Part shown: positions 1-64,000 of the stretch, piece by piece
How positions within the stretch are numbered: the first letter of the stretch is position 1
Layout: each line of letters opens with the position of its first letter
Notes under the pieces: generated by a model
What the model saw: only the letters and a program-made list of their open reading frames with translations
What the model was told of the DNA's origin: nothing
The model's database searches: none
Made by a program: the position numbers and the translations under genes
Sequence record: OR896824.1
Length of the DNA stretch: 64,000 bases
Source: Escherichia phage SmurfNell
Reading direction: 5' to 3' (one strand)

Positions 1-181
1 AAACCATGAAGATACCCCAACAATCATTATTGGGGATGGCTTAAGAAAGTTCTGAAAAGCCTGGAGTAATGGCTTGTAAACCCAATCACCACCAAAGAAT
101 AGCTTCTCACTATCTGGAGCATGATGGTGAGAGATGCTCGAATTGAGCACCCCATCAATATCCAGGAAAATCACAGGAGTA

Positions 182-370
182 TTACTTATTTCCACCAGTA
201 GCATCCCACGTCCAGACTTTAACTTCATCAGTAAAAGGAACTGGAACCTTCAATTCACCTTTACCCCACATAACAGATAGGAACAGAGAATAAATGGTAA
301 TCATACCGATTAGGTTGACAAACCATACTAGACCTTTCCAGATACCCTTAAAAATCTTCTTCACCATATT
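182..370 (-). CDS. small membrane protein (hypothetical)
   Basis: ATG preceded by AGGAGG RBS on minus strand; hydrophobic core LVWFVNLIGMITIYSLFLSV; the longer track ORF 182..490 probably starts here. Confidence 0.45.
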   Translation of the reverse strand, partial: NMVKKIFKGIWKGLVWFVNLIGMITIYSLFLSVMWGKGELKVPVPFTDEVKVWTWDATGGNK

Positions 371-507
371 CTCCCTCCTTAATAAGGAACTCTTTCCATT
401 CTGCTGTATCCTCATAGATAACGCAGAAATCATCACTCTTCCATGAGAAGTCATCAGTAGCAAATTCGAAACGGTAGCACCAACTACCATCTGGCCATAC
501 TAAAAGA

Positions 508-1359
508 TCACACATGCTTTTCTGGGACATAAATATTTCCCTCCATAAAAGCTTCAACTTGATCAATAAAGTGTTTATTACCAAAAACTTCGGCAGCTCC
601 AGCACGCCATACAGTAACACCACGTTTCTCATACTCAAGCTGTTCGTCATAACGAACTTGTGGGTTAACAACCATCATCTTAGTTCCACGACATACAGCA
701 GGAAATAATTCCCAGTTGAAGTTGATAACTTGGTTACTACAACCCACCACAATAACCATGTCATTGCTAGTAAGAGTATCAAACAGGTTGATTTGACCCA
801 TGTACCACGGAGCTGTCTCACCAAAGAACACCACGTTTGGTTTTACCCATTCGTAATCTTCAGGGGCAATCGCAGTATACCCAACATCTTCGATGATTTG
901 ATTGCGACCCTGATGATAGATCACCTCTTTCAAGTACCCGTGAGCGTGAATGATTTCATCACGAGGGATACCAGCACGTTCCAGAAGGTCATCAACGTTA
1001 GTAGTGAAGTTCTTCACGCTACCCGCATCATAACGCTGGAACCATTCTGCAATTCGCAGATGGGCAATGTTAGGCTCAACAGTCTGTAGTTCCTGACGAC
1101 GCATGTTGTAGAACTCATGAGTCTTGAGATACAGATCGTTACCATCTTCATCAATGCCAGGGAAACGAGCGCTGAAGTAGTTAGGATCATCTTCACCACA
1201 GAAGCGACGGAAGCCAGCTTCAAAGTTAGGCAAGCTACATACTTCCTCTAGATCGTACTCATCCCACAAAGATTTTCCACTAGCAGTATCAGTACGGAAA
1301 GCACGAACACCACTATCTACACTCAAACCTGCACCACTAACAACAATTAGTCTACGCAT
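508..1359 (-). CDS. SIR2-family NAD-dependent deacylase-like protein
   Basis: 283 aa ORF; N-terminal GAGLSVDSGVRAFR resembles the Sir2 GAGIS..SGIP.FR motif; HG dipeptide in IIHAHGY. Confidence 0.55.
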   Translation of the reverse strand: MRRLIVVSGAGLSVDSGVRAFRTDTASGKSLWDEYDLEEVCSLPNFEAGFRRFCGEDDPNYFSARFPGIDEDGNDLYLKTHEFYNMRRQELQTVEPNIAHLRIAEWFQRYDAGSVKNFTTNVDDLLERAGIPRDEIIHAHGYLKEVIYHQGRNQIIEDVGYTAIAPEDYEWVKPNVVFFGETAPWYMGQINLFDTLTSNDMVIVVGCSNQVINFNWELFPAVCRGTKMMVVNPQVRYDEQLEYEKRGVTVWRAGAAEVFGNKHFIDQVEAFMEGNIYVPEKHV

Positions 1360-1553
1360 TATACGATTCCTTGCTTGAATCCTTCGATGATATTTTGGAG
1401 CAGAATTGCTTCTTCTGGGCGAACCTTCTCTTGCTTAATAAGCATATCCAAACCAGCAATACAGGTAGCTACTCCAGCATTATACCCAGCATTCCACTGC
1501 TCCATAAGCATATTTTCTAAATTACTTTTTAGATTCTGATTCAAGAAGTCCAT
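1359..1553 (-). CDS. hypothetical protein
   Basis: Internal Met of track ORF 1359..1637; its stop overlaps the SIR2-like start codon. Confidence 0.3.
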   Translation of the reverse strand: MDFLNQNLKSNLENMLMEQWNAGYNAGVATCIAGLDMLIKQEKVRPEEAILLQNIIEGFKQGIV

Positions 1554-1725
1554 AAAGTTTTTCCTCCAATTCCATAATACGATTTTCGTAAGAAGCACGC
1601 AGCTTCTCGATGGACAAAGCACGAACTGTAACTTCATCTGAATTGATCGCTAGCTGAGCTAGATCTTCTGTTTCCATACGTCCGTTGTAAATTAAGCGAT
1701 ATTTAAGATGTTTTACGTTTTTCAT
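1522..1725 (-). CDS. hypothetical protein
   Basis: 67 aa ORF downstream of the nrdD operon, charged and helical. Confidence 0.35.
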   Translation of the reverse strand: MKNVKHLKYRLIYNGRMETEDLAQLAINSDEVTVRALSIEKLRASYENRIMELEEKLYGLLESESKK

Positions 1726-1734
1726 TCTTGTTCC

Positions 1735-2016
1735 TTAGTTCTGTACTGTAAATTCATTCTTATCACAGTGAGCATAATAATATCCATACATACGATAAAT
1801 TTTCACAGCCTTAGTAGACCCCTTCGATTCTTCATAATCAATCCAGAGCCACTTGTCTTTACCTACATAATGTACCCGAAACTTCTTAACTTTCTTATCA
1901 TTCCATGTTGCAACAACACGACGATAATCAAATCCGCCCAACCAATCTAGAGCCTTACGTTCTTCACTAGGCTCTCCAAGATAGGAAACATCTACTTTCG
2001 GAAGCAATTCGCTCAT
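1735..2016 (-). CDS. hypothetical protein
   Basis: 93 aa ORF immediately downstream of nrdD on the same strand. Confidence 0.45.
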   Translation of the reverse strand: MSELLPKVDVSYLGEPSEERKALDWLGGFDYRRVVATWNDKKVKKFRVHYVGKDKWLWIDYEESKGSTKAVKIYRMYGYYYAHCDKNEFTVQN

Positions 2017-2114
2017 AGCTTTCTCCTCTCAAATTTATAAATCAATTATACATAAGTTTTAGCTCGAAAGCAAATAAAATAAAAGCCAGGTCGACTAGCA
2101 ACCTGGCTGATTCA

Positions 2115-3989
2115 TTATTTAGCGCGAATGTCCTGATGTTTCACTCGACCCATAACCTCATGTTGTTTACCTGGGTTAAATGGACGAGCACCTGGATTTC
2201 CGAGATATCCACAAACTCGACGAGTTACCTCAAGAGTCTCAGGATCATGGTTGCCACAAATTGGGCATTTGAAACCATCCTCAGAAGCTATAGTTTCACC
2301 CAAGAACCCACATTCCCCACAAGAGTCTACTGGAGTATTAATACCAAAGTAATGAACTTTACTTGCGGCATAGTTAATAACCCATTCCAGTGCATCTGGG
2401 AATCGTTTCATATCCGGCAATTCCACATAGGAAATGCATCCACCAGAAGCAATTGGAGTAAAGTTAGACTCATAATCGAACTTCACGTTTGGAGCAACCT
2501 TACGTTCTACATCAAGGTGATGGGAATTAGTGTAATATCCTTTAGCCAGAATATCTTCATGCTCTGGAAAATACTCACGGTCTAGGCGACAGAAGCGATC
2601 ACATAGAGATTCAGATGGTGTAGCATATAGACTATACCCTAATTGAGTCTCTTCCTTCTTCTGATCAGCACGATCACGCATGTATTGTAGCACACGTTGA
2701 ACGAACTTGACACAAGACTCAGACATTGTATCTACATCTTTACCAAACATGAACTGCAACATTTCGTGGCAGCCTATATATCCTAGAGATACAGAAGCAC
2801 GCTTGTAGAAATGATCAAACACATATTCATCTGGCCCCAGACGTAATCCAAAGGCTCCTGACATATAGAGGATGGGTGCAGCTTTAGCTTGGATGTATTT
2901 TAAGCGATCAACCCTCCACTCCAATGCTTTTAACGCGGTATCCACACGCAGCTCAAGTAGATCGAAGAATAGATCAATATTTCCTTCCGCTTCGATAGCG
3001 ATTCGAGGAAGGTTTACGGAAACAACACCTAAGTTATTACGGCCAGAAGTTTCACCATCTTCCGCAGCAGCTAGGAATGATCGACAGCCCATAGAGACTT
3101 TGTAGTCTCCCGTAACTTCTACAACCTTATCATAACTGATGTAGTCAGGATACATACGTTCAGCAGTACATTTCATAGCTAACTTCTTGATATCATAGTT
3201 AACATCACCAGGTTTCATATTTACGCCATCACGCAAAACAAATACCAGTTTAGGGAAGATAGCTGTACGTTTATTGATACCCAAACCATCCATACGCACT
3301 TCTAAGATTGCTTTCTGTACAAGACGTGCTTCCCAGGAAGTTCCTAGACCAAAACCAAAGGTAATAAATGGACTCTGACCATTAGAGTTGAACATCGTAT
3401 TGATTTCATACTCTAGACCTTGACAGGCATCGTAAACTTCTTTCTCAGTCATTTCCGTAGCCATTACAGATGCTTTGGCTTCATCCTTAGTCCAACGCTT
3501 TGCAAACGCATGATTCTTATCATAAGACTTACGAACATAAGGAGCCAGTACTTCATCTAATCGGTCTACAGAAGTACCACCATATTGATGGGAGCTAACC
3601 TGAGTAATAATCTGAGCTGTAATAGCAGCCGCAGTAGTAATGGAGTTTGGCGTACTGATTTCAGCATTACCAACCTTCATACCGTTTTTCAACATATCTT
3701 CCAAAGCAACCAGGCAACAGTTAGTCATACCTAACACAGCGTAATCAGCATCATGGAAGTGAATATCACCAATCATGTGAGCATTTCGAATCTGGATTGG
3801 CATTTCTTCCAGAATCAGATATTTACTCAATTCCCCTGCAAGCATGTCCCTTTGTGTAGGGAAACGTTCTGAGGGCTTATTGGCATTATTAAACAGCAGC
3901 TCTTCATCTGCTGACCCTTCGATAATCTCTTTGCAGTTTCTAATTAACGCCTGCATTTCTTTATACTTTAGTTCTTCATTGCGATTCAT
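2115..3989 (-). CDS. nrdD: anaerobic ribonucleoside-triphosphate reductase (class III RNR)
   Basis: 624 aa; C-terminal glycyl radical motif RVCGYLG preceded by a CGECGF...CPICG zinc ribbon. Confidence 0.85.
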   Translation of the reverse strand: MNRNEELKYKEMQALIRNCKEIIEGSADEELLFNNANKPSERFPTQRDMLAGELSKYLILEEMPIQIRNAHMIGDIHFHDADYAVLGMTNCCLVALEDMLKNGMKVGNAEISTPNSITTAAAITAQIITQVSSHQYGGTSVDRLDEVLAPYVRKSYDKNHAFAKRWTKDEAKASVMATEMTEKEVYDACQGLEYEINTMFNSNGQSPFITFGFGLGTSWEARLVQKAILEVRMDGLGINKRTAIFPKLVFVLRDGVNMKPGDVNYDIKKLAMKCTAERMYPDYISYDKVVEVTGDYKVSMGCRSFLAAAEDGETSGRNNLGVVSVNLPRIAIEAEGNIDLFFDLLELRVDTALKALEWRVDRLKYIQAKAAPILYMSGAFGLRLGPDEYVFDHFYKRASVSLGYIGCHEMLQFMFGKDVDTMSESCVKFVQRVLQYMRDRADQKKEETQLGYSLYATPSESLCDRFCRLDREYFPEHEDILAKGYYTNSHHLDVERKVAPNVKFDYESNFTPIASGGCISYVELPDMKRFPDALEWVINYAASKVHYFGINTPVDSCGECGFLGETIASEDGFKCPICGNHDPETLEVTRRVCGYLGNPGARPFNPGKQHEVMGRVKHQDIRAK

Positions 3990-4182
3990 TATACTCTCCT
4001 TCTCTAACTAAGACTACTATTATAACTCATTCGAGGGCGGATGTCAATATAATTTTTCTCTTAGACATTGTATTTTGATCTGTGCTAAGAAAATTGATCA
4101 GAATGTCAAAATTTTATTGACACCACCATAACTTTTGTATAAGATATACACATAACTTAAAAATTTTGACAAGGAAATAAAA

Positions 4183-4674
4183 ATGAATACTGAAATAACA
4201 CAAGACCTACTAAGAACCTACTTTGACTATAAAGATGGAGAATTGTTTTACAAACCAACCTATAAAACCCCTGCGGGAAGAATATCCAAAAAAGCAGGTA
4301 AATCTGCCAGACTAACTCCGTGTAACGGGTACTATCGTATAAATGTACCAAGAATAGGTGTACAGAAAGAACATAGGATGATTTTCCTATATCATGAAGG
4401 ATACCTACCAGAAGTAGTAGATCATATTGATAGGGATAAAGAAAATAATAGGATAGAGAACCTTAGGGCATCTAATCTTCAGGATAACGCTATTAATCGC
4501 TCCATAAGTAAGAGTAATACCTCTGGTATTGTGGGTGTACATTATGATGAATCATATGGTAAGTGGGTTGTAACGTATAGGGGTAAGTACTTTGGAAGAT
4601 TCGATACTAAAGAAGAAGCTGCCGAAGTTAATGCTAATGTTCGTGCCCTTGATCAAACCCGTATAAATAGTTGA
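4183..4674 (+). CDS. HNH homing endonuclease with AP2-like DNA-binding domain
   Basis: HRMIFLYHEGYLPEVVDHIDRDKENNRIENLR HNH motif; C-terminal GIVGVHYDESYGKWVVTYRGKYFGRF AP2-like repeat. Confidence 0.75.
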   Translation: MNTEITQDLLRTYFDYKDGELFYKPTYKTPAGRISKKAGKSARLTPCNGYYRINVPRIGVQKEHRMIFLYHEGYLPEVVDHIDRDKENNRIENLRASNLQDNAINRSISKSNTSGIVGVHYDESYGKWVVTYRGKYFGRFDTKEEAAEVNANVRALDQTRINS

Positions 4675-4757
4675 GTATCTAGTACCACACATCTCCCAAT
4701 AAAAGCAAGCAAATTTTTTATTTAAAAGCAATATCATAGGCTTATTTAAAATTGTAG

Positions 4758-4786
4758 TTGCTTTCTCCCGTATATATTGGTATAAT
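4758..4786 (+). promoter_or_regulatory. sigma70-type early promoter (TTGCTT-17-TATAAT)
   Basis: -35 TTGCTT and extended -10 TGGTATAAT with 17 bp spacer upstream of phoH. Confidence 0.6.
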
Positions 4787-4859
4787 ATATTTGTAAGTTG
4801 ATAAACAAGATCTTTTTGTTGATCCTCTGTTAGCGAAGTACACTATAGGAGTGTTATTT

Positions 4860-5612
4860 ATGGGAAAAGCACGTCAAAAAAGAGAGAACCGCAATGGTTC
4901 AAGAAAGCGTGGCAACAAGTACGAGAGCAACGTAATTCAAGCAGATTTCTCTGGTGATTACGCCAATCCAGTTGCTAAACCCCTAGTTGGTAAAAACCGT
5001 GAGCAAAAATCATATATCAATATGATCAAGAACAACACAGTGACTGTGGGTATTGGTGAACCAGGTACTGGTAAAACCTTTATTCCATCCGTTCTTGCAG
5101 CTCAGGAACTCGTAGACATTCACTCAGATATTGAGCAAGTGATCCTCGTGCGTCCGAACGAACCTCTAGGTAAATCTCTTGGTATGCTCCCAGGTGATCT
5201 GGCAGAAAAGCTAGAGCCTTGGTTAGAGCCAATAGCTGATGGCATGAAATGGGCAATCGGTGATCACGCCTACAAAGGATATGTCGAACGTCAGAAAATT
5301 AAATTCCTGGCTATCGAACATGCCCGTGGCCGAACTTTCAACAACTCCTATGTAATTGTCGATGAAGCTCAGAATATCTCCGTTGAAGCAATGATCTGTC
5401 TCCTGACTCGTGTAGGACAAGATTGTCGTTTAATTATCTGTGGGGATATAGCGCAGAAAGACATCAAGGGTGATTCAGGTCTAGCACTTCTTATGGAAGT
5501 CTATGAGAAGTATGAAAACTCTCCTTTCTCTATGATCGAACTGATCGACAACGTTCGCTCACCAGAGTCTAAAGCATTCTACGATATCTTTAAGGATATG
5601 GGGAAGGTGTAA
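4860..5612 (+). CDS. phoH: PhoH-like ATPase
   Basis: Walker A GIGEPGTGKTF; ATG at 4860 with AGGAG RBS (track start 4851 is GTG). Confidence 0.8.
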   Translation: MGKARQKRENRNGSRKRGNKYESNVIQADFSGDYANPVAKPLVGKNREQKSYINMIKNNTVTVGIGEPGTGKTFIPSVLAAQELVDIHSDIEQVILVRPNEPLGKSLGMLPGDLAEKLEPWLEPIADGMKWAIGDHAYKGYVERQKIKFLAIEHARGRTFNNSYVIVDEAQNISVEAMICLLTRVGQDCRLIICGDIAQKDIKGDSGLALLMEVYEKYENSPFSMIELIDNVRSPESKAFYDIFKDMGKV

Positions 5613-5613
5613 T

Positions 5614-5856
5614 ATGGGAAACGTCGTACATCTGCACCGCAAAACTAAGATCCACCGTACTTCACTGAGTGCTGCTAATATGATTACACGTAAGGAAGGG
5701 GAAGAAAGTCCTAAGACTACCCTAGCGTGGAAAATTGTAGCCTCTAATCCAAATCGGCCTTTTAATTATAATGAACTTTCAACATCAGTAGATATTCTTC
5801 TGAGGGCGAATGCGAAAGCAAAAGTAATTAATCAAGCCGAAAAACTAGACTGGTAA
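5614..5856 (+). CDS. hypothetical protein
   Basis: 80 aa ORF, start overlaps the phoH stop. Confidence 0.4.
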   Translation: MGNVVHLHRKTKIHRTSLSAANMITRKEGEESPKTTLAWKIVASNPNRPFNYNELSTSVDILLRANAKAKVINQAEKLDW

Positions 5857-5911
5857 TATAGAAGGCCTGGGTATGAAAATATCCGGGCTCTTTTTATCTG
5901 TAAAATTGTAC

Positions 5912-5940
5912 TTGCAAAATGACCCAAAACAAAGTAGAAT
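5912..5940 (+). promoter_or_regulatory. sigma70-type promoter (TTGCAA-17-TAGAAT)
   Basis: -35/-10 hexamers with 17 bp spacer upstream of nrdA; implies the real nrdA start is the ATG at 5979. Confidence 0.45.
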
Positions 5941-5978
5941 ATTTCCTAAATCCTGATAACTACAAAAAGGAAAGCCAA

Positions 5979-8309
5979 ATGAGCCATCGCATAGAAAAAG
6001 TAATTAAACGTGACGGTACTGTAGAAGACTTTGCTCCTGAAAAACTCAATGGTTGGGCAGTGTATGGCTGCAAAACAGTTGATGTAAGCTGGTCATCCAT
6101 CACTATGGCTGCTCAAAAAACTCTACCTAAAGGTGTTGTAGACTCCGACACCCTAATGGATGCGTTAATTAAAGCCGCTGAAGGTCTTATCAAAGATAAC
6201 CCAGCATATGACGTGCCGGCTAAGGAATTACGTCTTGCGCAGATGCGTAAACGTCTATATGATTCCTTCGAGCCTCCTTCTCTGCGTTTCTTCCACGATC
6301 ATATGGTTAGTGTTGGAGCTTGGGAAGACATGAGTGCATGGATTACTGATGAACAATTTGAAGCTCTGAATCAAGTTATCGACCATGATCGTGATCGTTT
6401 ATTCACCAGTGGTGGACTGAAACAGTTCTTCGACAAGTATTCCCGTCGTAATATTGCAACTGGTGAAATTTATGAAACTCCGCAGTTTGCCTACATGGGT
6501 ATGGCAATGGCGATGCTATCTCAACCTAACTGGACAATTCTAGATGCAATCGACCTCTACAATGCAATGTCGCTCCACAAAATCAACGTTCCTACGCCGC
6601 CACTGGTTGGCCTGCGCTCTAGTGACCGTGGATTTGCTAGTTGCTGCCTCGTGGATTCCACTGACACGCTGGATTCAATCGACACAGCCGAGCACATCGT
6701 CTTCAAAATGGTCGCAGCCAGAGCGGGAATCGGGTATCATCTTGAAAGCCGATCAATTGCTGATCCGGTGCGAAATGGGGCATTCCCGCATTCCGGAAAA
6801 CTGCCATATTATAGACACATTGACCGATCAGTAAAAGCTAACACTCAGCAAACCCGTGGTGGTTCTGCTACTGTGTCTTACCCATACTTCGATCCTGAAA
6901 TCATTCAGTTGATGCAGGTTAAACAGCAACGTGCTACAGACGAGAATAAAATCGATAAGATGGATTACTCTCTGAGCTTTAACAACCTTCTGTTAAAACG
7001 TTACCTGAAAAACGAAGATATTACGCTAATGTCCTACTTCTACGCACCAGAAGTTCATAAAGCGTTTTATGGTGAAGATGAGGCTAAGTTTGAAGAAATC
7101 TACGTGGCAGCGGAGAAACGTGTGGCATCTCTTACAAAGATCGACCACGAAGGAAAAACAATTCCAGCAGCTCCTAGAATCTCTGCAAAAGAAATCCTAG
7201 ATACTTGGTTACGTATCCGTATGGAAACAGGGCGTATGTATGCTCATCACATTGGTGAATCTAACCGTCATGGTAACTTCCTTGACCCGATTCGTATGAC
7301 CAACCTTTGTGTTGAAATTACTCAGCCAACCCGTCCATTCCATCACATTACGGAACTGTATAAGACCCAAGATCAGTTAGACGATATGCGTCCAGAAGAT
7401 ATTGGTGAAGTATCTTTGTGTAACTTAGGTGGTGTTGTACTAGGTCGCATGGAATCTCTAGCTGAATGGGAGAAAACTTGCTACATCCTTCTGAAATTCG
7501 TTGATACAATCATCGAGATTCAGGACTACCCATTCCCAACCATGGAATACACGGCTAAGAAACGTCGTAACGTTGGTATTGGTCTGATGAACGCGGCAGG
7601 TGCAATGGCAGCAGAAGGTTTGGCTTACGAAGGTGTTGAAGCCCGTAACTGGATTCACCGTGAAGCTGAAAAGCTGTCCTACTTCCTGCACAAAGCCTCT
7701 GTACGTCTGGCTAAAGAACAAGGTGCATGTGACTGGTTTAATCGTACTAAACCATCCAAAGGAACTCTGGTAATCGACACGTACAAGAAAACTGTTGATG
7801 AACTGGTAACTGTAGGTCTAGAAATGGATTGGGAATCTCTGCGTGCAGATATTCTGAAATATGGTATGCGCAACTCTGTTCTGACTGCTCAGATGCCGGG
7901 AGAAAGTTCCTCTGTACTGCTAGGTGTTACTAACTCTATCGAGCCGCCTCGTAAGATTGTATCTATCAAGGGTAGTGCAGTGAATAAAGTAATTGCAATT
8001 GCTCCAGGTGCAACCGATTGGGATACATTAATGAGTTATAAACTGGCTTATGATGTAGATCGTATCGAGTGGATCAAATGGGTAGCAACCATGCAGAAAT
8101 TCTTCAGTCAGTCTATCAGTACGAATATGTACTATGACTACACCAAGTTTGAGAATGAAATCATTCCTGGTCCAGTAGTAGTTCGTGATTTCATGACTGC
8201 TGTTAAGTACGGCTGGAAAACTTGGTACTACGCTAACTTCAACACTGAAAATGGTGGTGGAGCTGGTGAAGAAGCAGCAGGTTGTGCATCAGGTGGTTGT
8301 ACTATTTAA
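5979..8309 (+). CDS. nrdA: ribonucleoside-diphosphate reductase alpha subunit (class Ia)
   Basis: ATP-cone-like N-terminus VIKRDGTVEDF; active-site NLCVEI motif; start set at second ATG with AAAGGA RBS (track ORF begins 5919). Confidence 0.85.
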   Translation: MSHRIEKVIKRDGTVEDFAPEKLNGWAVYGCKTVDVSWSSITMAAQKTLPKGVVDSDTLMDALIKAAEGLIKDNPAYDVPAKELRLAQMRKRLYDSFEPPSLRFFHDHMVSVGAWEDMSAWITDEQFEALNQVIDHDRDRLFTSGGLKQFFDKYSRRNIATGEIYETPQFAYMGMAMAMLSQPNWTILDAIDLYNAMSLHKINVPTPPLVGLRSSDRGFASCCLVDSTDTLDSIDTAEHIVFKMVAARAGIGYHLESRSIADPVRNGAFPHSGKLPYYRHIDRSVKANTQQTRGGSATVSYPYFDPEIIQLMQVKQQRATDENKIDKMDYSLSFNNLLLKRYLKNEDITLMSYFYAPEVHKAFYGEDEAKFEEIYVAAEKRVASLTKIDHEGKTIPAAPRISAKEILDTWLRIRMETGRMYAHHIGESNRHGNFLDPIRMTNLCVEITQPTRPFHHITELYKTQDQLDDMRPEDIGEVSLCNLGGVVLGRMESLAEWEKTCYILLKFVDTIIEIQDYPFPTMEYTAKKRRNVGIGLMNAAGAMAAEGLAYEGVEARNWIHREAEKLSYFLHKASVRLAKEQGACDWFNRTKPSKGTLVIDTYKKTVDELVTVGLEMDWESLRADILKYGMRNSVLTAQMPGESSSVLLGVTNSIEPPRKIVSIKGSAVNKVIAIAPGATDWDTLMSYKLAYDVDRIEWIKWVATMQKFFSQSISTNMYYDYTKFENEIIPGPVVVRDFMTAVKYGWKTWYYANFNTENGGGAGEEAAGCASGGCTI

Positions 8310-8317
8310 TAAAAACA

Positions 8318-8345
8318 AGGAGATCTTCGGGTCTCCTTTTTCTTT
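8318..8345 (+). terminator. rho-independent terminator
   Basis: 8 bp stem AGGAGATC/GGTCTCCT with TTCG loop followed by a T-run. Confidence 0.6.
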
Positions 8346-8355
8346 GAAATTTTAC

Positions 8356-8385
8356 TTGCTAATCGCTACCAGATTTGCTATAATA
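8356..8385 (+). promoter_or_regulatory. sigma70-type promoter ending 5 nt before the HNH start codon
   Basis: TTGCTA-18-TATAAT; ATG at 8391 lies 5 nt downstream of the -10, implying a leaderless transcript. Confidence 0.45.
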
Positions 8386-8390
8386 TCTAT

Positions 8391-8888
8391 ATGAAATTAA
8401 CACAGAGTAGATTAAAAGAGCTAATCTCCTATGACCCTGAAACTGGCGAATTTACCTGGCTCCCAAGAAAAACTTTAGCAAAGCATTTATGGAACGCTAA
8501 AGCAGGAACCTATGATAAATTAGGGTATCTTCGTATAAAAGTTGAAGGAGTTCAATATTTAGCTCATCGCCTAGCCTTCTTGTATATGACTGGAGAAATA
8601 CCAGAAGGAAAAATTGACCATAAAGATACTAATCCGTCTAATTGCGCCTGGGATAATCTCCGTGAAGCCACGAGTTCTCAAAATTCTATGAACTCGTGTG
8701 CAAGATCGGATAACCAGCTTGGAATGAAAAATATTCGTGTAAAAGGCACTTCATTTCAGGTTAGGATAGGCAAAGACGGCAAATCTTATACAAAAACTTT
8801 TAAAACCCTAGAAGAAGCTATAGAATGGAGAGACACCAAACTACTAGAACTTCATGGGGACTTTGCAAACAACGGAGAAGCTAAATGA
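8391..8888 (+). CDS. HNH homing endonuclease (free-standing, between nrdA and nrdB)
   Basis: EGKIDHKDTNPSNCAWDNLREAT HNH motif; C-terminal AP2-like repeat; stop overlaps the nrdB start. Confidence 0.75.
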   Translation: MKLTQSRLKELISYDPETGEFTWLPRKTLAKHLWNAKAGTYDKLGYLRIKVEGVQYLAHRLAFLYMTGEIPEGKIDHKDTNPSNCAWDNLREATSSQNSMNSCARSDNQLGMKNIRVKGTSFQVRIGKDGKSYTKTFKTLEEAIEWRDTKLLELHGDFANNGEAK

Positions 8889-10030
8889 CTACTTTACTTA
8901 ACTTAGAATGGGAACATACTAACGCTGATCTTTTCCTCGGTGATTCTTTGGGTATCGCAGATTATGTGCGTGTGGCACACCCCGAACTAGAGCGATTAGC
9001 TCTGTTGCAGCGTTCCCAGTTCTGGACTGAAACTGAAATTAGTCTTGAAGCTGATAAAAAGCAGTGGGGTAATCTCCCGCGTGATATTCAGGAAATTACT
9101 CTCCTGAACTTAGCATGGCAAACCCAAACAGATTCTTTCATTAGTCGTGCTCCTGAAGCAGCTATTATGCCACTTGTAAGCCGTCCTGAACTGGAAGGTA
9201 TGCTCAAGCAGTGGAGCTACTTCGAAGATCTGCACAGCCGTGCGTATAGTAATATTATTCGTAACGTTCTGACTGATCCAGCAGAATTTATTGATTCTGT
9301 AACTAAAAACCAAGAAGCATTTGCACGTATCGCAGATTCTGTTGAACTGTTTGATGAATTGTATCTGTTAGGTCAGTATTTCCTTGCAGTACGTGATCAT
9401 CGTGGTGATAATACTTATCCAGAAACTGAGTTCCCTGAAGTTAAACGTGAAACTCAGGCTAAGCTGTTAGATGCTTACTTTGCAATCTACGGTCTGGAAG
9501 CAATGCAGTTCTACGCATCCTTTGCATGTACCTTTGCTCTAGCAGAGAACGATATTCTGCAAGGTATTGCCAAGAACCTGCAACTAATTGCTAAAGATGA
9601 AGCTCTGCACACTCAAATGTCTAAAGCTATCATCCAGATTATGTTTCAGCAATTTGATAAAGATCTGGTAGATGAAGCATTAGCTAAAGCACCAGCACAA
9701 CTCCTAAAAACTCTGAAAACTGAGATTGAATGGGGTCACTTTATCTTTAAAGGCCGTAGTCTGATTGGTTTGAACGCAGAACTGCTTGAAGAATATCTTT
9801 ACTTTGTAGGACGTAACGCATTTATGCACATTGGTGTAGAATGGCCAAGCCACTTACCTGTAATTACTAAGAACCCTATTCCGTGGATTATGAACTGGTT
9901 GGATACTACATCTTTACAACCTGCTCCGCAAGAGATTCAGATTGGTGCAGCATATCGTGTAGGTCAGGTAACTGAAACCTCTGCTGATACTCTGAAAGAT
10001 CTTGGCAACGAATTTGAGGGTATGTTCTAA
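8885..10030 (+). CDS. nrdB: ribonucleoside-diphosphate reductase beta subunit
   Basis: 381 aa, size and position typical of NrdB directly downstream of nrdA. Confidence 0.75.
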   Translation: MTTLLNLEWEHTNADLFLGDSLGIADYVRVAHPELERLALLQRSQFWTETEISLEADKKQWGNLPRDIQEITLLNLAWQTQTDSFISRAPEAAIMPLVSRPELEGMLKQWSYFEDLHSRAYSNIIRNVLTDPAEFIDSVTKNQEAFARIADSVELFDELYLLGQYFLAVRDHRGDNTYPETEFPEVKRETQAKLLDAYFAIYGLEAMQFYASFACTFALAENDILQGIAKNLQLIAKDEALHTQMSKAIIQIMFQQFDKDLVDEALAKAPAQLLKTLKTEIEWGHFIFKGRSLIGLNAELLEEYLYFVGRNAFMHIGVEWPSHLPVITKNPIPWIMNWLDTTSLQPAPQEIQIGAAYRVGQVTETSADTLKDLGNEFEGMF

Positions 10031-10560
10031 TGATAGCAGCAATCTATGCAACTGGGCCGAATGGGGAGTTCGGCCTCAATGGTAAACTCCCTTGGGGTTC
10101 TTTCAAAGAAGAACTAGATATCTTCTATGCTACTTTGGATTCTCTAGCACCTGACAATATTATTGTAGGAGCAGGAACTTGGTTAGCATTCCCTGAGACT
10201 CTGCAAAAAAGAATACTAGGAGATTCTGACCTATTTATTTATGCAAATAGACCACTACCTAACTCTGTAGGATCAGCCACACGCATAAGTAACATTGGAT
10301 ACAGTCTACCTGATTTCCTCAAGGAAGAAGTAACTGTAGTATTAGGGGGAGCAACTCTGCTTCTTGAAATGTATGTCAAAAATCATCTAGATATGGCGTA
10401 TATCTCTACTATTACTTCAGCTACACCATTATCTGCTGATGTACATCTGCATCATCACATTACTTTAACTAATTCAATGGCAACTAGAATGGACTATGTG
10501 GCAGGACAGAATGCAGATAAAACGCTTTCATTCTTACAAGAATTGGTGATATTTAAATGA
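10030..10560 (+). CDS. dihydrofolate reductase
   Basis: N-terminal [22 protein letters not shown] matches the DHFR signature; start overlaps nrdB stop. Confidence 0.75.
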
Positions 10561-11411
10561 AGCAATATATTGAAACTGGAAAACGTATTCTTGAAGAGGG
10601 TGTATGGGTAACGAATCCTAGAACAGGGGTTCGTTGCCTAACCATTATTGATGCAGACTTTACCTTTAACGTAGGAGCAGGAGAACTGCCGCTAGTAACT
10701 ACTCGTAAAGCATTTGCTAAACAAGCAATAATGGAAATGATCGGATATCTCCGTGGGTACGACTCAGCAGCACAATTCCGCGCTATTGGTGTTAATACAT
10801 GGAATGCTAATGCAAATGAAAATATTGCCTGGCTAGGTAATCCATTCCGTAAAGGCGAGGATGATATGGGACGAGTCTATGGTGTTCAAGGACGTCATTG
10901 GACTAATTCTGATGGTATGGTATTTGATCAGTTAGCCAAAGTCTATCATAATTTGAAAAGAGGGATTGACGATCGTGGAGAAATTTTAACTTTTTGGAAC
11001 CCTGGGGAATTTCGTAGAGGATGCCTACGTCCGTGTATGCATACCCATCAATTCTCTATTTTAGGTGATACACTATACCTAAACTCTTTCCAGAGGTCTA
11101 ATGATTTCTTGCTGGGCCAAGTATTTAATATGGTGCAATGCTATGCACTTCTAGCTATTATGGCACAGATTACAGGTCTTAAGCCAGGTATTGCTCGTCA
11201 AAAGATTATTAATCTTCATATCTATGAAGATCAGTATAATGTTCTGATGGAGCACAAGCAATTCGATCGTGAACCTTTTGCACCTCCTACTTTAGAAATC
11301 AATCCAAATATTAGAACTTTGGATGATGTATTAACGTGGGTAAGTAAGGATGATTTTACTGTTCGTGGCTATGAACACCATCCTGCTATTGCATACCCAT
11401 TCACAGTCTAA
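10557..11411 (+). CDS. thyA: thymidylate synthase
   Basis: 284 aa; RPCMHTHQF active-site Cys region and RSNDF...GQVFN motif; translationally coupled to the DHFR gene. Confidence 0.7.
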
Positions 11412-11415
11412 TTCA

Positions 11416-11441
11416 AATAGCCCTTCGGGGCTATTATATTT
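11416..11441 (+). terminator. rho-independent terminator
   Basis: TAGCCC-TTCG-GGGCTA hairpin followed by T-rich tract after thyA. Confidence 0.55.
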
Positions 11442-11450
11442 AAATTTCAT

Positions 11451-11479
11451 TTGCTTACTGAGTGAAATTCAAATATAAT
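11451..11479 (+). promoter_or_regulatory. early promoter (TTGCTT-17-TATAAT)
   Basis: consensus hexamers with 17 bp spacer. Confidence 0.6.
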
Positions 11480-11509
11480 ATACTTCTAATTTGACAGAAG
11501 GATTTAATA

Positions 11510-12088
11510 ATGACAGCCATAGTAGCATTTAAATATAAAGATAAAGTATACTTAGCTGGTGATCGTATGGGTTCTAATGGCTATACGAAACTGCTGGTTA
11601 AAAATCCGAAAGTATTCAAAATCTCTGATGATTTGTACTTCGGATACACTAGTTCCTTCTACATGGGACAATTACTAGAGCATAGCTTTACTGTACCACC
11701 ACGTTTAGCAGATATTTCCGATGATAAATATTTATATACGGAAATAGTACCTAAATTACGTGATATGTTTAACCAGAAAGACTTTGGCGAAAAGAAAAAT
11801 GAAAAATATGCTGAACCTAATCTGGGACAATTTATTATGCTCTACAAAGGAAGAATCTTTATTTTCCAATCTAATGCTTCTATTCTAGAAGTTGAATATG
11901 CCGGTGTAGGCTGTGGAGGAGAAGATGTACTTTCCAGTATTCGTACAGGTTTAGCTATTGCGGATTGTCGAGCCACAGATTTAGATGTAGATGATATATT
12001 TGAAATCATTGATCTGGCTTTTACGCATTGTGCAGATTATATGTGTGGTGTATCTTCCCAACATGATGTTTTAGTAATTGGAGAATAA
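11510..12088 (+). CDS. Ntn-hydrolase / HslV-like (proteasome beta-type) peptidase
   Basis: N-terminus MTAIVAFKYKDKVYLAGD parallels the HslV TTIV...AGD start with Thr2 as likely nucleophile. Confidence 0.5.
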   Translation: MTAIVAFKYKDKVYLAGDRMGSNGYTKLLVKNPKVFKISDDLYFGYTSSFYMGQLLEHSFTVPPRLADISDDKYLYTEIVPKLRDMFNQKDFGEKKNEKYAEPNLGQFIMLYKGRIFIFQSNASILEVEYAGVGCGGEDVLSSIRTGLAIADCRATDLDVDDIFEIIDLAFTHCADYMCGVSSQHDVLVIGE

Positions 12089-12090
12089 AT

Positions 12091-12360
12091 ATGTCTATTC
12101 TTTTATCTGCTTTAGAAGCAAAACAAAATACTATTGCTAGTATTAAAAAGGAAGTAATTGACTTAGAGTCACTTATTGCCGTAGAGATTGACAAAGCCAT
12201 CAAAGATAAAGAATTTAATTGCCACATCCAGGGACTGACTGAATACTCAGAAAACGCTAGAAATAGCGTTATGCAAAAACTTAGCAAACTAGGTTATGTT
12301 GTGGAAGCTAAGTATGAACAGCGTGAAGGTTTTTGGCTTGAAATTGATTGGAGCAAATAA
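12091..12360 (+). CDS. hypothetical protein
   Basis: 89 aa ORF, stop overlaps the RNase H start. Confidence 0.45.
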   Translation: MSILLSALEAKQNTIASIKKEVIDLESLIAVEIDKAIKDKEFNCHIQGLTEYSENARNSVMQKLSKLGYVVEAKYEQREGFWLEIDWSK

Positions 12361-12836
12361 TGTCGGTTTTCCACATATATACAGATGGTGCATGTAAAGG
12401 CAATCCTGGTTTAGGTGCGTGGGGATTCGTTGTCTATAATGATAATGATGATCGTATTGGCTCTAAATCTGGCTTCAGCCCTAAAACTACTAATAACGAA
12501 ATGGAACTTACTGCAATTGTAGAAGTTCTTCGTTGGTCTACTAAGAAAGATAATCGTCCAGTAATTATCTACACTGATTCTGCTTACTGCAAAAATGGTA
12601 TGGAAAGCTGGATGTGGTCTTGGCAGAAGAAAGGCTGGAAGAAGGGAGATGGTGAAACTCCTCTTAATCTAGAACTCTGGCAAGAAGCATTTAAACTAAC
12701 TCAACAGTATATTAACTTCCATGATACCAATCCAACCTTTGTTAAGGTTAAAGGTCACTCAGGTATTCGTGGTAATGAAGAAGTTGATGCTCTATGCAAT
12801 ACTGTAATTACTGAGCAAGAACTTGCTGAGATGTAA
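12360..12836 (+). CDS. ribonuclease H
   Basis: YTDGACKGNPGLGAWG matches the RNase HI DGSC.GNPG motif; ATG at 12360 (track start 12348 is TTG). Confidence 0.8.
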   Translation: MSVFHIYTDGACKGNPGLGAWGFVVYNDNDDRIGSKSGFSPKTTNNEMELTAIVEVLRWSTKKDNRPVIIYTDSAYCKNGMESWMWSWQKKGWKKGDGETPLNLELWQEAFKLTQQYINFHDTNPTFVKVKGHSGIRGNEEVDALCNTVITEQELAEM

Positions 12837-12856
12837 TAAATAATTTAAAAATTCAC

Positions 12857-12885
12857 TTACTTAAAGCCCTCGAATTTAGTATAAT
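12857..12885 (+). promoter_or_regulatory. early promoter with embedded inverted repeat
   Basis: TTACTT-17-TATAAT; AAAGCCCTC (12863-12871) in the spacer is complementary to GAGGGCTTT (12904-12912) covering the RBS. Confidence 0.5.
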
Positions 12886-12912
12886 ATTCGTATTGAAAGT
12901 GAGGAGGGCTTT

Positions 12913-13191
12913 ATGCGAATTTACAACTCAAATTCATTAGGATTTAAACCTTTGAGAAAACGCGCACAATCTCCGCGTCAGATCAGAAAGGCAAATATTG
13001 GTGAGCCAGAAACTAGGCTTCCACCACCTCCGGAGCAGCGTCTAGTTTATCTAGATGAAGAATTAGCCGAAAGGGAACGCAAAGCTCAAGAAGAAATTGA
13101 GCGTAAGAAACTGTGTACTGCTCCTGCATATAACAAGGGTGGTTATCAGTACGTTTCCAGTGAGGAACAAGCTAAGATGATCGGCAGATAA
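12913..13191 (+). CDS. hypothetical protein
   Basis: 92 aa ORF with GAGGAGG RBS. Confidence 0.5.
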   Translation: MRIYNSNSLGFKPLRKRAQSPRQIRKANIGEPETRLPPPPEQRLVYLDEELAERERKAQEEIERKKLCTAPAYNKGGYQYVSSEEQAKMIGR

Positions 13192-13207
13192 TTTTTAAAA
13201 AATTCAT

Positions 13208-13236
13208 TTGCTAAACGCTTCAAAATTTCGTATAAT
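13208..13236 (+). promoter_or_regulatory. early promoter (TTGCTA-17-TATAAT)
   Basis: consensus hexamers followed by conserved ATAAATTGA box. Confidence 0.6.
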
Positions 13237-13274
13237 ATATCTCATAAATTGATCAACAAAAAGGAAAACAAATA

Positions 13275-13790
13275 ATGGCTAAGCAGAAAAACGCAAAAAC
13301 TCAGGCAGCTCCGGCAGTTAAAACTTTCGCTCAGACCGAAGCCAATCGTAAGGCTCGTCTGGAACGTCATCTGCGTAAGCATCCTACTGATGCTCAGGCT
13401 CAGACTGCCCTGAAGTCTGCGGCTCCGGTTCGCCAGAAGCCGAAGGCCAAGAACTCTACTCGCGCAACTGCTAAGCAGGTTGTGTTCATCAAGGGTGAAG
13501 GTCATAAGTCTGTACCGGTAACTCTGAGCTTTAACGGCGGTGCTGAGATGTTCGCCCGCAACGGTATGGCTCTGAAAGACTACGAAAAAGCAGTCAATCA
13601 GAAGCGTAAGCCAATGGCTGACGTAATGCGTGAATCCCGTGGACAGTTTGGCTCCGTTAAACCGAATATTTTCGGTGTAGAGTATAGCCGTGACAACGTT
13701 CGCGCTCTGTGCTACGGTATCGGTATTAAGTTTACTGGTGCTTCTGATCGTAAATCCGCTAAACCTACTCGTAAGCGTAAAGCGAAGTAA
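13275..13790 (+). CDS. basic hypothetical protein
   Basis: 171 aa, K/R/A-rich, codon usage suggests high expression. Confidence 0.55.
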   Translation: MAKQKNAKTQAAPAVKTFAQTEANRKARLERHLRKHPTDAQAQTALKSAAPVRQKPKAKNSTRATAKQVVFIKGEGHKSVPVTLSFNGGAEMFARNGMALKDYEKAVNQKRKPMADVMRESRGQFGSVKPNIFGVEYSRDNVRALCYGIGIKFTGASDRKSAKPTRKRKAK

Positions 13791-13851
13791 TGATTGATGG
13801 GGCGAAAGCCCCATATACTAACTCTTTCTCTGACTAATTAAGGATATTTTT

Positions 13852-14067
13852 ATGTTCTCTAAGAAACCACGTTCCGTTACTGAAATCGTTGCTTCCTTTA
13901 CCACTATTACTGATGAACTTCAAGCTCGTATTGAAGCTGACCAGAAAACTGCTGCTGATATTCAGAAACAGCAGGAAGAACTCGCTCTGAAACTGGCTGA
14001 AACCAATAAGAGTGAAAAATCTGCTCAAACTATTAAGGAAAATATCCTTAAACTGCTGGGCAAGTAA
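13852..14067 (+). CDS. hypothetical protein
   Basis: 71 aa helical ORF with RBS. Confidence 0.45.
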   Translation: MFSKKPRSVTEIVASFTTITDELQARIEADQKTAADIQKQQEELALKLAETNKSEKSAQTIKENILKLLGK

Positions 14068-14073
14068 TTTAAA

Positions 14074-14099
14074 TCAGGGGGCGAAAGCCCCTCTTATTT
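14074..14099 (+). terminator. rho-independent terminator
   Basis: AGGGGC-GAAA-GCCCCT hairpin followed by T-rich tract. Confidence 0.5.
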
Positions 14100-14108
14100 G
14101 GAGAAACT

Positions 14109-14321
14109 ATGCGTAACTTCGTTGCAAAGAATGATTTTAACCGTGCTAGCACTCACAAGTCTGCTAGAGACTACACTCGTCTTTCTAAACATGAGCTTCT
14201 AGAAGAAATCATGGAAGAAAACTGGGATGTTAGTGAAAATGGAACAGACCTGTTTGAAGAAGAGGAACTTCCTCTGAAAGACCCCAAACAGTGGGAGTCT
14301 ATTAAAGAGACAGCTCTTTAA
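14109..14321 (+). CDS. acidic hypothetical protein
   Basis: 70 aa ORF. Confidence 0.4.
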   Translation: MRNFVAKNDFNRASTHKSARDYTRLSKHELLEEIMEENWDVSENGTDLFEEEELPLKDPKQWESIKETAL

Positions 14322-14351
14322 TAGTTTTCTACAACAATAAAGGACATAATT

Positions 14352-15053
14352 ATGAAATTCAAGCCCTTTGGTATGCTGGACATTGAATCTCTAGGTACTC
14401 CAGGAAATTGCGGTACTACTCATATTGCAATGCCTTCTTTCGCTTTTGTAGCGATGCACGGAATTGATAAAGATCCTGATCTGGTATTCGTTACTCTAGA
14501 CGTTCAAGATCAGCTTAATGCGGGTGCTAAGGTAACTGCCTCTACTATTGCATTCTGGATGGATCAAGCTAAAAACAGTCCATCTGCGCTCCATATTATG
14601 GAGGCTCTAAATGGTCGTAATCCTAAGCTGATTGCCTTCCGTGATGGTAAGCATCACTGCACTAATGACGTAGGCTCTAATTATGCTGCCTTCTCTATGG
14701 CTCAGAACATTATGGAATTGTCTCTAGGAGATAATGCTCTGTATTACGGCAATGGCCCAGAGTTTGATATGACAATCTACTCTGCAAATACGTTCCATGC
14801 CGGAACCCATGAAGAAATAGTTCCGTGGAAATTCTGGAACTTAGGTAACGTTCGATCTTTCCGTAATCAGTGGATGCAAGCTGGTTATAGCTATAAAGAT
14901 CTAGAAGCCGAAGGTGCTAGCTGGGCAAAAGCTAAAATGGAAAAGATGGACACCATTCGTTATGGAATCTATCCTGTGAAGCATGATCCAGCATTCGATG
15001 CTTTAGTTGAAAGTTATTGTGTAGCCGTCATGATCGAAAAAATCAAAATTTGA
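14352..15053 (+). CDS. DEDD-type 3'-5' exonuclease-like protein
   Basis: LDIESLG (Exo I-like), YGNGPEFDM (Exo II-like) and HDPAFDA (Exo III-like H-x4-D) motifs. Confidence 0.45.
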   Translation: MKFKPFGMLDIESLGTPGNCGTTHIAMPSFAFVAMHGIDKDPDLVFVTLDVQDQLNAGAKVTASTIAFWMDQAKNSPSALHIMEALNGRNPKLIAFRDGKHHCTNDVGSNYAAFSMAQNIMELSLGDNALYYGNGPEFDMTIYSANTFHAGTHEEIVPWKFWNLGNVRSFRNQWMQAGYSYKDLEAEGASWAKAKMEKMDTIRYGIYPVKHDPAFDALVESYCVAVMIEKIKI

Positions 15054-15054
15054 T

Positions 15055-15083
15055 TTGCTTTCAGCTCCAAAATTCTGTATAAT
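15055..15083 (+). promoter_or_regulatory. early promoter (TTGCTT-17-TATAAT)
   Basis: consensus hexamers plus ATAAATTTGAGAGAAC box. Confidence 0.6.
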
Positions 15084-15123
15084 ATATTCATAAATTTGAG
15101 AGAACAACAAAAGGAAAATAATT

Positions 15124-15306
15124 ATGCCAGTATCTAAAAACGTCCGTAAAAATGGTAAAGTAGCAAAACGTAACCTGGGTCTGCGTCGTATGGCTGAGCG
15201 TCAGTCCGGCATCCAGAAAATCTTTAATGTACTGAATCGCGCCAACCCGAATATTGATAACAGTTCTGATACTGTTCTGCGCACTCTGCTGGCAATCGGT
15301 CTGTAA
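15124..15306 (+). CDS. small basic protein
   Basis: 60 aa, K/R-rich. Confidence 0.4.
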   Translation: MPVSKNVRKNGKVAKRNLGLRRMAERQSGIQKIFNVLNRANPNIDNSSDTVLRTLLAIGL

Positions 15307-15360
15307 TAGGCCGTTTTTAAAACAAATTCAAATCTCAAACTTCATATAAGGAAGCAAATA

Positions 15361-15999
15361 ATGACTACTCGTATCTCTAAAACTCGTGCTCTGGCAACTA
15401 TCAAGTCTCTGGAAGCTAAAATCCGTAAAGCTACTGAACAACAGCTTTTGATCGCTGTTGGTGAAGGTAAGGACAAGAACCAAGTTGTCGTTGGCGCTGC
15501 AATCGAAGTAGATGCTCTGTCTACTCGTATTAAGACTGATTTCCAGTCTCTGCTGGATATGATGTCCCAGCGTGATCAGCTGAAAGCTGCGCTGATCAAG
15601 AGCAATGCTGAAACTGTTGTAGAGATCGGTTCTCGCTCTATGACTGTTGCGGAAGCAATCGAAGCTAAGCGTTCTATGGAACTCAAAGCTCAGTTGCTGG
15701 CTAACATGCGTAAGCAGTTCCATGCTGCTACTGTTAAGTTTAACACTCAGAAGGCTCAGTTTGACGCCAAGTATGAGCGTCTGCAGGATACCATGGCTAC
15801 CCGCGACAAGAAGACTTCCGAGGATGAAGTTAAGATGCAGCTTAACCTGCTGGAACTCAAGAACACTCCGTTCCTGATCGATCCGCTGGAGCTAGAAAAG
15901 CTGATCAAGCAACACGACGAAGAATACCAGGACTTTGCAACTAACGTTGACTTTGTTCTGTCTGAGTCCAACGCCTCTACTTTCATCGAAGTAGAGTAA
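15361..15999 (+). CDS. hypothetical protein
   Basis: 212 aa helical ORF with AAGGAAG RBS. Confidence 0.55.
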   Translation: MTTRISKTRALATIKSLEAKIRKATEQQLLIAVGEGKDKNQVVVGAAIEVDALSTRIKTDFQSLLDMMSQRDQLKAALIKSNAETVVEIGSRSMTVAEAIEAKRSMELKAQLLANMRKQFHAATVKFNTQKAQFDAKYERLQDTMATRDKKTSEDEVKMQLNLLELKNTPFLIDPLELEKLIKQHDEEYQDFATNVDFVLSESNASTFIEVE

Positions 16000-16378
16000 T
16001 AATTTAAAAGACTAGTAAATCGGTAGACGAAAGCCCAAGCATCTTACCTCGCAGCAGCGGTTGAAATACGAGGTTAAATAAGACCGCTGACCATACTATA
16101 AAGTATAATCTATTGGAGATTATGTTTATTACACCAGCCTCTTAAGCTGAACTGTAAAAACGGTCGTTGGTAGTACCAACACAACTTCAAAGATCAACGC
16201 TCAAGTATGAAAGCTGAAAAGTTAAAAGAACTCAAACTTCTAACCTTCTAAAGCTAAAAGATGCAAAGTATTCGTTGATGATTCAAACCCTAGATCAAAG
16301 GTACATGGCTCATAAGATATGGCCTGTGGCGCCTCTAGGCTGTTTATCGGTTCACTAGTCTCTCAATTTAAAAATGTA

Positions 16379-16408
16379 TTTGCTAATTAGTTTAGTTTTC
16401 TATATAAT
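16379..16408 (+). promoter_or_regulatory. early promoter (TTGCTA-18-TATAAT)
   Basis: consensus hexamers plus AAATTGATGAGACGAGG box. Confidence 0.55.
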
Positions 16409-16438
16409 ATATTTTTAAATTGATGAGACGAGGCTATT

Positions 16439-16756
16439 ATGATTTTTCATATTCTGATTGATGATGTTCGTGACCTGCATGGGATGGATATTATCATTCG
16501 AACCCCCGAAGCCGCTATTGAGTTTCTGAATACAACCGATACCACCGGACATTTCGTTTATATGGATAATGATCTGGCTGTAGATGGTATGGAAGGTTAT
16601 CAAATTCTTCGTTTACTCCTAGAATTTGGACAGAGACCCAAGAAAGTGGTACTAGTAACCTCGAACCCTGTAGCTAAGCAGAACATGCGTAATGATTTGC
16701 TTGACGAAGGGTATCAAGAAAGCCCTAATCGTATTGAGTACGATTGGCCGGAGTAA
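16439..16756 (+). CDS. hypothetical protein
   Basis: 105 aa ORF. Confidence 0.5.
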   Translation: MIFHILIDDVRDLHGMDIIIRTPEAAIEFLNTTDTTGHFVYMDNDLAVDGMEGYQILRLLLEFGQRPKKVVLVTSNPVAKQNMRNDLLDEGYQESPNRIEYDWPE

Positions 16757-16761
16757 ATAAA

Positions 16762-17211
16762 ATGAAGGCAGCTTTGCTTCTAATAGCTGCCCTAACCTAT
16801 AGCTTCAATAGTCATGCTACCTACGACTCAAAGCAGATTGATTGCATTGCAAAAAATATCTACTTCGAAGCACGAGGTGATGGCACAAAGGGAATGATTG
16901 CAGTTGCACAGGTTACTAAAAACCGTGTAAACTCCGGTAAATTCCCTGATTCTTACTGTAAAGTAGTATATCAGTCTAACCAATTCAGCTGGACAGCTAA
17001 AAAACCTAGGGTTGATAAAACAGATGAGACTTGGCAAGTTGCTAAGAACTTAGCTAGAGTGATATACTACGTTGATTTACCACAAGATCCAACACAGGGG
17101 GCGTTATACTTCCATAGCGGTAAAGATAAACCGTACTGGACAAAGAAGTTTAAGAAAACAACGAAGATTCAAGGCCATACGTTCTACAAGCCTGTGGTTA
17201 AGAAAACTTAA
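16762..17211 (+). CDS. secreted cell wall hydrolase (SleB-like)
   Basis: Signal peptide MKAALLLIAALTYSFNSHA; IAKNIYFEARGD...AVAQVTKNRV...QFSW pattern of the cell wall hydrolase family; ATG at 16762. Confidence 0.55.
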   Translation: MKAALLLIAALTYSFNSHATYDSKQIDCIAKNIYFEARGDGTKGMIAVAQVTKNRVNSGKFPDSYCKVVYQSNQFSWTAKKPRVDKTDETWQVAKNLARVIYYVDLPQDPTQGALYFHSGKDKPYWTKKFKKTTKIQGHTFYKPVVKKT

Positions 17212-17219
17212 AAATTCGA

Positions 17220-17248
17220 TTGCTTAAAGACTTAAATTTCTGTATAAT
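17220..17248 (+). promoter_or_regulatory. early promoter (TTGCTT-17-TATAAT)
   Basis: consensus hexamers plus ATAAATTAATGAGAGG box. Confidence 0.6.
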
Positions 17249-17279
17249 ACTTTCATAAATTAATGAGAGGAAGCGAAAT

Positions 17280-17450
17280 ATGAAATCAGTTGTAATTATT
17301 GGTGTTAATACCCGTGGTATCCGTACTACGAAAACAGTTAAAACTACTAACGTTGCTGAAATTACTACAAACCCTAAGAAGTTTGATTTCGCCAAAGTCT
17401 CGGCAGTTATGACAGAACAATCTTTTAACCAAGCACTGGGAATTAAATAA
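17280..17450 (+). CDS. small hypothetical protein (56 aa)
   Basis: ORF below the track cutoff, found by reading downstream of the promoter; stop overlaps the next start. Confidence 0.4.
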   Translation: MKSVVIIGVNTRGIRTTKTVKTTNVAEITTNPKKFDFAKVSAVMTEQSFNQALGIK

Positions 17451-17893
17451 TGGAAGAAAATATTCTAAATGTTTTGCGTAGGGCTTTGCAGGAATCTAAG
17501 ATTGATGGCTCTGATAAAGAGGTAGCTAAAAGCTACCAGACCATAATCGAAGATCTTCAGCGTGTTGATAAAGACTTCATTACTTCTGAACAGTTTGTGT
17601 CTTATCTCAAAGCTCAGCTGAAAAGCATTAATCAGACGAAAGCTAAACTTCATGGTCAAGACCTTGATAATTATAGCTTGCAGTCTGCTCAGTATGAATA
17701 TATACTGAACAAATGGCTACAACAGTATCTGCCGCCTCAGCTTTCTGATTCTGAGATTCGCAAATACTTTGCAGAATTAGTTAAGTTGAACCCTGGGATT
17801 ACGAAGAGTATGCTGATGAAAGCGATTAAGGAAGAATTCCCTGGTCGTTATGACGGTGGCATCGCTGCTCAGGTTGCTGGCGAATTTAACTAA
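17450..17893 (+). CDS. hypothetical protein
   Basis: 147 aa ORF. Confidence 0.5.
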   Translation: MEENILNVLRRALQESKIDGSDKEVAKSYQTIIEDLQRVDKDFITSEQFVSYLKAQLKSINQTKAKLHGQDLDNYSLQSAQYEYILNKWLQQYLPPQLSDSEIRKYFAELVKLNPGITKSMLMKAIKEEFPGRYDGGIAAQVAGEFN

Positions 17894-17901
17894 AAATTGA
17901 T

Positions 17902-17930
17902 TTGCTAAACGCTTCAAAATTCTGTATAAT
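17902..17930 (+). promoter_or_regulatory. early promoter driving a non-coding region
   Basis: TTGCTA-17-TATAAT; no ORF of 60 aa or more follows for about 850 nt. Confidence 0.6.
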
Positions 17931-17936
17931 AGATTC

Positions 17937-18789
17937 ATAAATTAGAGAACAGCGAGCCGATTACGCTGAGTGAGTTTAGTGATTCCTACTAGGATAGCTA
18001 CTCCACTGAATAGAGTCGGTGAGTTGGAGACTAGTAAGTACTCTGAGAGAGGCTACGAGCTAACGCTTATTGCTATTGATAGGGAACTGAAAATCTGCGG
18101 AAAACTCGGGAGCTGTCCCGAAATCTCGTAAACTCTTCTCTAGTTTATGTTAGTGGGGTGTCGAACTGACTTATGTGATAACACTGCCGTCCTAGTATAA
18201 ACGGTAATATCAAACCGTAACTGGTGGAAGATGCAGGTTCGAATCCTGCGGTCGGAAAGAATCAGATAACTCGGGCTTATACCGGATAAGCATTCGCTGC
18301 TGTAGTACATACTATGACGGTTCAGGAGGTACGCCTCCTGATCAGTATTAGGTTAGAATCGAAACAGCTAAACCACGAGGAAACCTGACGGCCTCAACCA
18401 AACTCGGAACTCGGGATCACTGCCTAGTGTGTACCCCGTTTAACCTGAGACTAGGCATCCAGCTTCGCATCGAAAATCGGAGGTGCGATTCTAACAGACC
18501 GCGTGAATATGAGAGTGGGAAACGCTGACATGAGAGATGTCACTAATGGTGCCCAATAGTACAGGTAATTCGCGATAATTCCTGTTGAGCGGCAGCAGTA
18601 GGCTGGGAGTCATGACCTAAGCCTAACCGAGTTCTTCACATACGGAGAACATAACCACAAAGTCACCCTGACTTAAACTGGAAGATATTGTCTGACGGAA
18701 GGGCTGCAGAGCTTAATCTGAGGGGGCTGACCCTACCTACCGTCGGGTATCTTTAAGAGCTTTTATAAGAGTTCTTAAAAATACCTAAA
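17937..18789 (+). ncRNA. promoter-driven structured non-coding region (candidate RNA gene or tRNA precursor leader)
   Basis: No ORF of 60 aa or more on either strand; many GC-rich hairpins; tRNA-like T-arm GCAGGTTCGAATCCTGC at 18233-18249 without a matching acceptor stem. Confidence 0.3.
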
Positions 18790-18864
18790 CGGGGTGTAGT
18801 CTAAGGGATAGGCAGGAGTCTTCTAAATTCCTTTATGCAGGTTCGAATCCTGTCACCTCGGCCA
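18790..18864 (+). tRNA. tRNA-Arg (anticodon UCU)
   Basis: Hand-folded cloverleaf: acceptor CGGGGTG/CACCTCG, anticodon loop CTTCTAA, T-loop TTCGAAT, encoded CCA. Confidence 0.65.
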
Positions 18865-18890
18865 ATTTTATTAACTGCTAGGAAAATAAA

Positions 18891-19091
18891 GTGAAAACAC
18901 GATATATAGTAAAAGTAGTAGGTGAACATTCACAAGTAAATACCACCGATGTTACAGCGCTAGCATTTGAAGTAGTCTCCGGTATAGTCATATTTCATAA
19001 CGGAGATATCAAAGCTCCTGAATTTGCTGTGGATGCTAGCCTGTTTATTTCTGCAACTAAAGTAACTGTAGTAGCTAACCCTTCTAAATAA
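18891..19091 (+). CDS. hypothetical protein
   Basis: 66 aa ORF with GTG start directly upstream of the SPFH gene. Confidence 0.3.
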   Translation: MKTRYIVKVVGEHSQVNTTDVTALAFEVVSGIVIFHNGDIKAPEFAVDASLFISATKVTVVANPSK

Positions 19092-19102
19092 TAAGGAAAT
19101 AT

Positions 19103-20047
19103 ATGTTTACTAAAAACACTAAAGAACTGACTTCCGATCAAAAAGTAATTCGTACTATTAAACGTTGGGGCGTTGGTGCTGTAGTTGGTCTTGGCGCTCT
19201 TATTCTGGCTCTCAATTCCTATACAGTTGTTCAGGACGGTACGGTTAAAACTCAGACTTTCCTGGGTAAAGTTAGTCCTAATCCTGTATTGCCGGGGTTC
19301 CATATTGTCAACCCATTCGCCTCTTTTGATACTTTTAGTACGAAAGATATTTCTATGAAACTGGATAAACTTCAGGTTCCTAGCCAGGATAAGTTTAAGT
19401 CCACTGTTGACATTACCGTTATGTTGCAGTTTGATGGTGCTAAAGCTCCTATGAACCGTGTTAACGCAGGTACTCAGGATCAAGCTCTGAACAAGTACGT
19501 TGAAGAGAAGATGCTATCTACGATTCGTGAGTTTGGTAAGTCTGTACCAAAAGCACAAGATCTGTTCGACGCTAAGATTCAGGCTCAACTGCAAACTGCT
19601 ATTCAGCAAGAAGTAGAAGAGTACGCGCGTCCTTATGGTTACACGGTTAAGCAAGTATTCCTTCAGGATATTACTCTGCCACCTGTAATCATGGAACAGG
19701 TACAAAACACAAAAGTTCGTGAAGAACAAGTTAACGCCGCTAAAGCTGAATTGGCTCGTGTTGAACAAGAAGCACAGCAGAAAGTTAAGCAAGCTGAAGC
19801 TGATCGTTCTGCTCGTGAAAACATGGCAGTAGCTAACGAACGTGACGCAGATGCTAAACTGTACGCAGCTAAGAAAGAAGCTGAAGCTAACGCCGCGCTG
19901 CAACGTACCATTACTCCTGAAATGATTCGTTGGAAGCAGCTGGAAGTTGAAATGCTTCGTGCTGAAAAATACCAAGGTGGTGTACCGCAGACTATTGTTG
20001 GTACTGGCTACGATGGTCAAATGATCATGGATATGCGTAACAAGTAA
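19103..20047 (+). CDS. SPFH/band-7 (prohibitin/HflK-like) membrane protein
   Basis: N-terminal TM helix WGVGAVVGLGALILAL, central SPFH-like region, C-terminal Ala/Glu/Lys-rich coiled coil. Confidence 0.55.
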   Translation: MFTKNTKELTSDQKVIRTIKRWGVGAVVGLGALILALNSYTVVQDGTVKTQTFLGKVSPNPVLPGFHIVNPFASFDTFSTKDISMKLDKLQVPSQDKFKSTVDITVMLQFDGAKAPMNRVNAGTQDQALNKYVEEKMLSTIREFGKSVPKAQDLFDAKIQAQLQTAIQQEVEEYARPYGYTVKQVFLQDITLPPVIMEQVQNTKVREEQVNAAKAELARVEQEAQQKVKQAEADRSARENMAVANERDADAKLYAAKKEAEANAALQRTITPEMIRWKQLEVEMLRAEKYQGGVPQTIVGTGYDGQMIMDMRNK

Positions 20048-20069
20048 TAGTTACACGTAATCTTCGAAC

Positions 20070-20106
20070 CAAGCCCGCGTTTCCTCCGAGAGCGCGGGCT
20101 TTTCTG
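20070..20106 (+). terminator. rho-independent terminator
   Basis: AAGCCCGCG...CGCGGGCTT hairpin followed by TTTCTG. Confidence 0.55.
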
Positions 20107-20259
20107 TATTTAAGGCAAAAGAAAAGCCCATAAGTTATTCAACTAAGGTCTTTAGTATTTAATTCTTTAATTCTTTAGAATCATATACTATTATTGTAGC
20201 AACAACGTGCTACCACTAAATGCCTTGAGATTTTTCCACTAAAAAGTTTAAAAATTCGA

Positions 20260-20288
20260 TTGCTTGAACGCTAAATTCTCTGTATAAT
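20260..20288 (+). promoter_or_regulatory. early promoter (TTGCTT-17-TATAAT)
   Basis: consensus hexamers plus ATAAATTTGAGAGAGG box. Confidence 0.6.
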
Positions 20289-20318
20289 ATATTTATAAAT
20301 TTGAGAGAGGAATCAAAT

Positions 20319-21374
20319 ATGATTAAGACTGGTCTAGTAATTGGTAAGTTCGCGCCATTAACGCGTGGTCATATTAACCTAATAAACACAGCAGCAACTA
20401 TGTGTGAACGAGTTATTGTTGTAGTTAGTCATGATAATCGTTGGCTGGATAAGCAGAACACACGTGATCAGGAAGTATTACAGTTAAAGAATCGACTTCG
20501 TTGGTTAGAACAAACTTACGCGGATATTGAGCACATTTCGGTAGAGTACATTATTGAAGATGATATTCCTGAATATCCGAATGGTTGGCCGGAATATGCT
20601 AGAATCCTTAATGAAAATTACGGACATTTGCCTGAGATCACCGTTTTCTCTAGCGAACTAGACTATGATGCAGAATATAAGAAATATCTGCCGAAGTTTG
20701 GTCATTATATTGTAGATTCTGATCGGACTCGTGTTCCAATCTCAGCTACAATGATTCGTAATGATCTTATGAAGTATTGGGAGTTTCTTCCTAGCGTAGT
20801 TCGTAAAGATTACGTGCGTAAGGTTGTAATCATTGGGACTGAAAGCTCGGGAAAGACTACTTTAACAAAATACCTTGCGAAGCTATACAACACTTCGTGG
20901 GTAGAAGAATATGGCCGAACGTATTGTGAAGTTGATCTAGTTGGTAACGAAAATCTACTTATCAGTGAAGATTACAGTAAAATTGCGTTCAGACACAAAG
21001 AGCTAGAGTTTGAGGCAGAACGTACTGCAAATAAGATCATGTTTGTAGACACAAATGCTTTTATTACTGAGTTCTACCACAGACTTTATGAACATCGTAA
21101 GAATCCTGTGGTTACAGCAATTGCAAAAGAAGAACATTACGATTTAGTAATTGTTCTAGCGCCTACTGTTAAGTGGGTAGATGATGGTTTACGTATTAAC
21201 TCCGATCGTTCAATTACTTCTGAACTGTTCGAGCAGATGAAGAAAGAATTTCCAAATCAGTTCCCTGAAGGGCGTACTGTTTACATCGACTCCCCGGACT
21301 ACAAAGTTCGTATGGACGAAGCAGTAAACGCAGTAGACTGGCTGATTCATCACTTTAACGTTGGAGAGTTTTAA
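20319..21374 (+). CDS. nadR: NadR-like bifunctional NMN adenylyltransferase / ribosylnicotinamide kinase
   Basis: N-terminal GKFAPLTRGHINLI (nucleotidyltransferase HxGH-type motif) and central Walker A IIGTESSGKTT; ATG at 20319. Confidence 0.65.
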   Translation: MIKTGLVIGKFAPLTRGHINLINTAATMCERVIVVVSHDNRWLDKQNTRDQEVLQLKNRLRWLEQTYADIEHISVEYIIEDDIPEYPNGWPEYARILNENYGHLPEITVFSSELDYDAEYKKYLPKFGHYIVDSDRTRVPISATMIRNDLMKYWEFLPSVVRKDYVRKVVIIGTESSGKTTLTKYLAKLYNTSWVEEYGRTYCEVDLVGNENLLISEDYSKIAFRHKELEFEAERTANKIMFVDTNAFITEFYHRLYEHRKNPVVTAIAKEEHYDLVIVLAPTVKWVDDGLRINSDRSITSELFEQMKKEFPNQFPEGRTVYIDSPDYKVRMDEAVNAVDWLIHHFNVGEF

Positions 21375-21375
21375 T

Positions 21376-22053
21376 ATGACTAACTATCTTGTAAATGACT
21401 TTAAAAACTGGAAACCTTTGGAATATCTGTGGCTGTTTATAGCAGTCGCCTTTATTAGTTTAGCAAACTATAATGGTACAGCTCTAGATTGGGCTACTGC
21501 AATAACCAATGTGGTTTGTGTTATTCTGGTTGCAAAAGGACGTGTTTCCAACTATATTTGGGGCTTAGTGGGTGTTCTTACATATGGTATTACAGCTTTA
21601 AACGCAGATCTTTATGGTAACGCTGCACTAAACCTGCTATACTACGTTCCTATGCAGTTTTATGGAATGTACTTATGGCATAAAAATAAGCCAAGTAATC
21701 TGCCAGATGTTCCAACTAAGTTTCTGACTAAAGCCCAAGCTCTGCTGACTCTAGGGATTCTAGCAGTAGCCACGTTAGGGTATGGTAGTTTCTTAGCTAC
21801 TACAGCTGATCCATTCCCAATGCTCGATGCATTTACTGCGGTTGGTAGTGTGATCGCTATGTGGCTTATGGTTAAGCAGTATGCCGAGCAGTGGCTGATC
21901 TGGATTGCTATTAACATTGGTACTGTGTACATTTGGCTTGTAACTGCTCAATCTACAGGTGCATCTTATGCAATCCTAGCAATGTGGCTAGTATTCTTAG
22001 GTAACTCTATTATGGGAGCCTATAAAGGATACTTTGTACGCGTTAACAAATAA
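21376..22053 (+). CDS. pnuC: nicotinamide riboside transporter PnuC-like
   Basis: About 225 aa polytopic membrane protein rich in Trp/Tyr, translationally coupled to the NadR-like gene. Confidence 0.55.
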   Translation: MTNYLVNDFKNWKPLEYLWLFIAVAFISLANYNGTALDWATAITNVVCVILVAKGRVSNYIWGLVGVLTYGITALNADLYGNAALNLLYYVPMQFYGMYLWHKNKPSNLPDVPTKFLTKAQALLTLGILAVATLGYGSFLATTADPFPMLDAFTAVGSVIAMWLMVKQYAEQWLIWIAINIGTVYIWLVTAQSTGASYAILAMWLVFLGNSIMGAYKGYFVRVNK

Positions 22054-22100
22054 AGTAGTTATAGCCCTCGCTTAGAGGGCTATTATACAGAAATTTTCAC

Positions 22101-22129
22101 TTGCTTAATATAGAAAATTTCTGTATAAT
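22101..22129 (+). promoter_or_regulatory. early promoter (TTGCTT-17-TATAAT)
   Basis: consensus hexamers plus ATAAATTCGAGAGAGG box. Confidence 0.6.
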
Positions 22130-22159
22130 ATATTTATAAATTCGAGAGAGGAATCAAAC

Positions 22160-22456
22160 ATGAAACGCATTGTACTTGCATTGACTCTAGTATCTACTTC
22201 TGTATTTGCTGCTCCGCAACAGGAACTTTGTCAAGTTCAGGTTTGTAATAAGCTAGAACGATTTACTCTAAACATTTGGTCCCATATTAAAGATAATATG
22301 GGTGAACAGTGTTTTGATATTGTTCTGCCAAAAGAACAGGCTATTCCTGGTGCTGTTCTTAGCTCAGAATCACGTTGGTGGCAGGGTTCTTCTATCAATC
22401 CAACTAAGAAGTCAGTGACACGTATCAAACAAGTATATCAGTGCAAGGTTCAGTAA
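22160..22456 (+). CDS. secreted/periplasmic hypothetical protein
   Basis: Signal peptide MKRIVLALTLVSTSVFA; several Cys. Confidence 0.5.
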   Translation: MKRIVLALTLVSTSVFAAPQQELCQVQVCNKLERFTLNIWSHIKDNMGEQCFDIVLPKEQAIPGAVLSSESRWWQGSSINPTKKSVTRIKQVYQCKVQ

Positions 22457-22464
22457 AATTTCAC

Positions 22465-22493
22465 TTGCTTAATGTCGAAATTTTCTGTATAAT
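22465..22493 (+). promoter_or_regulatory. early promoter driving a tRNA operon
   Basis: TTGCTT-17-TATAAT, 15 nt upstream of tRNA-Ser. Confidence 0.6.
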
Positions 22494-22507
22494 ATATTCA
22501 TAAATTC

Positions 22508-22601
22508 GGAAGATTAACCCTAATGGTAAGGGAGCTGTTTGCTAAACAGCCAGTAGCTGTGGAGACACGGTGTGCCAGTTCGAATCTGGCATCTTCCTCC
22601 A
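22508..22601 (+). tRNA. tRNA-Ser (anticodon GCU), class II
   Basis: Acceptor GGAAGAT/ATCTTCC, anticodon loop TTGCTAA, long variable arm, T-loop TTCGAAT, CCA. Confidence 0.7.
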
Positions 22602-22606
22602 GATTT

Positions 22607-22684
22607 GGTTCTCAAGCTCATTTGGTATGAGCCGTCGCCTCATAAGCGAAAGGTAGGTAGGTTCGAATCCTCCGGGAGCCACCA
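22607..22684 (+). tRNA. tRNA with CAU anticodon (Met, fMet or Ile2)
   Basis: Acceptor GGTTCTC/GGGAGCC, anticodon loop CTCATAA, T-loop TTCGAAT, CCA. Confidence 0.7.
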
Positions 22685-22701
22685 ATTAATTAGGAGACTA
22701 T

Positions 22702-22887
22702 ATGTCACGCTTTCGAGAAATTGCTCAAGAGCTAGAAGAATGTGCCTGCCCAAAATGCTTCGGAGCAGGTGAATGGAACGATGCTGAACCTGGTGATACA
22801 TGGTATAATACATACGTTTGTACACATTGTAATAGTTCTGGTATTAATCCTGAATGCGGTATTTCTCTAGATATTGAGCGAGGCTAA
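22702..22887 (+). CDS. zinc-ribbon small protein
   Basis: CACPKC...CTHCNSSG double Cys pairs. Confidence 0.45.
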   Translation: MSRFREIAQELEECACPKCFGAGEWNDAEPGDTWYNTYVCTHCNSSGINPECGISLDIERG

Positions 22888-23221
22888 GATGGATATCTAC
22901 ACTACACCAGCAGTAAACCTGATTGGCTCTTGCCTTGTGCATTTCCGCTTCTTCCAAACGGATGATAGCAAAGAGGAGTATACCTATCCTCTGATGGATT
23001 TTCAGATTGAGGACTTCTTCCGTGAAGTGCGTAATATCTCTGAGAACTTCTATTATGGCATGGATAAGGAAGACTTTGACATTAAGTTCCCTATAATCTC
23101 TCGTTATTTCCTAGAGCAGTCCGATGCTCGGTTTGAGAAGATTGAACACATGGAAGTAGCCTGGGCTATCCAGTTCGAAATTACTGGCTTTGCTCGATAC
23201 ATTCAAGGTTACGAACTATGA
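22874..23221 (+). CDS. hypothetical protein
   Basis: 115 aa ORF. Confidence 0.45.
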   Translation: MSEAKMDIYTTPAVNLIGSCLVHFRFFQTDDSKEEYTYPLMDFQIEDFFREVRNISENFYYGMDKEDFDIKFPIISRYFLEQSDARFEKIEHMEVAWAIQFEITGFARYIQGYEL

Positions 23222-23313
23222 AATTAAAAGATTATTATATTGGTTGGTTTGTAGGACTAATAGTAGGATTTTCACTGGGCTACAACTTGTATCAACTGAT
23301 AAACTGATTACAT

Positions 23314-23390
23314 GGGGGTGTAATCGAATTGGCATAGGTACTGGACTTAAAATTCAGGTTTTGTGGGTTCGAATCCCACCACCCCTACCA
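23314..23390 (+). tRNA. tRNA with UAA anticodon (Leu-type), class I architecture
   Basis: Acceptor GGGGGTG/CACCCCT (G1-U72), anticodon loop CTTAAAA, 5 nt variable loop, T-loop TTCGAAT, A73, CCA. Confidence 0.55.
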
Positions 23391-23542
23391 AATTAAGGAA
23401 ATAAAAATGAAAGCTATTAAGAAAGCACTACGTAAATTTATGTACTGTCGTTTTCATAGCATCAAGTCTTCGACTAATGGTACGACTTATGATCGCTATG
23501 ATCCTAAGTTTGGCTTACATTCTAAATAACTGGAGAAAACAA

Positions 23543-23749
23543 ATGGCTAATCCTGAAATTACAGCACAACGCTTTATGCTGAAAGGAATTATTGCTGAAG
23601 CAGGCATGACAGAAGAAGTTGCAGATTTTCAAAAGCAATTCCTCAATATTCTCACTCAAGCCAAAGAGCTAGGAGAGAAAGAACATGACGCAGCTGTTAT
23701 GGCAATCACGTTGGTTGGGCTTGATCTGGCAGAAGAATCAGGAGTTTAA
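23543..23749 (+). CDS. hypothetical protein
   Basis: ATG at 23543 with GGAGAAAA RBS, inside track ORF 23477..23749. Confidence 0.45.
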   Translation: MANPEITAQRFMLKGIIAEAGMTEEVADFQKQFLNILTQAKELGEKEHDAAVMAITLVGLDLAEESGV

Positions 23750-23779
23750 CTCCTCCAAGCAGAAATTTTAAAAATGTAC

Positions 23780-23809
23780 TTGCTTTTTACTTAAGATTTC
23801 TGCTATAAT
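23780..23809 (+). promoter_or_regulatory. early promoter (TTGCTT-18-TATAAT)
   Basis: consensus hexamers plus ATAAATTGATGAAGGAG box. Confidence 0.55.
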
Positions 23810-23839
23810 AGTTATATAAATTGATGAAGGAGTTAACGA

Positions 23840-24115
23840 ATGTCAAAACGTGTTACTGCAACTGGTGTTGAAAGTGCTGTTTGTAAATCCTGGGGTGGCT
23901 GGGAAGGTGAGATTGAATGGCTTTATTTCTACGACGTAGAACTTCTGCCGGAAGTCAAAGCTAAATGTGTGGAAGCCGGTATGGCTCCTGATGCAAAGGC
24001 TGATATCGAAATCACCATGCCTAAGCTAGAAGGTCGTGTAATTACGCTCAATGATGATTATGAAGAAGTGTTCGAGCTTCCCTTCAAACTGAGTGTCACT
24101 CCTAGCTTCGAGTAA
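23840..24115 (+). CDS. hypothetical protein
   Basis: 91 aa ORF. Confidence 0.5.
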   Translation: MSKRVTATGVESAVCKSWGGWEGEIEWLYFYDVELLPEVKAKCVEAGMAPDAKADIEITMPKLEGRVITLNDDYEEVFELPFKLSVTPSFE

Positions 24116-24151
24116 CTGATATAGCACTGAGCAAGTTCTTTAAAATTTGAC

Positions 24152-24180
24152 TTGCTCAGTCCTTCAAATCTTGATATAAT
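24152..24180 (+). promoter_or_regulatory. early promoter driving a tRNA operon
   Basis: TTGCTC-17-TATAAT upstream of tRNA-Tyr. Confidence 0.55.
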
Positions 24181-24243
24181 AGTTATCTAATTTGGAAACA
24201 TATTTAAAAGTGTTTAAACTAGTATTTGAATATTTCTAAATAT

Positions 24244-24334
24244 GTTGGATTAGTATCGTAGAGGTAGCGAAGCAGACTGTAAATCTGCCGACTCGGAAGG
24301 GTCTCGGGTGGTTCGACTCCATCATCCAACACCA
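24244..24334 (+). tRNA. tRNA-Tyr (anticodon GUA), class II
   Basis: Acceptor GTTGGAT/ATCCAAC, anticodon loop CTGTAAA, long variable arm, T-loop TTCGACT, CCA. Confidence 0.7.
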
Positions 24335-24341
24335 AATTTAA

Positions 24342-24418
24342 GTCCTGTTAGACAAACTGGTAAAGTCACTACCCTTTCAAGGTAGGATTTGCGGGTTCGA
24401 TCCCCGCACAGGACGCCA
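24342..24418 (+). tRNA. tRNA-Glu (anticodon UUC)
   Basis: Acceptor GTCCTGT/ACAGGAC, anticodon loop CTTTCAA, T-loop TTCGATC, CCA. Confidence 0.75.
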
Positions 24419-24425
24419 ATTTCTG

Positions 24426-24503
24426 CATTCCTAGAGTGTTACTGGACAGCATGTCGGTCTCCAAAACCGTACGGTCTAGGTTCGAGTCCTAGTAGGTTTG
24501 CCA
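24426..24503 (+). tRNA. tRNA-like element, possible tRNA-Trp (anticodon CCA); acceptor stem unresolved
   Basis: T-arm CTAGG-TTCGAGT-CCTAG and encoded CCA at 24501-24503; candidate anticodon loop CTCCAAA; no canonical 5' acceptor strand found by eye. Confidence 0.3.
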
Positions 24504-24509
24504 ATATTT

Positions 24510-24584
24510 GCGACTTTAGCTGAGATGGATTAGCGTCTCCCTGAAAAGGAGAAGAGGTACGATCGTTACGTACAGGTTGCACCA
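24510..24584 (+). tRNA. tRNA-Phe (anticodon GAA) with atypical T-loop
   Basis: Acceptor GCGACTT/AGGTTGC, anticodon loop CTGAAAA, T-arm GTACG-ATCGTTA-CGTAC, CCA. Confidence 0.6.
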
Positions 24585-24595
24585 ATTTGAAGGAG

Positions 24596-24874
24596 ATGCT
24601 GATGCATCCTGAAAACTTCTTTATTTACTGTGCGGATAAGTCATTAAAACGCAGAATTAACAAAGTCTACCATTATCGTGCTAGTCAACAGCCTTATGTT
24701 TATGCTTTTGATGGAGAAACCATTCCACTAAAGCAGTTGGCATGTGATTACATGGTCTTGAAGAACTTTGATGAGACAAAGATCTCAAGCGTTCATAATC
24801 GACAGAATCCATTAACGTGGAAGTATAAGAAGAAAAAGAAAGGCATCAAATTTCTGAAAAATGTAGTTGCTTAA
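24596..24874 (+). CDS. hypothetical protein
   Basis: ATG at 24596 after GAAGGAG RBS, 12 nt after the tRNA-Phe CCA. Confidence 0.5.
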   Translation: MLMHPENFFIYCADKSLKRRINKVYHYRASQQPYVYAFDGETIPLKQLACDYMVLKNFDETKISSVHNRQNPLTWKYKKKKKGIKFLKNVVA

Positions 24875-24895
24875 ATCCTTAAAGTTCTGTATAAT
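24867..24895 (+). promoter_or_regulatory. early promoter (TTGCTT-17-TATAAT)
   Basis: consensus hexamers plus ATAAATTGAACTGGAGAAG box. Confidence 0.55.
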
Positions 24896-24924
24896 TATTA
24901 CATAAATTGAACTGGAGAAGCAAC

Positions 24925-25149
24925 ATGACAGAACAAGAATTAAAAGAACGTAAGCTGGTAATGCTTCGCTTACTAAACATTTTCTCTGGTATGGATGGTG
25001 GTATTGACTTCGTTCAACTACGCACTTTTGTAGAAGAAGCTGAAGGCGAATCTATTACTAAAATCCTTAAACATATGGGTTTATTACTAGACGCTGCTAA
25101 TGTAGCTACTGAATATAAATTAGAAGATCTACCGGAGCGTGTTTCATGA
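24925..25149 (+). CDS. hypothetical protein
   Basis: ATG at 24925 (track start 24907 is TTG). Confidence 0.45.
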   Translation: MTEQELKERKLVMLRLLNIFSGMDGGIDFVQLRTFVEEAEGESITKILKHMGLLLDAANVATEYKLEDLPERVS

Positions 25150-25337
25150 AAATGTTAGTTAAATTTAAGTGTTGTGGTTCTGAACATATTTTCACTCGTT
25201 ATAGAGAGTTTAAGATGTGTGAGTGTGGTAAGTCAGGCTATGATGCTGGAGATGGCTATTATGCTAGATCTATAGGACATTCTAAAGATCTAGAGTTTAC
25301 TAATCTCGAAAAGCAAGATAAATCGACCGTTGGCTGA
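25146..25337 (+). CDS. zinc-ribbon small protein
   Basis: CCGSEH...CECGKSGYD Cys pairs; 3' end overlaps the tRNA-Cys 5' end. Confidence 0.4.
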   Translation: MKMLVKFKCCGSEHIFTRYREFKMCECGKSGYDAGDGYYARSIGHSKDLEFTNLEKQDKSTVG

Positions 25338-25399
25338 ATGGCTTAGGCGGAGGCCTGCAAAACCTCCTTATGTGAGTTCGAATCTCATGCGGTCGTCCA
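25324..25399 (+). tRNA. tRNA-Cys (anticodon GCA)
   Basis: Acceptor CGACCGT/GCGGTCG, anticodon loop CTGCAAA, U73, T-loop TTCGAAT, CCA. Confidence 0.6.
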
Positions 25400-25406
25400 A
25401 ATTTTA

Positions 25407-25489
25407 GGGTCGTTAGCCAAGCGGTTTGGCGGTGGACTGTTAATCCATGTCGAAAGACAACGTAGGTTCGAATCCTACACGGCCCGCCA
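25407..25489 (+). tRNA. class II-type tRNA carrying a GUU (Asn-type) anticodon
   Basis: Acceptor GGGTCGT/ACGGCCC, anticodon arm GTGGA-CTGTTAA-TCCAT, 13 nt variable arm, G73, T-loop TTCGAAT, CCA. Confidence 0.55.
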
Positions 25490-25591
25490 TATTCTGTGTA
25501 GAGTTAAGTAAACCGGTAGCCAACCAGCTATCATTACTGATATTGAATTCAGTCACAGATACCATTTTCATTAATAACTGAGGAAATAGAT

Positions 25592-25777
25592 ATGACAACT
25601 CGTGCAATTGCTCGACTAGAAGCTGATCGTGATAGTCTGATTAATAATATTAAGGTTTGGGATCAAGAAATTGAAAACCAAAAACTGACATTAATTCAAG
25701 ATATGCAGCAACAGAATGCCCGTCGTGAAGCTCTAAAAGAGGTTGAGGAAGCTATCGAAAAACTCAAAACTGAGTAA
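25592..25777 (+). CDS. hypothetical coiled-coil protein
   Basis: 61 aa ORF with GAGGAAA RBS. Confidence 0.45.
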   Translation: MTTRAIARLEADRDSLINNIKVWDQEIENQKLTLIQDMQQQNARREALKEVEEAIEKLKTE

Positions 25778-25786
25778 ATAAATTAT

Positions 25787-25863
25787 GCGATCGGGGCTGG
25801 CTTGGTAATGGTACTCCCCTGTCACGGGAGAAAATGTGGGTTCGAATCCCATCGGTCGCGCCA
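25787..25863 (+). tRNA. tRNA-Asp (anticodon GUC)
   Basis: Acceptor GCGATCG/CGGTCGC, anticodon loop CTGTCAC, T-loop TTCGAAT, CCA. Confidence 0.75.
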
Positions 25864-25939
25864 ATTTTTGCAGGACGCTGGTATAGATAACCACCGCGTG
25901 GGAAGTGTCTATATTTAGAGCACTGCAAAACATAATAAT

Positions 25940-26015
25940 ACATCCATAGCTCAATGGTTAGAGCTACCGCCTCTTAAGCGGAGGGTTCTAGGTTCAAGTC
26001 CTAGTGGGTGTACCA
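25940..26015 (+). tRNA. tRNA-Lys (anticodon CUU)
   Basis: Acceptor ACATCCA/TGGGTGT, D-arm GCTC..GAGC, anticodon loop CTCTTAA, T-loop TTCAAGT, CCA. Confidence 0.6.
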
Positions 26016-26228
26016 AACATCAGAGTAGCGTGATGTACTGCAAAGACCCAAAGTCCGGGGTGGACTTCTTGATTCAAAGGAGCAGGCATTAATTATCATT
26101 CTAGCGTGGTGGAGAGGGGACACCAGCTTGCCGAGGGTAGAAGCTCGTTCGATTCGAGTGAAAGAATGGTTCTCGTAAATCCGCACAAGTGATAGCAGGT
26201 TCAAGTCCTGCCTAGATTGACTTATTAT

Positions 26229-26302
26229 GCGTTCGTAGTTAAAAGGTATAATTTTTGGTTGCCAACCAGAAGTTGAGGGTTCGATTCCCTCCGACCGCAC
26301 CA
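26229..26302 (+). tRNA. tRNA-Gly (anticodon GCC)
   Basis: Acceptor GCGTTCG/CGACCGC (one mismatch), anticodon loop TTGCCAA, T-loop TTCGATT, CCA. Confidence 0.65.
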
Positions 26303-26550
26303 AATTTAGGTTTCTGCTTCCTAGAGAACTGACGCCTAGATAAACAAGGCGATGAGTTTCCGGCCGGTTCTAGTCGCTGAAAATCCTCCCGACCAGGTAG
26401 GTGTAAGTAAACGAAAGTTTACTTATTAAGTAAGTCCGACACATCGGCGGGTGTGTTCTAGTACTTAAAGAAGGTCTCGCAAACTTTCTCGCTAGCATGA
26501 GTTGATAGCTCGGTGACTTACCTAATAAGTAAATTTATTAAAAAATGTAG

Positions 26551-26579
26551 TTGCTATTTAGCTTAATTCTCTGTATAAT
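26551..26579 (+). promoter_or_regulatory. early promoter driving a tRNA operon
   Basis: TTGCTA-17-TATAAT upstream of tRNA-Pro. Confidence 0.55.
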
Positions 26580-26611
26580 ATATTTTATAAAGTGAGTTAA
26601 CAAAGAATATT

Positions 26612-26689
26612 CTCCGTGTAGCTCAGTTTGGCCAGAGCGTTTCGTTTGGGGCGATAGGGTCGGGGGTTCAAATCCTCCCACGGAGACCA
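26612..26689 (+). tRNA. tRNA-Pro (anticodon UGG)
   Basis: Acceptor CTCCGTG/CACGGAG, D-arm GCTC..GAGC, anticodon loop TTTGGGG, T-loop TTCAAAT, CCA. Confidence 0.75.
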
Positions 26690-26695
26690 AACAAT

Positions 26696-26773
26696 TGCGG
26701 GTTAGATCTCTGGTAGAGATCGCTAGTCTCATAAGCTAGAAAGAGGTAGGTTCGATTCCTGCACCCGCTTCCA
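26696..26773 (+). tRNA. tRNA with CAU anticodon (second copy; initiator-like 1-72 mismatch)
   Basis: Acceptor TGCGGGT/ACCCGCT with U1xU72 mismatch, anticodon loop CTCATAA, T-loop TTCGATT, CCA. Confidence 0.65.
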
Positions 26774-26794
26774 ATTTAATAGAAGGATTTCTAA

Positions 26795-26959
26795 ATGAAA
26801 TTGTTTCGTTTAAAAGTAAGTGATATACGTTCTAGTAAAGATCGTAAGAAGTATCCACTAGCTCACTACGGTAAAGATGAAAACGAAGTGATGGCGGAAT
26901 TTGGTATTAATCATCCTTACTTGAAAATATACTCTATCAAAGAAGTATACATGTATTAA
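26795..26959 (+). CDS. small hypothetical protein (54 aa)
   Basis: ORF with AAGGA RBS between two tRNAs, below the track cutoff. Confidence 0.35.
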   Translation: MKLFRLKVSDIRSSKDRKKYPLAHYGKDENEVMAEFGINHPYLKIYSIKEVYMY

Positions 26960-26961
26960 AT

Positions 26962-27040
26962 AGATCGCTAGCTCAATTGGTTTAGCAGCACCCGGCTTTT
27001 AACCGGAAGGTTCTGGGTTCGAGTCCCAGGCGGTCTACCA
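26962..27040 (+). tRNA. tRNA-Lys (anticodon UUU)
   Basis: Acceptor AGATCGC/GCGGTCT, anticodon arm CCGG-CTTTTAA-CCGG, T-loop TTCGAGT, CCA. Confidence 0.75.
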
Positions 27041-27057
27041 ATTTAAAGGAATTTGTT

Positions 27058-27375
27058 ATGAATATTAACAAAGTTCTAGAAACAATATCAGAAATGTCTG
27101 GTAGAGCTGGAAAACGCTTTACTGAACTATGTATTAAAAATCAAAAAATACCAGAACATCAATGTCATTATTGTCGAGACTGTGAACAATACCATGAAAT
27201 GTGTGTGGTTGAAGATTGGATCTGGGATCAGATAAGAAAAGAACAATCCAAAGATATTGTTCTATGTTTTACTTGTATGGAACGACGTTTAGGACGTAAA
27301 ATTACTCTTAAAGATCTTAAACATGTTCCCTGTAACGCTCCTTACTTCATTGGTTTTAGAATGGAGAGATTTTGA
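27058..27375 (+). CDS. Cys-rich zinc-binding protein
   Basis: CHYCRDCEQYHEMC and CFTC motifs. Confidence 0.5.
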   Translation: MNINKVLETISEMSGRAGKRFTELCIKNQKIPEHQCHYCRDCEQYHEMCVVEDWIWDQIRKEQSKDIVLCFTCMERRLGRKITLKDLKHVPCNAPYFIGFRMERF

Positions 27376-27518
27376 TGATAATCTGGTTTTACTTAATGAA
27401 ACAAAAAGTCAAGCAGTACAACGTATTTTCTGCTGATTTTACTATTGGAATGTTCTTAGCAGGATTATGTGAGTTTCTGTTTGAAGCATTCTTAATCGGA
27501 AGTCTTTTGCTCGGTTAG
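27375..27518 (+). CDS. small membrane peptide (47 aa)
   Basis: Hydrophobic ORF overlapping the previous stop, below the track cutoff. Confidence 0.3.
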   Translation: MIIWFYLMKQKVKQYNVFSADFTIGMFLAGLCEFLFEAFLIGSLLLG

Positions 27519-27582
27519 TTTAATGGGAGAACCCCGTCTTTACACGGCGGTTGCGATAGTTCGATTCTATCACCGAGTACCA
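27509..27582 (+). tRNA. tRNA-Val (anticodon UAC)
   Basis: Acceptor GCTCGGT/ACCGAGT, anticodon arm CCGTC-TTTACAC-GGCGG, T-loop TTCGATT, CCA. Confidence 0.65.
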
Positions 27583-27601
27583 ATTAACTCAAAATAAGGA
27601 A

Positions 27602-27961
27602 TTGCAAATGCAATTATCAAGCAAGGTTCAAGGCTACTTCGGTCATGTAACAATGGAGTTCGCTATCTCTAAAGGTTGGGACTTCGAACAAGATTTAGCT
27701 GAGTTCTACAAAGATATTGATCTGAACGTACCGTACATGGGACTCTCTACTGGTCAGGAAATCACAGAAGCCGATGTATTCAAGGCAAGTCAAGGTGAGA
27801 TAACACCTAGTTTTGCCGAGTTCTGGTTAGGAATTACTCTGAAAGATGATGCACCGGATGGTGGTGTGGTTATGCAGAGTATGCACTCTGGAAGCTCTGA
27901 TTACCTTTTCGTTAGCGACGTTAAGGAAATACAAGAAATCTGCAAAAATGTACTTGCTTGA
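27602..27961 (+). CDS. hypothetical protein
   Basis: 119 aa acidic ORF. Confidence 0.5.
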   Translation: MQMQLSSKVQGYFGHVTMEFAISKGWDFEQDLAEFYKDIDLNVPYMGLSTGQEITEADVFKASQGEITPSFAEFWLGITLKDDAPDGGVVMQSMHSGSSDYLFVSDVKEIQEICKNVLA

Positions 27962-27982
27962 TACTTAATTTCTTGTTATAAT
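27954..27982 (+). promoter_or_regulatory. early promoter driving a structured leader and tRNA operon
   Basis: TTGCTT-17-TATAAT; transcript would start with the TTGATGAGGAGAAATCCTCATCAA hairpin. Confidence 0.55.
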
Positions 27983-28018
27983 ATTTATATAAATTGATGA
28001 GGAGAAATCCTCATCAAA

Positions 28019-28244
28019 GTTCACTAAGGTATTAGCTCGACCTAGGACTGGCTGCCAAAAAGCACGGTTGCAATTAGACCCCTAATGGCGGGGGATACTT
28101 TGCAAGAAGTTCTAGATTAGTCCACTAGATTCAGCGGCAACTGAATAGTGTATCGGGTTTGTGAAGAGCGGTTATCCTCTACTGGCTAATGTCTGAGGGT
28201 AATACGCACGCCGAGCTAATAGCCTTAGTAAACTTAAAGATTTT
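28019..28244 (+). other. non-coding leader between promoter and tRNA-Ala (possible small RNA)
   Basis: About 225 nt without an ORF, GC-balanced unlike the AT-rich spacers. Confidence 0.25.
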
Positions 28245-28318
28245 GGGGATATAGTTTAATGGTAGAACATCTGCTTTGCACGCAGAAGACGAGGGTTCAA
28301 CTCCCCCTTTCTCCACCA
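28245..28318 (+). tRNA. tRNA-Ala (anticodon UGC)
   Basis: Acceptor GGGGATA/TTTCTCC with G3-U70, anticodon arm TCTGC-TTTGCAC-GCAGA, T-loop TTCAACT, CCA. Confidence 0.6.
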
Positions 28319-28324
28319 AAATTT

Positions 28325-28400
28325 GGGGTCATAGGTTATTTGGTTAAACTTACTGCCTTGCAAGCAGTGGAACTCAGTTCAATTCTGAGTGACTCCACCA
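28325..28400 (+). tRNA. tRNA-Ala-like second copy (anticodon UGC)
   Basis: Acceptor GGGGTCA/TGACTCC with G3-U70, anticodon arm ACTGC-CTTGCAA-GCAGT, T-loop TTCAATT, CCA. Confidence 0.5.
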
Positions 28401-28413
28401 AATTAGAGGAAGC

Positions 28414-28875
28414 ATGGCTAGAACAGATATATTGGAAAGAAAGGATGAAATTCTTCTCTGGATAGAAGAAAATCAACCCAAAGCTGAAATTGCTAGAAGA
28501 TTACGCTGCAAAGTTGATACACTGAATACTTATCTGAAAAAGATGGGAATACAATATTCAGGTAACTCTGCTAGAAAAGGTTTTATACGTTCTGAGATAC
28601 AGGATGGGTATATTCCGGCAGTGAATTACTTTTACAAAAATAGCCCAATATCTTCTAGTCAGCTTAGAATAAAGATACTACGTGATGGCTTAAAACCTCA
28701 CAAATGTGAAAATTGTAATTTATCTGAATGGATGGGAGTTCCAATCCCCTTAGAGTTAGAGCATAAAGATGGTGATCATTATAATAATGAGTGGGATAAT
28801 TTAGCTTTATTATGTCCCAACTGTCATACACTAACAGATACACATTCAGGTAAGAATAAAGGAACATACGCGTGA
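28414..28875 (+). CDS. HNH endonuclease with N-terminal HTH, inserted in the tRNA island
   Basis: C-terminal HKCENCN...EHKDGDHYNNEWDNLALLCPNCH HNH motif. Confidence 0.75.
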   Translation: MARTDILERKDEILLWIEENQPKAEIARRLRCKVDTLNTYLKKMGIQYSGNSARKGFIRSEIQDGYIPAVNYFYKNSPISSSQLRIKILRDGLKPHKCENCNLSEWMGVPIPLELEHKDGDHYNNEWDNLALLCPNCHTLTDTHSGKNKGTYA

Positions 28876-28946
28876 TTGATGGAATTGGCATACATACCGT
28901 CCTTAGAAGTCGGGTTTTGAGGGTTCGAATCCCTTGTCACGCACCA
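28870..28946 (+). tRNA. tRNA with UAG anticodon (Leu-type), class I architecture
   Basis: Acceptor GCGTGAT/GTCACGC, anticodon loop CTTAGAA, 5 nt variable loop, A73, CCA; scaffold resembles the tRNA at 23314; 5' end overlaps the HNH stop. Confidence 0.5.
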
Positions 28947-28963
28947 ATTTTGTAGTAAACAAC

Positions 28964-29063
28964 GGAAGAGCAAATCGATAGGTGACGAAAACCGCTTGGA
29001 AAGTGGCTGACTTGTGAAAGCAGGCTTGAGAGTTCGAATCTCTCTTCTTCCGCCAAACAATAG
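28964..29063 (+). tRNA. tRNA-like element, about 100 nt, fold unresolved
   Basis: Complementary termini GGAAGAG/TTCTTCC, T-arm GAGAG-TTCGAAT-CTCTC, G73, CCA; too long for a standard tRNA. Confidence 0.3.
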
Positions 29064-29069
29064 AAGATA

Positions 29070-29151
29070 GGACGTAGTGGTACGTAACCGGTCTTGAAAA
29101 CCGGCCCGCTGTAGTGATACGGTGATGGTTCGACTCCATTATCTTCTGCCA
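29070..29151 (+). tRNA. tRNA-Ser (anticodon UGA), class II
   Basis: Acceptor AGAAGAT/ATCTTCT, anticodon arm CCGGT-CTTGAAA-ACCGG, long variable arm, G73, CCA. Confidence 0.7.
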
Positions 29152-29466
29152 AATCTTGAAGTATGCCGGAATCGGTAGACGGGGCTTCCTAAAGGGCGTA
29201 AGAGGAACATCCACTCCTCATAAGATACCCGAAAACGAGGCTGAGATAAATGGTCTATCTCGTGAAGGTTCAAGTCCTTCTGCTTCTTGATATTCAATGG
29301 CTCAAAGAGTAACGGTGCACCTTTCTAGAGAATTTTCTGGGCGAGAATCCAGAAGTAATCAACTAGTTGTTAGTGTGATGAGTTTCGGAGAGCCGCCACA
29401 ATTGAAGTCTTTAGAATGGGTATCGCCCTTTAGCCCCTCCGAAAGGGATAACTAGAGATTTCAATT

Positions 29467-29543
29467 GTGGCTATATCATAATTGGTTAATGATCCTGATT
29501 GTGAATCAGGCCTATGTGGATTCGAATTCCACTAGCCACCCCA
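29467..29543 (+). tRNA. tRNA-His (anticodon GUG)
   Basis: Acceptor GTGGCTA/TAGCCAC, anticodon arm CCTGA-TTGTGAA-TCAGG, C73, CCA. Confidence 0.75.
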
Positions 29544-29549
29544 AATATT

Positions 29550-29624
29550 GCGTCCTTATTTCAATGGAAAGAATGTAAAGCTACGAACTTTACGATCGGG
29601 GTTCGATTCCCTGAGGATGCACCA
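29550..29624 (+). tRNA. tRNA-Arg (anticodon ACG)
   Basis: Acceptor GCGTCCT/AGGATGC, anticodon arm GTAAAG-CTACGAA-CTTTAC, A73, CCA. Confidence 0.75.
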
Positions 29625-29648
29625 ATTAACTTATATAGGAAATAAAAT

Positions 29649-29849
29649 ATGGCTGATTTCTGCAAAGAATGCTCTATCGATATGTGGGGCAAAGATACTG
29701 GTGATCTTTCTGGTCTGATTACAGAAGCCGAAGTTAAAGAAGGCTATGGTGCTGTTGTAATCTGTGAAGGTTGTGGTATTATTCGTGTTGATCATAATGG
29801 TAAACGTCTAGAAGAACCAGATCCAATTGCCACGGTTCCTGTAGAATAA
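29649..29849 (+). CDS. zinc-ribbon small protein
   Basis: CKEC...CEGCG motifs. Confidence 0.45.
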   Translation: MADFCKECSIDMWGKDTGDLSGLITEAEVKEGYGAVVICEGCGIIRVDHNGKRLEEPDPIATVPVE

Positions 29850-29856
29850 AAATTAT

Positions 29857-29932
29857 TGGGATGTAGATCAATTGGCAGATCGTCGGCCTCTGACTCCGAA
29901 GGTTCCACGTTCGATCCGTGGCATCCCAGCCA
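29857..29932 (+). tRNA. tRNA-Gln (anticodon CUG)
   Basis: Acceptor TGGGATG/CATCCCA with U1-A72 and G73, anticodon loop CTCTGAC, CCA. Confidence 0.65.
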
Positions 29933-29938
29933 AATACT

Positions 29939-30014
29939 TGGAGAGTAGTGTAACGGTTAGCACAACGGCCTTTGACTCCGTTAATGGTAGGTTCGATTCC
30001 TCCTTCTCCAGCCA
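29939..30014 (+). tRNA. tRNA-Gln (anticodon UUG)
   Basis: Acceptor TGGAGAG/TTCTCCA with U1-A72 and G73, anticodon loop CTTTGAC, CCA. Confidence 0.65.
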
Positions 30015-30020
30015 ATTTAT

Positions 30021-30095
30021 GCGTGATTAGTTCAGTGGCTAGAATAACTGGCTTCCAACCAGTAGACACGAGTTCGACTCTCGTATCCCGCACCA
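30021..30095 (+). tRNA. tRNA-Gly (anticodon UCC)
   Basis: Acceptor GCGTGAT/ATCCCGC, anticodon arm CTGG-CTTCCAA-CCAG, T-loop TTCGACT, CCA. Confidence 0.7.
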
Positions 30096-30111
30096 AATAT
30101 AAGAAAACGTT

Positions 30112-30333
30112 ATGGACGTTTTTGAGTTTCGTAATAAAAACCCTAGTAGACGAGTTTTAATTATTGGTGAAACATATCGAGCTTATGAGCAAGAAGATGG
30201 TTCGGTTTTATTAAATGATGAAAAGCAAGGCTATAGTTTTCATCCAGAAGAAACATATGAGGAATTTCGTACTAAGTTTCTTTTACCAGACTGGCTAGCA
30301 ATAGCTGAGCAAAGAGAACCCGAAGATGGCTGA
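30112..30333 (+). CDS. hypothetical protein
   Basis: 73 aa ORF. Confidence 0.45.
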   Translation: MDVFEFRNKNPSRRVLIIGETYRAYEQEDGSVLLNDEKQGYSFHPEETYEEFRTKFLLPDWLAIAEQREPEDG

Positions 30334-30488
30334 TAATCTAAAGCTAAAGGTAGATAAACAAATGAAGTGCGTTGAGGTTGAGTTGGGTGAAGAACGTTTA
30401 AAACTCTCCTTCGAATTCTTACAACAGTTGGCTATGACAGTAATGTCTGATAAGTCTCCTGTATTTGAAAAAGAAATTCCGTTGAAAT
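30321..30488 (+). CDS. small hypothetical protein (55 aa)
   Basis: ORF overlapping the previous stop, below the track cutoff. Confidence 0.3.
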
Positions 30489-30500
30489 AACGGGTTTATT

Positions 30501-30575
30501 GCTCCTAAAGCATTGCTGGCGATGCAGTTGCCTTGTAAGCATCTGAACCGGGTTCGATTCCTGGTGGGAGCACCA
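30501..30575 (+). tRNA. tRNA-Thr (anticodon UGU)
   Basis: Acceptor GCTCCTA/TGGGAGC, D-arm GCAT..ATGC, anticodon loop CTTGTAA, T-loop TTCGATT, CCA. Confidence 0.7.
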
Positions 30576-30590
30576 AATTTAAAAATTCAT

Positions 30591-30620
30591 TTGCCTTCTC
30601 TCTTATTTCTTGTTATAATA
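30591..30620 (+). promoter_or_regulatory. early promoter (TTGCCT-18-TATAAT)
   Basis: consensus hexamers plus ATAAATTAATGAGAGGG box. Confidence 0.55.
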
Positions 30621-30649
30621 TTTATATAAATTAATGAGAGGGAAACCAA

Positions 30650-30943
30650 ATGAAACGTTATCTTTCTGTCGTGTTCCAAACTGGTGGTCAACGCTACACT
30701 TATGAATTTCCTGAGTCCTGGAAAATTAAAGAAGGTGATCAAGTTGTTGTATTAACACCTCGTGAAGGCTTCAAAGTAGTAACGGTTAAACAAGTATTTC
30801 CAAAAGATCACGAACCATCTAAGTCTATTCAGTACAAGATGATTCATGGTCTAGTTCGTAAAGTACCACGAACTGAGGTAGAAGTAGATAAGACTGGTGA
30901 AGCTAAATACCAGTATACTTCTTACTTAGATGAAATGATGTAA
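30650..30943 (+). CDS. hypothetical protein
   Basis: 97 aa ORF. Confidence 0.5.
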   Translation: MKRYLSVVFQTGGQRYTYEFPESWKIKEGDQVVVLTPREGFKVVTVKQVFPKDHEPSKSIQYKMIHGLVRKVPRTEVEVDKTGEAKYQYTSYLDEMM

Positions 30944-30944
30944 T

Positions 30945-31020
30945 GCTCTGATAGTTCAACAGGTTAGAACAGGCGACCGATAATCGTCAAATCTTGGTTC
31001 GATCCCAAGTCGGAGTACCA
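30945..31020 (+). tRNA. tRNA-Ile (anticodon GAU)
   Basis: Acceptor GCTCTGA/TCGGAGT, D-arm GTTC..GAAC, anticodon arm GGCGA-CCGATAA-TCGTC, T-loop TTCGATC, CCA. Confidence 0.65.
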
Positions 31021-31026
31021 AATTAT

Positions 31027-31099
31027 AGTTAGTTGGCAGAGCGGTTATGCACCTCCTTCATACGGAGCGACTACAGTGGTTCAAATCCACTACTAACTA
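31027..31099 (+). tRNA. tRNA with CAU anticodon (third copy), no encoded CCA
   Basis: Perfect acceptor AGTTAGT/ACTAACT, anticodon loop TTCATAC, T-arm AGTGG-TTCAAAT-CCACT; followed by ACTA rather than CCA. Confidence 0.45.
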
Positions 31100-31470
31100 C
31101 TAAACAGAGGATCAGGTAATTGTACCAGATCCTGCTGAGAAGAGAGTCCACATTCTATAAATGGCCGGGCGTGACAGCAGGAAGTAGACTGCAACTCCAT
31201 GCTATCCAGGAGTATAAATGTAGAAGCTAAGACTTTAGATAGCCATTGTCTTAGCGTGAGCAATCACGTAGTTGCAACAGACCTGGAAGATCGCAACGTT
31301 AAAATCAAAGTTCCAGTGCTTATTTATCTAATCGAGACCATCAATCTCACCGGAATGCTAGCACCCCAACAGTAGCTAGTGATTAGATAATAAGCAAGCC
31401 TGCCTTCCAGTTTTTATCTTGCTTCTGGGTTAACAAAAAGCTGAGCCAAATTCTAACATCAGGGAGATCT
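31100..31470 (+). other. structured non-coding region downstream of the tRNA island
   Basis: 370 nt without an ORF of 60 aa or more; higher GC than flanks; hairpins such as GGATCAGG...CCAGATCC. Confidence 0.25.
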
Positions 31471-31471
31471 A

Positions 31472-31840
31472 ATGAAAGCATATCAAAGTCTTAAGTCTGG
31501 CGTAATTAACATTGTTCATAACAATCAGATCATTCAACTATACTCTAAAGATGGTGAACTTAAACAGAAAGTTCTAGTTGAAGATCTAGAAGGTATCACA
31601 CCTCACTTTGACCCTGAGGCCTTTCGCATTGTAGATGTGGAAGTGGTTCCCCAAGTCGAGGGTGGTCAGCACCTAAATGTCAATGTGTTAAGCCGTGATC
31701 AGCTTTTGGATGCGCAGAAACATCCTGAAAAATATCCTCAGTTGACCATCCGTGTCTCTGGCTATGCTGTTCGATTTAACGCATTGACGCGTGAACAACA
31801 GAACGACGTTATTAGTCGTACATTTACTCAGGCGATATAA
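31472..31840 (+). CDS. grcA: autonomous glycyl radical cofactor (GrcA/YfiD-like)
   Basis: C-terminal [12 protein letters not shown]...[21 protein letters not shown] is nearly identical in pattern to the E. coli GrcA glycyl-radical domain (from memory). Confidence 0.8.
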
Positions 31841-31921
31841 TGGGGTTTGGATACGATTTCTCCCAGCTACGCAAGGTAGTCGAGCAAACTCCATTTATCT
31901 CCCAAGTTTTAGGAGAAATGT

Positions 31922-32215
31922 GTGGATCGAGCATTAAGACGCCATCACTGGCAACGTGTGAAAAACAACCGAAAGAAGTATTGGACAGTATTCCCTCATG
32001 AAGAAAGTCCTAAGCGGTTAGGCATTATTACTACCACGCCTTGCATCTGTTCTTGTTGGATGTGTGGGAATCCTCGCAAATACTATAAGAATAGTAAAGC
32101 AGGTATGAAAATCTCGGAGATTAAAAAGATGGATGCAATGATCTTAGGTATCGGATACGGCGAAGGTATTTCAAATGATGAATTTGATGGCTTCGTAGGT
32201 TTCGGTGAAGGTTAA
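31922..32215 (+). CDS. hypothetical protein
   Basis: 97 aa ORF, basic N-terminus, Cys cluster CICSCWMC. Confidence 0.4.
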   Translation: MDRALRRHHWQRVKNNRKKYWTVFPHEESPKRLGIITTTPCICSCWMCGNPRKYYKNSKAGMKISEIKKMDAMILGIGYGEGISNDEFDGFVGFGEG

Positions 32216-32223
32216 TTAATAAT

Positions 32224-32262
32224 AAACCCCGGCTATTGAATAAGTAGTCTGGGGTTTTCTTG
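32224..32262 (+). terminator. rho-independent terminator
   Basis: AACCCCGG...CTGGGGTT hairpin followed by TTCTT. Confidence 0.55.
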
Positions 32263-32279
32263 TATATAGGATTTTCGAA

Positions 32280-32465
32280 ATGAAAATTTTTAAAGTGAAC
32301 TATAGCGGCCTGTGGTTAGGTGGTACAGCTATTGTTGTTGCGGAAACTGCAGAAGAAGCAATCGAACTGGCTAGAAATCATAGAAGTTCTATAGAATTCG
32401 AGAATGTGACAGTAGAAGAACTCCCTAGCAGTGGGGTAGTATACAACGACAACGGAGATTACTAA
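32280..32465 (+). CDS. hypothetical protein
   Basis: 61 aa ORF. Confidence 0.4.
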   Translation: MKIFKVNYSGLWLGGTAIVVAETAEEAIELARNHRSSIEFENVTVEELPSSGVVYNDNGDY

Positions 32466-32523
32466 TGTTATATTTTGAAGTTCGTCCACATTAAGTTAAT
32501 TTAAAAGACTTAATGGAGGTAAT

Positions 32524-32919
32524 ATGAGCCGTACATATCGTAAACAATCTGGTGATCGTCACTGGCGTGATGCACATCGTTCTACTTATAATTTTCATAG
32601 CACTAATATCCGTATTCCGTATATCTACACGGATAGGGATGGTAAGCAGTGGAAATATTATCAAGTTCGATCCAATGAAGCATGGGCTAAAACTTGGGAT
32701 GAAATTGAGAAGGAGATTCAGGAAAATATCATTCGTAACGAGAAGAAAGATGGGCACTGGTGGGATTCTATTAGTAGAAGTGTTAAGTGGCATTCTAACA
32801 AAATGGTTCGTCAGGGAAACCGTCGTGAACTTCACCGTGTGATGAAAGATCCAGAAAATTACGACTATAATCGTGATCATGACCTGCGTAAGCGTGGGTT
32901 ATGGTGGGTTTACGACTAA
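32524..32919 (+). CDS. hypothetical protein (Trp/His/Arg-rich)
   Basis: 131 aa ORF with GGAGG RBS. Confidence 0.5.
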   Translation: MSRTYRKQSGDRHWRDAHRSTYNFHSTNIRIPYIYTDRDGKQWKYYQVRSNEAWAKTWDEIEKEIQENIIRNEKKDGHWWDSISRSVKWHSNKMVRQGNRRELHRVMKDPENYDYNRDHDLRKRGLWWVYD

Positions 32920-32936
32920 TTTCATAAATAATTCAT

Positions 32937-32965
32937 TTGCTAAAACCCTCTCCTTTTGATATAAT
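32937..32965 (+). promoter_or_regulatory. early promoter with embedded inverted repeat
   Basis: TTGCTA-17-TATAAT; CCCTCTCC in the spacer is complementary to GAGAGGG at the RBS. Confidence 0.5.
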
Positions 32966-32995
32966 ATTTATATAAATTGATGAGAGGGCTTTGAA

Positions 32996-33268
32996 ATGAA
33001 AGAAGCAGAAATTAATGAAATGGCTAGAATATTCATCGTTTCCTATATGCAAGGCAGTTGCAATAGTTTATTCGAGTCTGCTATAGTATTTCAGGAAATG
33101 TTAGCCGAGAAAGGCGTACATATGGAAGATACTGAAATTGAAGATCTTCTAATGGAAACTTGTAGTAGTGCTGAAGTCTTCCAGTGTGGTAACTGTAATT
33201 GGTGGTGTCCAGAGCATGATCGTTCTGAAGAAGGTTCCTACTGTTCCGATTGTGAAGGAGAAGAATAA
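32996..33268 (+). CDS. acidic Cys-rich protein
   Basis: CGNCNWWC...CSDC motifs. Confidence 0.45.
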   Translation: MKEAEINEMARIFIVSYMQGSCNSLFESAIVFQEMLAEKGVHMEDTEIEDLLMETCSSAEVFQCGNCNWWCPEHDRSEEGSYCSDCEGEE

Positions 33269-33567
33269 TGAATAAGTTTATTATTGCTCTAGTAATTTCA
33301 GCAGTTAGTTTCGGTTCTCTGGCATCTACCAAAGTTTCTATGAAAAATGGTAATGTTAAAGTTCAGCAGAATGGCATTACCACCGAATATGGTAAAGTAC
33401 GTGATGTAAAAGAACGTAATGGCAAAGTAGAAATATATACTAATAAAAACTTCTCTACTCCGGCTGTTACTGTTAGTAAACGTGGTGAAATCACTACTCA
33501 ACGTACTAATAGTTCTGATTCTTTTACTTGCCGTTATGACTGCGGCTTTGAAGGTGAAGATGAGTAA
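33268..33567 (+). CDS. secreted hypothetical protein
   Basis: Signal peptide MNKFIIALVISAVSFGSLAS. Confidence 0.5.
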   Translation: MNKFIIALVISAVSFGSLASTKVSMKNGNVKVQQNGITTEYGKVRDVKERNGKVEIYTNKNFSTPAVTVSKRGEITTQRTNSSDSFTCRYDCGFEGEDE

Positions 33568-33979
33568 TTTAGACCCTAGAATTAAACATGCAGTTGAAGA
33601 AATCCAAGATCAAATCGATGAGGATTTCACTGTTTGGTCAAGATTTGGTAATGGTGAAGGTTGTCAGCTTTATAGCATGAAAATGGGTATCTCGATTGAA
33701 CTTAGTATCAATCCCGAGGGTAACGTAGAAGCCCAACCCATGTTCAGTGTTCCAGGCTTCTCTGGATTTGTTATGGGCATGAAACTATGTCTACCAAATA
33801 AACATCTTTACCGTGTTATCTGTCAGCTAGAAACAATTAAACATTTCTTGCCAGAAGATAACATTAATGACTACTATCATGAAGTTGTAGCAGCTTACAT
33901 GATGAAAGAACGCAAACGTCGGAGAGCAGAACGTGAAAGAGCTAAATCTCAACAGTCTAGTACAGATTCCAGCAACTGA
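33566..33979 (+). CDS. hypothetical protein
   Basis: Internal ATG at 33566 of track ORF 33482..33979, chosen to avoid long overlap with the previous gene. Confidence 0.4.
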   Translation, partial: NLDPRIKHAVEEIQDQIDEDFTVWSRFGNGEGCQLYSMKMGISIELSINPEGNVEAQPMFSVPGFSGFVMGMKLCLPNKHLYRVICQLETIKHFLPEDNINDYYHEVVAAYMMKERKRRRAERERAKSQQSSTDSSN

Positions 33980-34229
33980 TGCTGTACTAGACTTCCTCAA
34001 GCAGGAACATATTAAGTTCTGGACTAACTATGCAGAACAGTACGAAGAAACTTCTAGTGCAATAACATTCGCGGATAAACGAATAGCTGAGTATACAGAT
34101 CCTAGAGTTAAAAATGGTATGATTACCTTACCACTTTGGGATGTAATGGAAAAGTTTGGTAAAGATTTGTGCCCAGGTTGTATACCATTGTTTGTTACTA
34201 TTCTAATTGACGAAAAGGATCTTAAATGA
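33933..34229 (+). CDS. hypothetical protein
   Basis: 98 aa ORF. Confidence 0.4.
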   Translation: MKELNLNSLVQIPATDAVLDFLKQEHIKFWTNYAEQYEETSSAITFADKRIAEYTDPRVKNGMITLPLWDVMEKFGKDLCPGCIPLFVTILIDEKDLK

Positions 34230-34510
34230 TTATCTCTCCATTTGCTTTGTGGTTTGTTATTGGTGCAGTTGTCGCGATTTACAGTCTGATTGATGATCTG
34301 TATATCTCTAAAAATAAAGATGTTATTCTTTATGTTATAAACAAATATCGTCCGCCAGAATTAGCAGAATTTGACGATGAAAAGATGTTCAAATTCATTA
34401 TGTCAGGTATGCTTATTATGGACACCTTGTTCGGGCCAGTAGCTACTTACTTCTTCTTCCGTAAAACTCGTAAGATGAAAAAGTTTCGCGCTGAAATGCA
34501 GAGCAAGTAA
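34226..34510 (+). CDS. small membrane protein
   Basis: Two predicted TM helices. Confidence 0.45.
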   Translation: MIISPFALWFVIGAVVAIYSLIDDLYISKNKDVILYVINKYRPPELAEFDDEKMFKFIMSGMLIMDTLFGPVATYFFFRKTRKMKKFRAEMQSK

Positions 34511-34626
34511 AGAACTCGCGTAGGACCGAGTTGCGTCACCTGCAACTGTTACGGATAAGGGAGTCGTGCCCCTTAGTGCGGTAAGTGGTGAGTTGGTCGC
34601 TGACCTCAACTTTAACTGGAGATATC

Positions 34627-34977
34627 ATGAGCTTTATTTTATTCATTGTAGCAGCATGGTTTATTATTGGTTTAGGCTATGCTATTGCAGTTATTCGTCA
34701 TCTGGATGAATATTCTGCTGAATGGTTTATTAAGTACCTACGTTTAGACGATCAAGAACACGAGTTCGACAGTGCTGAGGAAAGACAGGCTGTCCAGTCA
34801 ATGACTCCCAAAGAATGCTTGCTATACATGCGTGTTATTGGCTTCTTTGGTTTACTGGTTCTAGGGCCGATCGGTTCCACCATCGCCCCATACAAAGAAA
34901 CAGTTGCCGACATTAAATTATGGAGAACTGCCGGGTCGCTACGTCGTGCTAGAGAATTGAGTACCAAAGAAGATTGA
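34627..34977 (+). CDS. small membrane protein
   Basis: ATG at 34627; TM helices FILFIVAAWFIIGLGYAIAVI and GFFGLLVLGPIG. Confidence 0.45.
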   Translation: MSFILFIVAAWFIIGLGYAIAVIRHLDEYSAEWFIKYLRLDDQEHEFDSAEERQAVQSMTPKECLLYMRVIGFFGLLVLGPIGSTIAPYKETVADIKLWRTAGSLRRARELSTKED

Positions 34978-35063
34978 CATCAAGTCAACTTACTAGCAAA
35001 ATAATAATGACAAAGCCCAGCCTGCACTTTTGCGACTGGGCTATTTTTGTAATAAAATTTTAG

Positions 35064-35092
35064 TTGCATAGATGCCCAAACTTTTGTATAAT
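35064..35092 (+). promoter_or_regulatory. early promoter (TTGCAT-17-TATAAT)
   Basis: consensus-like hexamers. Confidence 0.5.
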
Positions 35093-35123
35093 ATGTTTAT
35101 AGATTGAGGCAAGAGGATTAAAT

Positions 35124-35822
35124 ATGAGAATCATTTCTAAATTCGCCGATGTGTATGACTTGCAGAACAGTTTATTCGACCCCGATCGTGTGTGGGAGCG
35201 TAAAACTGAAGAGTTACTGGTAAAAGTAACTGATGATGCAGAAAAGAACATTGTGCATAATCGCCAAGTATTTCGTGATGGTTCACTATCTTTCCGTGGC
35301 GACTTCGAATACTTTGTAAACCCACTGTTTGTTGCAGGTGAAGTTTACTGGTTACATGAGCTATACTGCTGGCATCCAGCATTTAGTTTCAAAACGTTCA
35401 ACCTCGACGCTATGTTCGATAAAATGGAAGAGATGGGATTACATGCTCGCTCTTACCTACTGGATAAGAGTCGTGTGGATGTTCGTGAAACAATGCGTGA
35501 TTTGCTTGTTGAAGCAAAACCTAAAGCAGAACGTATCTTGTCCGAGCTGCGTGTACCGATTGCATATGTGAAAGGTATTAAGAAGAACGATAACGACGAT
35601 GTTCGTAACTTCGTGATTCAGACTAACATTCGTTTCCATCAGTCCGGTATTCCGTGGCAGGAAATTGAAAGTAACTTATACCGTTTACACCAAGTTCTCG
35701 AACAGTATATCTTCGGTGTACTAGGAACTGGTGAGCCTGATATGATTAAAGTATCAGATAAAGACAGGTTAGCAGCACATGGATTTGATACAAAAACTTC
35801 TTTCAGGAATATGGCAAGGTAA
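35124..35822 (+). CDS. hypothetical protein
   Basis: 232 aa ORF. Confidence 0.55.
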   Translation: MRIISKFADVYDLQNSLFDPDRVWERKTEELLVKVTDDAEKNIVHNRQVFRDGSLSFRGDFEYFVNPLFVAGEVYWLHELYCWHPAFSFKTFNLDAMFDKMEEMGLHARSYLLDKSRVDVRETMRDLLVEAKPKAERILSELRVPIAYVKGIKKNDNDDVRNFVIQTNIRFHQSGIPWQEIESNLYRLHQVLEQYIFGVLGTGEPDMIKVSDKDRLAAHGFDTKTSFRNMAR

Positions 35823-36228
35823 GTGGTATATCCTGGGAGCAGGTATAGCGATAGGCATCGGATTCGGTGCTTATCACTTAGTAAATAAGGTAGAAACTCT
35901 AGCAGGTGATCTTGCAGTAGCTACTAAAAAGATCTCTTCTCTAGAGACTTCTCTTAATAATGTGAAAGCTGAGAGCGAACTTCGTGAGACTCGTATGAAT
36001 CAGTATTTCACAATGAATAATGTTTCCCAAGCAGATCTAGACAAGAAAATTAGTCAGCTTGATAAAGCGCTTAGTCGTCAAGACATTATAGCTGCAAAGC
36101 CTGGATTGGTTACATTAATTGCTAAAAAGCAGAGTAAGGAGTTCGAGGAAAGATTAGCATGTTTAACTGGAAACTTGGAGTACTGCTCGCAGCCGCAATC
36201 ACAATCACAGGCTGTGCAGAAGAAATAA
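35779..36228 (+). CDS. i-spanin-like (Rz-like) membrane protein
   Basis: N-terminal TM helix WYILGAGIAIGIGFGAY followed by a coiled-coil periplasmic domain; 3' end overlaps the lipoprotein gene in another frame. Confidence 0.45.
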   Translation: MDLIQKLLSGIWQGKWYILGAGIAIGIGFGAYHLVNKVETLAGDLAVATKKISSLETSLNNVKAESELRETRMNQYFTMNNVSQADLDKKISQLDKALSRQDIIAAKPGLVTLIAKKQSKEFEERLACLTGNLEYCSQPQSQSQAVQKK

Positions 36229-36512
36229 AACCAGAGCCTTCACATGAGTTAAAGCAAGCTCATGTTGACTGGCCCAAAGGACTTCAGCCGTGTAGCTTTG
36301 ATTTCAAATTCGAAAAGAAATTAGCTACAAATGGTGAAGATGGCGTAGTAGTTGTTGTACCATACAAAGATTGGAATGCAAAAGCAAAATGCGAGGAAGC
36401 AGTTTACTCTTACATTTCACGGCTGACTAGTATGGTTTGCTTCTACCGCCAAGATTTACAAGAAAAACGTTGCTTAGTTTACTATCCACCCATTACAAAT
36501 AGGAAAGATTAA
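36159..36512 (+). CDS. o-spanin-like (Rz1-like) lipoprotein
   Basis: Signal peptide with lipobox LLAAAITITGC; start embedded in the preceding gene. Confidence 0.45.
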   Translation: MFNWKLGVLLAAAITITGCAEEIKPEPSHELKQAHVDWPKGLQPCSFDFKFEKKLATNGEDGVVVVVPYKDWNAKAKCEEAVYSYISRLTSMVCFYRQDLQEKRCLVYYPPITNRKD

Positions 36513-37261
36513 TGTCAGTATTAGTCGGTTTACATGGTGAGGCTGGTGCAGGGAAAGATACCGTTGCAAAATTAATGATTGACTGGTGCAATGACACGTA
36601 TCCAACGTGTTTATCCCGTCGTTACAGTTTTGCTAAACCCGTTTACGAACTTGCATCCGTAATCCTCGGGGTAACTCCAGAGTTTCTGGGAGAGCGCAGG
36701 GGAAAAGAGATTAGTCAATGGTTTACAGTGACTCAATCTCAATTGGAGCGAGCTAGAGACGTATGGTTTAAGTACGGTATTGATAAGTTTGAGGACTTCT
36801 CGTACATTTGGCCGATTTTTGAAGGAAAATACCTTGATCCTCAGCAATTGATTGGACAAGAAGATGATGCACTCTATAGTGTGTTTATCTCCCCAAGAAA
36901 GATGCTACAGCTTGTAGGTACTGAGTTAGGAAGGCAGCTGGTGCATGAACGCATTTGGCTCATAATTCTGGAGCAATCCATCGCTAAAGACGACCCAGAC
37001 GTCGCAATAGTTACAGATGTGAGATTCCCTAATGAAGGAGAGTTAATCCGAGAAACCAATCATCTAGATATGGATTCTTTGTTGATAAATGTAGTACCAG
37101 CAGAGCAGGAATACACTATTAAGACAGATCATCCGTCTGAAAAAGGTATCCCAGCTAAATACATAATCCATGAACTGGTGAATCCGTTCATCGGTATGGA
37201 TAACCTTAAACTAGAAGTGTATAACTTCTGTGACTTAGAGCTAGAACCACTAGTTGGATAA
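36512..37261 (+). CDS. deoxynucleoside monophosphate kinase
   Basis: N-terminal P-loop VGLHGEAGAGKDT resembling the T4 gp1-type dNMP kinase motif. Confidence 0.55.
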   Translation: MSVLVGLHGEAGAGKDTVAKLMIDWCNDTYPTCLSRRYSFAKPVYELASVILGVTPEFLGERRGKEISQWFTVTQSQLERARDVWFKYGIDKFEDFSYIWPIFEGKYLDPQQLIGQEDDALYSVFISPRKMLQLVGTELGRQLVHERIWLIILEQSIAKDDPDVAIVTDVRFPNEGELIRETNHLDMDSLLINVVPAEQEYTIKTDHPSEKGIPAKYIIHELVNPFIGMDNLKLEVYNFCDLELEPLVG

Positions 37262-37273
37262 TTAAGGATCACT

Positions 37274-37873
37274 ATGACTAATAAGAAAGAAGAAAAGACT
37301 AACCTGTTCCACTCCGTTCACCAATCTAACGAGTATACTTTTTTCTTTGACGAGGAACTCGGGCCAGCAGATGAGTATCGTGACTTATCTATGATCCTGG
37401 TGCAGGCTAATGAAGGAGATGTCATTAATCTGATGATTAATGGGCCTGGTGGTTATGTTGATACTGCTGCACAGCTATCTAACCTGATCGCTAACTGTCG
37501 TGGAACGGTTATTGGACACCTGCTCGGTCCTAGTGCTTCTGCTTACTGCACAATCTTCCTGTCTTGCCACGGTTGGGTTGTTCATCCACACTCTACGCTT
37601 ATGGGACATACGTTCTCTGGCGGATTCTGTGAGAAGGGTCAAGAAATCAAGAAAGCCTATGAATCTTACAATCAGTTTGTAGAAGATATGATGCTCGATA
37701 TCTACTTCCCGTTCTTCTCCATCGAAGAAATTGAGGATATGGTAAAAGAGAACAAGAATATCTATCTCAACAGCAAGGAAATCAATAAGCGTATTGAGAA
37801 ATTGGCAGCATACCGCGAGGAGCAATTCAGCAAAGCTCAATGTCCTCACCCTGAGGAACATGGAGAAGTGTAA
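37274..37873 (+). CDS. ClpP-like serine protease
   Basis: INGPGG, GPSASAYC (Ser) and MGHTFSGG (His) align with the ClpP INSPGG...QAASMG...MIHQPLGG pattern. Confidence 0.55.
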   Translation: MTNKKEEKTNLFHSVHQSNEYTFFFDEELGPADEYRDLSMILVQANEGDVINLMINGPGGYVDTAAQLSNLIANCRGTVIGHLLGPSASAYCTIFLSCHGWVVHPHSTLMGHTFSGGFCEKGQEIKKAYESYNQFVEDMMLDIYFPFFSIEEIEDMVKENKNIYLNSKEINKRIEKLAAYREEQFSKAQCPHPEEHGEV

Positions 37874-37881
37874 GTAGTTTT

Positions 37882-37912
37882 AAGCCAGAGTTTAACGACT
37901 CTGGCTTTTCTT
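37882..37912 (+). terminator. rho-independent terminator
   Basis: AAGCCAGAG...CTCTGGCTT hairpin followed by TTCTTTTG. Confidence 0.6.
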
Positions 37913-37976
37913 TTGCCTAAAATTCTTCTTGACAACGACAAAATTTTGTGCTCCAGAAGTGATCTTTAAAAACACG

Positions 37977-38005
37977 TTGTAATTTTCCTCTAGAATTAGT
38001 ATAAT
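37977..38005 (+). promoter_or_regulatory. promoter with embedded inverted repeat
   Basis: TTGTAA-17-TATAAT; CCTCTAGA in the spacer is complementary to TTAGAGGAGG at the RBS of the holin gene. Confidence 0.45.
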
Positions 38006-38029
38006 GGTAATGGTTAGAGGAGGTTACAA

Positions 38030-38686
38030 GTGGAAAAGTTTCTACAACTATTAACGGTACTGCTCCAAGAAGCGAAAGATCCAGCATCGCTTCTTAAACG
38101 TCTGCTAACTATCTTAGTTGCTGTCATTATTTTCTTATTTGTTAGTAATACTAGCGAGGTGATGTCGTTCTTAAAGACTTTCTCCACGTCTGCGGTTTTA
38201 CAGGATGTTCAAACCCAAAGGATAGATAACTTTCCTAATATAGCGAGAGAAAAGAGCATGGTTCTTTTCTCCCAGACGGGTGCGGATGCTGTTTTTGTAG
38301 TCAAGTATAAACCCGATGCTATCAATGATTATTCCAACATTATTGCATGGGAAAGCAATGCGCAATTAGATAGGGCTGACTTGGCCGATAAAGCAGTAAA
38401 TAAGACGTCTGAGATGTATAGACGTCACCTAGAAGGTTTTAACTACGCTTCGGATTTAACTGTAAAGATTAATAAATACATGGGGGCAAATATCCCTTCG
38501 TTTAAAAACGTAACATTTAATTATATTTACACGTGTCCGTACTTCAACCTAAACAACATCTATGCTGGATATATTGGTGTTGCTTGGAAGGATAAACCCG
38601 TAGATAATGCCGACTCGGAACAATTTAACGAGTACTTAACAAAGCTCTGTTCACCACAGCAGAGATCATTAGGTAGATCAATATGA
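38030..38686 (+). CDS. holin-like membrane protein
   Basis: GTG start after GAGGAGG RBS; N-terminal TM helix LLTILVAVIIFLFV; stop overlaps the endolysin start. Confidence 0.45.
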   Translation: MEKFLQLLTVLLQEAKDPASLLKRLLTILVAVIIFLFVSNTSEVMSFLKTFSTSAVLQDVQTQRIDNFPNIAREKSMVLFSQTGADAVFVVKYKPDAINDYSNIIAWESNAQLDRADLADKAVNKTSEMYRRHLEGFNYASDLTVKINKYMGANIPSFKNVTFNYIYTCPYFNLNNIYAGYIGVAWKDKPVDNADSEQFNEYLTKLCSPQQRSLGRSI

Positions 38687-39096
38687 GTTTTAAATTTGGT
38701 AAAAATAGTGAAAAACAATTAGCTACTGTTAAGCCTGAGCTACAAAAAGTAGCTCGTAGGGCTTTAGAACTATCTCCGTATGACTTCACAATCGTACAAG
38801 GTATTCGTACAGTAGCACAAAGTGCCCAAAACATTGCTAACGGTACTTCATTCTTGAAAGACCCTAGCAAGAGTAAGCATGTGACTGGAAATGCCCTCGA
38901 TTTCGCACCATATATTAATGGTAAGATTGACTGGAAAGATCTAGAAGCATTTTGGGCAGTTAAGAAGGCTTTTGAACAAGCTGGAAAAGAACTTGGTATC
39001 AAACTTCGTTTTGGTGCTGACTGGAATGCCTCAGGGGATTATCATGACGAAATCGATCGTGGTACCTATGACGGCGGTCATGTAGAATTGGTTTAA
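38683..39096 (+). CDS. endolysin, L-alanyl-D-glutamate peptidase (M15-like)
   Basis: 137 aa; zinc-ligand pattern HVTGNALDF...DGGH typical of M15C peptidases. Confidence 0.75.
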   Translation: MSFKFGKNSEKQLATVKPELQKVARRALELSPYDFTIVQGIRTVAQSAQNIANGTSFLKDPSKSKHVTGNALDFAPYINGKIDWKDLEAFWAVKKAFEQAGKELGIKLRFGADWNASGDYHDEIDRGTYDGGHVELV

Positions 39097-39107
39097 ATAG
39101 TAAGTTA

Positions 39108-39135
39108 AGGCGGGCTTGTCCCGCCTTTTAAAGCA
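39108..39135 (+). terminator. rho-independent terminator
   Basis: AGGCGGG-CTTGT-CCCGCCT hairpin followed by TTTTAAAG. Confidence 0.6.
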
Positions 39136-39171
39136 AAGGGGGCTTTAAAAACTTAATGATAGGAGAAAGCC

Positions 39172-39588
39172 ATGTTTGCAGAACTATTCACCATGATATT
39201 ACTAGGAGTATGGAAAATAAGCCTAGTAGTTTTCATCTTAATGATAATTCTCACTGTTGTCGCACTAGTTACCCAAAATGATACATTAAAGAAAGTCGTT
39301 CATGGGCTAGAGTATATAATTATGGGCACATTCGGCGTTTGCAAATGCAACTGCCAGAGGAATACGAAATATTGTTGGCTTTGGATGGAGTTAGAGAACT
39401 GCATCACAGTAGCCCTGGCTGTCTCATTCGGTATGATTCTTATGGCCCTTACTCTAGCATTGATACCACTAATGTTAGCTGGGGGAGTCACGGCTTATTT
39501 CACCCTTTTCTCCCCTATACTTATGTATTCAATATATCCAATAACTATGTACTTAGTTAGGAAGAGATTCCCACATCAAGCACACTAA
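39172..39588 (+). CDS. polytopic membrane protein
   Basis: 138 aa with three to four predicted TM helices. Confidence 0.5.
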   Translation: MFAELFTMILLGVWKISLVVFILMIILTVVALVTQNDTLKKVVHGLEYIIMGTFGVCKCNCQRNTKYCWLWMELENCITVALAVSFGMILMALTLALIPLMLAGGVTAYFTLFSPILMYSIYPITMYLVRKRFPHQAH

Positions 39589-39602
39589 TATAAAAAAGTA
39601 GT

Positions 39603-39631
39603 TGACTTTCCACTGAAATTTTTATATAATA
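39603..39631 (+). promoter_or_regulatory. early promoter (TTGACT-17-TATAAT)
   Basis: near-consensus sigma70 hexamers. Confidence 0.6.
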
Positions 39632-39663
39632 TTTGTATAAATTGAATCAGAGGAGTTTCACAA

Positions 39664-40074
39664 ATGTCAGATCGTTACTATACTCAGATGGCTAACCATT
39701 ACAATATGGCTCCGTATGAATTGAACATCGCATTACGTGACCTCGATTCACCAGAGCGTGCAAAACTTGAGAAAAAGGCGGGAATTCGTATGTCTAGCAA
39801 GGGCAAGAAACTTACTCGTATTGACTTAAATACCATGCTAATGGAAGAGCTTGGCGTGAATATTGAAGGTCAGAAGTTGCCTCTCAATGTTCTTGAAACG
39901 ATGCTGGATAAAGTCAAAAAGAAAACCTATAAGAAAGTACAAGTACCGGAAGGCAGGCTAAAAGCCCCTTATCAGGCTGCTGTATCTGAGTGCTTAGGTG
40001 CTACCTTAGATCTTAGCACTGCAACTGTTAAAGTGATGAAGGCATTTTTGGAGGCCATTAATAAACATGAGTAA
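39664..40074 (+). CDS. hypothetical protein
   Basis: 136 aa ORF with GAGGAG RBS. Confidence 0.5.
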   Translation: MSDRYYTQMANHYNMAPYELNIALRDLDSPERAKLEKKAGIRMSSKGKKLTRIDLNTMLMEELGVNIEGQKLPLNVLETMLDKVKKKTYKKVQVPEGRLKAPYQAAVSECLGATLDLSTATVKVMKAFLEAINKHE

Positions 40075-40357
40075 ATTAGTATATCTACTGAAGGGATCTA
40101 CCTGCAATCCTTGTAAACTTTTCGAGCCTGTATTCGATAAAGTAGTACAGGACTACAGTCTAGAAGTTCATAAAGAGACTGATAACACAGAACTTATGCA
40201 GAAATTTGGCGTTCGTCAGGTTCCTGTAGTAGTTCTAGCAGATCGTCTCCCTAATGGTCGTGTGGAAGCCAACCACATTCTGATTGGTCGTCAACTTCGT
40301 AAAGAAACTATGCATGACGCAATAAAAAACTTCCTGGAAGATAATCCAGAAGATTAA
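40067..40357 (+). CDS. thioredoxin/glutaredoxin-like protein
   Basis: CNPC redox motif near the N-terminus and VPVVVL beta-strand. Confidence 0.55.
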   Translation: MSKLVYLLKGSTCNPCKLFEPVFDKVVQDYSLEVHKETDNTELMQKFGVRQVPVVVLADRLPNGRVEANHILIGRQLRKETMHDAIKNFLEDNPED

Positions 40358-40364
40358 TAAATCT

Positions 40365-40397
40365 AACCCAGATCTTAGCTGATCTGGGTTTTTTATT
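40365..40397 (+). terminator. rho-independent terminator
   Basis: ACCCAGATC...GATCTGGGT hairpin followed by TTTTTATT. Confidence 0.65.
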
Positions 40398-40399
40398 AC

Positions 40400-40428
40400 T
40401 TGCTTTCTGCTAAAAATTTTGATATAAT
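40400..40428 (+). promoter_or_regulatory. early promoter (TTGCTT-17-TATAAT)
   Basis: consensus hexamers plus ATAAATTGATGAGAGGAG box. Confidence 0.6.
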
Positions 40429-40459
40429 ATATGTATAAATTGATGAGAGGAGTATCACA

Positions 40460-40840
40460 TTGAATTACGCATATCTTATAATACATAACAACGTGGTCTG
40501 TGGTACTCGTGCTGTAGAGATGGGAATCACAGAAGAAAAGTATAACTCTTTGTCTAAATCGGAGCAAGAATACTATGTTGAACAGGCTGCTTGGGAATAT
40601 GCTGAGGCTTATCCCGAAGAACGTGAAGGCCGTGTTACTATTGTTGTTACTTTGGGGCTGGTGGGCTGTGATACCGAAGTTGATACAGATCTAGAAACAC
40701 TTGAAGAATGGGAAGAATTGGATATTGCAGAACAAAATGCTATCATCCGTCAATCTTTCTGGGAAGCAGTAGACTGTCACGTTGTCTTTGAGCCAAATGA
40801 TACAGAAGCTGAAAAACACACTAATTGGATGACTCGATAA
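40460..40840 (+). CDS. acidic hypothetical protein
   Basis: 126 aa ORF with probable TTG start. Confidence 0.4.
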   Translation: MNYAYLIIHNNVVCGTRAVEMGITEEKYNSLSKSEQEYYVEQAAWEYAEAYPEEREGRVTIVVTLGLVGCDTEVDTDLETLEEWEELDIAEQNAIIRQSFWEAVDCHVVFEPNDTEAEKHTNWMTR

Positions 40841-41703
40841 TGAAAAAAGAATTTAACCTGCACGAAATGTTAGTAGTACCAGACGATGTTAACCTGTTCT
40901 TCGTAGGAGATATTCACGGCTGTAATGATATGCTGGAAGATGCTCTTAAACTAGCAGGATATAAAGAAAAGCGTGACTATGTTGTCTGTGTTGGCGACTT
41001 AATTGACCGTGGCCCGCAGAACTTACAGGTTCTAGCCAAATTCTTATATAACCCACGCTTCCGCAGCGTTCGTGGCAACCATGATCAGTTTATGATTGCT
41101 GGTGACTACGCCAACTGGATGTATAATGGTGGAATGTGGGCAATGAATGATCTGGATACCGATACAATTAAAGGTATCGCAGAAGATATGGCAGTTAAAA
41201 TGCCAGTATTCATGACTGTACTCCATCGTGGCAAGAAATACGGTGTTGTTCATGGTGGAATACCATTCCAATATAAAGATGCGGGATTCGATGTACATAC
41301 ACCTAATTGGGACGATATTATTGATCATATCGCTGCAAGTGAAAATGATCATAATGATCATCCTAGTTATTACATTGAGCCATATCTATGGGATCGTGAT
41401 GTAATTCAGGAAATTGGTTTTCATCTGTCTAAGCAAGGTGCAGAGCACCCCTATTTCCAGCGTTATGCAGGATTTAAAGATGAACTGACTGTGGAAGTGC
41501 CAGAAGTTGAAAGTGTAGATTTCGTATTCCATGGTCACACTGGTGTTCCTTACCCAATTCTGTACAAGAACCGTGTTTATCTCGATACTGGCGGTGTTTT
41601 CAACGGGCAGTTGACGGTTGCGCAAGTTAATGATGAAGCCGGTAAAATCATGACATTTACCACAGATAAAAATGATAGCTGTGGTGTACAGAGGATTCTA
41701 TAA
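40840..41703 (+). CDS. serine/threonine protein phosphatase (metallophosphoesterase)
   Basis: GDIHGC, GDLIDRG and GNHD motifs. Confidence 0.8.
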   Translation: MKKEFNLHEMLVVPDDVNLFFVGDIHGCNDMLEDALKLAGYKEKRDYVVCVGDLIDRGPQNLQVLAKFLYNPRFRSVRGNHDQFMIAGDYANWMYNGGMWAMNDLDTDTIKGIAEDMAVKMPVFMTVLHRGKKYGVVHGGIPFQYKDAGFDVHTPNWDDIIDHIAASENDHNDHPSYYIEPYLWDRDVIQEIGFHLSKQGAEHPYFQRYAGFKDELTVEVPEVESVDFVFHGHTGVPYPILYKNRVYLDTGGVFNGQLTVAQVNDEAGKIMTFTTDKNDSCGVQRIL

Positions 41704-42071
41704 TGGAACGTGAAGAACGTTATGTAGTTATAAAGCTATCTGATATTGAGAAAGCCATAGAATTAGGGCATATCACTCAAAGTAACTTTACTACTTTGGA
41801 GCATATCTTGTCCAAACTATGGTATAGTCGAGCACAACGTGGTAAAGAGGATCTTAAAACAGTCGTAGTAGAGCATGATTGGCCAGAGTACGAAGAAGTC
41901 TGGAAGATGCTAGAGAATCGTGTTGAATTTGAACAAGCACGACAGGAAGAGGTTGACAAAGGCTACCAAGAAGCGAAAGAGCACCATGAGGTTTATGATG
42001 AAATATTCAAACTTCGTGGTATTAGTAGTTATTGTCAGGGTTGGAATAAATATGCGGAGGAAGTTCTGTAA
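41703..42071 (+). CDS. hypothetical protein
   Basis: 122 aa ORF. Confidence 0.45.
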   Translation: MEREERYVVIKLSDIEKAIELGHITQSNFTTLEHILSKLWYSRAQRGKEDLKTVVVEHDWPEYEEVWKMLENRVEFEQARQEEVDKGYQEAKEHHEVYDEIFKLRGISSYCQGWNKYAEEVL

Positions 42072-42277
42072 TGAAGAGATTACTACTATTATCAGTACTA
42101 ATACTAGCTGGATGTGATTCCTACGACGATAATATGAGATTTACTGCAGAAGATACAAAACACTTATGTGATGTAGCTGGAGGTGAGCTAGATTATTCCA
42201 GTATTCAAATTGGACTCACAAAAGGTATATTCTACGATAGTTATACTATTACATCCACATGTGTAAGGAATAAATAA
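42071..42277 (+). CDS. small lipoprotein
   Basis: Signal peptide with lipobox LILAGC. Confidence 0.5.
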   Translation: MKRLLLLSVLILAGCDSYDDNMRFTAEDTKHLCDVAGGELDYSSIQIGLTKGIFYDSYTITSTCVRNK

Positions 42278-42861
42278 TGAAAGTTAAATTCTGGAGTGAA
42301 CTCCACTTAGACCACCCAGGGATTCTTCGTTTTCGCCCCTGGTTTAAGAACATGAAAGAGCACGATGAGTATATCCTAGATACTTTGTCCAAGCACATTG
42401 GCAAGCGTACAAAACTTGTGCTGCTAGGAGATAGTGCCGTGGGGCGAGAAGGGTTGGCCAAGTTGAAGTCGGTTATCCACAACGTGCCTAACCAACTAAT
42501 TATGGGAAACCACGATGCTGAGCGTCAGGGTCTGCATATTAAAGATCTTGTAGACGTTTATGATGATATTCAGGCTCTAGGTAAGCAAACAGGTGGTGGC
42601 AAGAAGTTTTGGCTGTCACATTGTCCATTGCACGAAGCAGAACTTCGTGGTAGGCTAAACATTCACGGACATGTGCACACCAATTCTGTACGTGACCAAC
42701 GCTATATCAACGTCTCCTTTGAAATGAGTAAGACACCTATTTCCTTGGAAGATATCGTATCTGGCAAGTTTCAGACGTGGAACAAGATTGTTGATCCAGT
42801 AACTGGTGTTGTATCTGAAATTGATGCTGGCGATTTGGCGATGGGAGTATACGATGTTTGA
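42277..42861 (+). CDS. calcineurin-like metallophosphoesterase
   Basis: LVLLGDS, MGNHD and GHVH motifs. Confidence 0.55.
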   Translation: MKVKFWSELHLDHPGILRFRPWFKNMKEHDEYILDTLSKHIGKRTKLVLLGDSAVGREGLAKLKSVIHNVPNQLIMGNHDAERQGLHIKDLVDVYDDIQALGKQTGGGKKFWLSHCPLHEAELRGRLNIHGHVHTNSVRDQRYINVSFEMSKTPISLEDIVSGKFQTWNKIVDPVTGVVSEIDAGDLAMGVYDV

Positions 42862-42963
42862 TTTTGATGGAATGACTCGTGATATAGTTGTAGCAGCAGC
42901 AATAATTGTTGTTGTTTCTTTCTTACTTGGCGTAGGAATAGGTATTTTATTATAAAAATTCAG

Positions 42964-42992
42964 TTGCTAAAATACCTTAATTTCTGTATAAT
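42964..42992 (+). promoter_or_regulatory. early promoter (TTGCTA-17-TATAAT)
   Basis: consensus hexamers plus ATAAATTGATGAGAAGGAA box. Confidence 0.6.
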
Positions 42993-43022
42993 TACTTTAT
43001 AAATTGATGAGAAGGAATCAAA

Positions 43023-43454
43023 ATGCAAAAGATTGATAAAGCACTTTTAATCGCAACAGCAGATAAGTTTGAGCAAGTTAAAGCTACTTTTAAGGCAGTC
43101 TTTCAGTCCTATGTTCAAGACAAATCTAACCCTATTTCTGAGCGTTTGATGATGTGGGAATGTTTTGCTTGCAATGCTCTGCTAATTTCCGATTATAATG
43201 GAGAAGTATCTGAGGAATTGCATGAGATCTTTATTAATGAGGATACTCCACGCTATCAGTTAGTGAACTTCCAAGATCTAGCTGAGCAAGTTATTCCTGA
43301 TGATCTTTGGGACAAGTATTACGGTGATCCTGAAGAAGATGGTATGGAACCTGAGAAGTGCATCGAACTGATCTGTAAGGATCACATTGAAATTGCTGAG
43401 AAATTTGAGCTAGTATTTGCTTCTGAGTTCTCAGGTTTCGTTAACGATTGGTAA
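43023..43454 (+). CDS. hypothetical protein
   Basis: 143 aa ORF. Confidence 0.5.
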   Translation: MQKIDKALLIATADKFEQVKATFKAVFQSYVQDKSNPISERLMMWECFACNALLISDYNGEVSEELHEIFINEDTPRYQLVNFQDLAEQVIPDDLWDKYYGDPEEDGMEPEKCIELICKDHIEIAEKFELVFASEFSGFVNDW

Positions 43455-43471
43455 GTAAATAAAAAATTCAG

Positions 43472-43500
43472 TTGCTTCTAGCTTTAAAATTCTGTATAAT
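43472..43500 (+). promoter_or_regulatory. early promoter (TTGCTT-17-TATAAT)
   Basis: consensus hexamers plus ATAAATTAATGAGAGAGG box. Confidence 0.6.
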
Positions 43501-43532
43501 AAGTTCATAAATTAATGAGAGAGGAAATTCTA

Positions 43533-43784
43533 ATGGAAAACATGACTAAAACTGAAATGGCTAACGTTCTGGCAATTCTCCTCGATATGCAGGGTTTTGA
43601 AGGTCAGCTCATGAAGATGTCTATTCCGGCAATGAAAAAGATGTATGATTCTCTGAACAAGAATGCTATGGCATTCAACCTTGCGAAACAAGAAGCACGT
43701 TTTGCGAAAGAGCATCAGGCAACTGCCGAACGTCGTGCAGCATCTTTTGAGCGTGAAGTTAAGCAACTGAAAGGTAAGAAATAA
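43533..43784 (+). CDS. hypothetical protein
   Basis: ATG at 43533 (track ORF begins 43515). Confidence 0.45.
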   Translation: MENMTKTEMANVLAILLDMQGFEGQLMKMSIPAMKKMYDSLNKNAMAFNLAKQEARFAKEHQATAERRAASFEREVKQLKGKK

Positions 43785-44182
43785 TGACTAACGGAAAATT
43801 CTTACTTGTACTAGGGCTGAATGCCCTAGTCTCCCTAGCTATCACACTCGGTGTTAGTGACTTTATGCTTAATCAGCATGAGAAGAAAGAAGCTCTTGAA
43901 CAAGTATACATTAGCCCGGAAGTCAAAGAACAAGCAAAACGTAATAAAATGCTCGCAGAAGCAAACCTTGTGCTTAATCAAGCAGAGTTTGATATAGCTC
44001 TCTCAAAATATTCCGGTGCTAAAGTAAAAGATGCACACGTTATGAAAGACTTGGAAGAAATAAAGCATCAAATTGAAGAGGCCAAAAGATTTTGTAAATC
44101 AATTGACCAATCTTTAGAAAAAATCACGTTTTATAGAACTATAAGCCCATATATTGAATGTGGCAACGGAGTATTTAAATGA
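43784..44182 (+). CDS. membrane-anchored hypothetical protein
   Basis: N-terminal TM helix FLLVLGLNALVSLAITLGV. Confidence 0.45.
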   Translation: MTNGKFLLVLGLNALVSLAITLGVSDFMLNQHEKKEALEQVYISPEVKEQAKRNKMLAEANLVLNQAEFDIALSKYSGAKVKDAHVMKDLEEIKHQIEEAKRFCKSIDQSLEKITFYRTISPYIECGNGVFK

Positions 44183-44460
44183 TTACAGAAATTTTAATTG
44201 GATTGCTGGTTCTCACGACTTTAGCAGCAATTGGTGGAATCATTGGCATTCTTAATGCTAATAAAAATATGGAGAGGATGCGCCTCACCAATGATGGGCT
44301 AGTTAAACGCCTTGTCGAACAGGAAGAAGATATCGAATTAGCCCAAAGACGTTCAGATCTCCTTAAAGAAAAGCTAATGAATATTGAAACTCTTGTTGGT
44401 AACACTAAACTTCCTATTAAAGTCCTGCGCGCTCAGGTAATCACGGAGATTAAGAAATGA
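44179..44460 (+). CDS. membrane-anchored hypothetical protein
   Basis: N-terminal TM helix followed by coiled coil. Confidence 0.45.
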   Translation: MITEILIGLLVLTTLAAIGGIIGILNANKNMERMRLTNDGLVKRLVEQEEDIELAQRRSDLLKEKLMNIETLVGNTKLPIKVLRAQVITEIKK

Positions 44461-44702
44461 TGTTAATTATCTTAGCTTTTTATCTGGTTATTGTTGGTGT
44501 TCTGGTTACTAAGTATCATACCTGGACCCCGAAGAACGTTGGTAAAGTAGCACTGTTTGTTCTGCCAGTTCCTATCATCATCGTTGCAATGCTGTTCACG
44601 ATGTTGGCTGGTAAAGTGACAAAAACTGACGTTAAACGCATTGTAGACGAACTACAGCAATCTTCTGACATGATCGAGGATATTCTGAAAGATGAAGCTT
44701 AA
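44457..44702 (+). CDS. small membrane protein
   Basis: Two TM helices. Confidence 0.45.
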   Translation: MMLIILAFYLVIVGVLVTKYHTWTPKNVGKVALFVLPVPIIIVAMLFTMLAGKVTKTDVKRIVDELQQSSDMIEDILKDEA

Positions 44703-45024
44703 TTTTAGTGAATTAACCCTGCTGGACGAGTTTCTAGGTTTTGTTACTGAACGTGGGTTTATTAATGTAGATCCTCAGACACTAGAAGTCTTGCAATCCA
44801 TCCAGAATAAAACTAAAACAGATCTGGAAGACTTATGGCGACCACTTTCTGAGCTAACTCCTCTTAATATGAAAGTGATTGTTAAAAATATTGAAACTGG
44901 TGAAGAACGTGAGATGGTTCGTAAAGAACTGGCTAATAGTTATTCTCCAGAGTCCCTAGTGATGCATCATGACGATGAACCAGAAACACTTTGGACAGCC
45001 CATTATATGTGGCGTCTGCCTTGA
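44692..45024 (+). CDS. hypothetical protein
   Basis: 110 aa ORF. Confidence 0.45.
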   Translation: MKLNFSELTLLDEFLGFVTERGFINVDPQTLEVLQSIQNKTKTDLEDLWRPLSELTPLNMKVIVKNIETGEEREMVRKELANSYSPESLVMHHDDEPETLWTAHYMWRLP

Positions 45025-45124
45025 TTGATTTAACAACTGTTACGGCAATCCTAATCTTCGGTTTAGTGGTTGCCGTTTTCATAATCGTTGAGCAGGCCAA
45101 AGTAATACGGAGACTTAAAAATAG

Positions 45125-45325
45125 ATGATTAATTTTTATAACCCTAACTTGCAGAAAGCAACGTGGGATTACTTTATAATTCTACCAGCTTTTATGTTAA
45201 GTTGTGCAATCATTAACATTATGTATCAAGAAGCTGGTTGGACAGTCCAAGATTTCCACATTTCACAAGTTCTTCCTTTCATGTATGAAGGCGTTATCGC
45301 AGCAATAAATGGAGTTCGTAAATGA
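45125..45325 (+). CDS. small membrane protein
   Basis: 66 aa with central hydrophobic segment. Confidence 0.35.
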   Translation: MINFYNPNLQKATWDYFIILPAFMLSCAIINIMYQEAGWTVQDFHISQVLPFMYEGVIAAINGVRK

Positions 45326-45789
45326 CAGCACTGCAAAGATTACAGAATTACTGGTTTGATGGCCAATTTAATGATTTATTCATCCAGTTGTTTGTCGAAA
45401 CGAACGGACGTTTTAATTACCGCTTCTTTAATACTTTCCATGAAACGAAGTTCTCGCATACAGAGATTAACGCAGCGATTCAAGATCTCACTGGTTCTAA
45501 GGTAATTCCTTATCGTGATGTAGATTTTGCACCTGACTGTTTTGGTTTTGAACTGTTTAAGAAAGCATATAAGTTCGGTAAGTTCGAAGATGCACGACAT
45601 TGGGTTCATGACTTCTGGTATAATACCGATATCGTCCCTAGCCGTGTACTGATCCTCAACTGGATTGCTAAACAACATCCGCCGAAGGCACAATCGGCAT
45701 TCCTTCCAACTGATACAGGAAATCTTTACCATGACACAAAAGAAAAATCCAGTGCTAGAGCAGATGAAGCAGTTGGAGAAGCAGATTGA
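45322..45789 (+). CDS. hypothetical protein
   Basis: 155 aa ORF. Confidence 0.45.
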   Translation: MTALQRLQNYWFDGQFNDLFIQLFVETNGRFNYRFFNTFHETKFSHTEINAAIQDLTGSKVIPYRDVDFAPDCFGFELFKKAYKFGKFEDARHWVHDFWYNTDIVPSRVLILNWIAKQHPPKAQSAFLPTDTGNLYHDTKEKSSARADEAVGEAD

Positions 45790-46114
45790 GGAAGGAAGCG
45801 TTGATGGACAGTCAATTGTCAATCATGCTTTTGATCTTACAGTAGGATGTGCTAATCCGCTGGTGGCAGGTGAAACAGCAGATATTCTTGGGCTTTTAAT
45901 GGCAGTTGGCCAGTTAATCGAGATTACCCAAGAAGAGCTAGACAATGATGAAGAAGTAACTGTTCATGATGTTCTTGGTGCTCTAGATCTGATTGTTAAT
46001 GCTTATGCCTATAAACGCCGCCACTCAATTGATGAATATCTAGTTTCTCGTGAGATTACCGAATCTCTTCTGGAAACTGCTGATATGGCCTTAAACGGCA
46101 AGCAACTTCACTAA
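45731..46114 (+). CDS. acidic hypothetical protein
   Basis: Internal ATG of track ORF 45665..46114. Confidence 0.35.
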   Translation: MTQKKNPVLEQMKQLEKQIEEGSVDGQSIVNHAFDLTVGCANPLVAGETADILGLLMAVGQLIEITQEELDNDEEVTVHDVLGALDLIVNAYAYKRRHSIDEYLVSREITESLLETADMALNGKQLH

Positions 46115-46158
46115 TCCTAGAGGCCAGGACTTAATTGTTCTGGCCTTTCGTGTATACT

Positions 46159-46677
46159 ATGAGAGATAAAATAAACGAATTACTTTATGAGGAAGCATTA
46201 CAGTTTCCCATAAATAGATTCACTAAATCAGATGGATCTATTAATAGAATTAAACTCAAACAACTTCATCCAGACTTCCAGCAAGATGCACTTAATCTAA
46301 TCTTTATCAGGAGAGCTGTAGAAGCACATGGTAAGTTCTTTGGATATGAAAGAGTTAAGTATAGAACTATGCAACAGCAGGTTGAGATCTATTGCCCAGA
46401 TCACGATGGTTACTTCTTACAAACTGCACGGTCTCACTTAGAAGGACATGGTTGCCGATTATGTGCTCATAAAGTTGTAACACGCTTAACAGAATATGGA
46501 GTGTATACCGTACCAGCACCTTTCCACAAATTTGTAGTTGACGGTGAGCACATAATTTGGTATAATAAAGATCAAAAGTTAAAACAGGAGTTAAAGAAAG
46601 ATGGAGTACGTAGTCTGGTCAAACCCCTTAGCTCTACTCTCCCACAAACTGTTCAAGACGACGTGGGGAAGGAATGA
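46159..46677 (+). CDS. hypothetical protein with Cys/His cluster
   Basis: CPDHDGYF...HGCRLCAH; ATG at 46159. Confidence 0.4.
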   Translation: MRDKINELLYEEALQFPINRFTKSDGSINRIKLKQLHPDFQQDALNLIFIRRAVEAHGKFFGYERVKYRTMQQQVEIYCPDHDGYFLQTARSHLEGHGCRLCAHKVVTRLTEYGVYTVPAPFHKFVVDGEHIIWYNKDQKLKQELKKDGVRSLVKPLSSTLPQTVQDDVGKE

Positions 46678-46887
46678 GATAATTGTTAACGAGAGTCCTC
46701 TTAATCATCAACATCCTTTAGTTCCAGCTCTCTACAAGATTATTATAAATGGTACAGGATACCTAGTAGATGATTTCGGTAAAGAGTTTGTACAAAAAGC
46801 CATAGACAACAATAACATTTCTATGGGCGAATTAATTAATAGAGCATCTAACTTTGATAAGAGTTGGATGTTAATTTGGAGTAACTA

Positions 46888-47121
46888 ATGGAATATGTAT
46901 TAATTATCTTAGCAATTGCATTAGTATTTGCTATTAACACTGCTGTGCATAAGACTCGTGAAGCCAATCAGGTTATTGACGATAACGTGAAGTTGCGTAG
47001 CAAAGTTACTAATCTCAAACAACAGCGTGAAGCTCTGAAGTTATTCGTGGCTCAAGGTAGCCTAGAGCATGCACCGGAAGACTTCATTGTTTATCTTAAA
47101 CGTTACATGGGAATCAAATAA
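46888..47121 (+). CDS. membrane-anchored hypothetical protein
   Basis: N-terminal TM helix VLIILAIALVFAI. Confidence 0.4.
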   Translation: MEYVLIILAIALVFAINTAVHKTREANQVIDDNVKLRSKVTNLKQQREALKLFVAQGSLEHAPEDFIVYLKRYMGIK

Positions 47122-47306
47122 TGGAAACATTACTTCTTATATTACTGGGCGGTTCACTCTTAACCATTCTAGGCTTGATAATTGTATGTAGTCGCCTCAA
47201 TGTTAAGAATCTAGAATTAGATAGTGAGAATCAGATTCTTAACCGAGAAATTAAACAACATAATATCGCAGCTCGTAAGCTGTTAGATAAACTGGAGAAT
47301 AGATAA
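47121..47306 (+). CDS. membrane-anchored hypothetical protein
   Basis: N-terminal TM helix LLLILLGGSLLTILGLIIV. Confidence 0.4.
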   Translation: METLLLILLGGSLLTILGLIIVCSRLNVKNLELDSENQILNREIKQHNIAARKLLDKLENR

Positions 47307-47917
47307 TGTTTACACAACAAACCATTAAAGTAGTTGCAGATCATGAACTCGACACATGGGATTACAGCTTTAAAGATCTGACTGCTACAGTACAGTTTAA
47401 ATCTATGCAACTGTCGTTTTTGCACATTGATCTTCAGGCTTGCAAAGAGTTTCAGGCTAAGCTCATGAATGCTCGTAAGATCTTTGGCACGGCTCGCATC
47501 CCGGCTGATAATCTGATTAATGCACTAATCGATGCTGGATACAAACTCGTGAAGACTGAGGTGAACCGCCCGAGTACTCCAGTAACTATTCGAGATCCGT
47601 GGCAGTCAGGGCCAATCGCAATGCTGAATAATTCTGATAAAAGATTAATGTCGGATTTGCACAATGTTCCGTGTGGTGGCGTGGTAAGTAATACGCAATC
47701 ATATAAGTTTGGGGAAGCATCTAGTGTAGACGAGTGGAATAAAGCTGGAGTTGCAATGATGAGTTTCGCAAAGGATCGCGGAGCACAGGAAGACTCCGGA
47801 GTTTCTAGGAATTCGTACACAATTCGTTTAAGCAATCCTAGCAAAGAAGGTGAGCTTGAAGAAATGTTAACGAAAGTATTCGAAGCTATTGATGCAGATA
47901 AGGCTAGAGGTCGTTAA
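47306..47917 (+). CDS. hypothetical protein
   Basis: 203 aa ORF. Confidence 0.5.
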   Translation: MFTQQTIKVVADHELDTWDYSFKDLTATVQFKSMQLSFLHIDLQACKEFQAKLMNARKIFGTARIPADNLINALIDAGYKLVKTEVNRPSTPVTIRDPWQSGPIAMLNNSDKRLMSDLHNVPCGGVVSNTQSYKFGEASSVDEWNKAGVAMMSFAKDRGAQEDSGVSRNSYTIRLSNPSKEGELEEMLTKVFEAIDADKARGR

Positions 47918-48648
47918 TGAAAGATTTGGCAGTAAAATTTAAGAATATTCTAGCCCTCGCTAAGGGGGCTGATCATCGCTGTTTCTCTGATCTAACCGCT
48001 GGGGAGAAACATGCAGTAATGTTTGTTTGTGAGATGTTCCCTGCTAGATGGGAAGGTGGTAAGATTAAGTATGATAACAAAGCTGCAAAAGCTGACCTTG
48101 CTTACTCTTACGTTGATATGAATAAACTTCTCAAGTCTTTAGACCCAACTGCTAAAGGCCACATGGGAAACTATATTCACGTTATTATTGATGAACCTCT
48201 CCCAGCTTATAGAGAAACATCCGCTAGAGAAGCATTAGAAGCATATCCAGAACAATTATACATTCCACCTAAGAAATGTAAGTTCGATCATCTTCCAACA
48301 TTAGCATTTGAAACTAGCATCACATTTGAAGATATTTATAGAACGATTGGAGCTGTAGTAGCACGGATTGCAGTGGCACATTATCGTGATATAGAACTTA
48401 CTACAGCGGAAGATTATATTCTATATGCTATTCATGATGAAAAGGATTCTTTCAAACGTTTAATGGATGCCCTAGGATTAGGTAGTCTCACTGCGCTTGT
48501 GCTTAACCAGGCTCCTAGAACCAAGCGTTATGCAAAAGGATCTATTACTCTCGAAGAAACAGGATCTACATCTTCATTCCTTGCTACATATATTTATCTA
48601 GCATCTAAAGGAATCTATCTAAAGGCTAGAAAGAATGTCACTATATAA
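47917..48648 (+). CDS. hypothetical protein
   Basis: 243 aa ORF. Confidence 0.5.
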   Translation: MKDLAVKFKNILALAKGADHRCFSDLTAGEKHAVMFVCEMFPARWEGGKIKYDNKAAKADLAYSYVDMNKLLKSLDPTAKGHMGNYIHVIIDEPLPAYRETSAREALEAYPEQLYIPPKKCKFDHLPTLAFETSITFEDIYRTIGAVVARIAVAHYRDIELTTAEDYILYAIHDEKDSFKRLMDALGLGSLTALVLNQAPRTKRYAKGSITLEETGSTSSFLATYIYLASKGIYLKARKNVTI

Positions 48649-48991
48649 AGTATATATTCTTGCAAATAGGGATCTGACGAAGATCCCTAAGAGAACAAAG
48701 ATCGGTATTAGTATGAATCCACATAATAGGATTCAAACACTAAACTTAGATAAGATAGTTTATCGAGGTTTTGACGATCTATATGTGTATGGAATCTATG
48801 AAACCCACAATCCTAGAGATCTAGAAGCCGCTGCACATATCTACTTTAAGAAATACCGCTGTAACTTAAAAGGATTCGAAGGATGCACAGAGTTCTTTGA
48901 TATTCACCCACAACTTGCAGAACGATTCCTATTAAATACAGGAGCCAAGAAGATTTACGAACCCAATATCAATCTCGAAGAGGATGTATAA
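48635..48991 (+). CDS. GIY-YIG-related (T5orf172-type) domain protein
   Basis: N-terminal YKVYILAN...KIGISMNPHNR resembles the GIY-YIG-like T5orf172 signature. Confidence 0.35.
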   Translation: MSLYKVYILANRDLTKIPKRTKIGISMNPHNRIQTLNLDKIVYRGFDDLYVYGIYETHNPRDLEAAAHIYFKKYRCNLKGFEGCTEFFDIHPQLAERFLLNTGAKKIYEPNINLEEDV

Positions 48992-49008
48992 ACGTTAACA
49001 AAATCTTC

Positions 49009-49038
49009 TTGACAACTCATTGTGGCACATGTTATAAT
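49009..49038 (+). promoter_or_regulatory. sigma70-type promoter (TTGACA-18-TATAAT) facing the repeat region
   Basis: Perfect hexamers; no ORF follows. Confidence 0.5.
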
Positions 49039-49078
49039 AATCTCATAGATTAAAAACAACTCTTGTTTTGAACTCTAG

Positions 49079-49190
49079 GGGCGATGATTATTACACTTAG
49101 TATTACGTCTATACGTTGCGACAGCACGAGTATAGATCTAATTACTAAGTCTTCCGTAATACTCACGCGCCCCACGGGTAAGCTCTCATG
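49079..49190 (+). other. large imperfect hairpin, candidate small RNA or processing/terminator structure
   Basis: Nested inverted repeats GGGGCG...AGTATTACG / CGTAATACT...CGCCCC and CTATAC/GTATAG, followed by T-rich tract. Confidence 0.3.
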
Positions 49191-49316
49191 AAATGGGGGC
49201 TACTTTACTTTTTATTTATATGAATATATTTAAAGGCAATATTAACGTTCAAGATGATACACCTGTTGCCGCTCATCTGCTAGGATGGCTCAACACTTTC
49301 TTCTAGACTCCTAAGT

Positions 49317-49420
49317 TTCTAGGAAAACTCTCGCCAACTCAGGCGGTTTTCATGTTCCTAGAAACTCCAGCAATAGGTGGTTTAATACAGGGCGGTTATA
49401 GGGAGGGCGGTTATTTCTAG
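49317..49420. repeat. short direct repeats (GGCGGTT-type and TTCTAGRAA-type)
   Basis: GGCGGTT at about 49333, 49390 and 49405; TTCTAGGA/TTCTAGAA at about 49317, 49356, 49415 and 49477. Confidence 0.45.
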
Positions 49421-49456
49421 GAGACATTTTTTGAAAACACATTTCTGGAAATTACT

Positions 49457-50059
49457 GTCGGATTTGCACACTGTGTTTCTAGAAATTTATGGTCGGATTT
49501 GCACATTGATAGGAGTCTCCAAAGTTTTTAGGAACACTGAAAATAGCAGCATTATTTCGGGCCGAAGGCCCATGTTTGCCTGAGTTTTTTAGAGTCCCAG
49601 GAATTTTCACTTGTCAAGCTATTTTGCCCCATTTTGCTAATAAAATTTCGCAGAATCTCCACTTATCTCAATTCTATCCAAAACATCCCACATTATCCCC
49701 AAAAACGCAGCAAACCGGTGCTGAAGCACCACTACAGCTGCACCCTCCATAGTTCCTCCCAAAAACCTCGTCGGATTCGCACTTCTCCCCAAACCCACAC
49801 AATCACACACCCTCTCATCGAAGTCACAAAAATATTCCTGAAACCATAAATCTGTCTCCTAGCAAACTCATGTCGTATTTGCACATATACGGCTGGATTT
49901 GTGCGCAGCACGAGTCTGCCCGAGTTTTTAGGAAAATTCATTGTCGGATTCGCACACTATAAAAATATTTGCCATCGGATTTGCACACTACCAAAAATTG
50001 TCGGATTCGCACATACACGCTGGCACGTAATCCGTGGGGGCAAATGTCGGATTTGCACA
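49457..50059 (+). repeat. iteron-like array: nine direct copies of 14 bp motif GTCGGATT(T/C)GCACA
   Basis: Copies near 49457, 49492, 49770, 49872, 49893 (degenerate), 49943, 49974, 50000 and 50046, all in the same orientation. Confidence 0.7.
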
Positions 50060-50095
50060 AAAGCGCAGGGCAAATAGAAAATGCCCTGCCTGCCG

Positions 50096-50258
50096 AAATG
50101 CAAATGATAATGAGATTGATTCGCATTTGAGAAGTTGAATGCGAATGCGAATGAGAATAGTTATCATTTGACTACCGGAATACGAATGAGAATGATTCGC
50201 ATTTAGGAAGGGAAACGCGAATGATAATGAGAATGATTCGCATTTAGGAAGCGAAGTG
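50096..50258 (+). repeat. three direct repeats of about 27 bp, GA(A/T)TGAGAATGATTCGCATTTAGGAAG-like
   Basis: Copies near 50108, 50184 and 50228; each contains inverted GCGAAT/ATTCGC arms. Confidence 0.6.
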
Positions 50259-50277
50259 AGAAACACTGTTATTTAAG

Positions 50278-50286
50278 TTATCCACA
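50278..50286 (+). promoter_or_regulatory. DnaA box (TTATCCACA)
   Basis: Exact match to the consensus DnaA box. Confidence 0.5.
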
Positions 50287-50368
50287 GGTTTATTAACAGC
50301 ACGATTTGACTTGACAAAATCCTAGCGATTTTGAGGCGTTTTCAACAGACTTATCAACAGGTTATTCT

Positions 50369-50386
50369 ACTGTATATTTATACAGT
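50369..50386. repeat. 18 bp palindrome ACTGTATATTTATACAGT (copy 1)
   Basis: Perfect dyad symmetry; core repeated at 54387. Confidence 0.6.
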
Positions 50387-50418
50387 ATTTCTGTGTAGTG
50401 AATAACTCTAATATAGCT

Positions 50419-50448
50419 CTAAAACGCTCTGTAACGCATTCTAACGCG
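50419..50448 (+). repeat. 30 bp direct repeat CTAAAACGCTCTGTAACGCATTCTAACGCG (copy 1)
   Basis: Near-identical copy at 54811-54842. Confidence 0.6.
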
Positions 50449-50533
50449 TTTATTTTTGGAGGAGGTATTTTAATAAGGGGAAATTTGTTTGCAGGCAGAA
50501 AAGGCGGGGCCAGATAGTTGCGCCCCGTTATTA

Positions 50534-50728
50534 TTAGTCTGGTAGTCGATGTGTGATCTTTTCGCTTTCGCCGTAGGAGTCTACCAAATGTTGATAGTAA
50601 CCATCGTTATCATAAATCACTTTATCATAATCGCCACGCTCCACCACTTGCCGATTTTCCCGCGTATCAGGCACAAAGAAAGTATCAACGGTAACAGTAG
50701 TTTTAGTTACAACAATTTTATCACTCAT
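50534..50728 (-). CDS. hypothetical protein
   Basis: 64 aa ORF, first gene of the minus-strand cassette. Confidence 0.4.
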   Translation of the reverse strand: MSDKIVVTKTTVTVDTFFVPDTRENRQVVERGDYDKVIYDNDGYYQHLVDSYGESEKITHRLPD

Positions 50729-50858
50729 AACGCCATCGCTCCTAGAATGAGAATGATTATCAATATCATTGTAAAGCCATTACCAAATCGTAAACGCTGG
50801 GAATGTTTCCCAGCGGTATTATTAGATTTATGGCTTTGTGTTTTTCGCCACCAGCTAT

Positions 50859-51071
50859 TCACGGTTTTAAATTCTCTATAGTTAATTTTGCGCGGATAGT
50901 AATTCCGTATAATTCGCCTCCCTTGTTTCTTACATCAGGTAGCCAGTCCCACAATTCAGGGTATCCGCTTAAAATTCCTAGCGATGCAAGATTAGCAATA
51001 AAACCGGCTATAGTAACCGCTTCCAGTGAAATAGTTACACGATTATTAATAACTAAAGTAAACTTTTTCAT
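50859..51071 (-). CDS. hypothetical protein
   Basis: 70 aa ORF. Confidence 0.4.
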   Translation of the reverse strand: MKKFTLVINNRVTISLEAVTIAGFIANLASLGILSGYPELWDWLPDVRNKGGELYGITIRAKLTIENLKP

Positions 51072-51412
51072 TGCGCCACCTTTCGAAACGCTGTTTCGAT
51101 ACTTTCAGCGGTTGATTGAATATACGCGCCTTTCATAATCAGGCGCTCCGTACATACTTTGCGGAAAATGTCAATAAATTCATTTTCATTTTCCGCTATT
51201 AACGCTTCCCCCATAACCTGAATATCGCATGAGTTAAAAGTAAGAAACTGAAAGGCAAGCTCGCGAGCGACAACGGCAGAAACTTTATAATGTGCTTTGC
51301 CTTCATAGATATTAACCACGCCTTTATAAACTGGTGAAAGCTGATTTAAATAGTTTGCTAACAATGCCGGACGGCAATTAGCAACAAAACGATTGCCCTC
51401 ATAAATAACCAT
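51068..51412 (-). CDS. hypothetical protein
   Basis: 114 aa ORF, translationally coupled to the downstream gene. Confidence 0.5.
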   Translation of the reverse strand: MVIYEGNRFVANCRPALLANYLNQLSPVYKGVVNIYEGKAHYKVSAVVARELAFQFLTFNSCDIQVMGEALIAENENEFIDIFRKVCTERLIMKGAYIQSTAESIETAFRKVAQ

Positions 51413-51521
51413 TTGTCAACCTCCTAAAGCTGGGAAAATATCATGTACATTTTTAAAACAAATGCGGCGACGGAACATACAACGCCAACGGTAGCAAACG
51501 CTAGAGCAATATATAAGGATC

Positions 51522-51734
51522 TCATAATACCCCACGAAACGCAGCGTAAAAAGTAGCAAAGTGTTTAACCGTTTCGGCTATCAAATTGCCACGCTTGTCA
51601 AATTTCTTTTCTGTAACACGGAAAGCGTTTTTGTTGCGTGCTACATATTCGATTTTACAATCTGGACGCTCGAACGTGTTAACATCCACCAGCTTAAAAC
51701 CTTTGTAACGGGCAAGGGAAACATTCTTTAACAT
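51522..51734 (-). CDS. hypothetical protein
   Basis: 70 aa basic ORF. Confidence 0.45.
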   Translation of the reverse strand: MLKNVSLARYKGFKLVDVNTFERPDCKIEYVARNKNAFRVTEKKFDKRGNLIAETVKHFATFYAAFRGVL

Positions 51735-51736
51735 TT

Positions 51737-51886
51737 TTATTCCCCTTTACCAGTCATACAGCCTAACAAGTAAGAAAACCCCGCGATACCTGCTCCAATA
51801 ATAACCACGTTAACGCCGAAAGCTATTACAAACAGTGATAAAATAGCGCCCAAGATACTAGCTAGAATAGATCGAAAAATAACCAT
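51737..51886 (-). CDS. small membrane peptide
   Basis: Hydrophobic ORF below the track cutoff, read from the minus strand. Confidence 0.3.
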   Translation of the reverse strand: MVIFRSILASILGAILSLFVIAFGVNVVIIGAGIAGFSYLLGCMTGKGE

Positions 51887-51932
51887 TTTATTAGCTCCTA
51901 GAAATTAGGGGATAATATACCCCCTTTATTAA

Positions 51933-52160
51933 TTACATTAAAACAATTTTTGCCGCTTGCTTTTTAGTGCAATGGTTAGCTTTCAATTCATCCAGCAAAA
52001 ATCCGGCGGTTTGCTGGTCAATCTTGTCATTGTCGTAAAGCCCCTGAATGGTAACATAAGTTTTACCTATGCCGAACTCAGAAACCATAACGCTGACAAT
52101 AGCGGGAACGGATACCCATTCCATACCGTTAAAAATTGCAGAAGATGATGAATGTACCAT
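51933..52160 (-). CDS. hypothetical protein
   Basis: 75 aa ORF. Confidence 0.4.
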   Translation of the reverse strand: MVHSSSSAIFNGMEWVSVPAIVSVMVSEFGIGKTYVTIQGLYDNDKIDQQTAGFLLDELKANHCTKKQAAKIVLM

Positions 52161-52209
52161 TTTAACGCCTCCTAGAAATCAGGGAAAATTTTCAACCCAC
52201 CGTTTCGGT

Positions 52210-52245
52210 GTAAAGGCATTATAACAAAAAAGGTCGCCATAATAG
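52210..52245 (-). terminator. rho-independent terminator (minus strand)
   Basis: AGGTCGCC...GGCGACCT hairpin with a T-run on the minus strand. Confidence 0.5.
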
Positions 52246-52267
52246 GCGACCTTTACAAAACTTTACA

Positions 52268-52762
52268 TTAGACTATTTCTAATGCTTCAACATTAAAACA
52301 GCGTTTTAGTTCTTTCTGTAAAACGGCATATTCATCCCAACGGGAATTATCAGGAATATAAACAAGCTGTTTTAATCGGTTTGCGTATAATAACGCCTTG
52401 TTACCAATTATTTCCGCGCCACCGTGTTTAATAATTAGTTTCATAACGGTATTAATAGGATCGCCACCATTTACATAAGTACCGGACTTACTCAATTGAT
52501 AATGATAAAGACTCGCATATACATTATCATTTTCAATCCATTCCCCTGTTTCTTCATCTTCTTCCCCATCGCTACCGAAACGAGAAGCATTATCATATGC
52601 GTGTTCGTTCGCGAAAGCGTCCAGATCACAGCCAGTGGGAACAAAATGTTCCTCCGTCCAGCCTTCCCCACAATAGCCAGTGTGACAATCAACTAAAACG
52701 ATCATATCGTGTTTAGCTTCACTCACACTTTCTAGCGAAAAGCCATATTTTTCTTCTGACAT
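52268..52762 (-). CDS. acidic hypothetical protein
   Basis: 164 aa, Asp/Glu-rich. Confidence 0.5.
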   Translation of the reverse strand: MSEEKYGFSLESVSEAKHDMIVLVDCHTGYCGEGWTEEHFVPTGCDLDAFANEHAYDNASRFGSDGEEDEETGEWIENDNVYASLYHYQLSKSGTYVNGGDPINTVMKLIIKHGGAEIIGNKALLYANRLKQLVYIPDNSRWDEYAVLQKELKRCFNVEALEIV

Positions 52763-52775
52763 AATTAGTCTCCTA

Positions 52776-53084
52776 TTAATTAGCAGGGAAATAAAGAGAA
52801 TTTGCTACACCGTAAAACCCTTTATTCAAGAAAATTACGTCATCACGGACTATTTCATCCACTCCATAATCCAGCAAAGTTTCACCTGCAAAAATACATA
52901 GCCAGCCATAACCACGATCAAAGAAAGCATGATAATTATTAGCGCTTTCTACATGTTCCCATAAAAAGGGACGCCCTTGCTTTTCCCATACAGGAATATT
53001 GATTTTATCATCTGAATAATTAACGTGGGGGCTATTCGGCATTTTTTCGGCTAATTGCGTCAACATGATTTGATTCAGTTGCAT
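52776..53084 (-). CDS. hypothetical protein
   Basis: 102 aa ORF. Confidence 0.5.
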   Translation of the reverse strand: MQLNQIMLTQLAEKMPNSPHVNYSDDKINIPVWEKQGRPFLWEHVESANNYHAFFDRGYGWLCIFAGETLLDYGVDEIVRDDVIFLNKGFYGVANSLYFPAN

Positions 53085-53135
53085 AATAAGTAGTCTCCTA
53101 ACAATTAACAGGGAAATAATCCCCGCTAGTAATTA

Positions 53136-54137
53136 TTATTCTGTTTCGGTGTTAGTGGTAAAGGTAGAAATATCGATACCTTTTACCATTTCGTCGATCA
53201 TTTCCGCAATATTGAAACTCTGTACCATTTCCAACATTGCCGCTTCCATTGCCGCGCCTGCTACCGCTTTCGCTTTCTGATTAGTCGGGGCGTACTGGTC
53301 AACCGCTACGCTTAACAGGTTAGTGATCACTACGCGACCAATCGGAGTATCAATATAACCTTTAATCATAAACGGCGCTTTTTTAGCCGCTACTTTTGTG
53401 ATTTGAGTCAATGCAATTTTACCCGCTTCCAGTTTAGCAGCGTTTACAACGGCAGATTTGTTAGCAGCAACGATAGAAGATACTTTAGACATAATATTTC
53501 CTTTATTTTCAGTAGTTTGCGCATTTGCGCTTGAAGTTTGAGAGTTTACAGCCTGTTTTGCTACGTTGTCAAGCGGTAAAAGTGTAAATCCAGCATTTGC
53601 AACGTTTGATTCATTCCCATACTCTAAATAATCGTTAGGGATCAACATGTTACCGCTAGCGCGTTCAAAGCACAATACGCCAGTTGTTTCGATTGCGTCA
53701 CTATCAGCACCTTTATAACTGGATGATAATTCACGCCAGATACTATTTAATAACGATCCGACACTATCCAATCTGATATTATTTATTTTTGTTGCTGTTA
53801 CCTGCTCCTTTTCTTGCACGTTATATAATCGCGCAATGTAACCACTATGAGACTCACTATAACCAACAATGATAAAATCAATATCAGTTCCCCGACTATT
53901 ACGGAAAATGTGATAATCACGGTTGAAAATTACTAGCGCCCTTGTCTGGTCTAGTAATAGCGTGAAATCATCGACTGAATAATGAGTATCATTATTATCT
54001 AAAATATCCTCGTGAATTTTTTCAACCATTGCGGCGGTGTGCTGAATACTTGCCGCACTACTACCATCTAGCAGGTTGCGCAAACTACCTTTAACAATAG
54101 TTGCGTTTGCTGGTACTGCAATTCTTACAGTAGACAT
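53136..54137 (-). CDS. hypothetical protein
   Basis: 333 aa ORF, first gene of the leftward unit. Confidence 0.55.
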   Translation of the reverse strand: MSTVRIAVPANATIVKGSLRNLLDGSSAASIQHTAAMVEKIHEDILDNNDTHYSVDDFTLLLDQTRALVIFNRDYHIFRNSRGTDIDFIIVGYSESHSGYIARLYNVQEKEQVTATKINNIRLDSVGSLLNSIWRELSSSYKGADSDAIETTGVLCFERASGNMLIPNDYLEYGNESNVANAGFTLLPLDNVAKQAVNSQTSSANAQTTENKGNIMSKVSSIVAANKSAVVNAAKLEAGKIALTQITKVAAKKAPFMIKGYIDTPIGRVVITNLLSVAVDQYAPTNQKAKAVAGAAMEAAMLEMVQSFNIAEMIDEMVKGIDISTFTTNTETE

Positions 54138-54386
54138 TTCTTTGTCTCCATCATTAATCGGTGAGTGAATGATATAGATAATTGTTCGCTAGGGGCAAGA
54201 AAAAAGAAAAGGTTTTTTATTCCTTGCCTAACGCTTGTTTTTATGCTAATCGCGCGTTTTCTATTTCTAGCTATCTGTAAGCGTACACAAGGCTTTATTA
54301 TAATAAGGGTAGCAGTGAGAAAACGCCGTGTAGCGTGTTCTAGGCCGCTTAAATTTGATTGCGGTTGTTACTGCTACCATTCTACC

Positions 54387-54402
54387 CTGTATATTTATAC
54401 AG
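54387..54402. repeat. palindrome CTGTATATTTATACAG (copy 2)
   Basis: Same dyad core as 50369-50386. Confidence 0.6.
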
Positions 54403-54424
54403 TAGGATAACCTGTATATAAGTC

Positions 54425-54433
54425 TGTGGATAA
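54425..54433 (-). promoter_or_regulatory. DnaA box (TGTGGATAA)
   Basis: Exact reverse complement of TTATCCACA. Confidence 0.5.
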
Positions 54434-54473
54434 GTCGCCAAATCGTCGCCTATTGCGTCAAGTTATTTTGTGC

Positions 54474-54482
54474 TGTGGATAA
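54474..54482 (-). promoter_or_regulatory. DnaA box (TGTGGATAA)
   Basis: Second exact copy 49 bp from the first; one-mismatch copy AGTGGATAA near 54758. Confidence 0.5.
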
Positions 54483-54810
54483 CTTTGTGAATAACCTAAA
54501 TGATAGTGGTTCTCACTTAGCCGATAGTTTCTTATAGTTATTATTTCTCTTTAATTTATATGTATATTATATAATATAAAATAGTTAGTTGGCTAATAGG
54601 TTTTTAGAGTATTAATAGTCTGCTAACTGTTTCGGCTGTTACAATCCACCAGCGTGATCATCATCCTAGCGATTATTAGTCTGCTAATGATCTGATACAC
54701 GTCCAGACTTATTTGTCAATGCAAAATAATAGCAGAAAATACTTTTTTGAAAAATCAAGTGGATAACTCATTAAATTTCATTTTTGCTTTTTGTATAAGT
54801 TATTAACAGC

Positions 54811-54842
54811 CCCTAAAACGCTCTGTAAGCGATTCTAAGCGC
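54811..54842 (+). repeat. 30 bp direct repeat (copy 2)
   Basis: CCTAAAACGCTCTGTAAGCGATTCTAAGCGCC, near-identical to 50419-50448. Confidence 0.6.
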
Positions 54843-55244
54843 CTCAAAGGAAAAGATAAGCAATCATAAGGGGTACACCGAGAAAACCTCACCACGAGGA
54901 TTTTAGATTTTGTCAAGTAGGCAAGAGCAGATATAAATGAAAAAATTACTTGCTAAAATGGTTGTTTTAGTGTTATTCGCGCGCTCGTTTCATTAAATTT
55001 AGTGCGCCGCTGGATGTTTGCGGAGACTGGTTTTCTTTACGTTTCTTTACAAAAATAAGGTTGCGCCCTTCTCGGTATTCTCCTATTATTTATCACGTAG
55101 GGCGGCAATGACGAACTACACGGCGGGGATAACAGCGATTGACAGTCTGTTTGACCTTTCAAAACCCTGCCATGCTCTTTAAAAATTAGGGAACATCTTA
55201 AAGCCTATCGGCGGTAAACTTAGATATTATAAGGAATCGACGAT

Positions 55245-55454
55245 ATGAAACAAACGCTTTTGATCACTGGCAAGCCTATCAAGTCACTTGATAGCAGAAC
55301 AAAAAATTTGTTGACAGTAGCGCAAAGATCGGTAAAATACCGATTCAAGCAATACAAGAAAGGTAAGCAGCAAGGTCTGGAAATGGTGTGGCGTAATATA
55401 ATGATTGATTTATATAACTCACATCAAATCGAAAAAAGTTTAAAAAACGCTTGA
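55245..55454 (+). CDS. hypothetical protein
   Basis: 69 aa basic ORF with AAGGAA RBS. Confidence 0.4.
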   Translation: MKQTLLITGKPIKSLDSRTKNLLTVAQRSVKYRFKQYKKGKQQGLEMVWRNIMIDLYNSHQIEKSLKNA

Positions 55455-55620
55455 CACGCTAGCCGATAGGTTTTAAGATGTTCCCCGTAGTAACTGCTCT
55501 TTAACAATTTGGAAAAACGGTAATGTTTAGGCTAACTCCTAGCGGATTATAATCTAATAGCGTTTCAAAGTATCGAGGCGCTATTGTGGAATAATCCCCC
55601 AATAAACCGGAGTATTAAAA

Positions 55621-55872
55621 ATGCAAAACGTTATTACCGCGCCGAAAGTAGGTCAATCTGTATTCATTCCTTTTGTTACTAAAACGGATGAATTAACCGG
55701 AAAAGTCGAACGTATTAAAGGTGCGGCGCTTGATCCTTTCGATAAAATCGAAGCGGTCTACGCGGAAACGGAACGTAGCAACAACGGCAAGCCTATTTAT
55801 AATGTTCGCGTTAAATCTGGCGACGTTGTAAAGATCATTCAGAAGGATGATAAATGGCAAGCCATAGCATAA
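55621..55872 (+). CDS. hypothetical protein
   Basis: 83 aa ORF. Confidence 0.45.
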   Translation: MQNVITAPKVGQSVFIPFVTKTDELTGKVERIKGAALDPFDKIEAVYAETERSNNGKPIYNVRVKSGDVVKIIQKDDKWQAIA

Positions 55873-55972
55873 ATTAGTGTTACTTTTATATTCCCCTGAA
55901 ATATGGGGAATATATGGATTAACATTAGTTAATCATAATCCCTTAATTAATAATTGAATGGAGTATTAAATT

Positions 55973-56389
55973 ATGTCTAACGTTAAAACCGAAAAAACCG
56001 CAAAATTCTCTTGGAGCGAAGAAAACACCGAAAAAGCTGTTTCTATGTATTCTGAAATGGTTGCTAAAAGCGGCATTGAATTTGCTAACAGTGACGGCCT
56101 AAAAGAAATTGCCGCCGCCGTTGGCGCTGCTAGTCCGGTGTCTGTACGTTCTAAACTGACAAGCGCAAAAGCGTACCAGAAAAGTGATAAACCGCGTAAA
56201 GTTGGCGGCGGGTCTAGTGTCCGTAAAGCTCACTATGTGCGCGTCATTGCTAAACATGCCATTGATAGCGGCATTGTAAAAGACGCTGACGATCTGGCAA
56301 GTCTTGAAAGTGCAAAACTGGAAACGCTGGACGCCGTAGCGCAATTGTTAGGCGTAGCGGAGGAAGTAAAACAGGCCGCAGGTGAATAA
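55973..56389 (+). CDS. hypothetical protein
   Basis: 138 aa ORF. Confidence 0.5.
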   Translation: MSNVKTEKTAKFSWSEENTEKAVSMYSEMVAKSGIEFANSDGLKEIAAAVGAASPVSVRSKLTSAKAYQKSDKPRKVGGGSSVRKAHYVRVIAKHAIDSGIVKDADDLASLESAKLETLDAVAQLLGVAEEVKQAAGE

Positions 56390-56429
56390 ATTTTAATTAG
56401 CGGGGAATATTCCCCGCTATAATTTCCCT

Positions 56430-56675
56430 TTGACCGGAGTTATTAAAATGATTTTCTTTCCTAGTGAAGCGTTTATTTTAGGTTTATTTATAGTTGCCGC
56501 TATATTTATATTTAATTACGGCAAATATATAATCTCTATTATCGGCATTAATTCAGCTTATGCCGCTGATATGTTTAAACGTCAAGCTAATAAACAAAAA
56601 TATCTGGCGATTATATTTTTAACGCTGGCTATTAGTTGCGGGTTTAGTTCTAGTCTTATGCCAATTCTAGAATAA
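56430..56675 (+). CDS. small membrane protein
   Basis: Two TM helices. Confidence 0.45.
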   Translation: MTGVIKMIFFPSEAFILGLFIVAAIFIFNYGKYIISIIGINSAYAADMFKRQANKQKYLAIIFLTLAISCGFSSSLMPILE

Positions 56676-56783
56676 TATTGCAAATTATAACGCCTTTTAA
56701 ATTGTCCTCACTTCAGGCAAGGCGTTATATTTGGCAATATTGCCAGTATTAATATTTATCCCTTTATAGGAGTTGATTTAGTT

Positions 56784-58448
56784 ATGAATATTTCCGCAGA
56801 AAAACAAGCTCAAATTCTGAAAATGGCCGCAGATTTTAACTTCTACGGTAAGCGTTTACGCGCTACTAAATTGGAAGTTTGCGACGATATTTCAAAAGCT
56901 GTTTATGATACGCCGAAACATTCGACCGCAATTTGTGACTGGCTGGAAGCAAATAAGCCAGCGAAACCTAAAGCGGCAAAAGCTGAAAAGGCGATTAAAA
57001 ATGATGATCGCCCCGAAGCGGCGGGAATTGTTTCTAGTACCGTTGAACAATGGGAAGTTAAATCCGGTCGCCGTTTTATTCTAACGTCGATTCAAAATAA
57101 TACTTTCCCGCATAAAAACTTTTTAGCAAGTCTGGAAAAATTCGCTGAATATTGCGGCGCTGAATTGCTGATTAGTAAATTCATTTATAATAAAAATGGA
57201 TTCCAGAACGGGGAAGGGGCAAACGGTATTAAATACGATCCCGCATTTGATAAATATGTTTGTGATAAAAACGTATTTTTAAATAACCGCCGCTTTGCTT
57301 TCATGGCTGAAATTAACGTTTTACCAACGGCAGATTATCCGCTTTCAGGATTCGCAGAAACCGCCACGGCTTTAAATATCGAAGGTCTGGCAATTGGTCA
57401 CGCAAAAATTACCGCTGAAAGTGTTCCCGCGCTTAAAGGTGAAGTAGTGCGCCGTATGTATTCAACCGGAACGGCTACGCTTAAAAACTACATTCAGCAG
57501 AAAGCAGGTCAAAAAGCTGAGGCTTTACATAATTACGGCGCTTTGCTGGTGGAGTTCGACGACGACGGAGAATTTTATTGCCGCCAGCTTGAAACAATGG
57601 ATGAAAGCGGAATGTTCTATGATTTGAATGTTTGCGCTATGCCTACCGGATGTTTTGAAACGTCCGATCATGTTCTAGGCTTGCAATATGGCGATATTCA
57701 CGCCGAAAAACTAGATGATGATTGCGCCGTCGCTTCATGGGCTAGTGAAAACAGCTTGCTTGATATTCTTAAACCGAAATATCAATTTATTCATGATGTG
57801 CATGATTTTACATCGCGTAACCATCACAACCGCGCTAGTGGTGTATTCCTTGCGAAACAATACGCCGCCGGACGTGATAAAGTTATTGATGATCTTATTG
57901 ATACGGGTCGCGTATTAGAGTCTATGGAGCGTGATTTCTCTCAAACAATCATTGTGGAATCTAACCATGATTTAGCTCTTTCACGCTGGCTTGATGATCG
58001 TAACGCTAACATTAAAGATGATCCCGCAAACGCGGAATTGTATCACCGTCTAAACGCTGCGATTTACGCCGCTATTGCTGAAAAAGATGATACCTTTAAC
58101 GTGCTAGATTACGCCTTGCGTAGTGTCGCAGGTTGCGAATTTAACGCTATTTTCCTGACTACTGACCAGTCATTTAAAATCGCTGGCATTGAATGCGGCG
58201 TACACGGTCACAATGGCATTAACGGCAGTCGGGGCAATCCTAAGCAGTTTAAAAAGTTGGGACGCCTTAACACTGGTCACACTCACACGGCTAGCATTTA
58301 CGGCGGCGTTTATACCGCTGGCGTGGCGGGGTCGCTTGATATGGGCTACAACGTGGGCGCGTCAAGCTGGACGCAAACGCATTTAATTACCTATGCAAAC
58401 GGGCAACGTACTTTGATTGATTTCAAAAACGGTAAATTCTTTGCATAA
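56784..58448 (+). CDS. A1-like pre-early protein with metallophosphoesterase motifs
   Basis: 554 aa; GDIH, SNHD and GHTH motifs; size and context resemble T5 A1 (recalled as about 556 aa). Confidence 0.5.
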   Translation: MNISAEKQAQILKMAADFNFYGKRLRATKLEVCDDISKAVYDTPKHSTAICDWLEANKPAKPKAAKAEKAIKNDDRPEAAGIVSSTVEQWEVKSGRRFILTSIQNNTFPHKNFLASLEKFAEYCGAELLISKFIYNKNGFQNGEGANGIKYDPAFDKYVCDKNVFLNNRRFAFMAEINVLPTADYPLSGFAETATALNIEGLAIGHAKITAESVPALKGEVVRRMYSTGTATLKNYIQQKAGQKAEALHNYGALLVEFDDDGEFYCRQLETMDESGMFYDLNVCAMPTGCFETSDHVLGLQYGDIHAEKLDDDCAVASWASENSLLDILKPKYQFIHDVHDFTSRNHHNRASGVFLAKQYAAGRDKVIDDLIDTGRVLESMERDFSQTIIVESNHDLALSRWLDDRNANIKDDPANAELYHRLNAAIYAAIAEKDDTFNVLDYALRSVAGCEFNAIFLTTDQSFKIAGIECGVHGHNGINGSRGNPKQFKKLGRLNTGHTHTASIYGGVYTAGVAGSLDMGYNVGASSWTQTHLITYANGQRTLIDFKNGKFFA

Positions 58449-58500
58449 TTAAATTTAATCGGCGGTTGAAATATACCGCCATTAATAAAAGGTTTATTAA

Positions 58501-58758
58501 ATGAATATTGTATTACCTAAAACACTGGATAAAAAGCAGTATATAACGCCGGATGATATGGAATGCGGCAAGGTATACCAATTCGATTATATGTTGGCTA
58601 GTCCGACGAATACAGGTTGTATTATTGCAGTTGATACCCGTGATAATGACGTATTAACGTTTAATGATTATTCTGACTTTATGGAATGGTTAGATGATCA
58701 AAGTATTACTAATAACGGCGAATTAACGCCGTATCAATTAACAATTGCAATTAAATAA
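58501..58758 (+). CDS. hypothetical protein
   Basis: 85 aa ORF. Confidence 0.45.
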   Translation: MNIVLPKTLDKKQYITPDDMECGKVYQFDYMLASPTNTGCIIAVDTRDNDVLTFNDYSDFMEWLDDQSITNNGELTPYQLTIAIK

Positions 58759-58794
58759 GTTAATCCCGTAATTAAATAATCTGGAGTCATAAAC

Positions 58795-59187
58795 ATGAAA
58801 AACCAAAACATTCCTTTTGATCGTGCTACTTCTTCCATCGTTCTAGTTTATTCTAATGGCGAACGTTATCACGTCGAGGCGGGGCAAGTTAATTTCGATT
58901 TGCTGAATTATAACGACGCTTTGCAGGTTACTACCTTTGCTTATGATACCGGCAAAGTGGCAAGCCATACAAAAGCAAAAGGCGTTTACGCTGATACTTT
59001 GACAGTGCAAACAATTATTATTGATGCGCTTAAATCCGGTCTAGCGTTTGCAGTTGTTAAGCCGTGTCCGGTCTGCAATCCCGAAGCTAGCGCGATGGTT
59101 TACACTTGCGCGGGGATTCGCTCTAGCGTACATGGTGAAGATCTTAGCTTTATCGCCGATGCTCTCGCTTTTGGTCTGGCGTTCTAA
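58795..59187 (+). CDS. hypothetical pre-early protein
   Basis: 130 aa ORF between the A1-like and HAD phosphatase genes. Confidence 0.45.
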   Translation: MKNQNIPFDRATSSIVLVYSNGERYHVEAGQVNFDLLNYNDALQVTTFAYDTGKVASHTKAKGVYADTLTVQTIIIDALKSGLAFAVVKPCPVCNPEASAMVYTCAGIRSSVHGEDLSFIADALAFGLAF

Positions 59188-59274
59188 TAGTTAATTGAAC
59201 ATTGCCAGCTAATCTAATATAATTAGCTGGCAAGATTGAATTAACCTAAATCCCTTAAATGGAGAATGTAACAA

Positions 59275-60009
59275 ATGAATCAAGTCAATATGAATATTAC
59301 CCGCACTTTCCCGCATATTTCCCGCGTTATGATTTGGGATTTAGACGGTACAATCATTAACTCAATGCACCGTGTCGGGCCTTGTTTTGATGATAATGGG
59401 AATTTAGATTTAAATAAATATTCCCGCGAAGCCTGCAAGCATGATTTAATTATGCAGGATTCTTTATTGCCATTGGTTGAATATATGCGCCAATGTATGA
59501 ATGATCCCAATACCTTAAACCTTATTTGTACCGCTCGCTTAATGGGTAAATCTGATTATTATTTCTTGCGTAAACAAAGTCTAAGAGGGCGCGGAAATAG
59601 TAATATTCGCGTATTTTCCCGCGATACATTACATAAATACTTTGAAGCTGGTAAGGTTAGCGAAATATATCACAGCAAAGACGCTGTATATAAGTCTTAT
59701 TACTTTGAACTGTTTAAACAGCTATATCCTAACGCTGATTTTACGATGATTGATGATCATAAAGGTGTATTATCAGCGGCGGCAAGTGCTGGATTTAAAA
59801 CGCTGGACGCTCAAGCCGTTAACGATATCCTATCAATCGGCGTAACATTGATCGGTGAAACCTTTATTGATGAATCGCTTGATGATGATAACGATTATCA
59901 ATTCCTAGCCGAACGTTTAAAAATGTGTTGGGAAGGTATGACCGAGGAAGAACGCGAGGAATATAGTACCACACCTCAACAATTCATTGATAAATTAAAA
60001 GTTGCCTAA
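59275..60009 (+). CDS. HAD-superfamily 5'-deoxynucleotidase-like (Dmp-like)
   Basis: HAD motif I IWDLDGTII near the N-terminus; 244 aa. Confidence 0.5.
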   Translation: MNQVNMNITRTFPHISRVMIWDLDGTIINSMHRVGPCFDDNGNLDLNKYSREACKHDLIMQDSLLPLVEYMRQCMNDPNTLNLICTARLMGKSDYYFLRKQSLRGRGNSNIRVFSRDTLHKYFEAGKVSEIYHSKDAVYKSYYFELFKQLYPNADFTMIDDHKGVLSAAASAGFKTLDAQAVNDILSIGVTLIGETFIDESLDDDNDYQFLAERLKMCWEGMTEEEREEYSTTPQQFIDKLKVA

Positions 60010-60166
60010 CAATTAAAAATAAAATAGTCACACTGTGTAATGATAACATGGTGTGACTATTAGCTTGCTAAGTAAGGGGCGGTAATGAGACTCATTCTCA
60101 TCTAGGGAACCTCTGGGCACACCTTCATGTGTAATCTTATGAGATTTGGCAAAAGTCAAATTAGCG

Positions 60167-60463
60167 CTATTTACGGACTGACTGCTTGAGAATAGACTGC
60201 CATAGAGGGTCAGTCTTAACAAGATTATTGATGTACTCAATAGCTTCATCAAATCTCATAAATCCTTCTGGAATTTCCGAAGACTTAGGAAAAACTTGTA
60301 ACATCTCTTGGGTGATACCCATCTTTTCAAGTTCTTCTTGAGTTATCTCAAACTTACCGAAAAACCGCCCGAATTCTTTCATGAGCTTCTCCTGTCTACC
60401 GGCTTGTCTCCTGATTCTGACATACGAAATCTCCTCCGCGATGCCCGAGATCCATCCGACCAC
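60167..60463 (-). CDS. hypothetical protein
   Basis: 98 aa ORF in a GC-rich patch. Confidence 0.35.
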   Translation of the reverse strand: MVGWISGIAEEISYVRIRRQAGRQEKLMKEFGRFFGKFEITQEELEKMGITQEMLQVFPKSSEIPEGFMRFDEAIEYINNLVKTDPLWQSILKQSVRK

Positions 60464-60616
60464 TCTCGCTCAAACTCCTCCCGTTTCTCCGCAAACCTCC
60501 GCTCCCTTTCCGAAAGCTCCCGCGATACTCCCGCAACATATTCACGATGCTTGTTAATAGCCCCGAGTGTTCCGAAGATTCCCGCAAGTACCCCGATAAT
60601 GAAGATAGCTACAAAG

Positions 60617-60811
60617 CTAAACATCTAATTCCCTCTCAAGTTGGTGAATACGTGCCCGATCATTACATTGGGAGTCCAGTAACTTATCCATATTAATATT
60701 AAGCTGGGTGACTTTATCCTCTAGCCGCTGTATACGGTTGCGATGTGAAGTCATATATCCAACAATCCAGACAAGCCATACTACAAGTGTAATAAATCCT
60801 AACCAATCCAT
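60617..60811 (-). CDS. small membrane protein
   Basis: N-terminal TM helix WLGFITLVVWLVWIVGY. Confidence 0.4.
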   Translation of the reverse strand: MDWLGFITLVVWLVWIVGYMTSHRNRIQRLEDKVTQLNINMDKLLDSQCNDRARIHQLERELDV

Positions 60812-60987
60812 TATTTGTCTCCCCGCAGCTTACGTTCTATACGGGCTAAGTGGTTATCTAGAATGCACTGCCCGATAATTACCACAACTAGTAAAGCAAT
60901 AATCACTACTTCCATTATAACCACCCCGCCATAGCTGCTAACCAAAAGAGTACAAAGATAAAGAATAACACAGTCCCGAATCCGAAA

Positions 60988-61302
60988 CTATTTATCCAAC
61001 TTTCGTACACTTCCCCGCGTCTGTTCTTTCTTCTGTTGTCGTCTGACATCTCTTTGCTTCTCCTGTAGTCCTGGTATTTGGAATATCCTAGCAATTGCAC
61101 GAACCATTATGACCGTCCCGATAAGATCCATTACTTCATCGAAGCCGGATTCTTCTAGTAAGAAGGATGTTCCCATCACATCTTCCATTGTATCTTCTAT
61201 GACGTCTTGAATGATTTCGTTAATTGCATCATGTATTGCTTTAGTCCTGGGATCTATTTCAAAGTTAACAGGTTCCTGAAAGGACTTTTCTTCATCTTGC
61301 AT
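60988..61302 (-). CDS. acidic hypothetical protein
   Basis: 104 aa ORF. Confidence 0.4.
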   Translation of the reverse strand: MQDEEKSFQEPVNFEIDPRTKAIHDAINEIIQDVIEDTMEDVMGTSFLLEESGFDEVMDLIGTVIMVRAIARIFQIPGLQEKQRDVRRQQKKEQTRGSVRKLDK

Positions 61303-61376
61303 TGTGTTTGCTACCTGTACCTCATCCCAGAAATAAAAATTTTTGTTTACTTCGAGATCTTTTTACTTTATACTAA

Positions 61377-61643
61377 TTACAAGTGACCAGATTGTTCTAG
61401 TTTAAATTTGCAATCGCCATATTTGAGATCAAACTGTGACAAATCCCACCACCCAAACTTAGTGCGTAACTGAGTTTTAGGGAATCGGTAGCCCACAGTA
61501 CGTGCTTCTCGAATATCTAAAGCATAGTGTTCTTCACCAACATGACCATAAGACTTCACATATGCCTTACAAAATGGCTCGGGAGCTGGCACACAACCCG
61601 TCAACACTACTGCTGCAACTACGATGGCTAGTAACTTTTTCAT
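61377..61643 (-). CDS. Llp-like lipoprotein (candidate receptor-blocking superinfection-exclusion protein)
   Basis: Signal peptide with lipobox AVVLTGC; divergently transcribed from the adjacent large tail-protein gene. Confidence 0.5.
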   Translation of the reverse strand: MKKLLAIVVAAVVLTGCVPAPEPFCKAYVKSYGHVGEEHYALDIREARTVGYRFPKTQLRTKFGWWDLSQFDLKYGDCKFKLEQSGHL

Positions 61644-61726
61644 AATCGTTCCTCTGTTTAATTTATAAATATATTATAGCAAAATAGAGGGATCTAAGCA
61701 AATACATTTTTAAAGAAGGAGATTGT

Positions 61727-63508
61727 ATGAGTTTTTTCGCAGGAAAATTTAGTGATGGTAAAACTGTATTATCTCTAAACGCTGCTAATGGTGGTGATAT
61801 AAATCAGCACTACTCTCCAAATACTAATAGTATCTTCCACTCAGATATGCCATTTGTCCTAGTTGATGGGACTTACGAGGCTGCTCTAGGTGATGCAGGT
61901 AATGGGTATTTTGTTACTCAGATGCCTTGGGATATTATAAACATTAAATCCAATGATCCTGGTAGAGTTATACTAACTGCTATTGAGATAAACGGTACTC
62001 ATAGAGGATTCCTCAATGGTACTCAATCTCAGGTTGGCCAGATGCTAAACTTTTTTGAAGATCAACCACGTGCTGGCGCTGAGTTAGCTCTAACTTCTGC
62101 TTTTGCAATCGGTGATAGTCTAGCTCATGGTACTTATACGTATAATGGTAGTCTTGGTCATGAGGAATCTATTGCTCGGCAAGGAACTGGAGGTACTTTA
62201 CTACAGTCTTCCGGTTTCCAGATCTATAGACCTGGTGGTGTTTCTGCTGGTGAAGCCATTGCCAGAGCCTGGGCTCTTATTGGGTTTCCTTCAGGAGTTT
62301 CAGTACCTCCACTAGATGCAGCAAATACAGATTATTGGGATCCTAACTGGCAGGCGCCTATTGGATCTGCTGGCAGAGGGCATGATCATTTTTATGTATG
62401 TAACTCTAATATACGTGGATTTGTAGGTAAAAAAGGGGAGATACCTTCTAATGTAAACATTAACTACCAATCCCCCTCCTTTCCTACTAAAGTATATGTT
62501 TGTAGGGGTTCTACGACTAATATGGCTGCGCAAGCCACTAGAAAGGTATATGTACAGGACTGGTATAACGTTACTCCTACTAAGGTTATTTGGTATGTGC
62601 TAAATCTGCGCTATTCTAATGGTAATATGGGAGTTTCTGGTAATCCATTTACTGGTTCTGATATCCTTATTTCTCCCTCTAATTTTACTATTAAAGGGGT
62701 TAGTTTACCAAATACAGGATATAAATTCATTAACCAGAATGCCTTTGGAAACTTAGGCTATCGCCCTGATATGGAGTATGTTGGTAATAATGCTGCATAT
62801 ACTGGAGTTTTTGGTGATAATACTGCACGATGTGAATTTATAGGCTCCAGTAATGGTGGATTGTGGTCACCCATTAACTATGGAGGTGCAGCTTCCCAAA
62901 TTAGCCTTTATAAATTTGGTGTAGGTAAACAATGGTATGTAGATACTAATACTAACTCCATTGGTAATGAACATGGACCTGTATGGAGTCCTAGTACAGT
63001 ACCTTTAAGGTTATTCCCTAGCAATGTTGTCAGTACTTATGTTGGGGATGACCTCAATCCATCTTATCCTGCAGCAGGTGATTACTACCAGCCTTTAGCA
63101 ACAGTCTGGTTAGGACTGCCTAACACCAACTCTACTATCATATTAACTACCGAAGTTATTATGGGCAACATTAACACTGCGGGACAACGTGTTAGTACAT
63201 ACAGTGGGCAGGCCTGGCGTGTACAAGGTAGACGCCAACAGAGTTACACTGCGGGGGATGGTATATTTCACCAAATCCTTACCCTACCACCTGGCTATCT
63301 AGTACCATATCACAGTACAACTTCCTATAGTTACACACAAACTTGGGCTAGTAGACCTAATGAGATGGCTTTTCGTAGAAATGGGTATATTTATACAGTA
63401 AAAAACCTTGGTAACGGTAACGTTGAATTAGGAGTTATTATCCATGCTGCCGAAGCAGCTGCTATCTTCTTACCAAGACTACGTGTAACAGTTCAACGCC
63501 TAACCTAA
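61727..63508 (+). CDS. putative receptor-binding tail protein (pb5/Oad-like by position)
   Basis: 593 aa Gly/Asn/Ser/Thr/Tyr-rich protein; assignment rests on synteny with the lipoprotein gene. Confidence 0.4.
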
Positions 63509-63519
63509 AGGAGGATATA

Positions 63520-64000
63520 TGGCAAATGATGTATTAGTTCCCGATCTCATGTCTCCCGAAGGCATGGATGTTATTGAAGCCTACTTACAGTGTGGTAGTG
63601 ATATTCCTGCCGCTGCTCGTAGTCTTGGGATGTCCGAGATTGCATTTCGTGATATAATGAATCGTGGAGAAGTTAAAAACTATCTCAACGATATATTTAT
63701 GGAAAGTGGCTTCCGTAATCGTGACCGTTTATTCGGAGTTCTTGACGAAGTTATCAAGCGTAAGCTGGAAGAACTTGAAGAAACTGGCATGGGTTCTGAC
63801 CAGGATATCATGGATATTCTCTGGAAGGCGCACAAGATGAAGATGGAAGAAATGAAAATGATGGTAGAACTGGAGAAAGTGAAGGCAGCAGCCCGTACTC
63901 CGGCTAACCAGACTAATATTCAGAATAATATTATTGCTGGAAGTGGTGACGAAAACTATATGAATCTTATTACCGCTCTAGCAGGAGGAGGTAAGAGATA
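63520..64000 (+). CDS. hypothetical protein, 3' partial (possible HTH DNA-binding or small terminase-like)
   Basis: Strong AAGGAGG RBS; runs off the window end. Confidence 0.3.

What the first reader, a model, noticed from the sequence alone, without database searches (positions are those of the whole stretch)
20319..22053. Phage-encoded NAD+ salvage module (NadR-like enzyme plus PnuC-like transporter), with a SIR2-like protein elsewhere in the window
A NadR-type NMN adenylyltransferase/ribosylnicotinamide kinase is translationally coupled to a PnuC-like nicotinamide riboside importer, expressed from a consensus early promoter. Together they could rebuild NAD+ from nicotinamide riboside during infection, plausibly to counter NAD+-depleting abortive-infection defences or to supply nucleotide metabolism. 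A SIR2-family NAD-consuming protein sits at 508..1359.
Basis: partly seen in the sequence, partly recalled or inferred. Interest (0 to 1): 0.6.

Follow-up and report, generated by a model that had tools for sequence, protein, structure and literature searches.

The report
Known phage NAD+ rebuilding operon (NARP3)
This is a real two-gene phage operon, a nicotinamide riboside importer plus an enzyme that turns the riboside into NAD+, but it is nearly identical to the NARP3 anti-defence system of phage TrudiRoth that was published with crystal structures in 2026, so it is not new.

Summary
Window 20319-21374 (+) encodes a NadR-like NMN adenylyltransferase/ribosylnicotinamide kinase that lacks the DNA-binding domain. 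Window 21376-22053 (+) encodes a PnuC-like nicotinamide riboside transporter. Both sit behind a T5-type early promoter, between two terminator-like hairpins. The window is the early region of a T5-like phage (Demerecviridae, Epseptimavirus).

The module differs by 1 nt in 1735 from phage SuperGirl (Bas29). It encodes proteins 348/351 and 223/225 identical to Bas30_86 and Bas30_87 of phage TrudiRoth. Those two proteins are the published NARP3 system (Yan et al., Sci Adv 2026, PMC13464706; PDB 9x6f/9x6h). They were shown to import NR, convert it to NAD+, and rescue T7 and lambda from Sir2-HerA and DSR1 NAD+ depletion. All 17 Bas30_86 residues named in that paper as ligand-site or mutated positions, and all 3 transporter NR-binding residues, are conserved here.

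It was proposed in 2022-2024 and demonstrated in 2026.

The distant SIR2-like gene (508-1359, minus strand) is real. It is a phage-specific, zinc-less sirtuin next to a HAD "Swiss-army-knife" RNA-repair gene. It is not genetically tied to the NAD+ module. The only open point is function in the native phage.

The parts
20071..20101 (+). Terminator-like hairpin with a T-run. It ends the upstream SPFH/Band-7 gene (19103-20047) and isolates the module from upstream transcription.
   Evidence: 12-bp stem, 7 G-C pairs, followed by TTCTGTATTT.: -20.5 kcal/mol, z = -3.45.
20260..20288 (+). T5-type sigma-70 early promoter: TTGCTT, 17 nt, TATAAT.
   Evidence: Sequence. It is one of 26 matches to this pattern in the window (23 on the + strand), against a mean of 1.04 in 100 Markov-1 simulations. 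It is conserved in TrudiRoth. Its resemblance to T5 promoter PN25 is from my memory and was not tested.
20289..20318 (+). Conserved 5' leader ATATATTTATAAATTTGAGAGAGGAATCAAAT, with a GAGG Shine-Dalgarno sequence.
   Evidence: The stretch from the -10 element through the leader matches 39 of 41 bases at 22101-22159, in front of the next gene.
20319..21374 (+). nadR-like gene (351 aa): N-terminal NMN adenylyltransferase domain and C-terminal ribosylnicotinamide kinase domain, with no HTH domain. Orthologue of Bas30_86.
   Evidence: domains. PDB 9x6f, E = 8e-240; 348/351 identical to TrudiRoth Bas30_86, and all 17 checked residues are conserved; one nucleotide difference from SuperGirl, giving T215I.
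21376..22053 (+). pnuC-like nicotinamide riboside transporter gene (225 aa). Orthologue of Bas30_87.
   Evidence: family matches; 4qtn PnuC, E = 1.4e-32; 223/225 identical to Bas30_87. N45, Q94 and N180 are present; 100% identical to the SuperGirl protein.
22061..22083 (+). Hairpin directly after the pnuC stop codon (9-bp G+C-rich stem, 5-nt loop). It is the probable end of the two-gene transcript, although the U-tract is weak.
   Evidence: sequence.: -18 kcal/mol, z = -4.93, and 0 of 200 shuffles fold as well. The consensus terminator scan did not call it because there is no T-run.
508..1359 (-). SIR2-like gene (283 aa), a separate unit and not part of the operon. It is a phage-specific sirtuin that lacks the zinc-binding cysteines.
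   Evidence: SIR2, 8.4e-22; phrog_2162, 1.6e-107; the GAGLS, TTNVD, HG and VVFFGE motifs align with E. coli CobB, but there are no Cys residues where CobB has its zinc-site cysteines; no match to any PADLOC defence family.

Best explanation
This is the NARP3 NAD+ reconstitution pathway of an Epseptimavirus (T5-like phage).

Proposed mechanism, step by step:
1. Early in infection, host sigma-70 RNA polymerase transcribes a two-gene mRNA from the T5-type promoter at 20260-20288 (inferred).
2. The PnuC-like protein inserts into the inner membrane, as a trimer in the published homologue, and lets external nicotinamide riboside (NR) in.
3. The HTH-less NadR-like enzyme phosphorylates NR to NMN in its C-terminal kinase domain. 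It then adenylates NMN to NAD+ in its N-terminal nucleotidyltransferase domain. Phosphorylation also traps the imported NR inside the cell.
4. This refills the NAD+/NADH pool when host defences such as Sir2-HerA or DSR1 hydrolyse NAD+, so phage replication can continue.

Steps 2-4 were shown experimentally for the 99%-identical TrudiRoth proteins. Here they are inferred from near-identity and from conservation of every tested residue. Unlike NARP1 and NARP2, this pathway does not recycle the breakdown products (ADPR, nicotinamide). It depends on an outside supply of NR.
For: - Domains.
- Enzyme identity: NadR-like protein 348/351 identical to the crystallised Bas30_86 (PDB 9x6f/9x6h). The differences are V109I, I215T and R260S, none at a published functional residue.
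- Enzyme residues present: K10, F11, S37, E80, P84, G89, F110, S112, D115, V139, I141, K163, D164, R167, K168, E230, D275.
- Transporter: PnuC-like protein 223/225 identical to Bas30_87, with N45, Q94 and N180 present.
- Published experiments (PMC13464706): Bas30_87 binds NR (Kd about 0.66 uM). Bas30_86 converts NR to NAD+. Co-expression restores NAD+/NADH depleted by EcSir2-HerA, AbSir2-HerA and DSR1, and raises T7 and lambda plating 10^3- to 10^4-fold. Either gene alone, or point mutants, fail.
- Purifying selection versus TrudiRoth: 23 nt changes give 3 aa changes in nadR, and 14 nt changes give 2 aa changes in pnuC.
- Transcription-unit anatomy.
- The same nadR-then-pnuC pair is annotated in hundreds of phage records.
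Against: - No experiment exists on this phage or on any native NARP3 phage. The authors list this as a limitation.
- The published rescue used plasmid expression and unrelated test phages.
- The pathway needs external NR, and NR availability in the phage's natural setting is unknown.
- The module is dispensable within the genus: Epseptimavirus SUT_E1620 lacks it.
- The I215 substitution is unique relative to Bas29 and Bas30 and is untested. It falls where the aligned H. influenzae NadR residue differs.
Confidence: 0.9

Rival explanations
1. The module is a general auxiliary metabolic gene pair rather than a counter-defence. It raises NAD+ supply for the phage's own needs, namely NAD+-consuming phage enzymes such as the SIR2-like protein and the redox demand of massive nucleotide synthesis. 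Any effect on defence systems is a by-product.
For: The module sits in the early region among nucleotide-metabolism genes: NrdD, NrdAB, DHFR, ThyA and dNMP kinase. PHROGs files both genes under 'moron, auxiliary metabolic gene and host takeover'. The phage encodes at least one NAD+-using enzyme. The native counter-defence role is untested.
Against: The published data show a strong, specific rescue from NAD+-depleting systems. Tequintaviruses and SUT_E1620 keep the sirtuin and the nucleotide-metabolism genes without the module, so those functions do not need it. The two readings are also not mutually exclusive.
Confidence: 0.25
2. The module and the SIR2-like gene form one functional system: the phage sirtuin consumes NAD+ and NARP3 exists to pay for it.
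For: Both genes are present in this window and in most close Epseptimavirus relatives. About 204 phage records carry NadR at 90% identity or more, and about 175 carry the sirtuin at 90% or more. KVP40-like vibriophages also carry a sirtuin together with NAD+ salvage genes.
Against: The genes are 19 kb apart, on opposite strands, in separate transcription units. The sirtuin occurs in 979 phage records, including the Tequintavirus GEC_vB_N7 and the Epseptimavirus SUT_E1620, both of which lack nadR-pnuC at this locus. The nadR-pnuC pair occurs in about 355 Vibrio phage records against only 50 Vibrio records with the sirtuin. The sirtuin's conserved neighbour is a HAD_SAK_2 RNA-repair gene, not an NAD+ synthesis gene.
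Confidence: 0.08
3. The genes are recently captured host genes, passengers with no adaptive role.
For: NadR and PnuC are ordinary enterobacterial proteins.
Against: The enzyme is only distantly similar to cellular NadR proteins of known structure (190 bits to H. influenzae NadR, against 798 bits to the phage structure). It lacks the HTH domain. It falls below the TIGR01526 equivalog cutoff (273 bits against 341). In E. coli the two genes are unlinked (PMC13464706). The pair is conserved under purifying selection in roughly 200 close relatives, and a similar pair occurs in unrelated phages.
Confidence: 0.02

Closest known systems
NARP3 (Bas30_86/Bas30_87 of Escherichia phage TrudiRoth; Yan et al., Sci Adv 2026, PMC13464706; PDB 9x6f, 9x6h)
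   Same: Same gene order and the same 1-nt spacing between the genes. The promoter core and leader are identical, with only scattered differences further upstream. The proteins are 99.1% identical in both cases, and all published functional residues are conserved. The phage genus (Epseptimavirus) and the flanking genes, from SPFH to the tRNA-Ser/Met pair, are also the same.
   Different: There are three conservative substitutions in the enzyme (V109, I215, R260) and two in the transporter (A25, F116). Nothing differs structurally or in organisation.
bas29_0084/0085 of Escherichia phage SuperGirl (BASEL collection Bas29)
   Same: 1 nt difference in 1735. PnuC is 100% identical and NadR is 350/351 identical. 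The Sir2-like protein is also 100% identical.
   Different: The rest of the window is about 95% identical to SuperGirl, with several indels, so this is a related but distinct isolate.
Cellular NadR (E. coli/Salmonella trifunctional NadR; H. influenzae NadR, PDB 1lw7) and PnuC (Neisseria mucosa, PDB 4qtn)
   Same: Same two catalytic domains and motifs: GKFxP..xGH, ISATxIR, Walker A GxESSGKT and WVDDGLR. PnuC has the same fold family.
   Different: The phage enzyme has no HTH repressor domain. Its first motif reads TRGH instead of HTGH. The two genes are fused into one operon, whereas they are unlinked in E. coli. No NadR box or riboswitch lies upstream.
NARP1 (Adps + Namat) and NARP2 (Nampt + Nmnat) phage NAD+ reconstitution pathways (Osterman et al. 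2024, bioRxiv 10.1101/2024.02.11.579819)
   Same: Same outcome: the phage rebuilds NAD+ to survive NAD+-depleting defence. All three are two-gene operons.
   Different: The chemistry and substrate differ. NARP1 recycles ADPR plus nicotinamide, and NARP2 uses nicotinamide plus PRPP. This module imports external NR and needs a membrane transporter.

Membership tests
NARP3 (phage NadR-like + PnuC-like operon) | Adjacent, co-oriented nadR-like gene followed by a pnuC-like gene in a phage genome | tested here: met
   20319-21374 (+) and 21376-22053 (+), with a 1-nt spacer. The phage context is shown.
NARP3 (phage NadR-like + PnuC-like operon) | The enzyme has NMNAT and RNK domains but lacks the N-terminal HTH domain | tested here: met
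   Pfam CTP_transf_like covers residues 7-147 and AAA_28 covers 168-314. The NCBIfam NadR model matches from position 65 of 411.
NARP3 (phage NadR-like + PnuC-like operon) | Enzyme residues named in the paper as ligand-site or mutated positions: K10, F11, S37, E80, P84, G89, F110, S112, D115, V139, I141, K163, D164, R167, K168, E230, D275 | tested here: met
   17 of 17 are identical. The residue list comes from PMC13464706.
NARP3 (phage NadR-like + PnuC-like operon) | Transporter NR-binding residues N45, Q94 and N180 | tested here: met
   3 of 3 are present.
NARP3 (phage NadR-like + PnuC-like operon) | NR import, NR-to-NAD+ conversion, and rescue from Sir2-HerA/DSR1 NAD+ depletion | not testable with these tools
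   Shown only for the 99%-identical TrudiRoth proteins, in heterologous assays.
Sirtuin (SIR2) superfamily, for the gene at 508-1359 (-) | Rossmann NAD+-binding motifs (GAGxS, TQNxD-like, xVVxFGE, G[TC]S) and the catalytic His of the HG motif | tested here: met
   GAGLS, TTNVD, IHAHG, NVVFFGE and GCS align with E. coli CobB (1s5p). Pfam SIR2 8.4e-22.
Classical protein deacylase sirtuins (CobB/Sir2Tm type) | Zinc-ribbon module with four cysteines between the HG motif and the VVxFGE motif | tested here: not met
   There are no cysteines in residues 140-175, where CobB has its Cys residues. All NCBIfam deacylase models score far below their cutoffs (92 bits against 243).
Defence-type SIR2 NADases (ThsA, DSR, SIR2-HerA) | Match to PADLOC defence SIR2 profiles | tested here: not met
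   No PADLOC family reaches E <= 0.01.
Viral 'RNA-repair' sirtuin clade (Iyer et al. 2022, neighbourhood type 3, prototype Escherichia phage SP15) | Conserved linkage to a HAD 'Swiss-army-knife' phosphatase gene | tested here: met
   In SuperGirl, whose sirtuin is 100% identical, a HAD_SAK_2 protein (6.8e-18) lies two small ORFs downstream. Its first 65 codons are in the window at 1-195 (-) and are identical. The predicted 2'-phosphotransferase activity itself is untested anywhere.

The most novel reading that the evidence does not exclude
In the native T5-like phage, the NARP3 module may not be primarily an anti-defence device. It may instead be the NAD+ supply for a phage-run, NAD+-consuming RNA (tRNA) repair economy. 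That economy would combine the zinc-less sirtuin, acting as a KptA-like 2'-phosphate remover, with the adjacent HAD_SAK phosphatase, the polynucleotide kinase annotated in the closest relative, and the 30 phage tRNAs. On this reading NAD+ rebuilding and RNA repair would jointly answer host anticodon-nuclease and NADase defences. The evidence here does not exclude this reading, but gene distribution argues against an obligatory link.
Probability: 0.08. Interest if true: 0.55.

Novelty: already known. Interest (0 to 1): 0.12.

Why it matters
NAD+ depletion is one of the most common bacterial abortive-infection strategies. Phage pathways that rebuild NAD+ help decide which phages can infect which strains, and they are candidates for arming therapeutic phages. 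This particular pathway was flagged in 2022, hypothesised in 2024 and demonstrated, with structures, in 2026. The window therefore only adds one more near-identical copy. What remains worth doing is testing the pathway in its native phage, which has not been done, and testing the neighbouring phage sirtuin, whose activity is only predicted.

Tried and rejected
- **Host NadR operator.** I searched for TGTTTA-N6-TAAACA, a consensus recalled from memory, allowing up to 2 mismatches. There were 8 hits in the window against 6.9 expected, and none lies near the promoter. There is no sign of NAD-responsive repression.
- **Riboswitch or leader RNA.** A permissive Rfam scan of 19900-22600 found only a tRNA and two sub-threshold chance hits.
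- **Repeat-mediated cassette.** I tested whether the module is excised or inserted by recombination between its two near-identical flanking promoter/leader copies. In SUT_E1620, which lacks the module, both promoters are gone and the left breakpoint lies about 50 nt upstream of the first promoter. The indel is therefore not a simple repeat-to-repeat deletion.
- **Defence-type SIR2.** The sirtuin matches no PADLOC family.
- **Alternative start codons.** TTG starts at 20301 (nadR) and 21361 (pnuC) are listed by the ORF tool. I rejected them in favour of the ATGs. The ATGs have proper Shine-Dalgarno spacing, match the TrudiRoth and SuperGirl annotations, and reproduce the residue numbering of the published mutants.

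Full report
**What is at the coordinates**

The interval 20319-22053 contains two tightly packed genes on the + strand.
- An ATG at 20319 opens a 351-codon ORF that ends with TAA at 21372-21374.
- One base later, an ATG at 21376 opens a 225-codon ORF that ends at 22053.

The first protein matches Pfam CTP_transf_like (residues 7-147; 31.1 bits against a cutoff of 21) and AAA_28 (residues 168-314; E = 3.1e-31). It also matches the NCBIfam NadR model PRK08099 above its cutoff (255 bits against 201). That match starts at model position 65 of 411, so the helix-turn-helix repressor domain of enterobacterial NadR is missing.

The second protein matches Pfam NMN_transporter (E = 2.2e-43) and the PnuC equivalog TIGR01528 (121 bits against 42). 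It aligns over nearly its whole length with the crystallised Neisseria mucosa PnuC, 4qtn.

It is a 283-aa ORF at 508-1359 on the minus strand, with Pfam SIR2 at E = 8.4e-22.

**Transcription unit**

- Upstream, the SPFH/Band-7 gene (19103-20047) ends in a strong terminator-like hairpin at 20071-20101.
- At 20260-20288 lies TTGCTT, 17 nt, TATAAT. It is followed by the leader ATATATTTATAAATTTGAGAGAGGAATCAAAT and then the ATG.
- The consensus scan tool reported a weaker overlapping match here. A pattern search shows that this is one of 26 promoters of the same build in the window. Of these, 23 are on the + strand, mostly between 4.7 and 43.5 kb. The mean in 100 Markov-1 simulations is 1.04.
- 'Consensus early promoter' is therefore fair as a description of a phage promoter class. 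Against the E. coli consensus, however, the -35 hexamer matches only 3 of 6 positions. The resemblance to phage T5 promoter PN25 is from my memory and was not tested.
- After pnuC there is a 9-bp G+C-rich hairpin at 22061-22083 (-18 kcal/mol, z = -4.9). It has only a weak U-tract.
- A second promoter and leader then follows. It is 39/41 identical to the first and drives the next gene at 22160.
- The pnuC start has a GGAG inside the end of nadR, and stop and start are one base apart. Translational coupling is plausible but not shown. The genes do not overlap.
- No NadR operator and no known riboswitch lies upstream.

**What phage this is**

The 4-kb region is 96-98.5% identical to many Epseptimavirus genomes (T5-like phages, Demerecviridae). 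The best matches are Escherichia phages TrudiRoth (BASEL Bas30) and SuperGirl (Bas29).

Against SuperGirl, the nadR-pnuC module differs at one nucleotide in 1735, which gives T215I in the enzyme. The part of the window that could be compared, about 50 kb, is about 95% identical with several indels.

The SuperGirl annotation shows that the window is the early region. It contains NrdD, PhoH, NrdAB, DHFR, ThyA, RNase H, the tRNA cluster (30 tRNAs by ARAGORN), the lysis genes, phosphatases and a polynucleotide kinase.

**It is the published NARP3 system**

The literature search found Yan et al., Sci Adv 2026 (PMC13464706). That paper names the TrudiRoth gene pair Bas30_86/Bas30_87 'NARP3'. The paper reports the following:
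- The PnuC-like Bas30_87 is a trimer that binds nicotinamide riboside (NR) with Kd about 0.66 uM.
- The HTH-less NadR-like Bas30_86 converts NR to NMN and then to NAD+. Crystal structures were solved for the apo form and the NAD+-bound form.
- Co-expressing both genes restores the NAD+ and NADH depleted by two Sir2-HerA systems and by DSR1.
- Co-expression raises T7 and lambda plating 10^3- to 10^4-fold. Either gene alone, or point mutants, fail.

The window enzyme is 348/351 identical to Bas30_86 and to PDB chain 9x6f_A (E = 8e-240). The window transporter is 223/225 identical to Bas30_87.

All 17 enzyme residues the paper names as ligand-site or mutated positions are present. So are the three transporter residues N45, Q94 and N180.

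Between the window and TrudiRoth, 23 nucleotide changes in nadR give only 3 amino-acid changes, and 14 changes in pnuC give only 2. This indicates purifying selection.

The idea itself is older than the 2026 paper. Iyer et al. 2022 catalogued phage NadR (PMC9503650). Osterman et al. 2024 explicitly proposed the NadR-PnuC operon of BASEL phages as a further NAD+ reconstitution pathway.

**Mechanism and what is inferred**

Shown for the 99%-identical homologues:
- NR binding by the transporter;
- two-step NR to NMN to NAD+ catalysis;
- restoration of NAD+ and rescue from NAD+-depleting defence.

Inferred here:
- The window proteins do the same. This rests on near-identity and on conservation of every tested residue.
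- Transcription is early and sigma-70 dependent.
- Translation of the two genes is coupled.

Not shown anywhere: that the module matters for its own phage. The authors state that they could not test the native phage.

**Distribution**

tblastn finds NadR-like genes in 791 of 50,697 phage records and PnuC-like genes in 784. The breakdown by host organism is nearly identical for the two genes.
- Roughly 200 close Epseptimavirus relatives carry both.
- About 350-390 Vibrio records carry them. In the ICP1 records, the two hits sit at matching coordinates in the same order.
- Bacillus, Enterococcus and Lactobacillus phages, jumbo phages and others also carry them.

This is wider than the 124 operons counted in the paper, but it is the same phenomenon.

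The module is not universal in the genus. Epseptimavirus SUT_E1620 goes directly from the SPFH gene to the 98-aa gene and lacks about 1.93 kb, including both promoters. The Tequintavirus GEC_vB_N7 has unrelated genes at this position.

**The SIR2-like gene**

- It keeps the sirtuin NAD+-binding motifs and the catalytic His: GAGLS, TTNVD, IHAHG, NVVFFGE, GCS. It has no cysteines where CobB has its zinc ribbon.
- It falls far below every NCBIfam deacylase cutoff.
- It matches no PADLOC defence family.
- It belongs to a phage-specific family, phrog_2162 (E = 1.6e-107).
- It occurs in 979 phage records, including Tequintaviruses, rV5-like phages, KVP40-like phages and jumbo phages.
- In SuperGirl, whose sirtuin is 100% identical, a HAD_SAK_2 protein ('HAD domain in Swiss Army Knife RNA repair proteins', E = 6.8e-18) lies two small ORFs downstream. 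Its first 65 codons are at window 1-195 (-) and are identical.

This is the third gene neighbourhood that Iyer et al. 2022 described for a viral sirtuin clade. They predict that the clade removes RNA 2'-phosphates in a KptA-like, NAD+-consuming repair reaction.

Calling the protein 'NAD-consuming' is therefore reasonable. It is not linked to the NAD+ module, for three reasons:
- It is 19 kb away, on the opposite strand.
- It is retained by phages that lack nadR-pnuC.
- It appears absent from most Vibrio phages that carry nadR-pnuC: 50 Vibrio records have the sirtuin against 355 with NadR.

**Verdict**

The remaining questions are experimental: the native-phage phenotype, NR availability in nature, and the activity of the phage sirtuin. 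Interest is low.

Noticed in passing
window 508-1359 (-) and 1-195 (-): The SIR2-like protein lacks the zinc-ribbon cysteines, matches no defence SIR2 family, and belongs to the phage-only family phrog_2162. A HAD_SAK_2 ('Swiss army knife' RNA repair) gene starts at 195 on the minus strand and runs off the window start. This is the neighbourhood predicted by Iyer et al. 2022 to be an NAD+-dependent RNA 2'-phosphate removal system, and its activity has never been tested.
   Followed up: partly
window 4758-43500 (+), plus 2073, 4047 and 61701 (-): There are 26 promoters of one build: TTGCTT/TTGCTA, 16-18 nt, TATAAT, usually followed by ATAAATTGA(T)GAGAGG and a start codon. Chance expectation is 1.0. 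23 of the 26 are on the + strand. They look like the phage's early promoter set.
   Followed up: partly
window 20260-20318 and 22101-22159: The promoter-plus-leader copies on either side of the nadR-pnuC module are each other's closest relatives in the window (39/41 from the -10 element through the leader; the next best is 33/41). This hints at duplication or gene conversion when the module was acquired.
   Followed up: partly
L003 (Escherichia phage SUT_E1620) 1346-1521, versus window 20047-22160: A phage of the same genus lacks the whole module and both promoters (about 1.93 kb). Instead it has a second terminator-like hairpin after the SPFH gene. The breakpoints do not coincide with the promoter repeats.
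   Followed up: yes
phage records MW794143.1 and MW794145.1 (Vibrio phage ICP1), about 11.8-13.6 kb: Vibrio cholerae phage ICP1 records carry a nadR-like gene (46% identity) at 12569-13573 and a pnuC-like gene (34% identity) at 11855-12493, annotated as hypothetical proteins. The two hits come from different ICP1 records, so adjacency and gene order are inferred from matching coordinates. About 350-390 Vibrio phage records match each gene, so the pair is much more widespread than the 124 operons reported.
   Followed up: no
window 19103-20047 (+) and 22160-22456 (+): The genes flanking the module are an SPFH/Band-7 membrane protein (Pfam 2.9e-19; labelled 'lipoprotein' in PHROGs and RefSeq) and a 98-aa protein of unknown function with an N-terminal signal-peptide-like segment (phrog_6894).
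   Followed up: no
window 18790-31100 (+): 30 tRNA genes lie in a 12-kb cluster interleaved with small ORFs, each block with its own early-type promoter. A polynucleotide kinase is annotated in the corresponding early region of SuperGirl (bas29_0173).
   Followed up: no
window 20319-21374, codon 215: Ile at residue 215 of the NadR-like enzyme, where both SuperGirl and TrudiRoth have Thr. This is the only difference from SuperGirl in the whole 1735-nt module. The aligned H. influenzae NadR residue also differs.
   Followed up: yes

Follow-up and report, generated by a model that had tools for sequence, protein, structure and literature searches.

The analysed window, 64,000 nt of Escherichia phage SmurfNell (OR896824.1), is the tRNA array of a T5-like phage (Epseptimavirus). 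Over its whole length, ARAGORN predicted 30 tRNAs, every one on the + strand, and no tmRNA. Three of the 30 carry a CAU anticodon (22607-22684, 26696-26773 and 31027-31100; tRNAs #1 to #3 in the following) and score 40.0, 43.6 and 49.9 bits with the Rfam tRNA model at a gathering score of 29. Both tools hence confirm the three CAU tRNAs of the first-pass annotation, including the third one, for which a failure to fold had been considered. The features of the locus are compiled in Table 1.

Table 1. CAU tRNA genes, structured RNA element and neighbouring features in the window.
Feature	Position	Strand	Basis
tRNA(CAU) #1, tRNA-Ile2 (lysidine-type) homologue, CCA encoded	22607-22684	+	ARAGORN, Rfam, synteny, identity
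tRNA(CAU) #2, initiator (fMet) type, CCA encoded	26696-26773	+	T5 identity, synteny
Promoter-like site, would drive ORF 30650-30943, tRNA-Ile, tRNA-Met and element	30591-30619	+	10/12 match, TG extension
tRNA-Ile(GAU), upstream partner of tRNA #3, 6-nt spacer	30945-31020	+	
tRNA(CAU) #3, predicted elongator tRNA-Met, no encoded CCA	31027-31099	+	Rfam, T5 identity, determinants
CUA at the CCA position, one C-to-T change at position 75	31100-31102	+	comparison with relatives
Whole structured RNA element, new family	31103-31404	+	covariation, homologues in other genera, no Rfam match
P0, 5' hairpin GGAUCAGGU / ACCAGAUCC	31109-31132	+	inner U-A to C-G in TrudiGerster, S124 and SB13; RNAalifold
A1, short hairpin CCA...UGG, tentative	31148-31164	+	position-equivalent hairpins in relatives
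P2 5' strand GGCCGGGC, proposed long-range helix, tentative	31163-31170	+	RNAalifold pairing with 31398-31404
Module A hairpin GCAG-GAAGUAGA-CUGC	31177-31192	+	100% paired in 11 sequences
Module B, two kissing hairpins	31194-31255	+	covariation
GNRA-tetraloop hairpin GUGA-GCAA-UCAC	31256-31267	+	loop class kept in relatives
Module C, H-type pseudoknot; S1 GUUGC/GCAAC, S2 CUGGAA/UUCCAG, A-rich loop 3 GUUAAAAUCAAAG	31271-31316	+	
Domain D, closing helix P1 and hairpins a, b	31318-31395	+	compensatory changes
Conserved CAAGCCUG motif, including proposed P2 3' strand GCCUGCC	31395-31404	+	after P1 in all types
Trailer, 5' leader and RBS of next gene	31405-31471	+	common to SB13 short form
GrcA-like glycyl-radical protein gene	31472-31840	+	annotation of relatives

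The CAU trio appears to be the standard set of this phage family, because synteny, sequence identity and the identity elements, which were compared with PMC9976931, agree on Ile2 for #1, initiator type for #2 and elongator Met for #3. It is already known from the Ksenzenko-lab annotation of T5 (GenBank AY543070), where the same genes, named tRNAI2, tRNAfM and tRNAM, have the same neighbours Ser-GCU, Pro-UGG and Ile-GAU; Vibrio phage pVp-1 likewise has three CAU tRNAs and an Ile-Met pair. tRNA #1 is located 5 nt downstream of tRNA-Ser(GCU), like T5 tRNAI2(CAU) after tRNAS3(GCU), with which it shares 86% identity, and it contains U12-A23, C29-G41, A37, A38 and A73, while C4-G69 is absent. Its conversion by host TilS would be expected to permit reading of AUA, a codon that makes up 11% of the Ile codons in long ORFs. 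tRNA #2 shares 100% identity with T5 tRNAfM, which is annotated as 'initiator tRNA fMet', and has the same spacing of 6 nt past tRNA-Pro. The U1xU72 mismatch ascribed to this tRNA is present in its sequence together with G2-C71, C3-G70 and A11:U24; it is devoid of the three anticodon-stem G-C pairs, and its discriminator is U instead of A73. tRNA #3, in contrast to an Ile2 identity, which was rejected, is 99% identical to T5 tRNAM, has A73 and the Met determinants U4-A69 and A5-U68 (PMC9976931, Table 1), and shows none of the four Ile determinants C4-G69, U12-A23, C29-G41 and A38. Moreover, the Ile(GAU)-Met(CAU) pair is kept in T5 and in pVp-1. The set of elongator Met, initiator and Ile2 tRNAs proposed in the first-pass annotation is thus right in its membership; if the listed order was meant, its ends are swapped, with Ile2 beside Ser-GCU and elongator Met beside Ile-GAU. 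For Ile2 and Met, the assignment is based on database annotation and identity rules.

When all 30 tRNA genes were inspected by script, 29 were found to end in CCA followed by A(A/T)T, and the gene at 31027 (...ACUAACU-A73-CUA-AACAG) is indeed the sole one without encoded CCA, as had been noticed before. Compared with T5 tRNAM, CUA replaces CCA. Among about 32 related genomes that were compared, T5, TrudiGerster, S113, SB13 and about 23 others (about 27 in total) have the end ACUAACUA-CCA, while 5 share the CUA end of the window. The CCA-to-CUA change is a derived, minority state confined to a sub-lineage. Phage T4 provides a precedent for a tRNA gene without CCA whose 3' CCA is supplied by the host. 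tRNA #3 probably needs the host for trimming and CCA repair of its 3' end as well: host nucleases, either RNase BN/Z or exonucleases, would shorten the precursor, and the CCA-adding enzyme of the host would finish it, having to add just C75 and A76 after trimming to C74. All tRNA genes of E. coli encode CCA, and enterobacteria deal with CCA-less precursors, which RNase BN/Z cleaves, by means of this nuclease and the CCA-adding enzyme (PMC2777011). The same two enzymes mature the products of the CCA-less tRNA genes of T4 and many bacteria; unlike those genes, tRNA #3 is a one-base variant, restricted to a sub-lineage, of a gene that normally encodes CCA. The separate 3' processing suggested earlier is plausible, but it concerns one C-to-T change, and CCA is encoded in T5 and most other relatives. 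The host has plenty of elongator tRNA-Met, and a derived change found in such a minority of genomes could also mark a dying gene, inactivated by the loss of CCA and dispensable beside the host tRNA-Met. We regard this as quite unlikely, because the remaining gene is intact at 99% identity to its T5 counterpart and the host enzymes process CCA-less precursors (PMC2777011).

The main novelty of the locus, the CAU trio being known, is situated behind tRNA #3, where about 370 nt separate tRNAM from the GrcA-like gene in the window versus 13 nt in T5. The sequence 31103-31404 constitutes an RNA of its own, which is folded into several domains and maintained in evolution. A 370-nt structured non-coding region (31100-31470) had been proposed here, and a structured RNA is real, but its core comprises only about 300 nt and is followed by a trailer. 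Just the RBS-proximal 30-40 nt or so of this trailer also occur in element-less relatives, and a scan of it detected neither a terminator nor anything promoter-like beyond one weak match. The description of the region as GC-richer and ORF-free is likewise only partly correct; GC is slightly higher (43-44% versus 39.9% for the whole window), but ORFs of 36 and 58 aa are present. These ORFs are not conserved as coding, because the length of their homologues varies between 6 and 76 aa, S113 carries a frameshift, and DU_PP_V and KKP_3831 have early stops. The element is also independent of tRNA #3, since a CDS intervenes between the two in S113, and its upstream neighbour in other genera is tRNA-Thr, tRNA-Val or a CDS.

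The proposed fold comprises 72 pairs, which are 94.7% paired among 11 related phages compared to 29-39% when the partners are slid by 1-3 columns. Fifteen pairs changed on both sides, versus 7.3 +/- 1.8 in shuffles (0/500 reach 15) and at most 2 in the slid control, which is the fairer one because the sequences are mostly close relatives and the shuffles overstate significance. RNAalifold independently finds P0, both module B hairpins, the GNRA hairpin, S2 and P1, and helices shared across genera covary. The element is read on the + strand, since G-U pairs in several helices are compatible with that strand only. A covariance model detects a single copy in the window (78.7 bits, E 6e-15) and scores all relatives at 55-85 bits.

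Among the individual modules, P0 begins 9 nt past tRNA #3. The site of A1 is occupied by other stems in relatives, read by eye from the sequences as ACGGU/ACCGU in SelmaRatti, AACCUU/AAGGUU in the KKP phages and ACCU/AGGU in EK80. Module A shows an A-U to G-C change in S124, and its block is also found in Serratia phage Kamaji. The two hairpins of module B are joined by loop-loop pairing of GCUAUC (31201-31206) with GAUAGC (31238-31243); this module is 95.3% paired versus 29-40% in slid controls, and double-sided changes affect five of its pairs, including two of the loop-loop helix (CUAUC/GAUAG versus CCGUC/GACGG). Close relatives have GCAA, GUAA or GCGA as the GNRA loop; DU_PP_V has GAGA and, like KKP_3831, a different stem. 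In Sugarlandvirus phages a copy of a T5 'RNA1'-like sequence is inserted at this hairpin. In module C, S1 covaries across genera, and S2 shows two pairs with compensatory changes, which are present in 5/11 sequences; Boggle (UCCCCAA/UUGGGGA) and Kamaji (CCCUAGA/UCUAGGG) have remade S2 from unrelated sequence. Domain D is a three-way junction closed by the 15 bp of P1 (31318-31333 / 31381-31395), which are paired in 97% of cells with compensatory changes at 8/15 pairs; a helix of differing sequence exists at this position in 14/14 sequences tested, and about half of these helices differ significantly from shuffles. Hairpin a (31334-31348, loop CCAUCAA) combines an invariant AUCAA loop with a covarying stem, and hairpin b spans 31357-31380. 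The P2 pairing of GCCUGCC is proposed by RNAalifold only; its duplex energies do not differ from shuffles, leaving this helix without statistical support.

Recognisable relatives of 290-570 nt exist in tRNA arrays of other enterobacterial Demerecviridae belonging to several genera, while homologues were found neither in T5 and a Vibrio relative nor in bacterial genomes and Rfam 15. The element is dispensable and often lost, because T5 lacks it, SB13 has a short form consisting of P0 and domain D only, and 27 of 34 sampled T5-like loci, fetched via the GrcA-like gene, are without module C. Such variability could suggest functionless debris in a hypervariable slot, left by decayed tRNA genes, by small genes or as scars of recombination: the space between tRNA-Met and the next gene has five different states among relatives, modules were shuffled between DU_PP_V and My1, SB13 resembles a deletion between TCCTG repeats, and some records annotate small hypothetical proteins here. 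However, debris would not gather compensatory double substitutions such as those of P1, which arose between phages of about 90% identity, nor would kissing loops and pseudoknot stems be remade from different sequence, and the ORFs are broken in relatives. This origin is already disfavoured, and we consider it very improbable.

It is our best explanation, held with moderate confidence, that the locus combines a T5-like CAU trio, whose third member would be completed by the host, with a stand-alone structured RNA among the tRNAs. The promoter at about 30600, which matches T5 promoter P11 in position, would drive the element together with the tRNAs. Its 5' end might be released by excision of tRNA-Met, and it would then last as a compact stable RNA acting alone rather than via its neighbour gene; stability, ends and any action in trans are what we infer from the sequence. 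In the window, the element is physically the 5' UTR of the GrcA-like mRNA with neither terminator nor convincing promoter in between, it directly precedes this gene in close relatives as well, P0 starts close behind the tRNA, and T5 operon P11 passes through the tRNAs into the same gene. It could hence act in cis, as a riboswitch or as a 5' structure shielding the mRNA fragment that remains after tRNA-Met excision. This role is rather unlikely, however, because in Sugarlandvirus, Hongcheonvirus, My1, the KKP phages and Kamaji a GC hairpin forms the end of the homologous RNA, most of these genera have a separate promoter and unrelated genes next, and the downstream proteins lack mutual similarity, which indicates that the element is not tied to one downstream gene. 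Moreover, even at E <= 10 there was no match to a riboswitch family, and T5 and many relatives express the GrcA-like gene without the element. As the element always resides among tRNAs and has a hairpin resembling an anticodon loop (7-nt loop C-U/C-AUC-A-A), one may speculate that a stand-alone RNA would have its target in tRNA or translation biology, for instance by serving as a decoy or sponge for a nuclease or processing factor of the host that is directed at tRNAs.

The Rfam 15 scan that had been suggested for this region (4227 models, E <= 10) returned tRNA matches only, for the window element as well as for three distant relatives, and thus no catalogued family. A few short strings in the element, UGCAACAGA and CCUGCC, are reminiscent of RNase P and the B12 box, respectively. 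A very divergent GOLLD, ROOL, tmRNA, RNase P RNA, cobalamin or T-box leader, or one of the annotated stable RNAs of T5, might still be suspected, since phage, tRNA island, pseudoknots, a variable 5' and conserved 3' part and tRNA-like inserts are common with GOLLD/ROOL (PMC12286853). Given the Rfam result, the missing ARAGORN tmRNA call and the lack of BLAST or covariance model matches among the T5 annotated RNAs, this is extremely improbable.

The closest analogues of the element are the T5 stable RNAs and the GOLLD/ROOL RNAs. The former, annotated in the T5 tRNA region as 'stable RNAs with unknown functions' (RNAI, RNAIII, RNAIV, RNA1, RNA2, RNA2H, RNA3 and RNAX), are like the element non-coding and placed among tRNA genes in the same phage family, and they are co-transcribed with the tRNAs; six of them have homologues in the window. 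The element is not homologous to any of these RNAs, and its structure is larger, pseudoknotted and not tRNA-like. GOLLD and ROOL are large, ornate, pseudoknotted RNAs of phages and prophages, often located by tRNA islands, and form nanocages seen by cryo-EM (PMC12286853), whereas the element is smaller (290-570 nt), gives no covariance-model match to them and resides in enterobacterial lytic phages. One GOLLD is situated downstream of tRNA-Met, and GOLLD RNAs are conserved at the 3' and variable at the 5' side, sometimes with tRNAs in the linker (PMC12286853). The element resembles them in its conserved 3' domain, its variable 5' modules and its setting in a tRNA array.

The stretch downstream of the third CAU-anticodon tRNA gene contains a structured RNA (the element in the following) that is real and belongs to a previously uncatalogued family; its parts are compiled in the table. 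The first-pass annotation had described this stretch as GC-richer and free of ORFs. The compositional difference has the claimed direction but is small (43-44% G+C compared to 39.9% in the window), and the absence of ORFs does not hold strictly, because ORFs of 36 and 58 aa are situated inside; as a statement on missing coding function it is right. The homologous frame comprises 6, 20, 42, 43, 58 or 76 codons in relatives and is interrupted by a frameshift or stops. Since the reading frame is thus broken and of variable length, the region is regarded as non-coding, and a coding function of the ORFs at 31120-31230 and 31199-31375 was ruled out. Small hypothetical proteins have been annotated in this stretch in several database records, which is contradicted by the comparative data.

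Whole-family MAFFT alignments misaligned long versus short forms, hence the work was done module by module, and the structure model was built by reading the variants of each module and then tested. Module B consists of two hairpins whose loops are mutually paired; 95.3% of the cells pair among 7 distinct sequences compared to 29-40% when the partners were slid by 1-3 columns, and 5 pairs are changed on both sides, 2 of them within the loop-loop helix. The whole model comprises 72 pairs in 12 helices, which correspond to 11 structural elements because one is split by an alignment gap. For 11 sequences from Epseptimavirus and Tequintavirus, 94.7% of the cells were paired versus 29-39% after sliding, and compensatory changes were found at 15 pairs, versus at most 2 in the slid controls and 7.3 ± 1.8 in the shuffled ones (none of 500 shuffles reached 15). 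In helix P1 of domain D, 8 of the 15 pairs are changed on both sides among about 90%-identical phages, and stem S2 of the pseudoknot alternates between CUGGAA/UUCCAG and CAGGAG/CUCCUG. Stem S1 of the pseudoknot and the hairpin a stem covary across genera, and a helix at the position of P1 is present in all 14 sequences despite quite different sequences, about half of them beating at least 98.7% of shuffles. With the alignment as sole input, RNAalifold recovered the 5' hairpin P0, the hairpins of modules A (one) and B (two), the GNRA hairpin, S2 and P1. Furthermore, G-U pairs in several helices would become A-C mismatches on the opposite strand, indicating that the RNA reads in the direction of the tRNAs (+). 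Collectively, these data show a conserved family of plus-strand, multi-domain RNAs with pseudoknots, which resides within the tRNA arrays of enterobacterial Demerecviridae.

The loop of the GNRA hairpin keeps this character (GCAA, GUAA, GCGA, GAGA) despite sequence drift, and in Sugarlandvirus it has received an insertion, a copy resembling T5 "RNA1", as would be expected of a peripheral loop. RNAalifold also proposed the long-range helix P2 between GGCCGGGC (31163-31170) and GCCUGCC of the CAAGCCUG region, which would account for the conserved CAAGCCUG; since this pairing is no better than in shuffles, P2 is regarded as tentative. An invariant outer helix of 31134-31146 with about 31419-31431 was likewise proposed by RNAalifold and displays no covariation.

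A 2-kb query around the finding matched T5-like phages of Salmonella and Escherichia (Demerecviridae, Epseptimavirus) with 97-98% identity, and 381 bases from 31095 matched 368 phage records, with a coverage of 80% or more in 150 of these. Short blocks also matched unannotated gaps within the tRNA arrays of Klebsiella phage AmPh_EK80 (Sugarlandvirus), Pectobacterium phage DU_PP_V (Hongcheonvirus) and Serratia phage Kamaji, and further searches identified My1, KKP_3831, KKP_3711, Boggle and Kpn13-P2 as carriers. The element size increases from about 290 nt in the window to about 570 nt in AmPh_EK80 and DU_PP_V; common to the versions are the hairpin loop C(U/C)AUCAA, an A-rich GUUAAAA-CAAA segment and the CAAGCCUG motif, and a GUAGAAGCUAGGNCUUUAGA block is present in most of them. 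The tRNA-Met is not an obligatory neighbour, because a CDS lies between in S113 and SelmaRatti carries the element without that tRNA, and in other genera the element comes after tRNA-Thr, tRNA-Val or a CDS. Five states of the slot 3' of tRNA-Met were found, namely empty (T5, where only 13 nt separate tRNA-Met from the GrcA-like gene), a small CDS, P0 and domain D only (SB13, a short form that looks as if the sequence between two TCCTG repeats had been deleted), the full RNA (window) and a CDS plus the RNA (S113). The element occurred in only 6 of 34 T5-like loci fetched via the GrcA-like gene. This high variability of the slot across relatives indicates that the element is accessory and often lost; where it is retained, its helices are maintained by compensation.

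Some smaller observations concern the long forms. DU_PP_V and My1 have two 5' modules in common in reversed order, which suggests module shuffling within the family. In DU_PP_V, an unannotated ORF for a coiled-coil-like protein of ~52 aa is situated between tRNA-Thr and the element. Just 5' of the AmPh_EK80 long form are two tRNA-like genes missing from the record's annotation, one of them matching the Rfam tRNA model with 39.7 bits.

Searches for known RNA families were made with the window element and three distant relatives. Rfam 15 at E <= 10, like the Rfam scan of the window at gathering scores, returned only tRNAs or chance matches, and the covariance models of GOLLD and ROOL gave no match at the same threshold, which places the element outside these two families. 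Neither a tmRNA (ARAGORN, Rfam) nor an RNase P RNA (Rfam) was detected, and likenesses to RNase P RNA, tmRNA, T-box leader and cobalamin B12 box were dropped, because they consisted of short strings only and had no model support. A covariance model of the pseudoknot and hairpin a found a single copy in the window and scored 55-85 bits in every relative, whereas neither T5 nor the tRNA region of pVp-1, a Vibrio phage, gave a match. Pattern scans of IMG/VR returned isolate genomes only, and a metagenome scan gave one real match, an AmPh_EK80-like contig, and four others that were judged as chance (two of the four were read and represent coding sequence). All five matches among 185,579 bacterial and archaeal genomes were also judged to be chance. 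A description of the element was not found in the literature on T5 stable RNAs, Demerecviridae non-coding RNA and Epseptimavirus RNA-seq.

Eight stable RNAs without known function are annotated in the T5 tRNA region, and six of them have homologues elsewhere in the window; T5 RNAI and RNAIII had no window match at E < 1e-4. An identity of the element with one of these stable RNAs was rejected, because BLAST and the covariance model found no homology. As a separate observation, an ORF-poor region of ~850 nt with its own strong promoter upstream runs into tRNA-Arg(UCU). Part of this region shares homology with T5 RNAX, a 719-nt RNA annotated as "stable RNA with unknown functions", and the region includes a weak tRNA-like match.

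Regarding expression, a promoter-like site that is the positional counterpart of T5 promoter P11 would drive the ORF 30650-30943, the tRNA genes for Ile and Met, the element and finally the GrcA-like gene. In a scan of 31100-31470, no terminator was detected between the element and the GrcA-like gene, where only a weak promoter-like match is present. This local layout agrees with the main rival explanation, according to which the element is a cis-acting 5' UTR of the GrcA-like gene in the window lineage, but the other genera disagree with it. In most of them, a GC-rich hairpin forms the end of the element, and a strong T5-type promoter and unrelated genes lie downstream of it. A conserved downstream protein partner was not found in AmPh_EK80 and DU_PP_V, since the 89-90 aa proteins after the element are dissimilar to each other, and they show no likeness to ORF 32996-33268, the sole window ORF compared. 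The constant downstream gene that marks a riboswitch or cis-leader is not seen, as the genes differ and are unrelated among members. As to an expression platform, which would be an alternative terminator or a pairing that sequesters the RBS, the window showed no terminator at this place, and the outer helix of 31134-31146 with about 31419-31431 is a proposed pairing without covariation. It seems that the element is made within the tRNA transcript, that tRNA processing would free its 5' end, and that it may then function independently as a stable RNA.

The nearest analogues of such an RNA are T5's own stable RNAs and GOLLD/ROOL. The latter are phage-borne, located near tRNA islands, richly pseudoknotted and of unknown function (PMC12286853), and the element resembles them in being phage-encoded, beside a tRNA island and equipped with multiple pseudoknots. 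Self-assembly into homo-oligomeric cages is a further property of GOLLD/ROOL. A target in tRNA or translation biology is speculative, the only hints being the location and an invariant AUC-A in an anticodon-loop-like 7-nt loop. It might be, although we consider it somewhat doubtful, that the element is the founding member of a new class of phage RNAs, ornate and self-folding, and a T5-like counterpart of GOLLD/ROOL in tRNA arrays that acts in trans on the tRNA/translation machinery. One possible trans role is that of a decoy for tRNA-cleaving defence nucleases, another one the binding of tRNA-Ile via the invariant AUC-A loop. If the element does represent a new class, it would provide the first genetically tractable system to learn what tRNA-island RNAs do, as E. 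coli and Salmonella phages are easily manipulated. The large structured RNAs by phage tRNA islands (GOLLD, ROOL, T5 stable RNAs) are still without known function; the element is a further family, unrelated to these, with clear covariation, and its carriers among the phages of E. coli, Salmonella and Klebsiella are easily grown and edited. As phages with the full RNA, a truncated one or none already occur in nature, the function of such RNAs can be addressed directly by comparing these variants and by deleting the element.

Table. Positions of the features in the window and in fetched loci of related phages (L-numbers)
Feature	Location	Remark
First CAU tRNA gene	22607-22684	ARAGORN; Rfam 40.0 bits
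Second CAU tRNA gene	26696-26773	ARAGORN; Rfam 43.6 bits
Third CAU tRNA gene	31027-31100	ARAGORN; Rfam RF00005 49.9 bits (gathering score 29)
tRNA-Ser genes	28964-29055; 29062-29151	ARAGORN; below Rfam tRNA gathering score
tRNA-Ile(GAU)	30945-31020	anticodon loop CCGAUAA
Promoter-like site	30591-30619	counterpart of T5 P11
Element	31103-31404 (+)	
Module A hairpin	31177-31192	
Module B	31194-31255	
GNRA hairpin	31256-31267	
Module C	31271-31316	H-type pseudoknot, stems S1 and S2
Domain D	31318-31395	helix P1, hairpins a and b
Covariance model copy	31268-31352	pseudoknot and hairpin a, 78.7 bits
GrcA-like gene	31472-31840	
Strong promoter	17890-17935	upstream of ORF-poor region
ORF-poor region	17940-18789	
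Weak tRNA-like match	18186-18257	29.3 bits
RNAX homologue	18131-18789	match to T5 RNAX
RNA3 homologue	25492-25564	match to T5 RNA3
RNA2 homologue	26097-26221	match to T5 RNA2
RNAIV homologue	26435-26486	match to T5 RNAIV
RNA2H homologue	28030-28164	match to T5 RNA2H
RNA1 homologue ("tRNA-like stable RNA")	29155-29298	between tRNA-Ser(UGA) and tRNA-His
Variable-slot loci	L025 585-785; L043 5711-6001; L042 5962-6001; L017 150-765	tRNA-Met to GrcA-like gene interval; small CDS in L043
RNA1-like insertion, AmPh_EK80	L002 1575-1691	at GNRA hairpin
tRNA-like genes, AmPh_EK80	L002 1210-1278; 1283-1355	
ORF of ~52 aa, DU_PP_V	L003 about 1105-1262	
Shared 5' modules, DU_PP_V and My1	L003 1255-1500; L022 900-1130	order reversed
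tRNA region with CAU trio, pVp-1	L070 37974-41871	

The tRNA observations of the first-pass annotation proved correct but ordinary, and it is the adjacent RNA family that merits experimental follow-up. ARAGORN called 30 tRNA genes at 18790-31100, all on the plus strand and with all 20 amino acids represented; 28 of them were confirmed by Rfam, which added one weak tRNA-like match. The three CAU tRNAs are present, and the third passes automated detection with both tools. They had been suggested to represent elongator Met, initiator and Ile2 tRNAs. The set stands, but the first gene is Ile2 and the third elongator Met, as judged from the T5 neighbours, identity and determinants. In the T5 record AY543070 (Ksenzenko lab), tRNAI2 is located by tRNAS3(GCU), tRNAfM ("initiator tRNA fMet") by tRNAP(UGG) and tRNAM by tRNAI1(GAU); the first, second and third window genes have the same neighbours and are 86%, 100% and 99% identical to tRNAI2, tRNAfM and tRNAM, respectively.

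Identity elements were scored against the determinants tabulated in PMC9976931 (Table 1), i.e. A73, U4-A69 and A5-U68 with the CAU anticodon for Met, C4-G69, U12-A23, C29-G41, A37, A38 and A73 for Ile, and a 1-72 mismatch plus a purine11:pyrimidine24 pair for the formylase. In the third gene, the acceptor stem AGUUAGU/ACUAACU supplies A5-U68 as well as U4-A69, and with A as discriminator the Met set is complete; its assignment as Ile2 was rejected, because U4-A69, A12-U23, U29-A41 and C38 stand in place of C4-G69, U12-A23, C29-G41 and A38. The first gene carries U12-A23, C29-G41, A37, A38 and A73 but has U4-A69 instead of C4-G69. By its sequence it is Ile2, the homologue of T5 tRNAI2, with predicted C34-to-lysidine conversion by TilS and Ile charging. 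AUA accounts for 11% of the Ile codons in the window's long ORFs, so an Ile2 tRNA would be useful to the phage. In the second gene, the noted U1xU72 mismatch is present (5' UGCGGGU, 3' ACCCGCU-U-CCA) and accompanied by A11:U24, i.e. both formylase marks, as well as G2-C71 and C3-G70. The E. coli tRNAfMet has three consecutive G-C pairs (29-41, 30-40, 31-39) and A73, whereas the anticodon stem CUAGU/GCUAG of the second gene contains A29-U41, G30-C40 and U31-G39, and its discriminator is U. The tRNA assignments thus follow T5, and the CAU trio is routine. Three CAU tRNAs, one situated 1 nt after tRNA-Ile(GAU), were also found in Vibrio phage pVp-1, as was the Ile-Met pair, and the trio is thus old in the phage family.

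The claimed lack of an encoded CCA in the third CAU gene only was verified by a script over all 30 genes; 29 end with CCA, while this one reads ...ACUAACU-A-CUA-AACAG. ACUAACUA-CCA occurs in T5, TrudiGerster, S113, SB13, OSYSP, S124, STG2 and about twenty more genomes, and ACUAACUA-CUA in the window, Sw2, NBEco002, SH9, LVR16A and SE20, which points to a single C-to-T change at position 75 limited to a sub-lineage. Outside the CUA, the tRNA is intact. Enterobacteria retain the CCA-adding enzyme. Although the CCA is encoded in every one of their own tRNA genes, they have kept RNase BN/Z, which cuts CCA-less precursors (PMC2777011). Repair of the 3' end by the host would be the likely outcome; a loss of function of this tRNA by the CCA-to-CUA change is possible.

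Within 18790-31020, A(A/T)T comes directly after each encoded CCA, and the spacer of 12 tRNA pairs measures only 5-8 nt, which suggests a shared processing signal. At tRNA position 33, U is near-universal, but tRNA-Ile(GAU) has C33, which is common to its Klebsiella phage homologues, and SB13 has U33.

What the first reader, a model, noticed from the sequence alone, without database searches (positions are those of the whole stretch)
23314..28946. Two paralogous class I tRNAs with Leu-type anticodons (UAA at 23314, UAG at 28870)
Both share the D-region GAATTGGCATA, a 5 nt variable loop GTTTT and A73, but have anticodon loops CTTAAAA and CTTAGAA. Bacterial tRNA-Leu is normally class II. These appear to be short-arm tRNAs for UUA and CUA, which are frequent in this AT-rich genome and, as I recall, rare in E. 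coli.
Basis: partly seen in the sequence, partly recalled or inferred. Interest (0 to 1): 0.5.

Follow-up and report, generated by a model that had tools for sequence, protein, structure and literature searches.

The report
Short-arm leucine tRNAs in T5-like phage
Two genuine phage tRNA genes read leucine codons but lack the long extra arm that bacterial leucine tRNAs normally have; they keep every feature the host leucine-charging enzyme is known to need, and belong to a large, mostly phage-borne family that the papers I could search do not discuss.

Summary
The window is a T5-like Salmonella/Escherichia phage (Epseptimavirus-like) with a 30-gene tRNA cluster. tRNA-Leu(UAA) lies at 23314-23390 and tRNA-Leu(UAG) at 28870-28946. 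Each is 77 nt with an encoded CCA, a 5-nt variable loop GUUUU, A73 and the D region GAAUUGGCAUA. Both align with E. coli leuZ and leuW along the whole body, apart from a 10-12 nt gap at the variable arm. All reported E. coli LeuRS determinants are present: A73, A14, A15-U48, G18G19 and A20a.

The UAG gene is 100% identical to phage BF23 tRNAL1. That GenBank record says the CUA-anticodon version is an effective amber suppressor, so this body works in E. coli.

CUA is about 6.6 times more frequent in the phage than in an E. coli sample (17.2 against 2.6 per 1000 codons). UUA is about 1.7 times more frequent.

The short arm is not unique to this phage. A pattern scan of viral contigs reached its 120-contig limit, and 106 distinct sequences show strong covariation and 100% A73. 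In the same loci Ser and Tyr tRNAs keep their arms. Only 84 contigs among 185,579 bacterial and archaeal species matched.

Verdict: real and correctly interpreted. The genes are already annotated, but the phage-wide class I Leu family seems under-described. Interest is moderate.

The parts
23314..23390 (+). tRNA-Leu(UAA), class I, 77 nt with encoded CCA. G1.U72, A73, 3-bp D stem with G13.A22, D loop AAUUGGCAU. The A36-A37-A38 anticodon loop is of the type that takes i6A37.
   Evidence: ARAGORN. Rfam 57.4 bits. Aligns with leuZ. At least 99% identical in 292 phage records.
23326..23336 (+). Leu-type D region G13-A22 (GAAUUGGCAUA) of the UAA tRNA. It carries A14, A15, G18G19 and A20a.
   Evidence: The motif is nearly specific to Leu-anticodon tRNAs in viral loci: 33/108 Leu against 4 of about 1490 others.
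23348..23350 (+). Anticodon TAA (reads UUA/UUG)
23358..23362 (+). 5-nt variable loop GUUUU, with U48 as partner of A15
28870..28946 (+). tRNA-Leu(UAG), class I, 77 nt with encoded CCA, A73, and a U30.U40 mismatch in the anticodon stem. Identical to BF23 tRNAL1.
   Evidence: ARAGORN. Rfam 47.5 bits. 77/77 identity to NC_042564.1 3881-3957.
28882..28892 (+). Leu-type D region GAAUUGGCAUA of the UAG tRNA
28904..28906 (+). Anticodon TAG (reads CUA/CUG and, if U34 is modified as in the host tRNA, further CUN codons). Position 37 is A, not the G37 of host leuW.
28914..28918 (+). 5-nt variable loop GUUUU

Best explanation
These are two functional phage-encoded leucine tRNAs of class I architecture. 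They are transcribed within the phage tRNA/small-ORF cluster and processed to 77-nt tRNAs whose CCA end is genome-encoded. The host LeuRS charges them with leucine. Enterobacterial LeuRS ignores the anticodon and does not need the long variable arm. It reads A73, A14, the A15-U48 pair, the placement of G18G19 and A20a, and both tRNAs keep all of these. They then decode UUR (UAA anticodon) and CUA/CUN (UAG anticodon). This supplements a host pool that is poor in the CUA reader, for a 40%-GC phage that uses CUA about 6.6 times and UUA about 1.7 times more often than the host sample. The arm could be lost because Leu is the one class II identity in these hosts whose synthetase does not depend on it. 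Shown here: gene structure, conservation, covariation, presence of the determinants, codon bias, and identity to a BF23 tRNA recorded as suppressor-competent. Inferred: leucylation by host LeuRS, the U34 and A37 modifications, and the benefit to the phage.
For: The alignment with E. coli leuZ/leuW and phage relatives shows a 10-12 nt gap at the variable arm, substitutions scattered through the rest of the body, and A14, A15, G18, G19, A20a, A22, U48 and A73 invariant. The E. coli determinant list and the dispensability of the arm are from the review PMC9976931. BF23 tRNAL1 is 77/77 identical and carries the GenBank note 'replacement of the anticodon with CUA sequence converts this tRNA into effective amber suppressor'. 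The genes are more conserved than their surroundings: the UAA tRNA is at least 99% identical in 292 records, while the 8.8-kb region is mostly 80-95% identical. In 106 distinct viral class I Leu tRNAs, 99.2% of cells are paired, 17 of 20 pairs show double changes, and 0 of 500 shuffles reach this. A73 is present in 123/123, although it was not part of the search pattern. In the same viral loci Ser (103/105) and Tyr (55/58) keep long arms. No class II Leu gene is present in the window.
Against: No aminoacylation or expression data exist for these exact genes in this phage. The BF23 note does not say which amino acid the suppressor inserts, and CUA-anticodon tRNAs can be mischarged. Fan et al. 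2019 (PMC6614811) found that E. coli LeuRS could not leucylate the Streptomyces type I tRNALeu(CAA) and describe EcLeuRS as charging only type II tRNALeu. That tRNA has variable loop ACAGC with C48, not U48. The same paper cites crystal contacts between the EcLeuRS C-terminal domain and variable-arm nucleotides 47f-47i. Single-sequence MFE folding does not return the cloverleaf, with z-scores of -1.2 and -1.4. The UAG tRNA has a U.U mismatch in the anticodon stem and A37 instead of G37. UUA enrichment is only 1.7-fold.
Confidence: 0.8

Rival explanations
1. Counter-defence substitute. The main selective value is not codon supply. The armless Leu tRNAs, with altered anticodon loops (C32 and A37/A38 in the UAG tRNA, against U32, G37 and U38 in host leuW), would escape host or rival-phage effectors that recognise, cut or extend class II tRNAs through the long variable arm or the anticodon loop. 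Phage translation would then continue when host tRNA-Leu is disabled. This can coexist with the best explanation.
For: [quoted passage not shown] AbiEii appears to prefer class II tRNAs (bioRxiv 10.64898/2026.01.19.700257). Syntenic Leu(UAG) alleles in T5-like phages have variable regions of 5, 9 and 13 nt against 15-17 nt in the host. Class I makes up about 10% of matching viral tRNA-Leu but is very rare in bacterial genomes.
Against: The papers I read name no bacterial effector that targets the variable arm of tRNA-Leu. Loss of the arm is equally expected from relaxed constraint, since LeuRS does not need it. Class I Leu forms mostly one coherent lineage, with a class I nearest neighbour in 104/106 cases, rather than many recent independent losses.
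Confidence: 0.15
2. Different identity or recoding. The tRNAs carry Leu anticodons but are charged by another synthetase, so the phage would insert another amino acid at UUR/CUN codons.
For: Class I architecture is atypical for bacterial Leu. EcLeuRS failed on one natural type I tRNALeu. In-window identity to the Arg, His and Gln tRNAs is only a few points lower than between the two Leu tRNAs.
Against: The D-loop signature is nearly exclusive to Leu-anticodon tRNAs, at 33/108 against 4 of about 1490. A73 is invariant. By established identity rules (my knowledge, plus PMC9976931) there is no G3.U70 (Ala), no long arm (Ser), no C35/A20 (Arg), no U35 (Tyr, Gln, Lys, Asn, Asp, Glu), no C36 (Val) and no G34 (Phe). 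The body aligns with leuZ/leuW.
Confidence: 0.03
3. Decaying or non-translational tRNA-like genes, for example remnants, decoys or processing signals for the neighbouring small ORFs.
For: T5-like tRNA regions do contain tRNA-like stable RNAs of unknown function (annotations). MFE folds are unremarkable. The UAG tRNA has a stem mismatch.
Against: All invariant tRNA positions, the CCA and the cloverleaf are maintained, with abundant compensatory changes across 106 relatives. Sequence is near-identical in hundreds of phages. The BF23 twin is suppressor-competent.
Confidence: 0.02

Closest known systems
Phage BF23 tRNAL1 (NC_042564.1, tRNA gene region) and T5 tRNAL1(UAG)
   Same: BF23 tRNAL1 is identical (77/77) to the window's tRNA-Leu(UAG) and lies in the same place, between tRNA-Ala and tRNA-Ser2. 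T5 tRNAL1 occupies the same syntenic slot. Both records note conversion into amber suppressors: 'effective' for BF23, plain 'amber suppressor' for T5.
   Different: T5 tRNAL1 is 85 nt with a 13-nt variable region that forms a short stem, so it is still a reduced class II tRNA. Neither T5 nor the BF23 region carries the UAA tRNA.
E. coli tRNA-Leu leuZ (UAA) and leuW (UAG), class II
   Same: Same anticodons, the same 3-bp D stem with G13.A22, and the same D-loop length and register. A14, A15, G18G19, A20a, U48 and A73 are shared, as is G1.U72 in the UAA species.
   Different: The host genes have variable regions of 15-17 nt. The phage tRNAs have 5 nt, U21 instead of G21, C32, and A37/A38 in the UAG species instead of G37/U38. 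BLAST found no host chromosomal counterpart.
Streptomyces coelicolor type I tRNALeu(CAA) (Fan et al. 2019, PMC6614811)
   Same: A bacterial-world tRNA-Leu with a 5-nt variable loop. It is leucylated by a bacterial LeuRS and coexists with class II species in one cell.
   Different: Its variable loop is ACAGC with C48, and ScoLeuRS does not use A73. E. coli LeuRS does not charge it. The phage tRNAs have a U-rich loop with U48 and an E. coli-type D loop. Common descent was not tested.
Animal mitochondrial tRNA-Leu(UUR/CUN)
   Same: Class I Leu tRNAs that rely on A73 and A14 (PMC9976931).
   Different: They have mitochondrial, often degenerate, D/T loops and their own LeuRS. The phage tRNAs have canonical G18G19 and a TΨC-type T loop.
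Phage T4 tRNA-Leu
   Same: A phage-encoded Leu tRNA sitting in a tRNA cluster.
   Different: It is 87 nt, hence class II.

Membership tests
tRNA (Rfam RF00005) | Score above the gathering threshold of the tRNA covariance model | tested here: met
   57.4 and 47.5 bits against 29. ARAGORN cloverleaves.
Enterobacterial LeuRS substrate (E. coli tRNA-Leu identity set) | Discriminator A73 | tested here: met
   A73 in both. 123/123 in viral class I relatives.
Enterobacterial LeuRS substrate (E. coli tRNA-Leu identity set) | A14 (with U8) and the A15-U48 tertiary pair | tested here: met
   U8, A14, A15 and U48 are invariant columns in the alignments with leuZ/leuW. The determinant list is from PMC9976931.
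Enterobacterial LeuRS substrate (E. coli tRNA-Leu identity set) | G18G19 in the Leu-specific register of the D loop, and A20a | tested here: met
   The D region has the same length and register as leuZ/leuW (G13 A14 A15 U16 N17 G18 G19 Y20 A20a N21 A22).
Enterobacterial LeuRS substrate (E. coli tRNA-Leu identity set) | Actual leucylation by host LeuRS | not testable with these tools
   Indirect only: the identical BF23 tRNAL1 becomes an effective amber suppressor in E. coli. The amino acid inserted is not stated.
Class II (long-arm) bacterial tRNA-Leu | Variable region of more than 10 nt forming a stem-loop | tested here: not met
   5-nt loop GUUUU in both. This is a hallmark of the class, not an E. 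coli identity determinant.
Type I tRNA-Leu (mitochondrial or Streptomyces kind) | Leu anticodon with a 4-5 nt variable loop in a canonical cloverleaf | tested here: met
Type I tRNA-Leu (mitochondrial or Streptomyces kind) | Common descent with the Streptomyces type I tRNALeu(CAA) | not tested
   The sequence was not retrieved. Its published variable loop ACAGC/C48 differs from the phage loop, typically NUUYU.
Phage class I tRNA-Leu family (defined here) | Leu-type D loop, 5-nt U-rich variable loop ending in U48, U21 and A73 | tested here: met
   Both window tRNAs have U21, GUUUU and A73. In the family, U21 is found in 99/106 against G21 in 89/107 class II, and GUUUU is the commonest variable loop.

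The most novel reading that the evidence does not exclude
Loss of the variable arm is an adaptive counter-defence. A phage-borne lineage of armless tRNA-Leu would persist because it cannot be seen by effectors that dock on or cut the long arm of class II tRNAs, as retron-Eco7 and Septu do for tRNA-Tyr and MenT3/AbiEii-type nucleotidyltransferases do for long-arm tRNAs. An as yet unidentified anti-phage system would then target the variable arm of host tRNA-Leu. As a corollary, enterobacterial LeuRS efficiently charges a natural type I tRNA-Leu, contrary to the statement that EcLeuRS charges only type II.
Probability: 0.15. Interest if true: 0.7.

Novelty: new member of a known kind. Interest (0 to 1): 0.4.

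Why it matters
Textbook bacterial tRNA-Leu is class II, and a 2019 study described E. coli LeuRS as charging only type II tRNA-Leu. These are natural class I Leu tRNAs used by phages of E. coli and Salmonella. One is identical to a BF23 tRNA recorded as suppressor-competent in E. coli. They are also part of a family that makes up roughly a tenth of matching tRNA-Leu genes in viral contigs and is almost absent from bacterial chromosomes.

This gives a natural test of the in vitro conclusion that the Leu arm is dispensable. It offers compact Leu-type scaffolds for suppressor or orthogonal tRNA design. It also raises the question of whether arm loss is streamlining or escape from tRNA-directed immunity. 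For annotating this window the matter is ordinary: the genes are already labelled tRNA-Leu in relatives.

Tried and rejected
- **Long-arm or other-anticodon fold:** rejected. The genes are 74 nt before the CCA, and ARAGORN and Rfam agree.
- **Single-sequence MFE folding:** it gives non-cloverleaf structures with unremarkable z-scores, so it was uninformative. Comparative covariation was used instead.
- **BLAST against 5,426 E. coli genomes:** no chromosomal homologue. There were only 23-nt plasmid matches for the UAA tRNA and none for the UAG tRNA, so host tRNAs were fetched by coordinates.
- **Class I UAG allele carried by the upstream HNH homing endonuclease:** rejected. Only 13 of 167 records with this tRNA also have the HNH gene.
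- **Promoter and terminator scans of 22400-31400:** not above shuffled expectation.
- **Many recent independent arm losses:** not supported. 104 of 106 class I sequences have a class I nearest neighbour, and the closest class I/class II pair is 89% identical.
- **Literature:** seven full-text searches on this question found no paper on class I tRNA-Leu in phages. One of them turned up the Streptomyces type I tRNALeu paper. Larkin 2002 and Sargen & Helaine 2024 were not held.
- **tRNAscan-SE isotype models:** not available. A D-loop signature specificity count served as a substitute.
Full report
**What the window is.** The 8.8-kb stretch around the finding is 92-96% identical to Salmonella and Escherichia T5-like phages. 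These include OSY-STA, STWB21, EH2 and Stitch, of Demerecviridae, Markadamsvirinae, Epseptimavirus. The window has 39.9% G+C. ARAGORN finds 30 tRNA genes on the + strand between 18790 and 31100, and Rfam confirms 28 of them at gathering score.

**Checking the observation.** ARAGORN places tRNA-Leu(taa) at 23314-23390 and tRNA-Leu(tag) at 28870-28946, each 77 nt.
- The drawn cloverleaves have a 7-bp acceptor stem, a 3-bp D stem flanked by G13 and A22, and an AAUUGGCAU D loop.
- They also have a 5-bp anticodon stem, a 5-nt variable loop GUUUU, a 5-bp T stem with a UUCGAAU loop, A73 and a genome-encoded CCA. The UAG tRNA has one U.U mismatch in its anticodon stem.
- The motif GAATTGGCATA sits at 23326-23336 and 28882-28892. 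The anticodon loops are CTTAAAA and CTTAGAA.
- Rfam scores are 57.4 and 47.5 bits against a threshold of 29.

'Paralogous' is the weakest word in it. The two are each other's best match among the 30 window tRNAs, but at 71% against 69% and 68% for the next best.

**Are they Leu tRNAs that lost an arm, or other tRNAs with changed anticodons?** I fetched E. coli leuZ (UAA, 87 nt) and leuW (UAG, 85 nt) and aligned them with the phage genes. The two phage tRNAs align with the host genes from end to end. The only indel is a 10-12 nt gap at the variable arm, and the rest of the difference is scattered base substitutions.

The D region has the same length and register as in the host: G13 A14 A15 U16 N17 G18 G19 Y20 A20a N21 A22. 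Invariant columns include U8, A14, A15, G18, G19, A20a, A22, U48 and A73.

According to the identity review PMC9976931, E. coli LeuRS uses A73, A14, the A15-U48 pair, G18G19 and A20a. It does not use the anticodon, and neither the sequence nor the fold of the long arm matters. Every listed determinant is therefore present.

As a substitute for isotype models, I counted the strict D-loop signature in viral tRNA clusters, leaving out the tRNAs the scan had selected on. It occurs in 33 of 108 Leu-anticodon tRNAs of either class. Among about 1490 tRNAs of all other isotypes it occurs 4 times. By the established rules for the other synthetases no competing identity fits. There is no G3.U70, no long arm, no C35/A20, no U35, no C36 and no G34. 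This last point rests on my own knowledge and the review.

**Direct functional evidence.** A search with the HNH-plus-tRNA segment showed that the classical phage BF23 carries the same tRNA. An alignment gives 77/77 identity to tRNAL1 of NC_042564.1. That record's note reads 'replacement of the anticodon with CUA sequence converts this tRNA into effective amber suppressor'. So this exact body is expressed, processed, aminoacylated and used by ribosomes in E. coli.

T5 itself has a Leu(UAG) gene in the same slot between tRNA-Ala and tRNA-Ser2, with the plainer note 'converts this tRNA into amber suppressor'. It is 85 nt with a 13-nt variable region. STWB21 has a third allele there, 81 nt with an unstructured 9-nt variable loop. 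Its D and anticodon arms closely resemble those of leuW. T5-like phages therefore show a 5/9/13-nt series against 15-17 nt in the host. T4 tRNA-Leu is 87 nt, hence class II.

**Conservation.** The UAA tRNA is at least 99% identical in 292 phage records. The UAG tRNA is at least 95% identical in 161. The surrounding region is mostly 80-95% identical. Both genes are usually annotated tRNA-Leu in these records.

**How general is the short arm?** Related 77-78 nt Leu(UAG) genes occur in several other phage groups:
- Felixounavirus
- Seunavirus
- Vibrio phage JSF12 (Ermolyevavirinae)
- Aeromonas phage LAh_8

ARAGORN analysis of those loci gave the following.
- There are 231 Leu tRNAs, of which 180 are 79 nt or shorter, with anticodons UAG, UAA and CAA.
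- 37 loci carry both classes.
- tRNA-Ser is long in 103 of 105 cases, and tRNA-Tyr is 80 nt or longer in 55 of 58.
- Position 73, which the pattern did not specify, is A in 123 of 123.

Among 106 distinct sequences the cloverleaf is paired in 99.2% of cells. 17 of 20 pairs show changes on both sides. No shuffle out of 500, and no slid register, comes close.

When the pattern allowed any variable region of 5-25 nt, 12 of the first 120 viral contigs had the 5-nt version. The rest peaked at 13 and 15 nt. Class I is thus roughly a tenth of this kind of viral tRNA-Leu gene.

The same class I pattern matched only 84 contigs among 185,579 bacterial and archaeal species genomes. All were called tRNA-Leu. 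61 sit in stretches with at least five tRNA genes within 8 kb or less, and many are small MAG contigs. The viral enrichment is large, but I could not compute an exact bacterial denominator.

Class I sequences form a coherent group. The nearest neighbour is another class I in 104 of 106 cases. The group has its own signature: U21 in 99/106 against G21 in 89/107 class II, A9 in 37/106 against 1/107, and a U-rich variable loop that is typically NUUYU.

**Codon usage.** Figures are per 1000 codons, from 106 non-overlapping window ORFs (16,085 codons) and a 50-kb annotated E. coli K-12 sample.

| Codon | Window | E. coli sample | Share of Leu codons |
|---|---|---|---|
| CUA | 17.2 | 2.6 | 20% vs 3% |
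| UUA | 19.0 | 11.0 | 22% vs 11% |
| CUU | 16.5 | 11.6 | 19% vs 11% |
| CUG | 17.0 | 54.1 | 20% vs 52% |

**Mechanism.** The best-supported reading is that host LeuRS leucylates both tRNAs through A73 and the D-loop/U48 core, and that they boost decoding of UUR and CUA/CUN for the phage. The arm could be lost because Leu is the one class II identity in these hosts that does not depend on it. The intact Ser and Tyr arms in the same clusters fit this.

The caveats are real. Fan et al. 2019 found E. coli LeuRS inactive on the Streptomyces type I tRNALeu(CAA), whose variable loop is ACAGC with C48, and they describe EcLeuRS as a type II-only enzyme. The UAG tRNA has A37 instead of G37 and a U.U mismatch. 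The amino acid inserted by the BF23 suppressor is not recorded. MFE folding of the single sequences is uninformative.

A non-exclusive alternative is escape from tRNA-directed immunity. Several precedents exist.
- MenT3 needs the long loop of tRNA-Ser.
- AbiEii seems to prefer class II tRNAs.

No effector aimed at the tRNA-Leu arm turned up in what I could read, so this stays a hypothesis.

**Comparison and novelty.** The genes are already annotated, and one has a functional record in BF23. Type I tRNA-Leu is known from mitochondria and from Streptomyces (PMC6614811). I did not find any description of a phage-wide class I tRNA-Leu family, or of its implication for enterobacterial LeuRS. Seven full-text searches bore on this. 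One of them surfaced the Streptomyces paper, and none returned a phage case. Old T5/BF23 papers are outside the library. I file the finding as a new member of a known kind, with moderate interest.

Noticed in passing
window 28414-28875 (+): A 153-aa HNH homing-endonuclease ORF lies between tRNA-Ala and tRNA-Leu(UAG). Its stop codon falls 6 nt inside the tRNA gene. Only 13 of 167 phage records carrying this tRNA also have the ORF, so it is a secondary insertion.
   Followed up: partly
window 25407-25489 (+): tRNA-Asn(GUU) is 83 nt, and ARAGORN draws an unpaired variable loop of about 12 nt. That is the opposite trend to the Leu tRNAs. The T5 counterpart is 78 nt.
   Followed up: partly
window 18186-18257 (+): Rfam calls a tRNA here at 29.3 bits, just above the gathering score of 29, but ARAGORN does not. 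It may be a tRNA-like element comparable to the stable RNAs of unknown function annotated in T5 and BF23.
   Followed up: no
L001:6998-7078, L002:6625-6709 (-), window 28870-28946: Three alleles of tRNA-Leu(UAG) occupy the same slot in T5-like phages, with variable regions of 9 nt (STWB21), 13 nt (T5) and 5 nt (this window and BF23). The D and anticodon arms of the STWB21 allele closely resemble E. coli leuW, which suggests a separate origin from a leuW-like gene followed by shortening of the arm.
   Followed up: partly
L135, L138, L158, L169, L175, L177, L193, L203 (Chryseobacterium); L132, L148, L179 (Microbulbifer): Isolate genomes of several Chryseobacterium and Microbulbifer species carry class I tRNA-Leu(UAG) genes inside tRNA-dense stretches of 8-22 tRNAs per 8 kb. 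These could be chromosomal tRNA arrays or prophages.
   Followed up: no
IMG/VR loci L011-L130: Class I and class II phage Leu tRNAs differ at core positions: U21 against G21, and frequent A9 against almost none. This suggests a repacking of the tertiary core that accompanies arm loss. ARAGORN also called 7 'tRNA-Pyl' and 1 'tRNA-Stop' (possible suppressor tRNAs) in these loci.
   Followed up: partly
window 28245-28318 and 28325-28400; 22607-22684, 26696-26773, 31027-31100: There are two adjacent, non-identical tRNA-Ala(UGC) genes and three CAU-anticodon tRNAs. From the T5 annotation these are probably the initiator, the elongator Met and the lysidine-type Ile2. The last one lacks an encoded CCA.
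   Followed up: no
window 56657-56667 (-): A third exact copy of GAATTGGCATA lies outside the tRNA cluster. It is within chance expectation (4 matches observed at up to one mismatch, against a mean of 1.7 and a maximum of 4 in shuffles).
   Followed up: no
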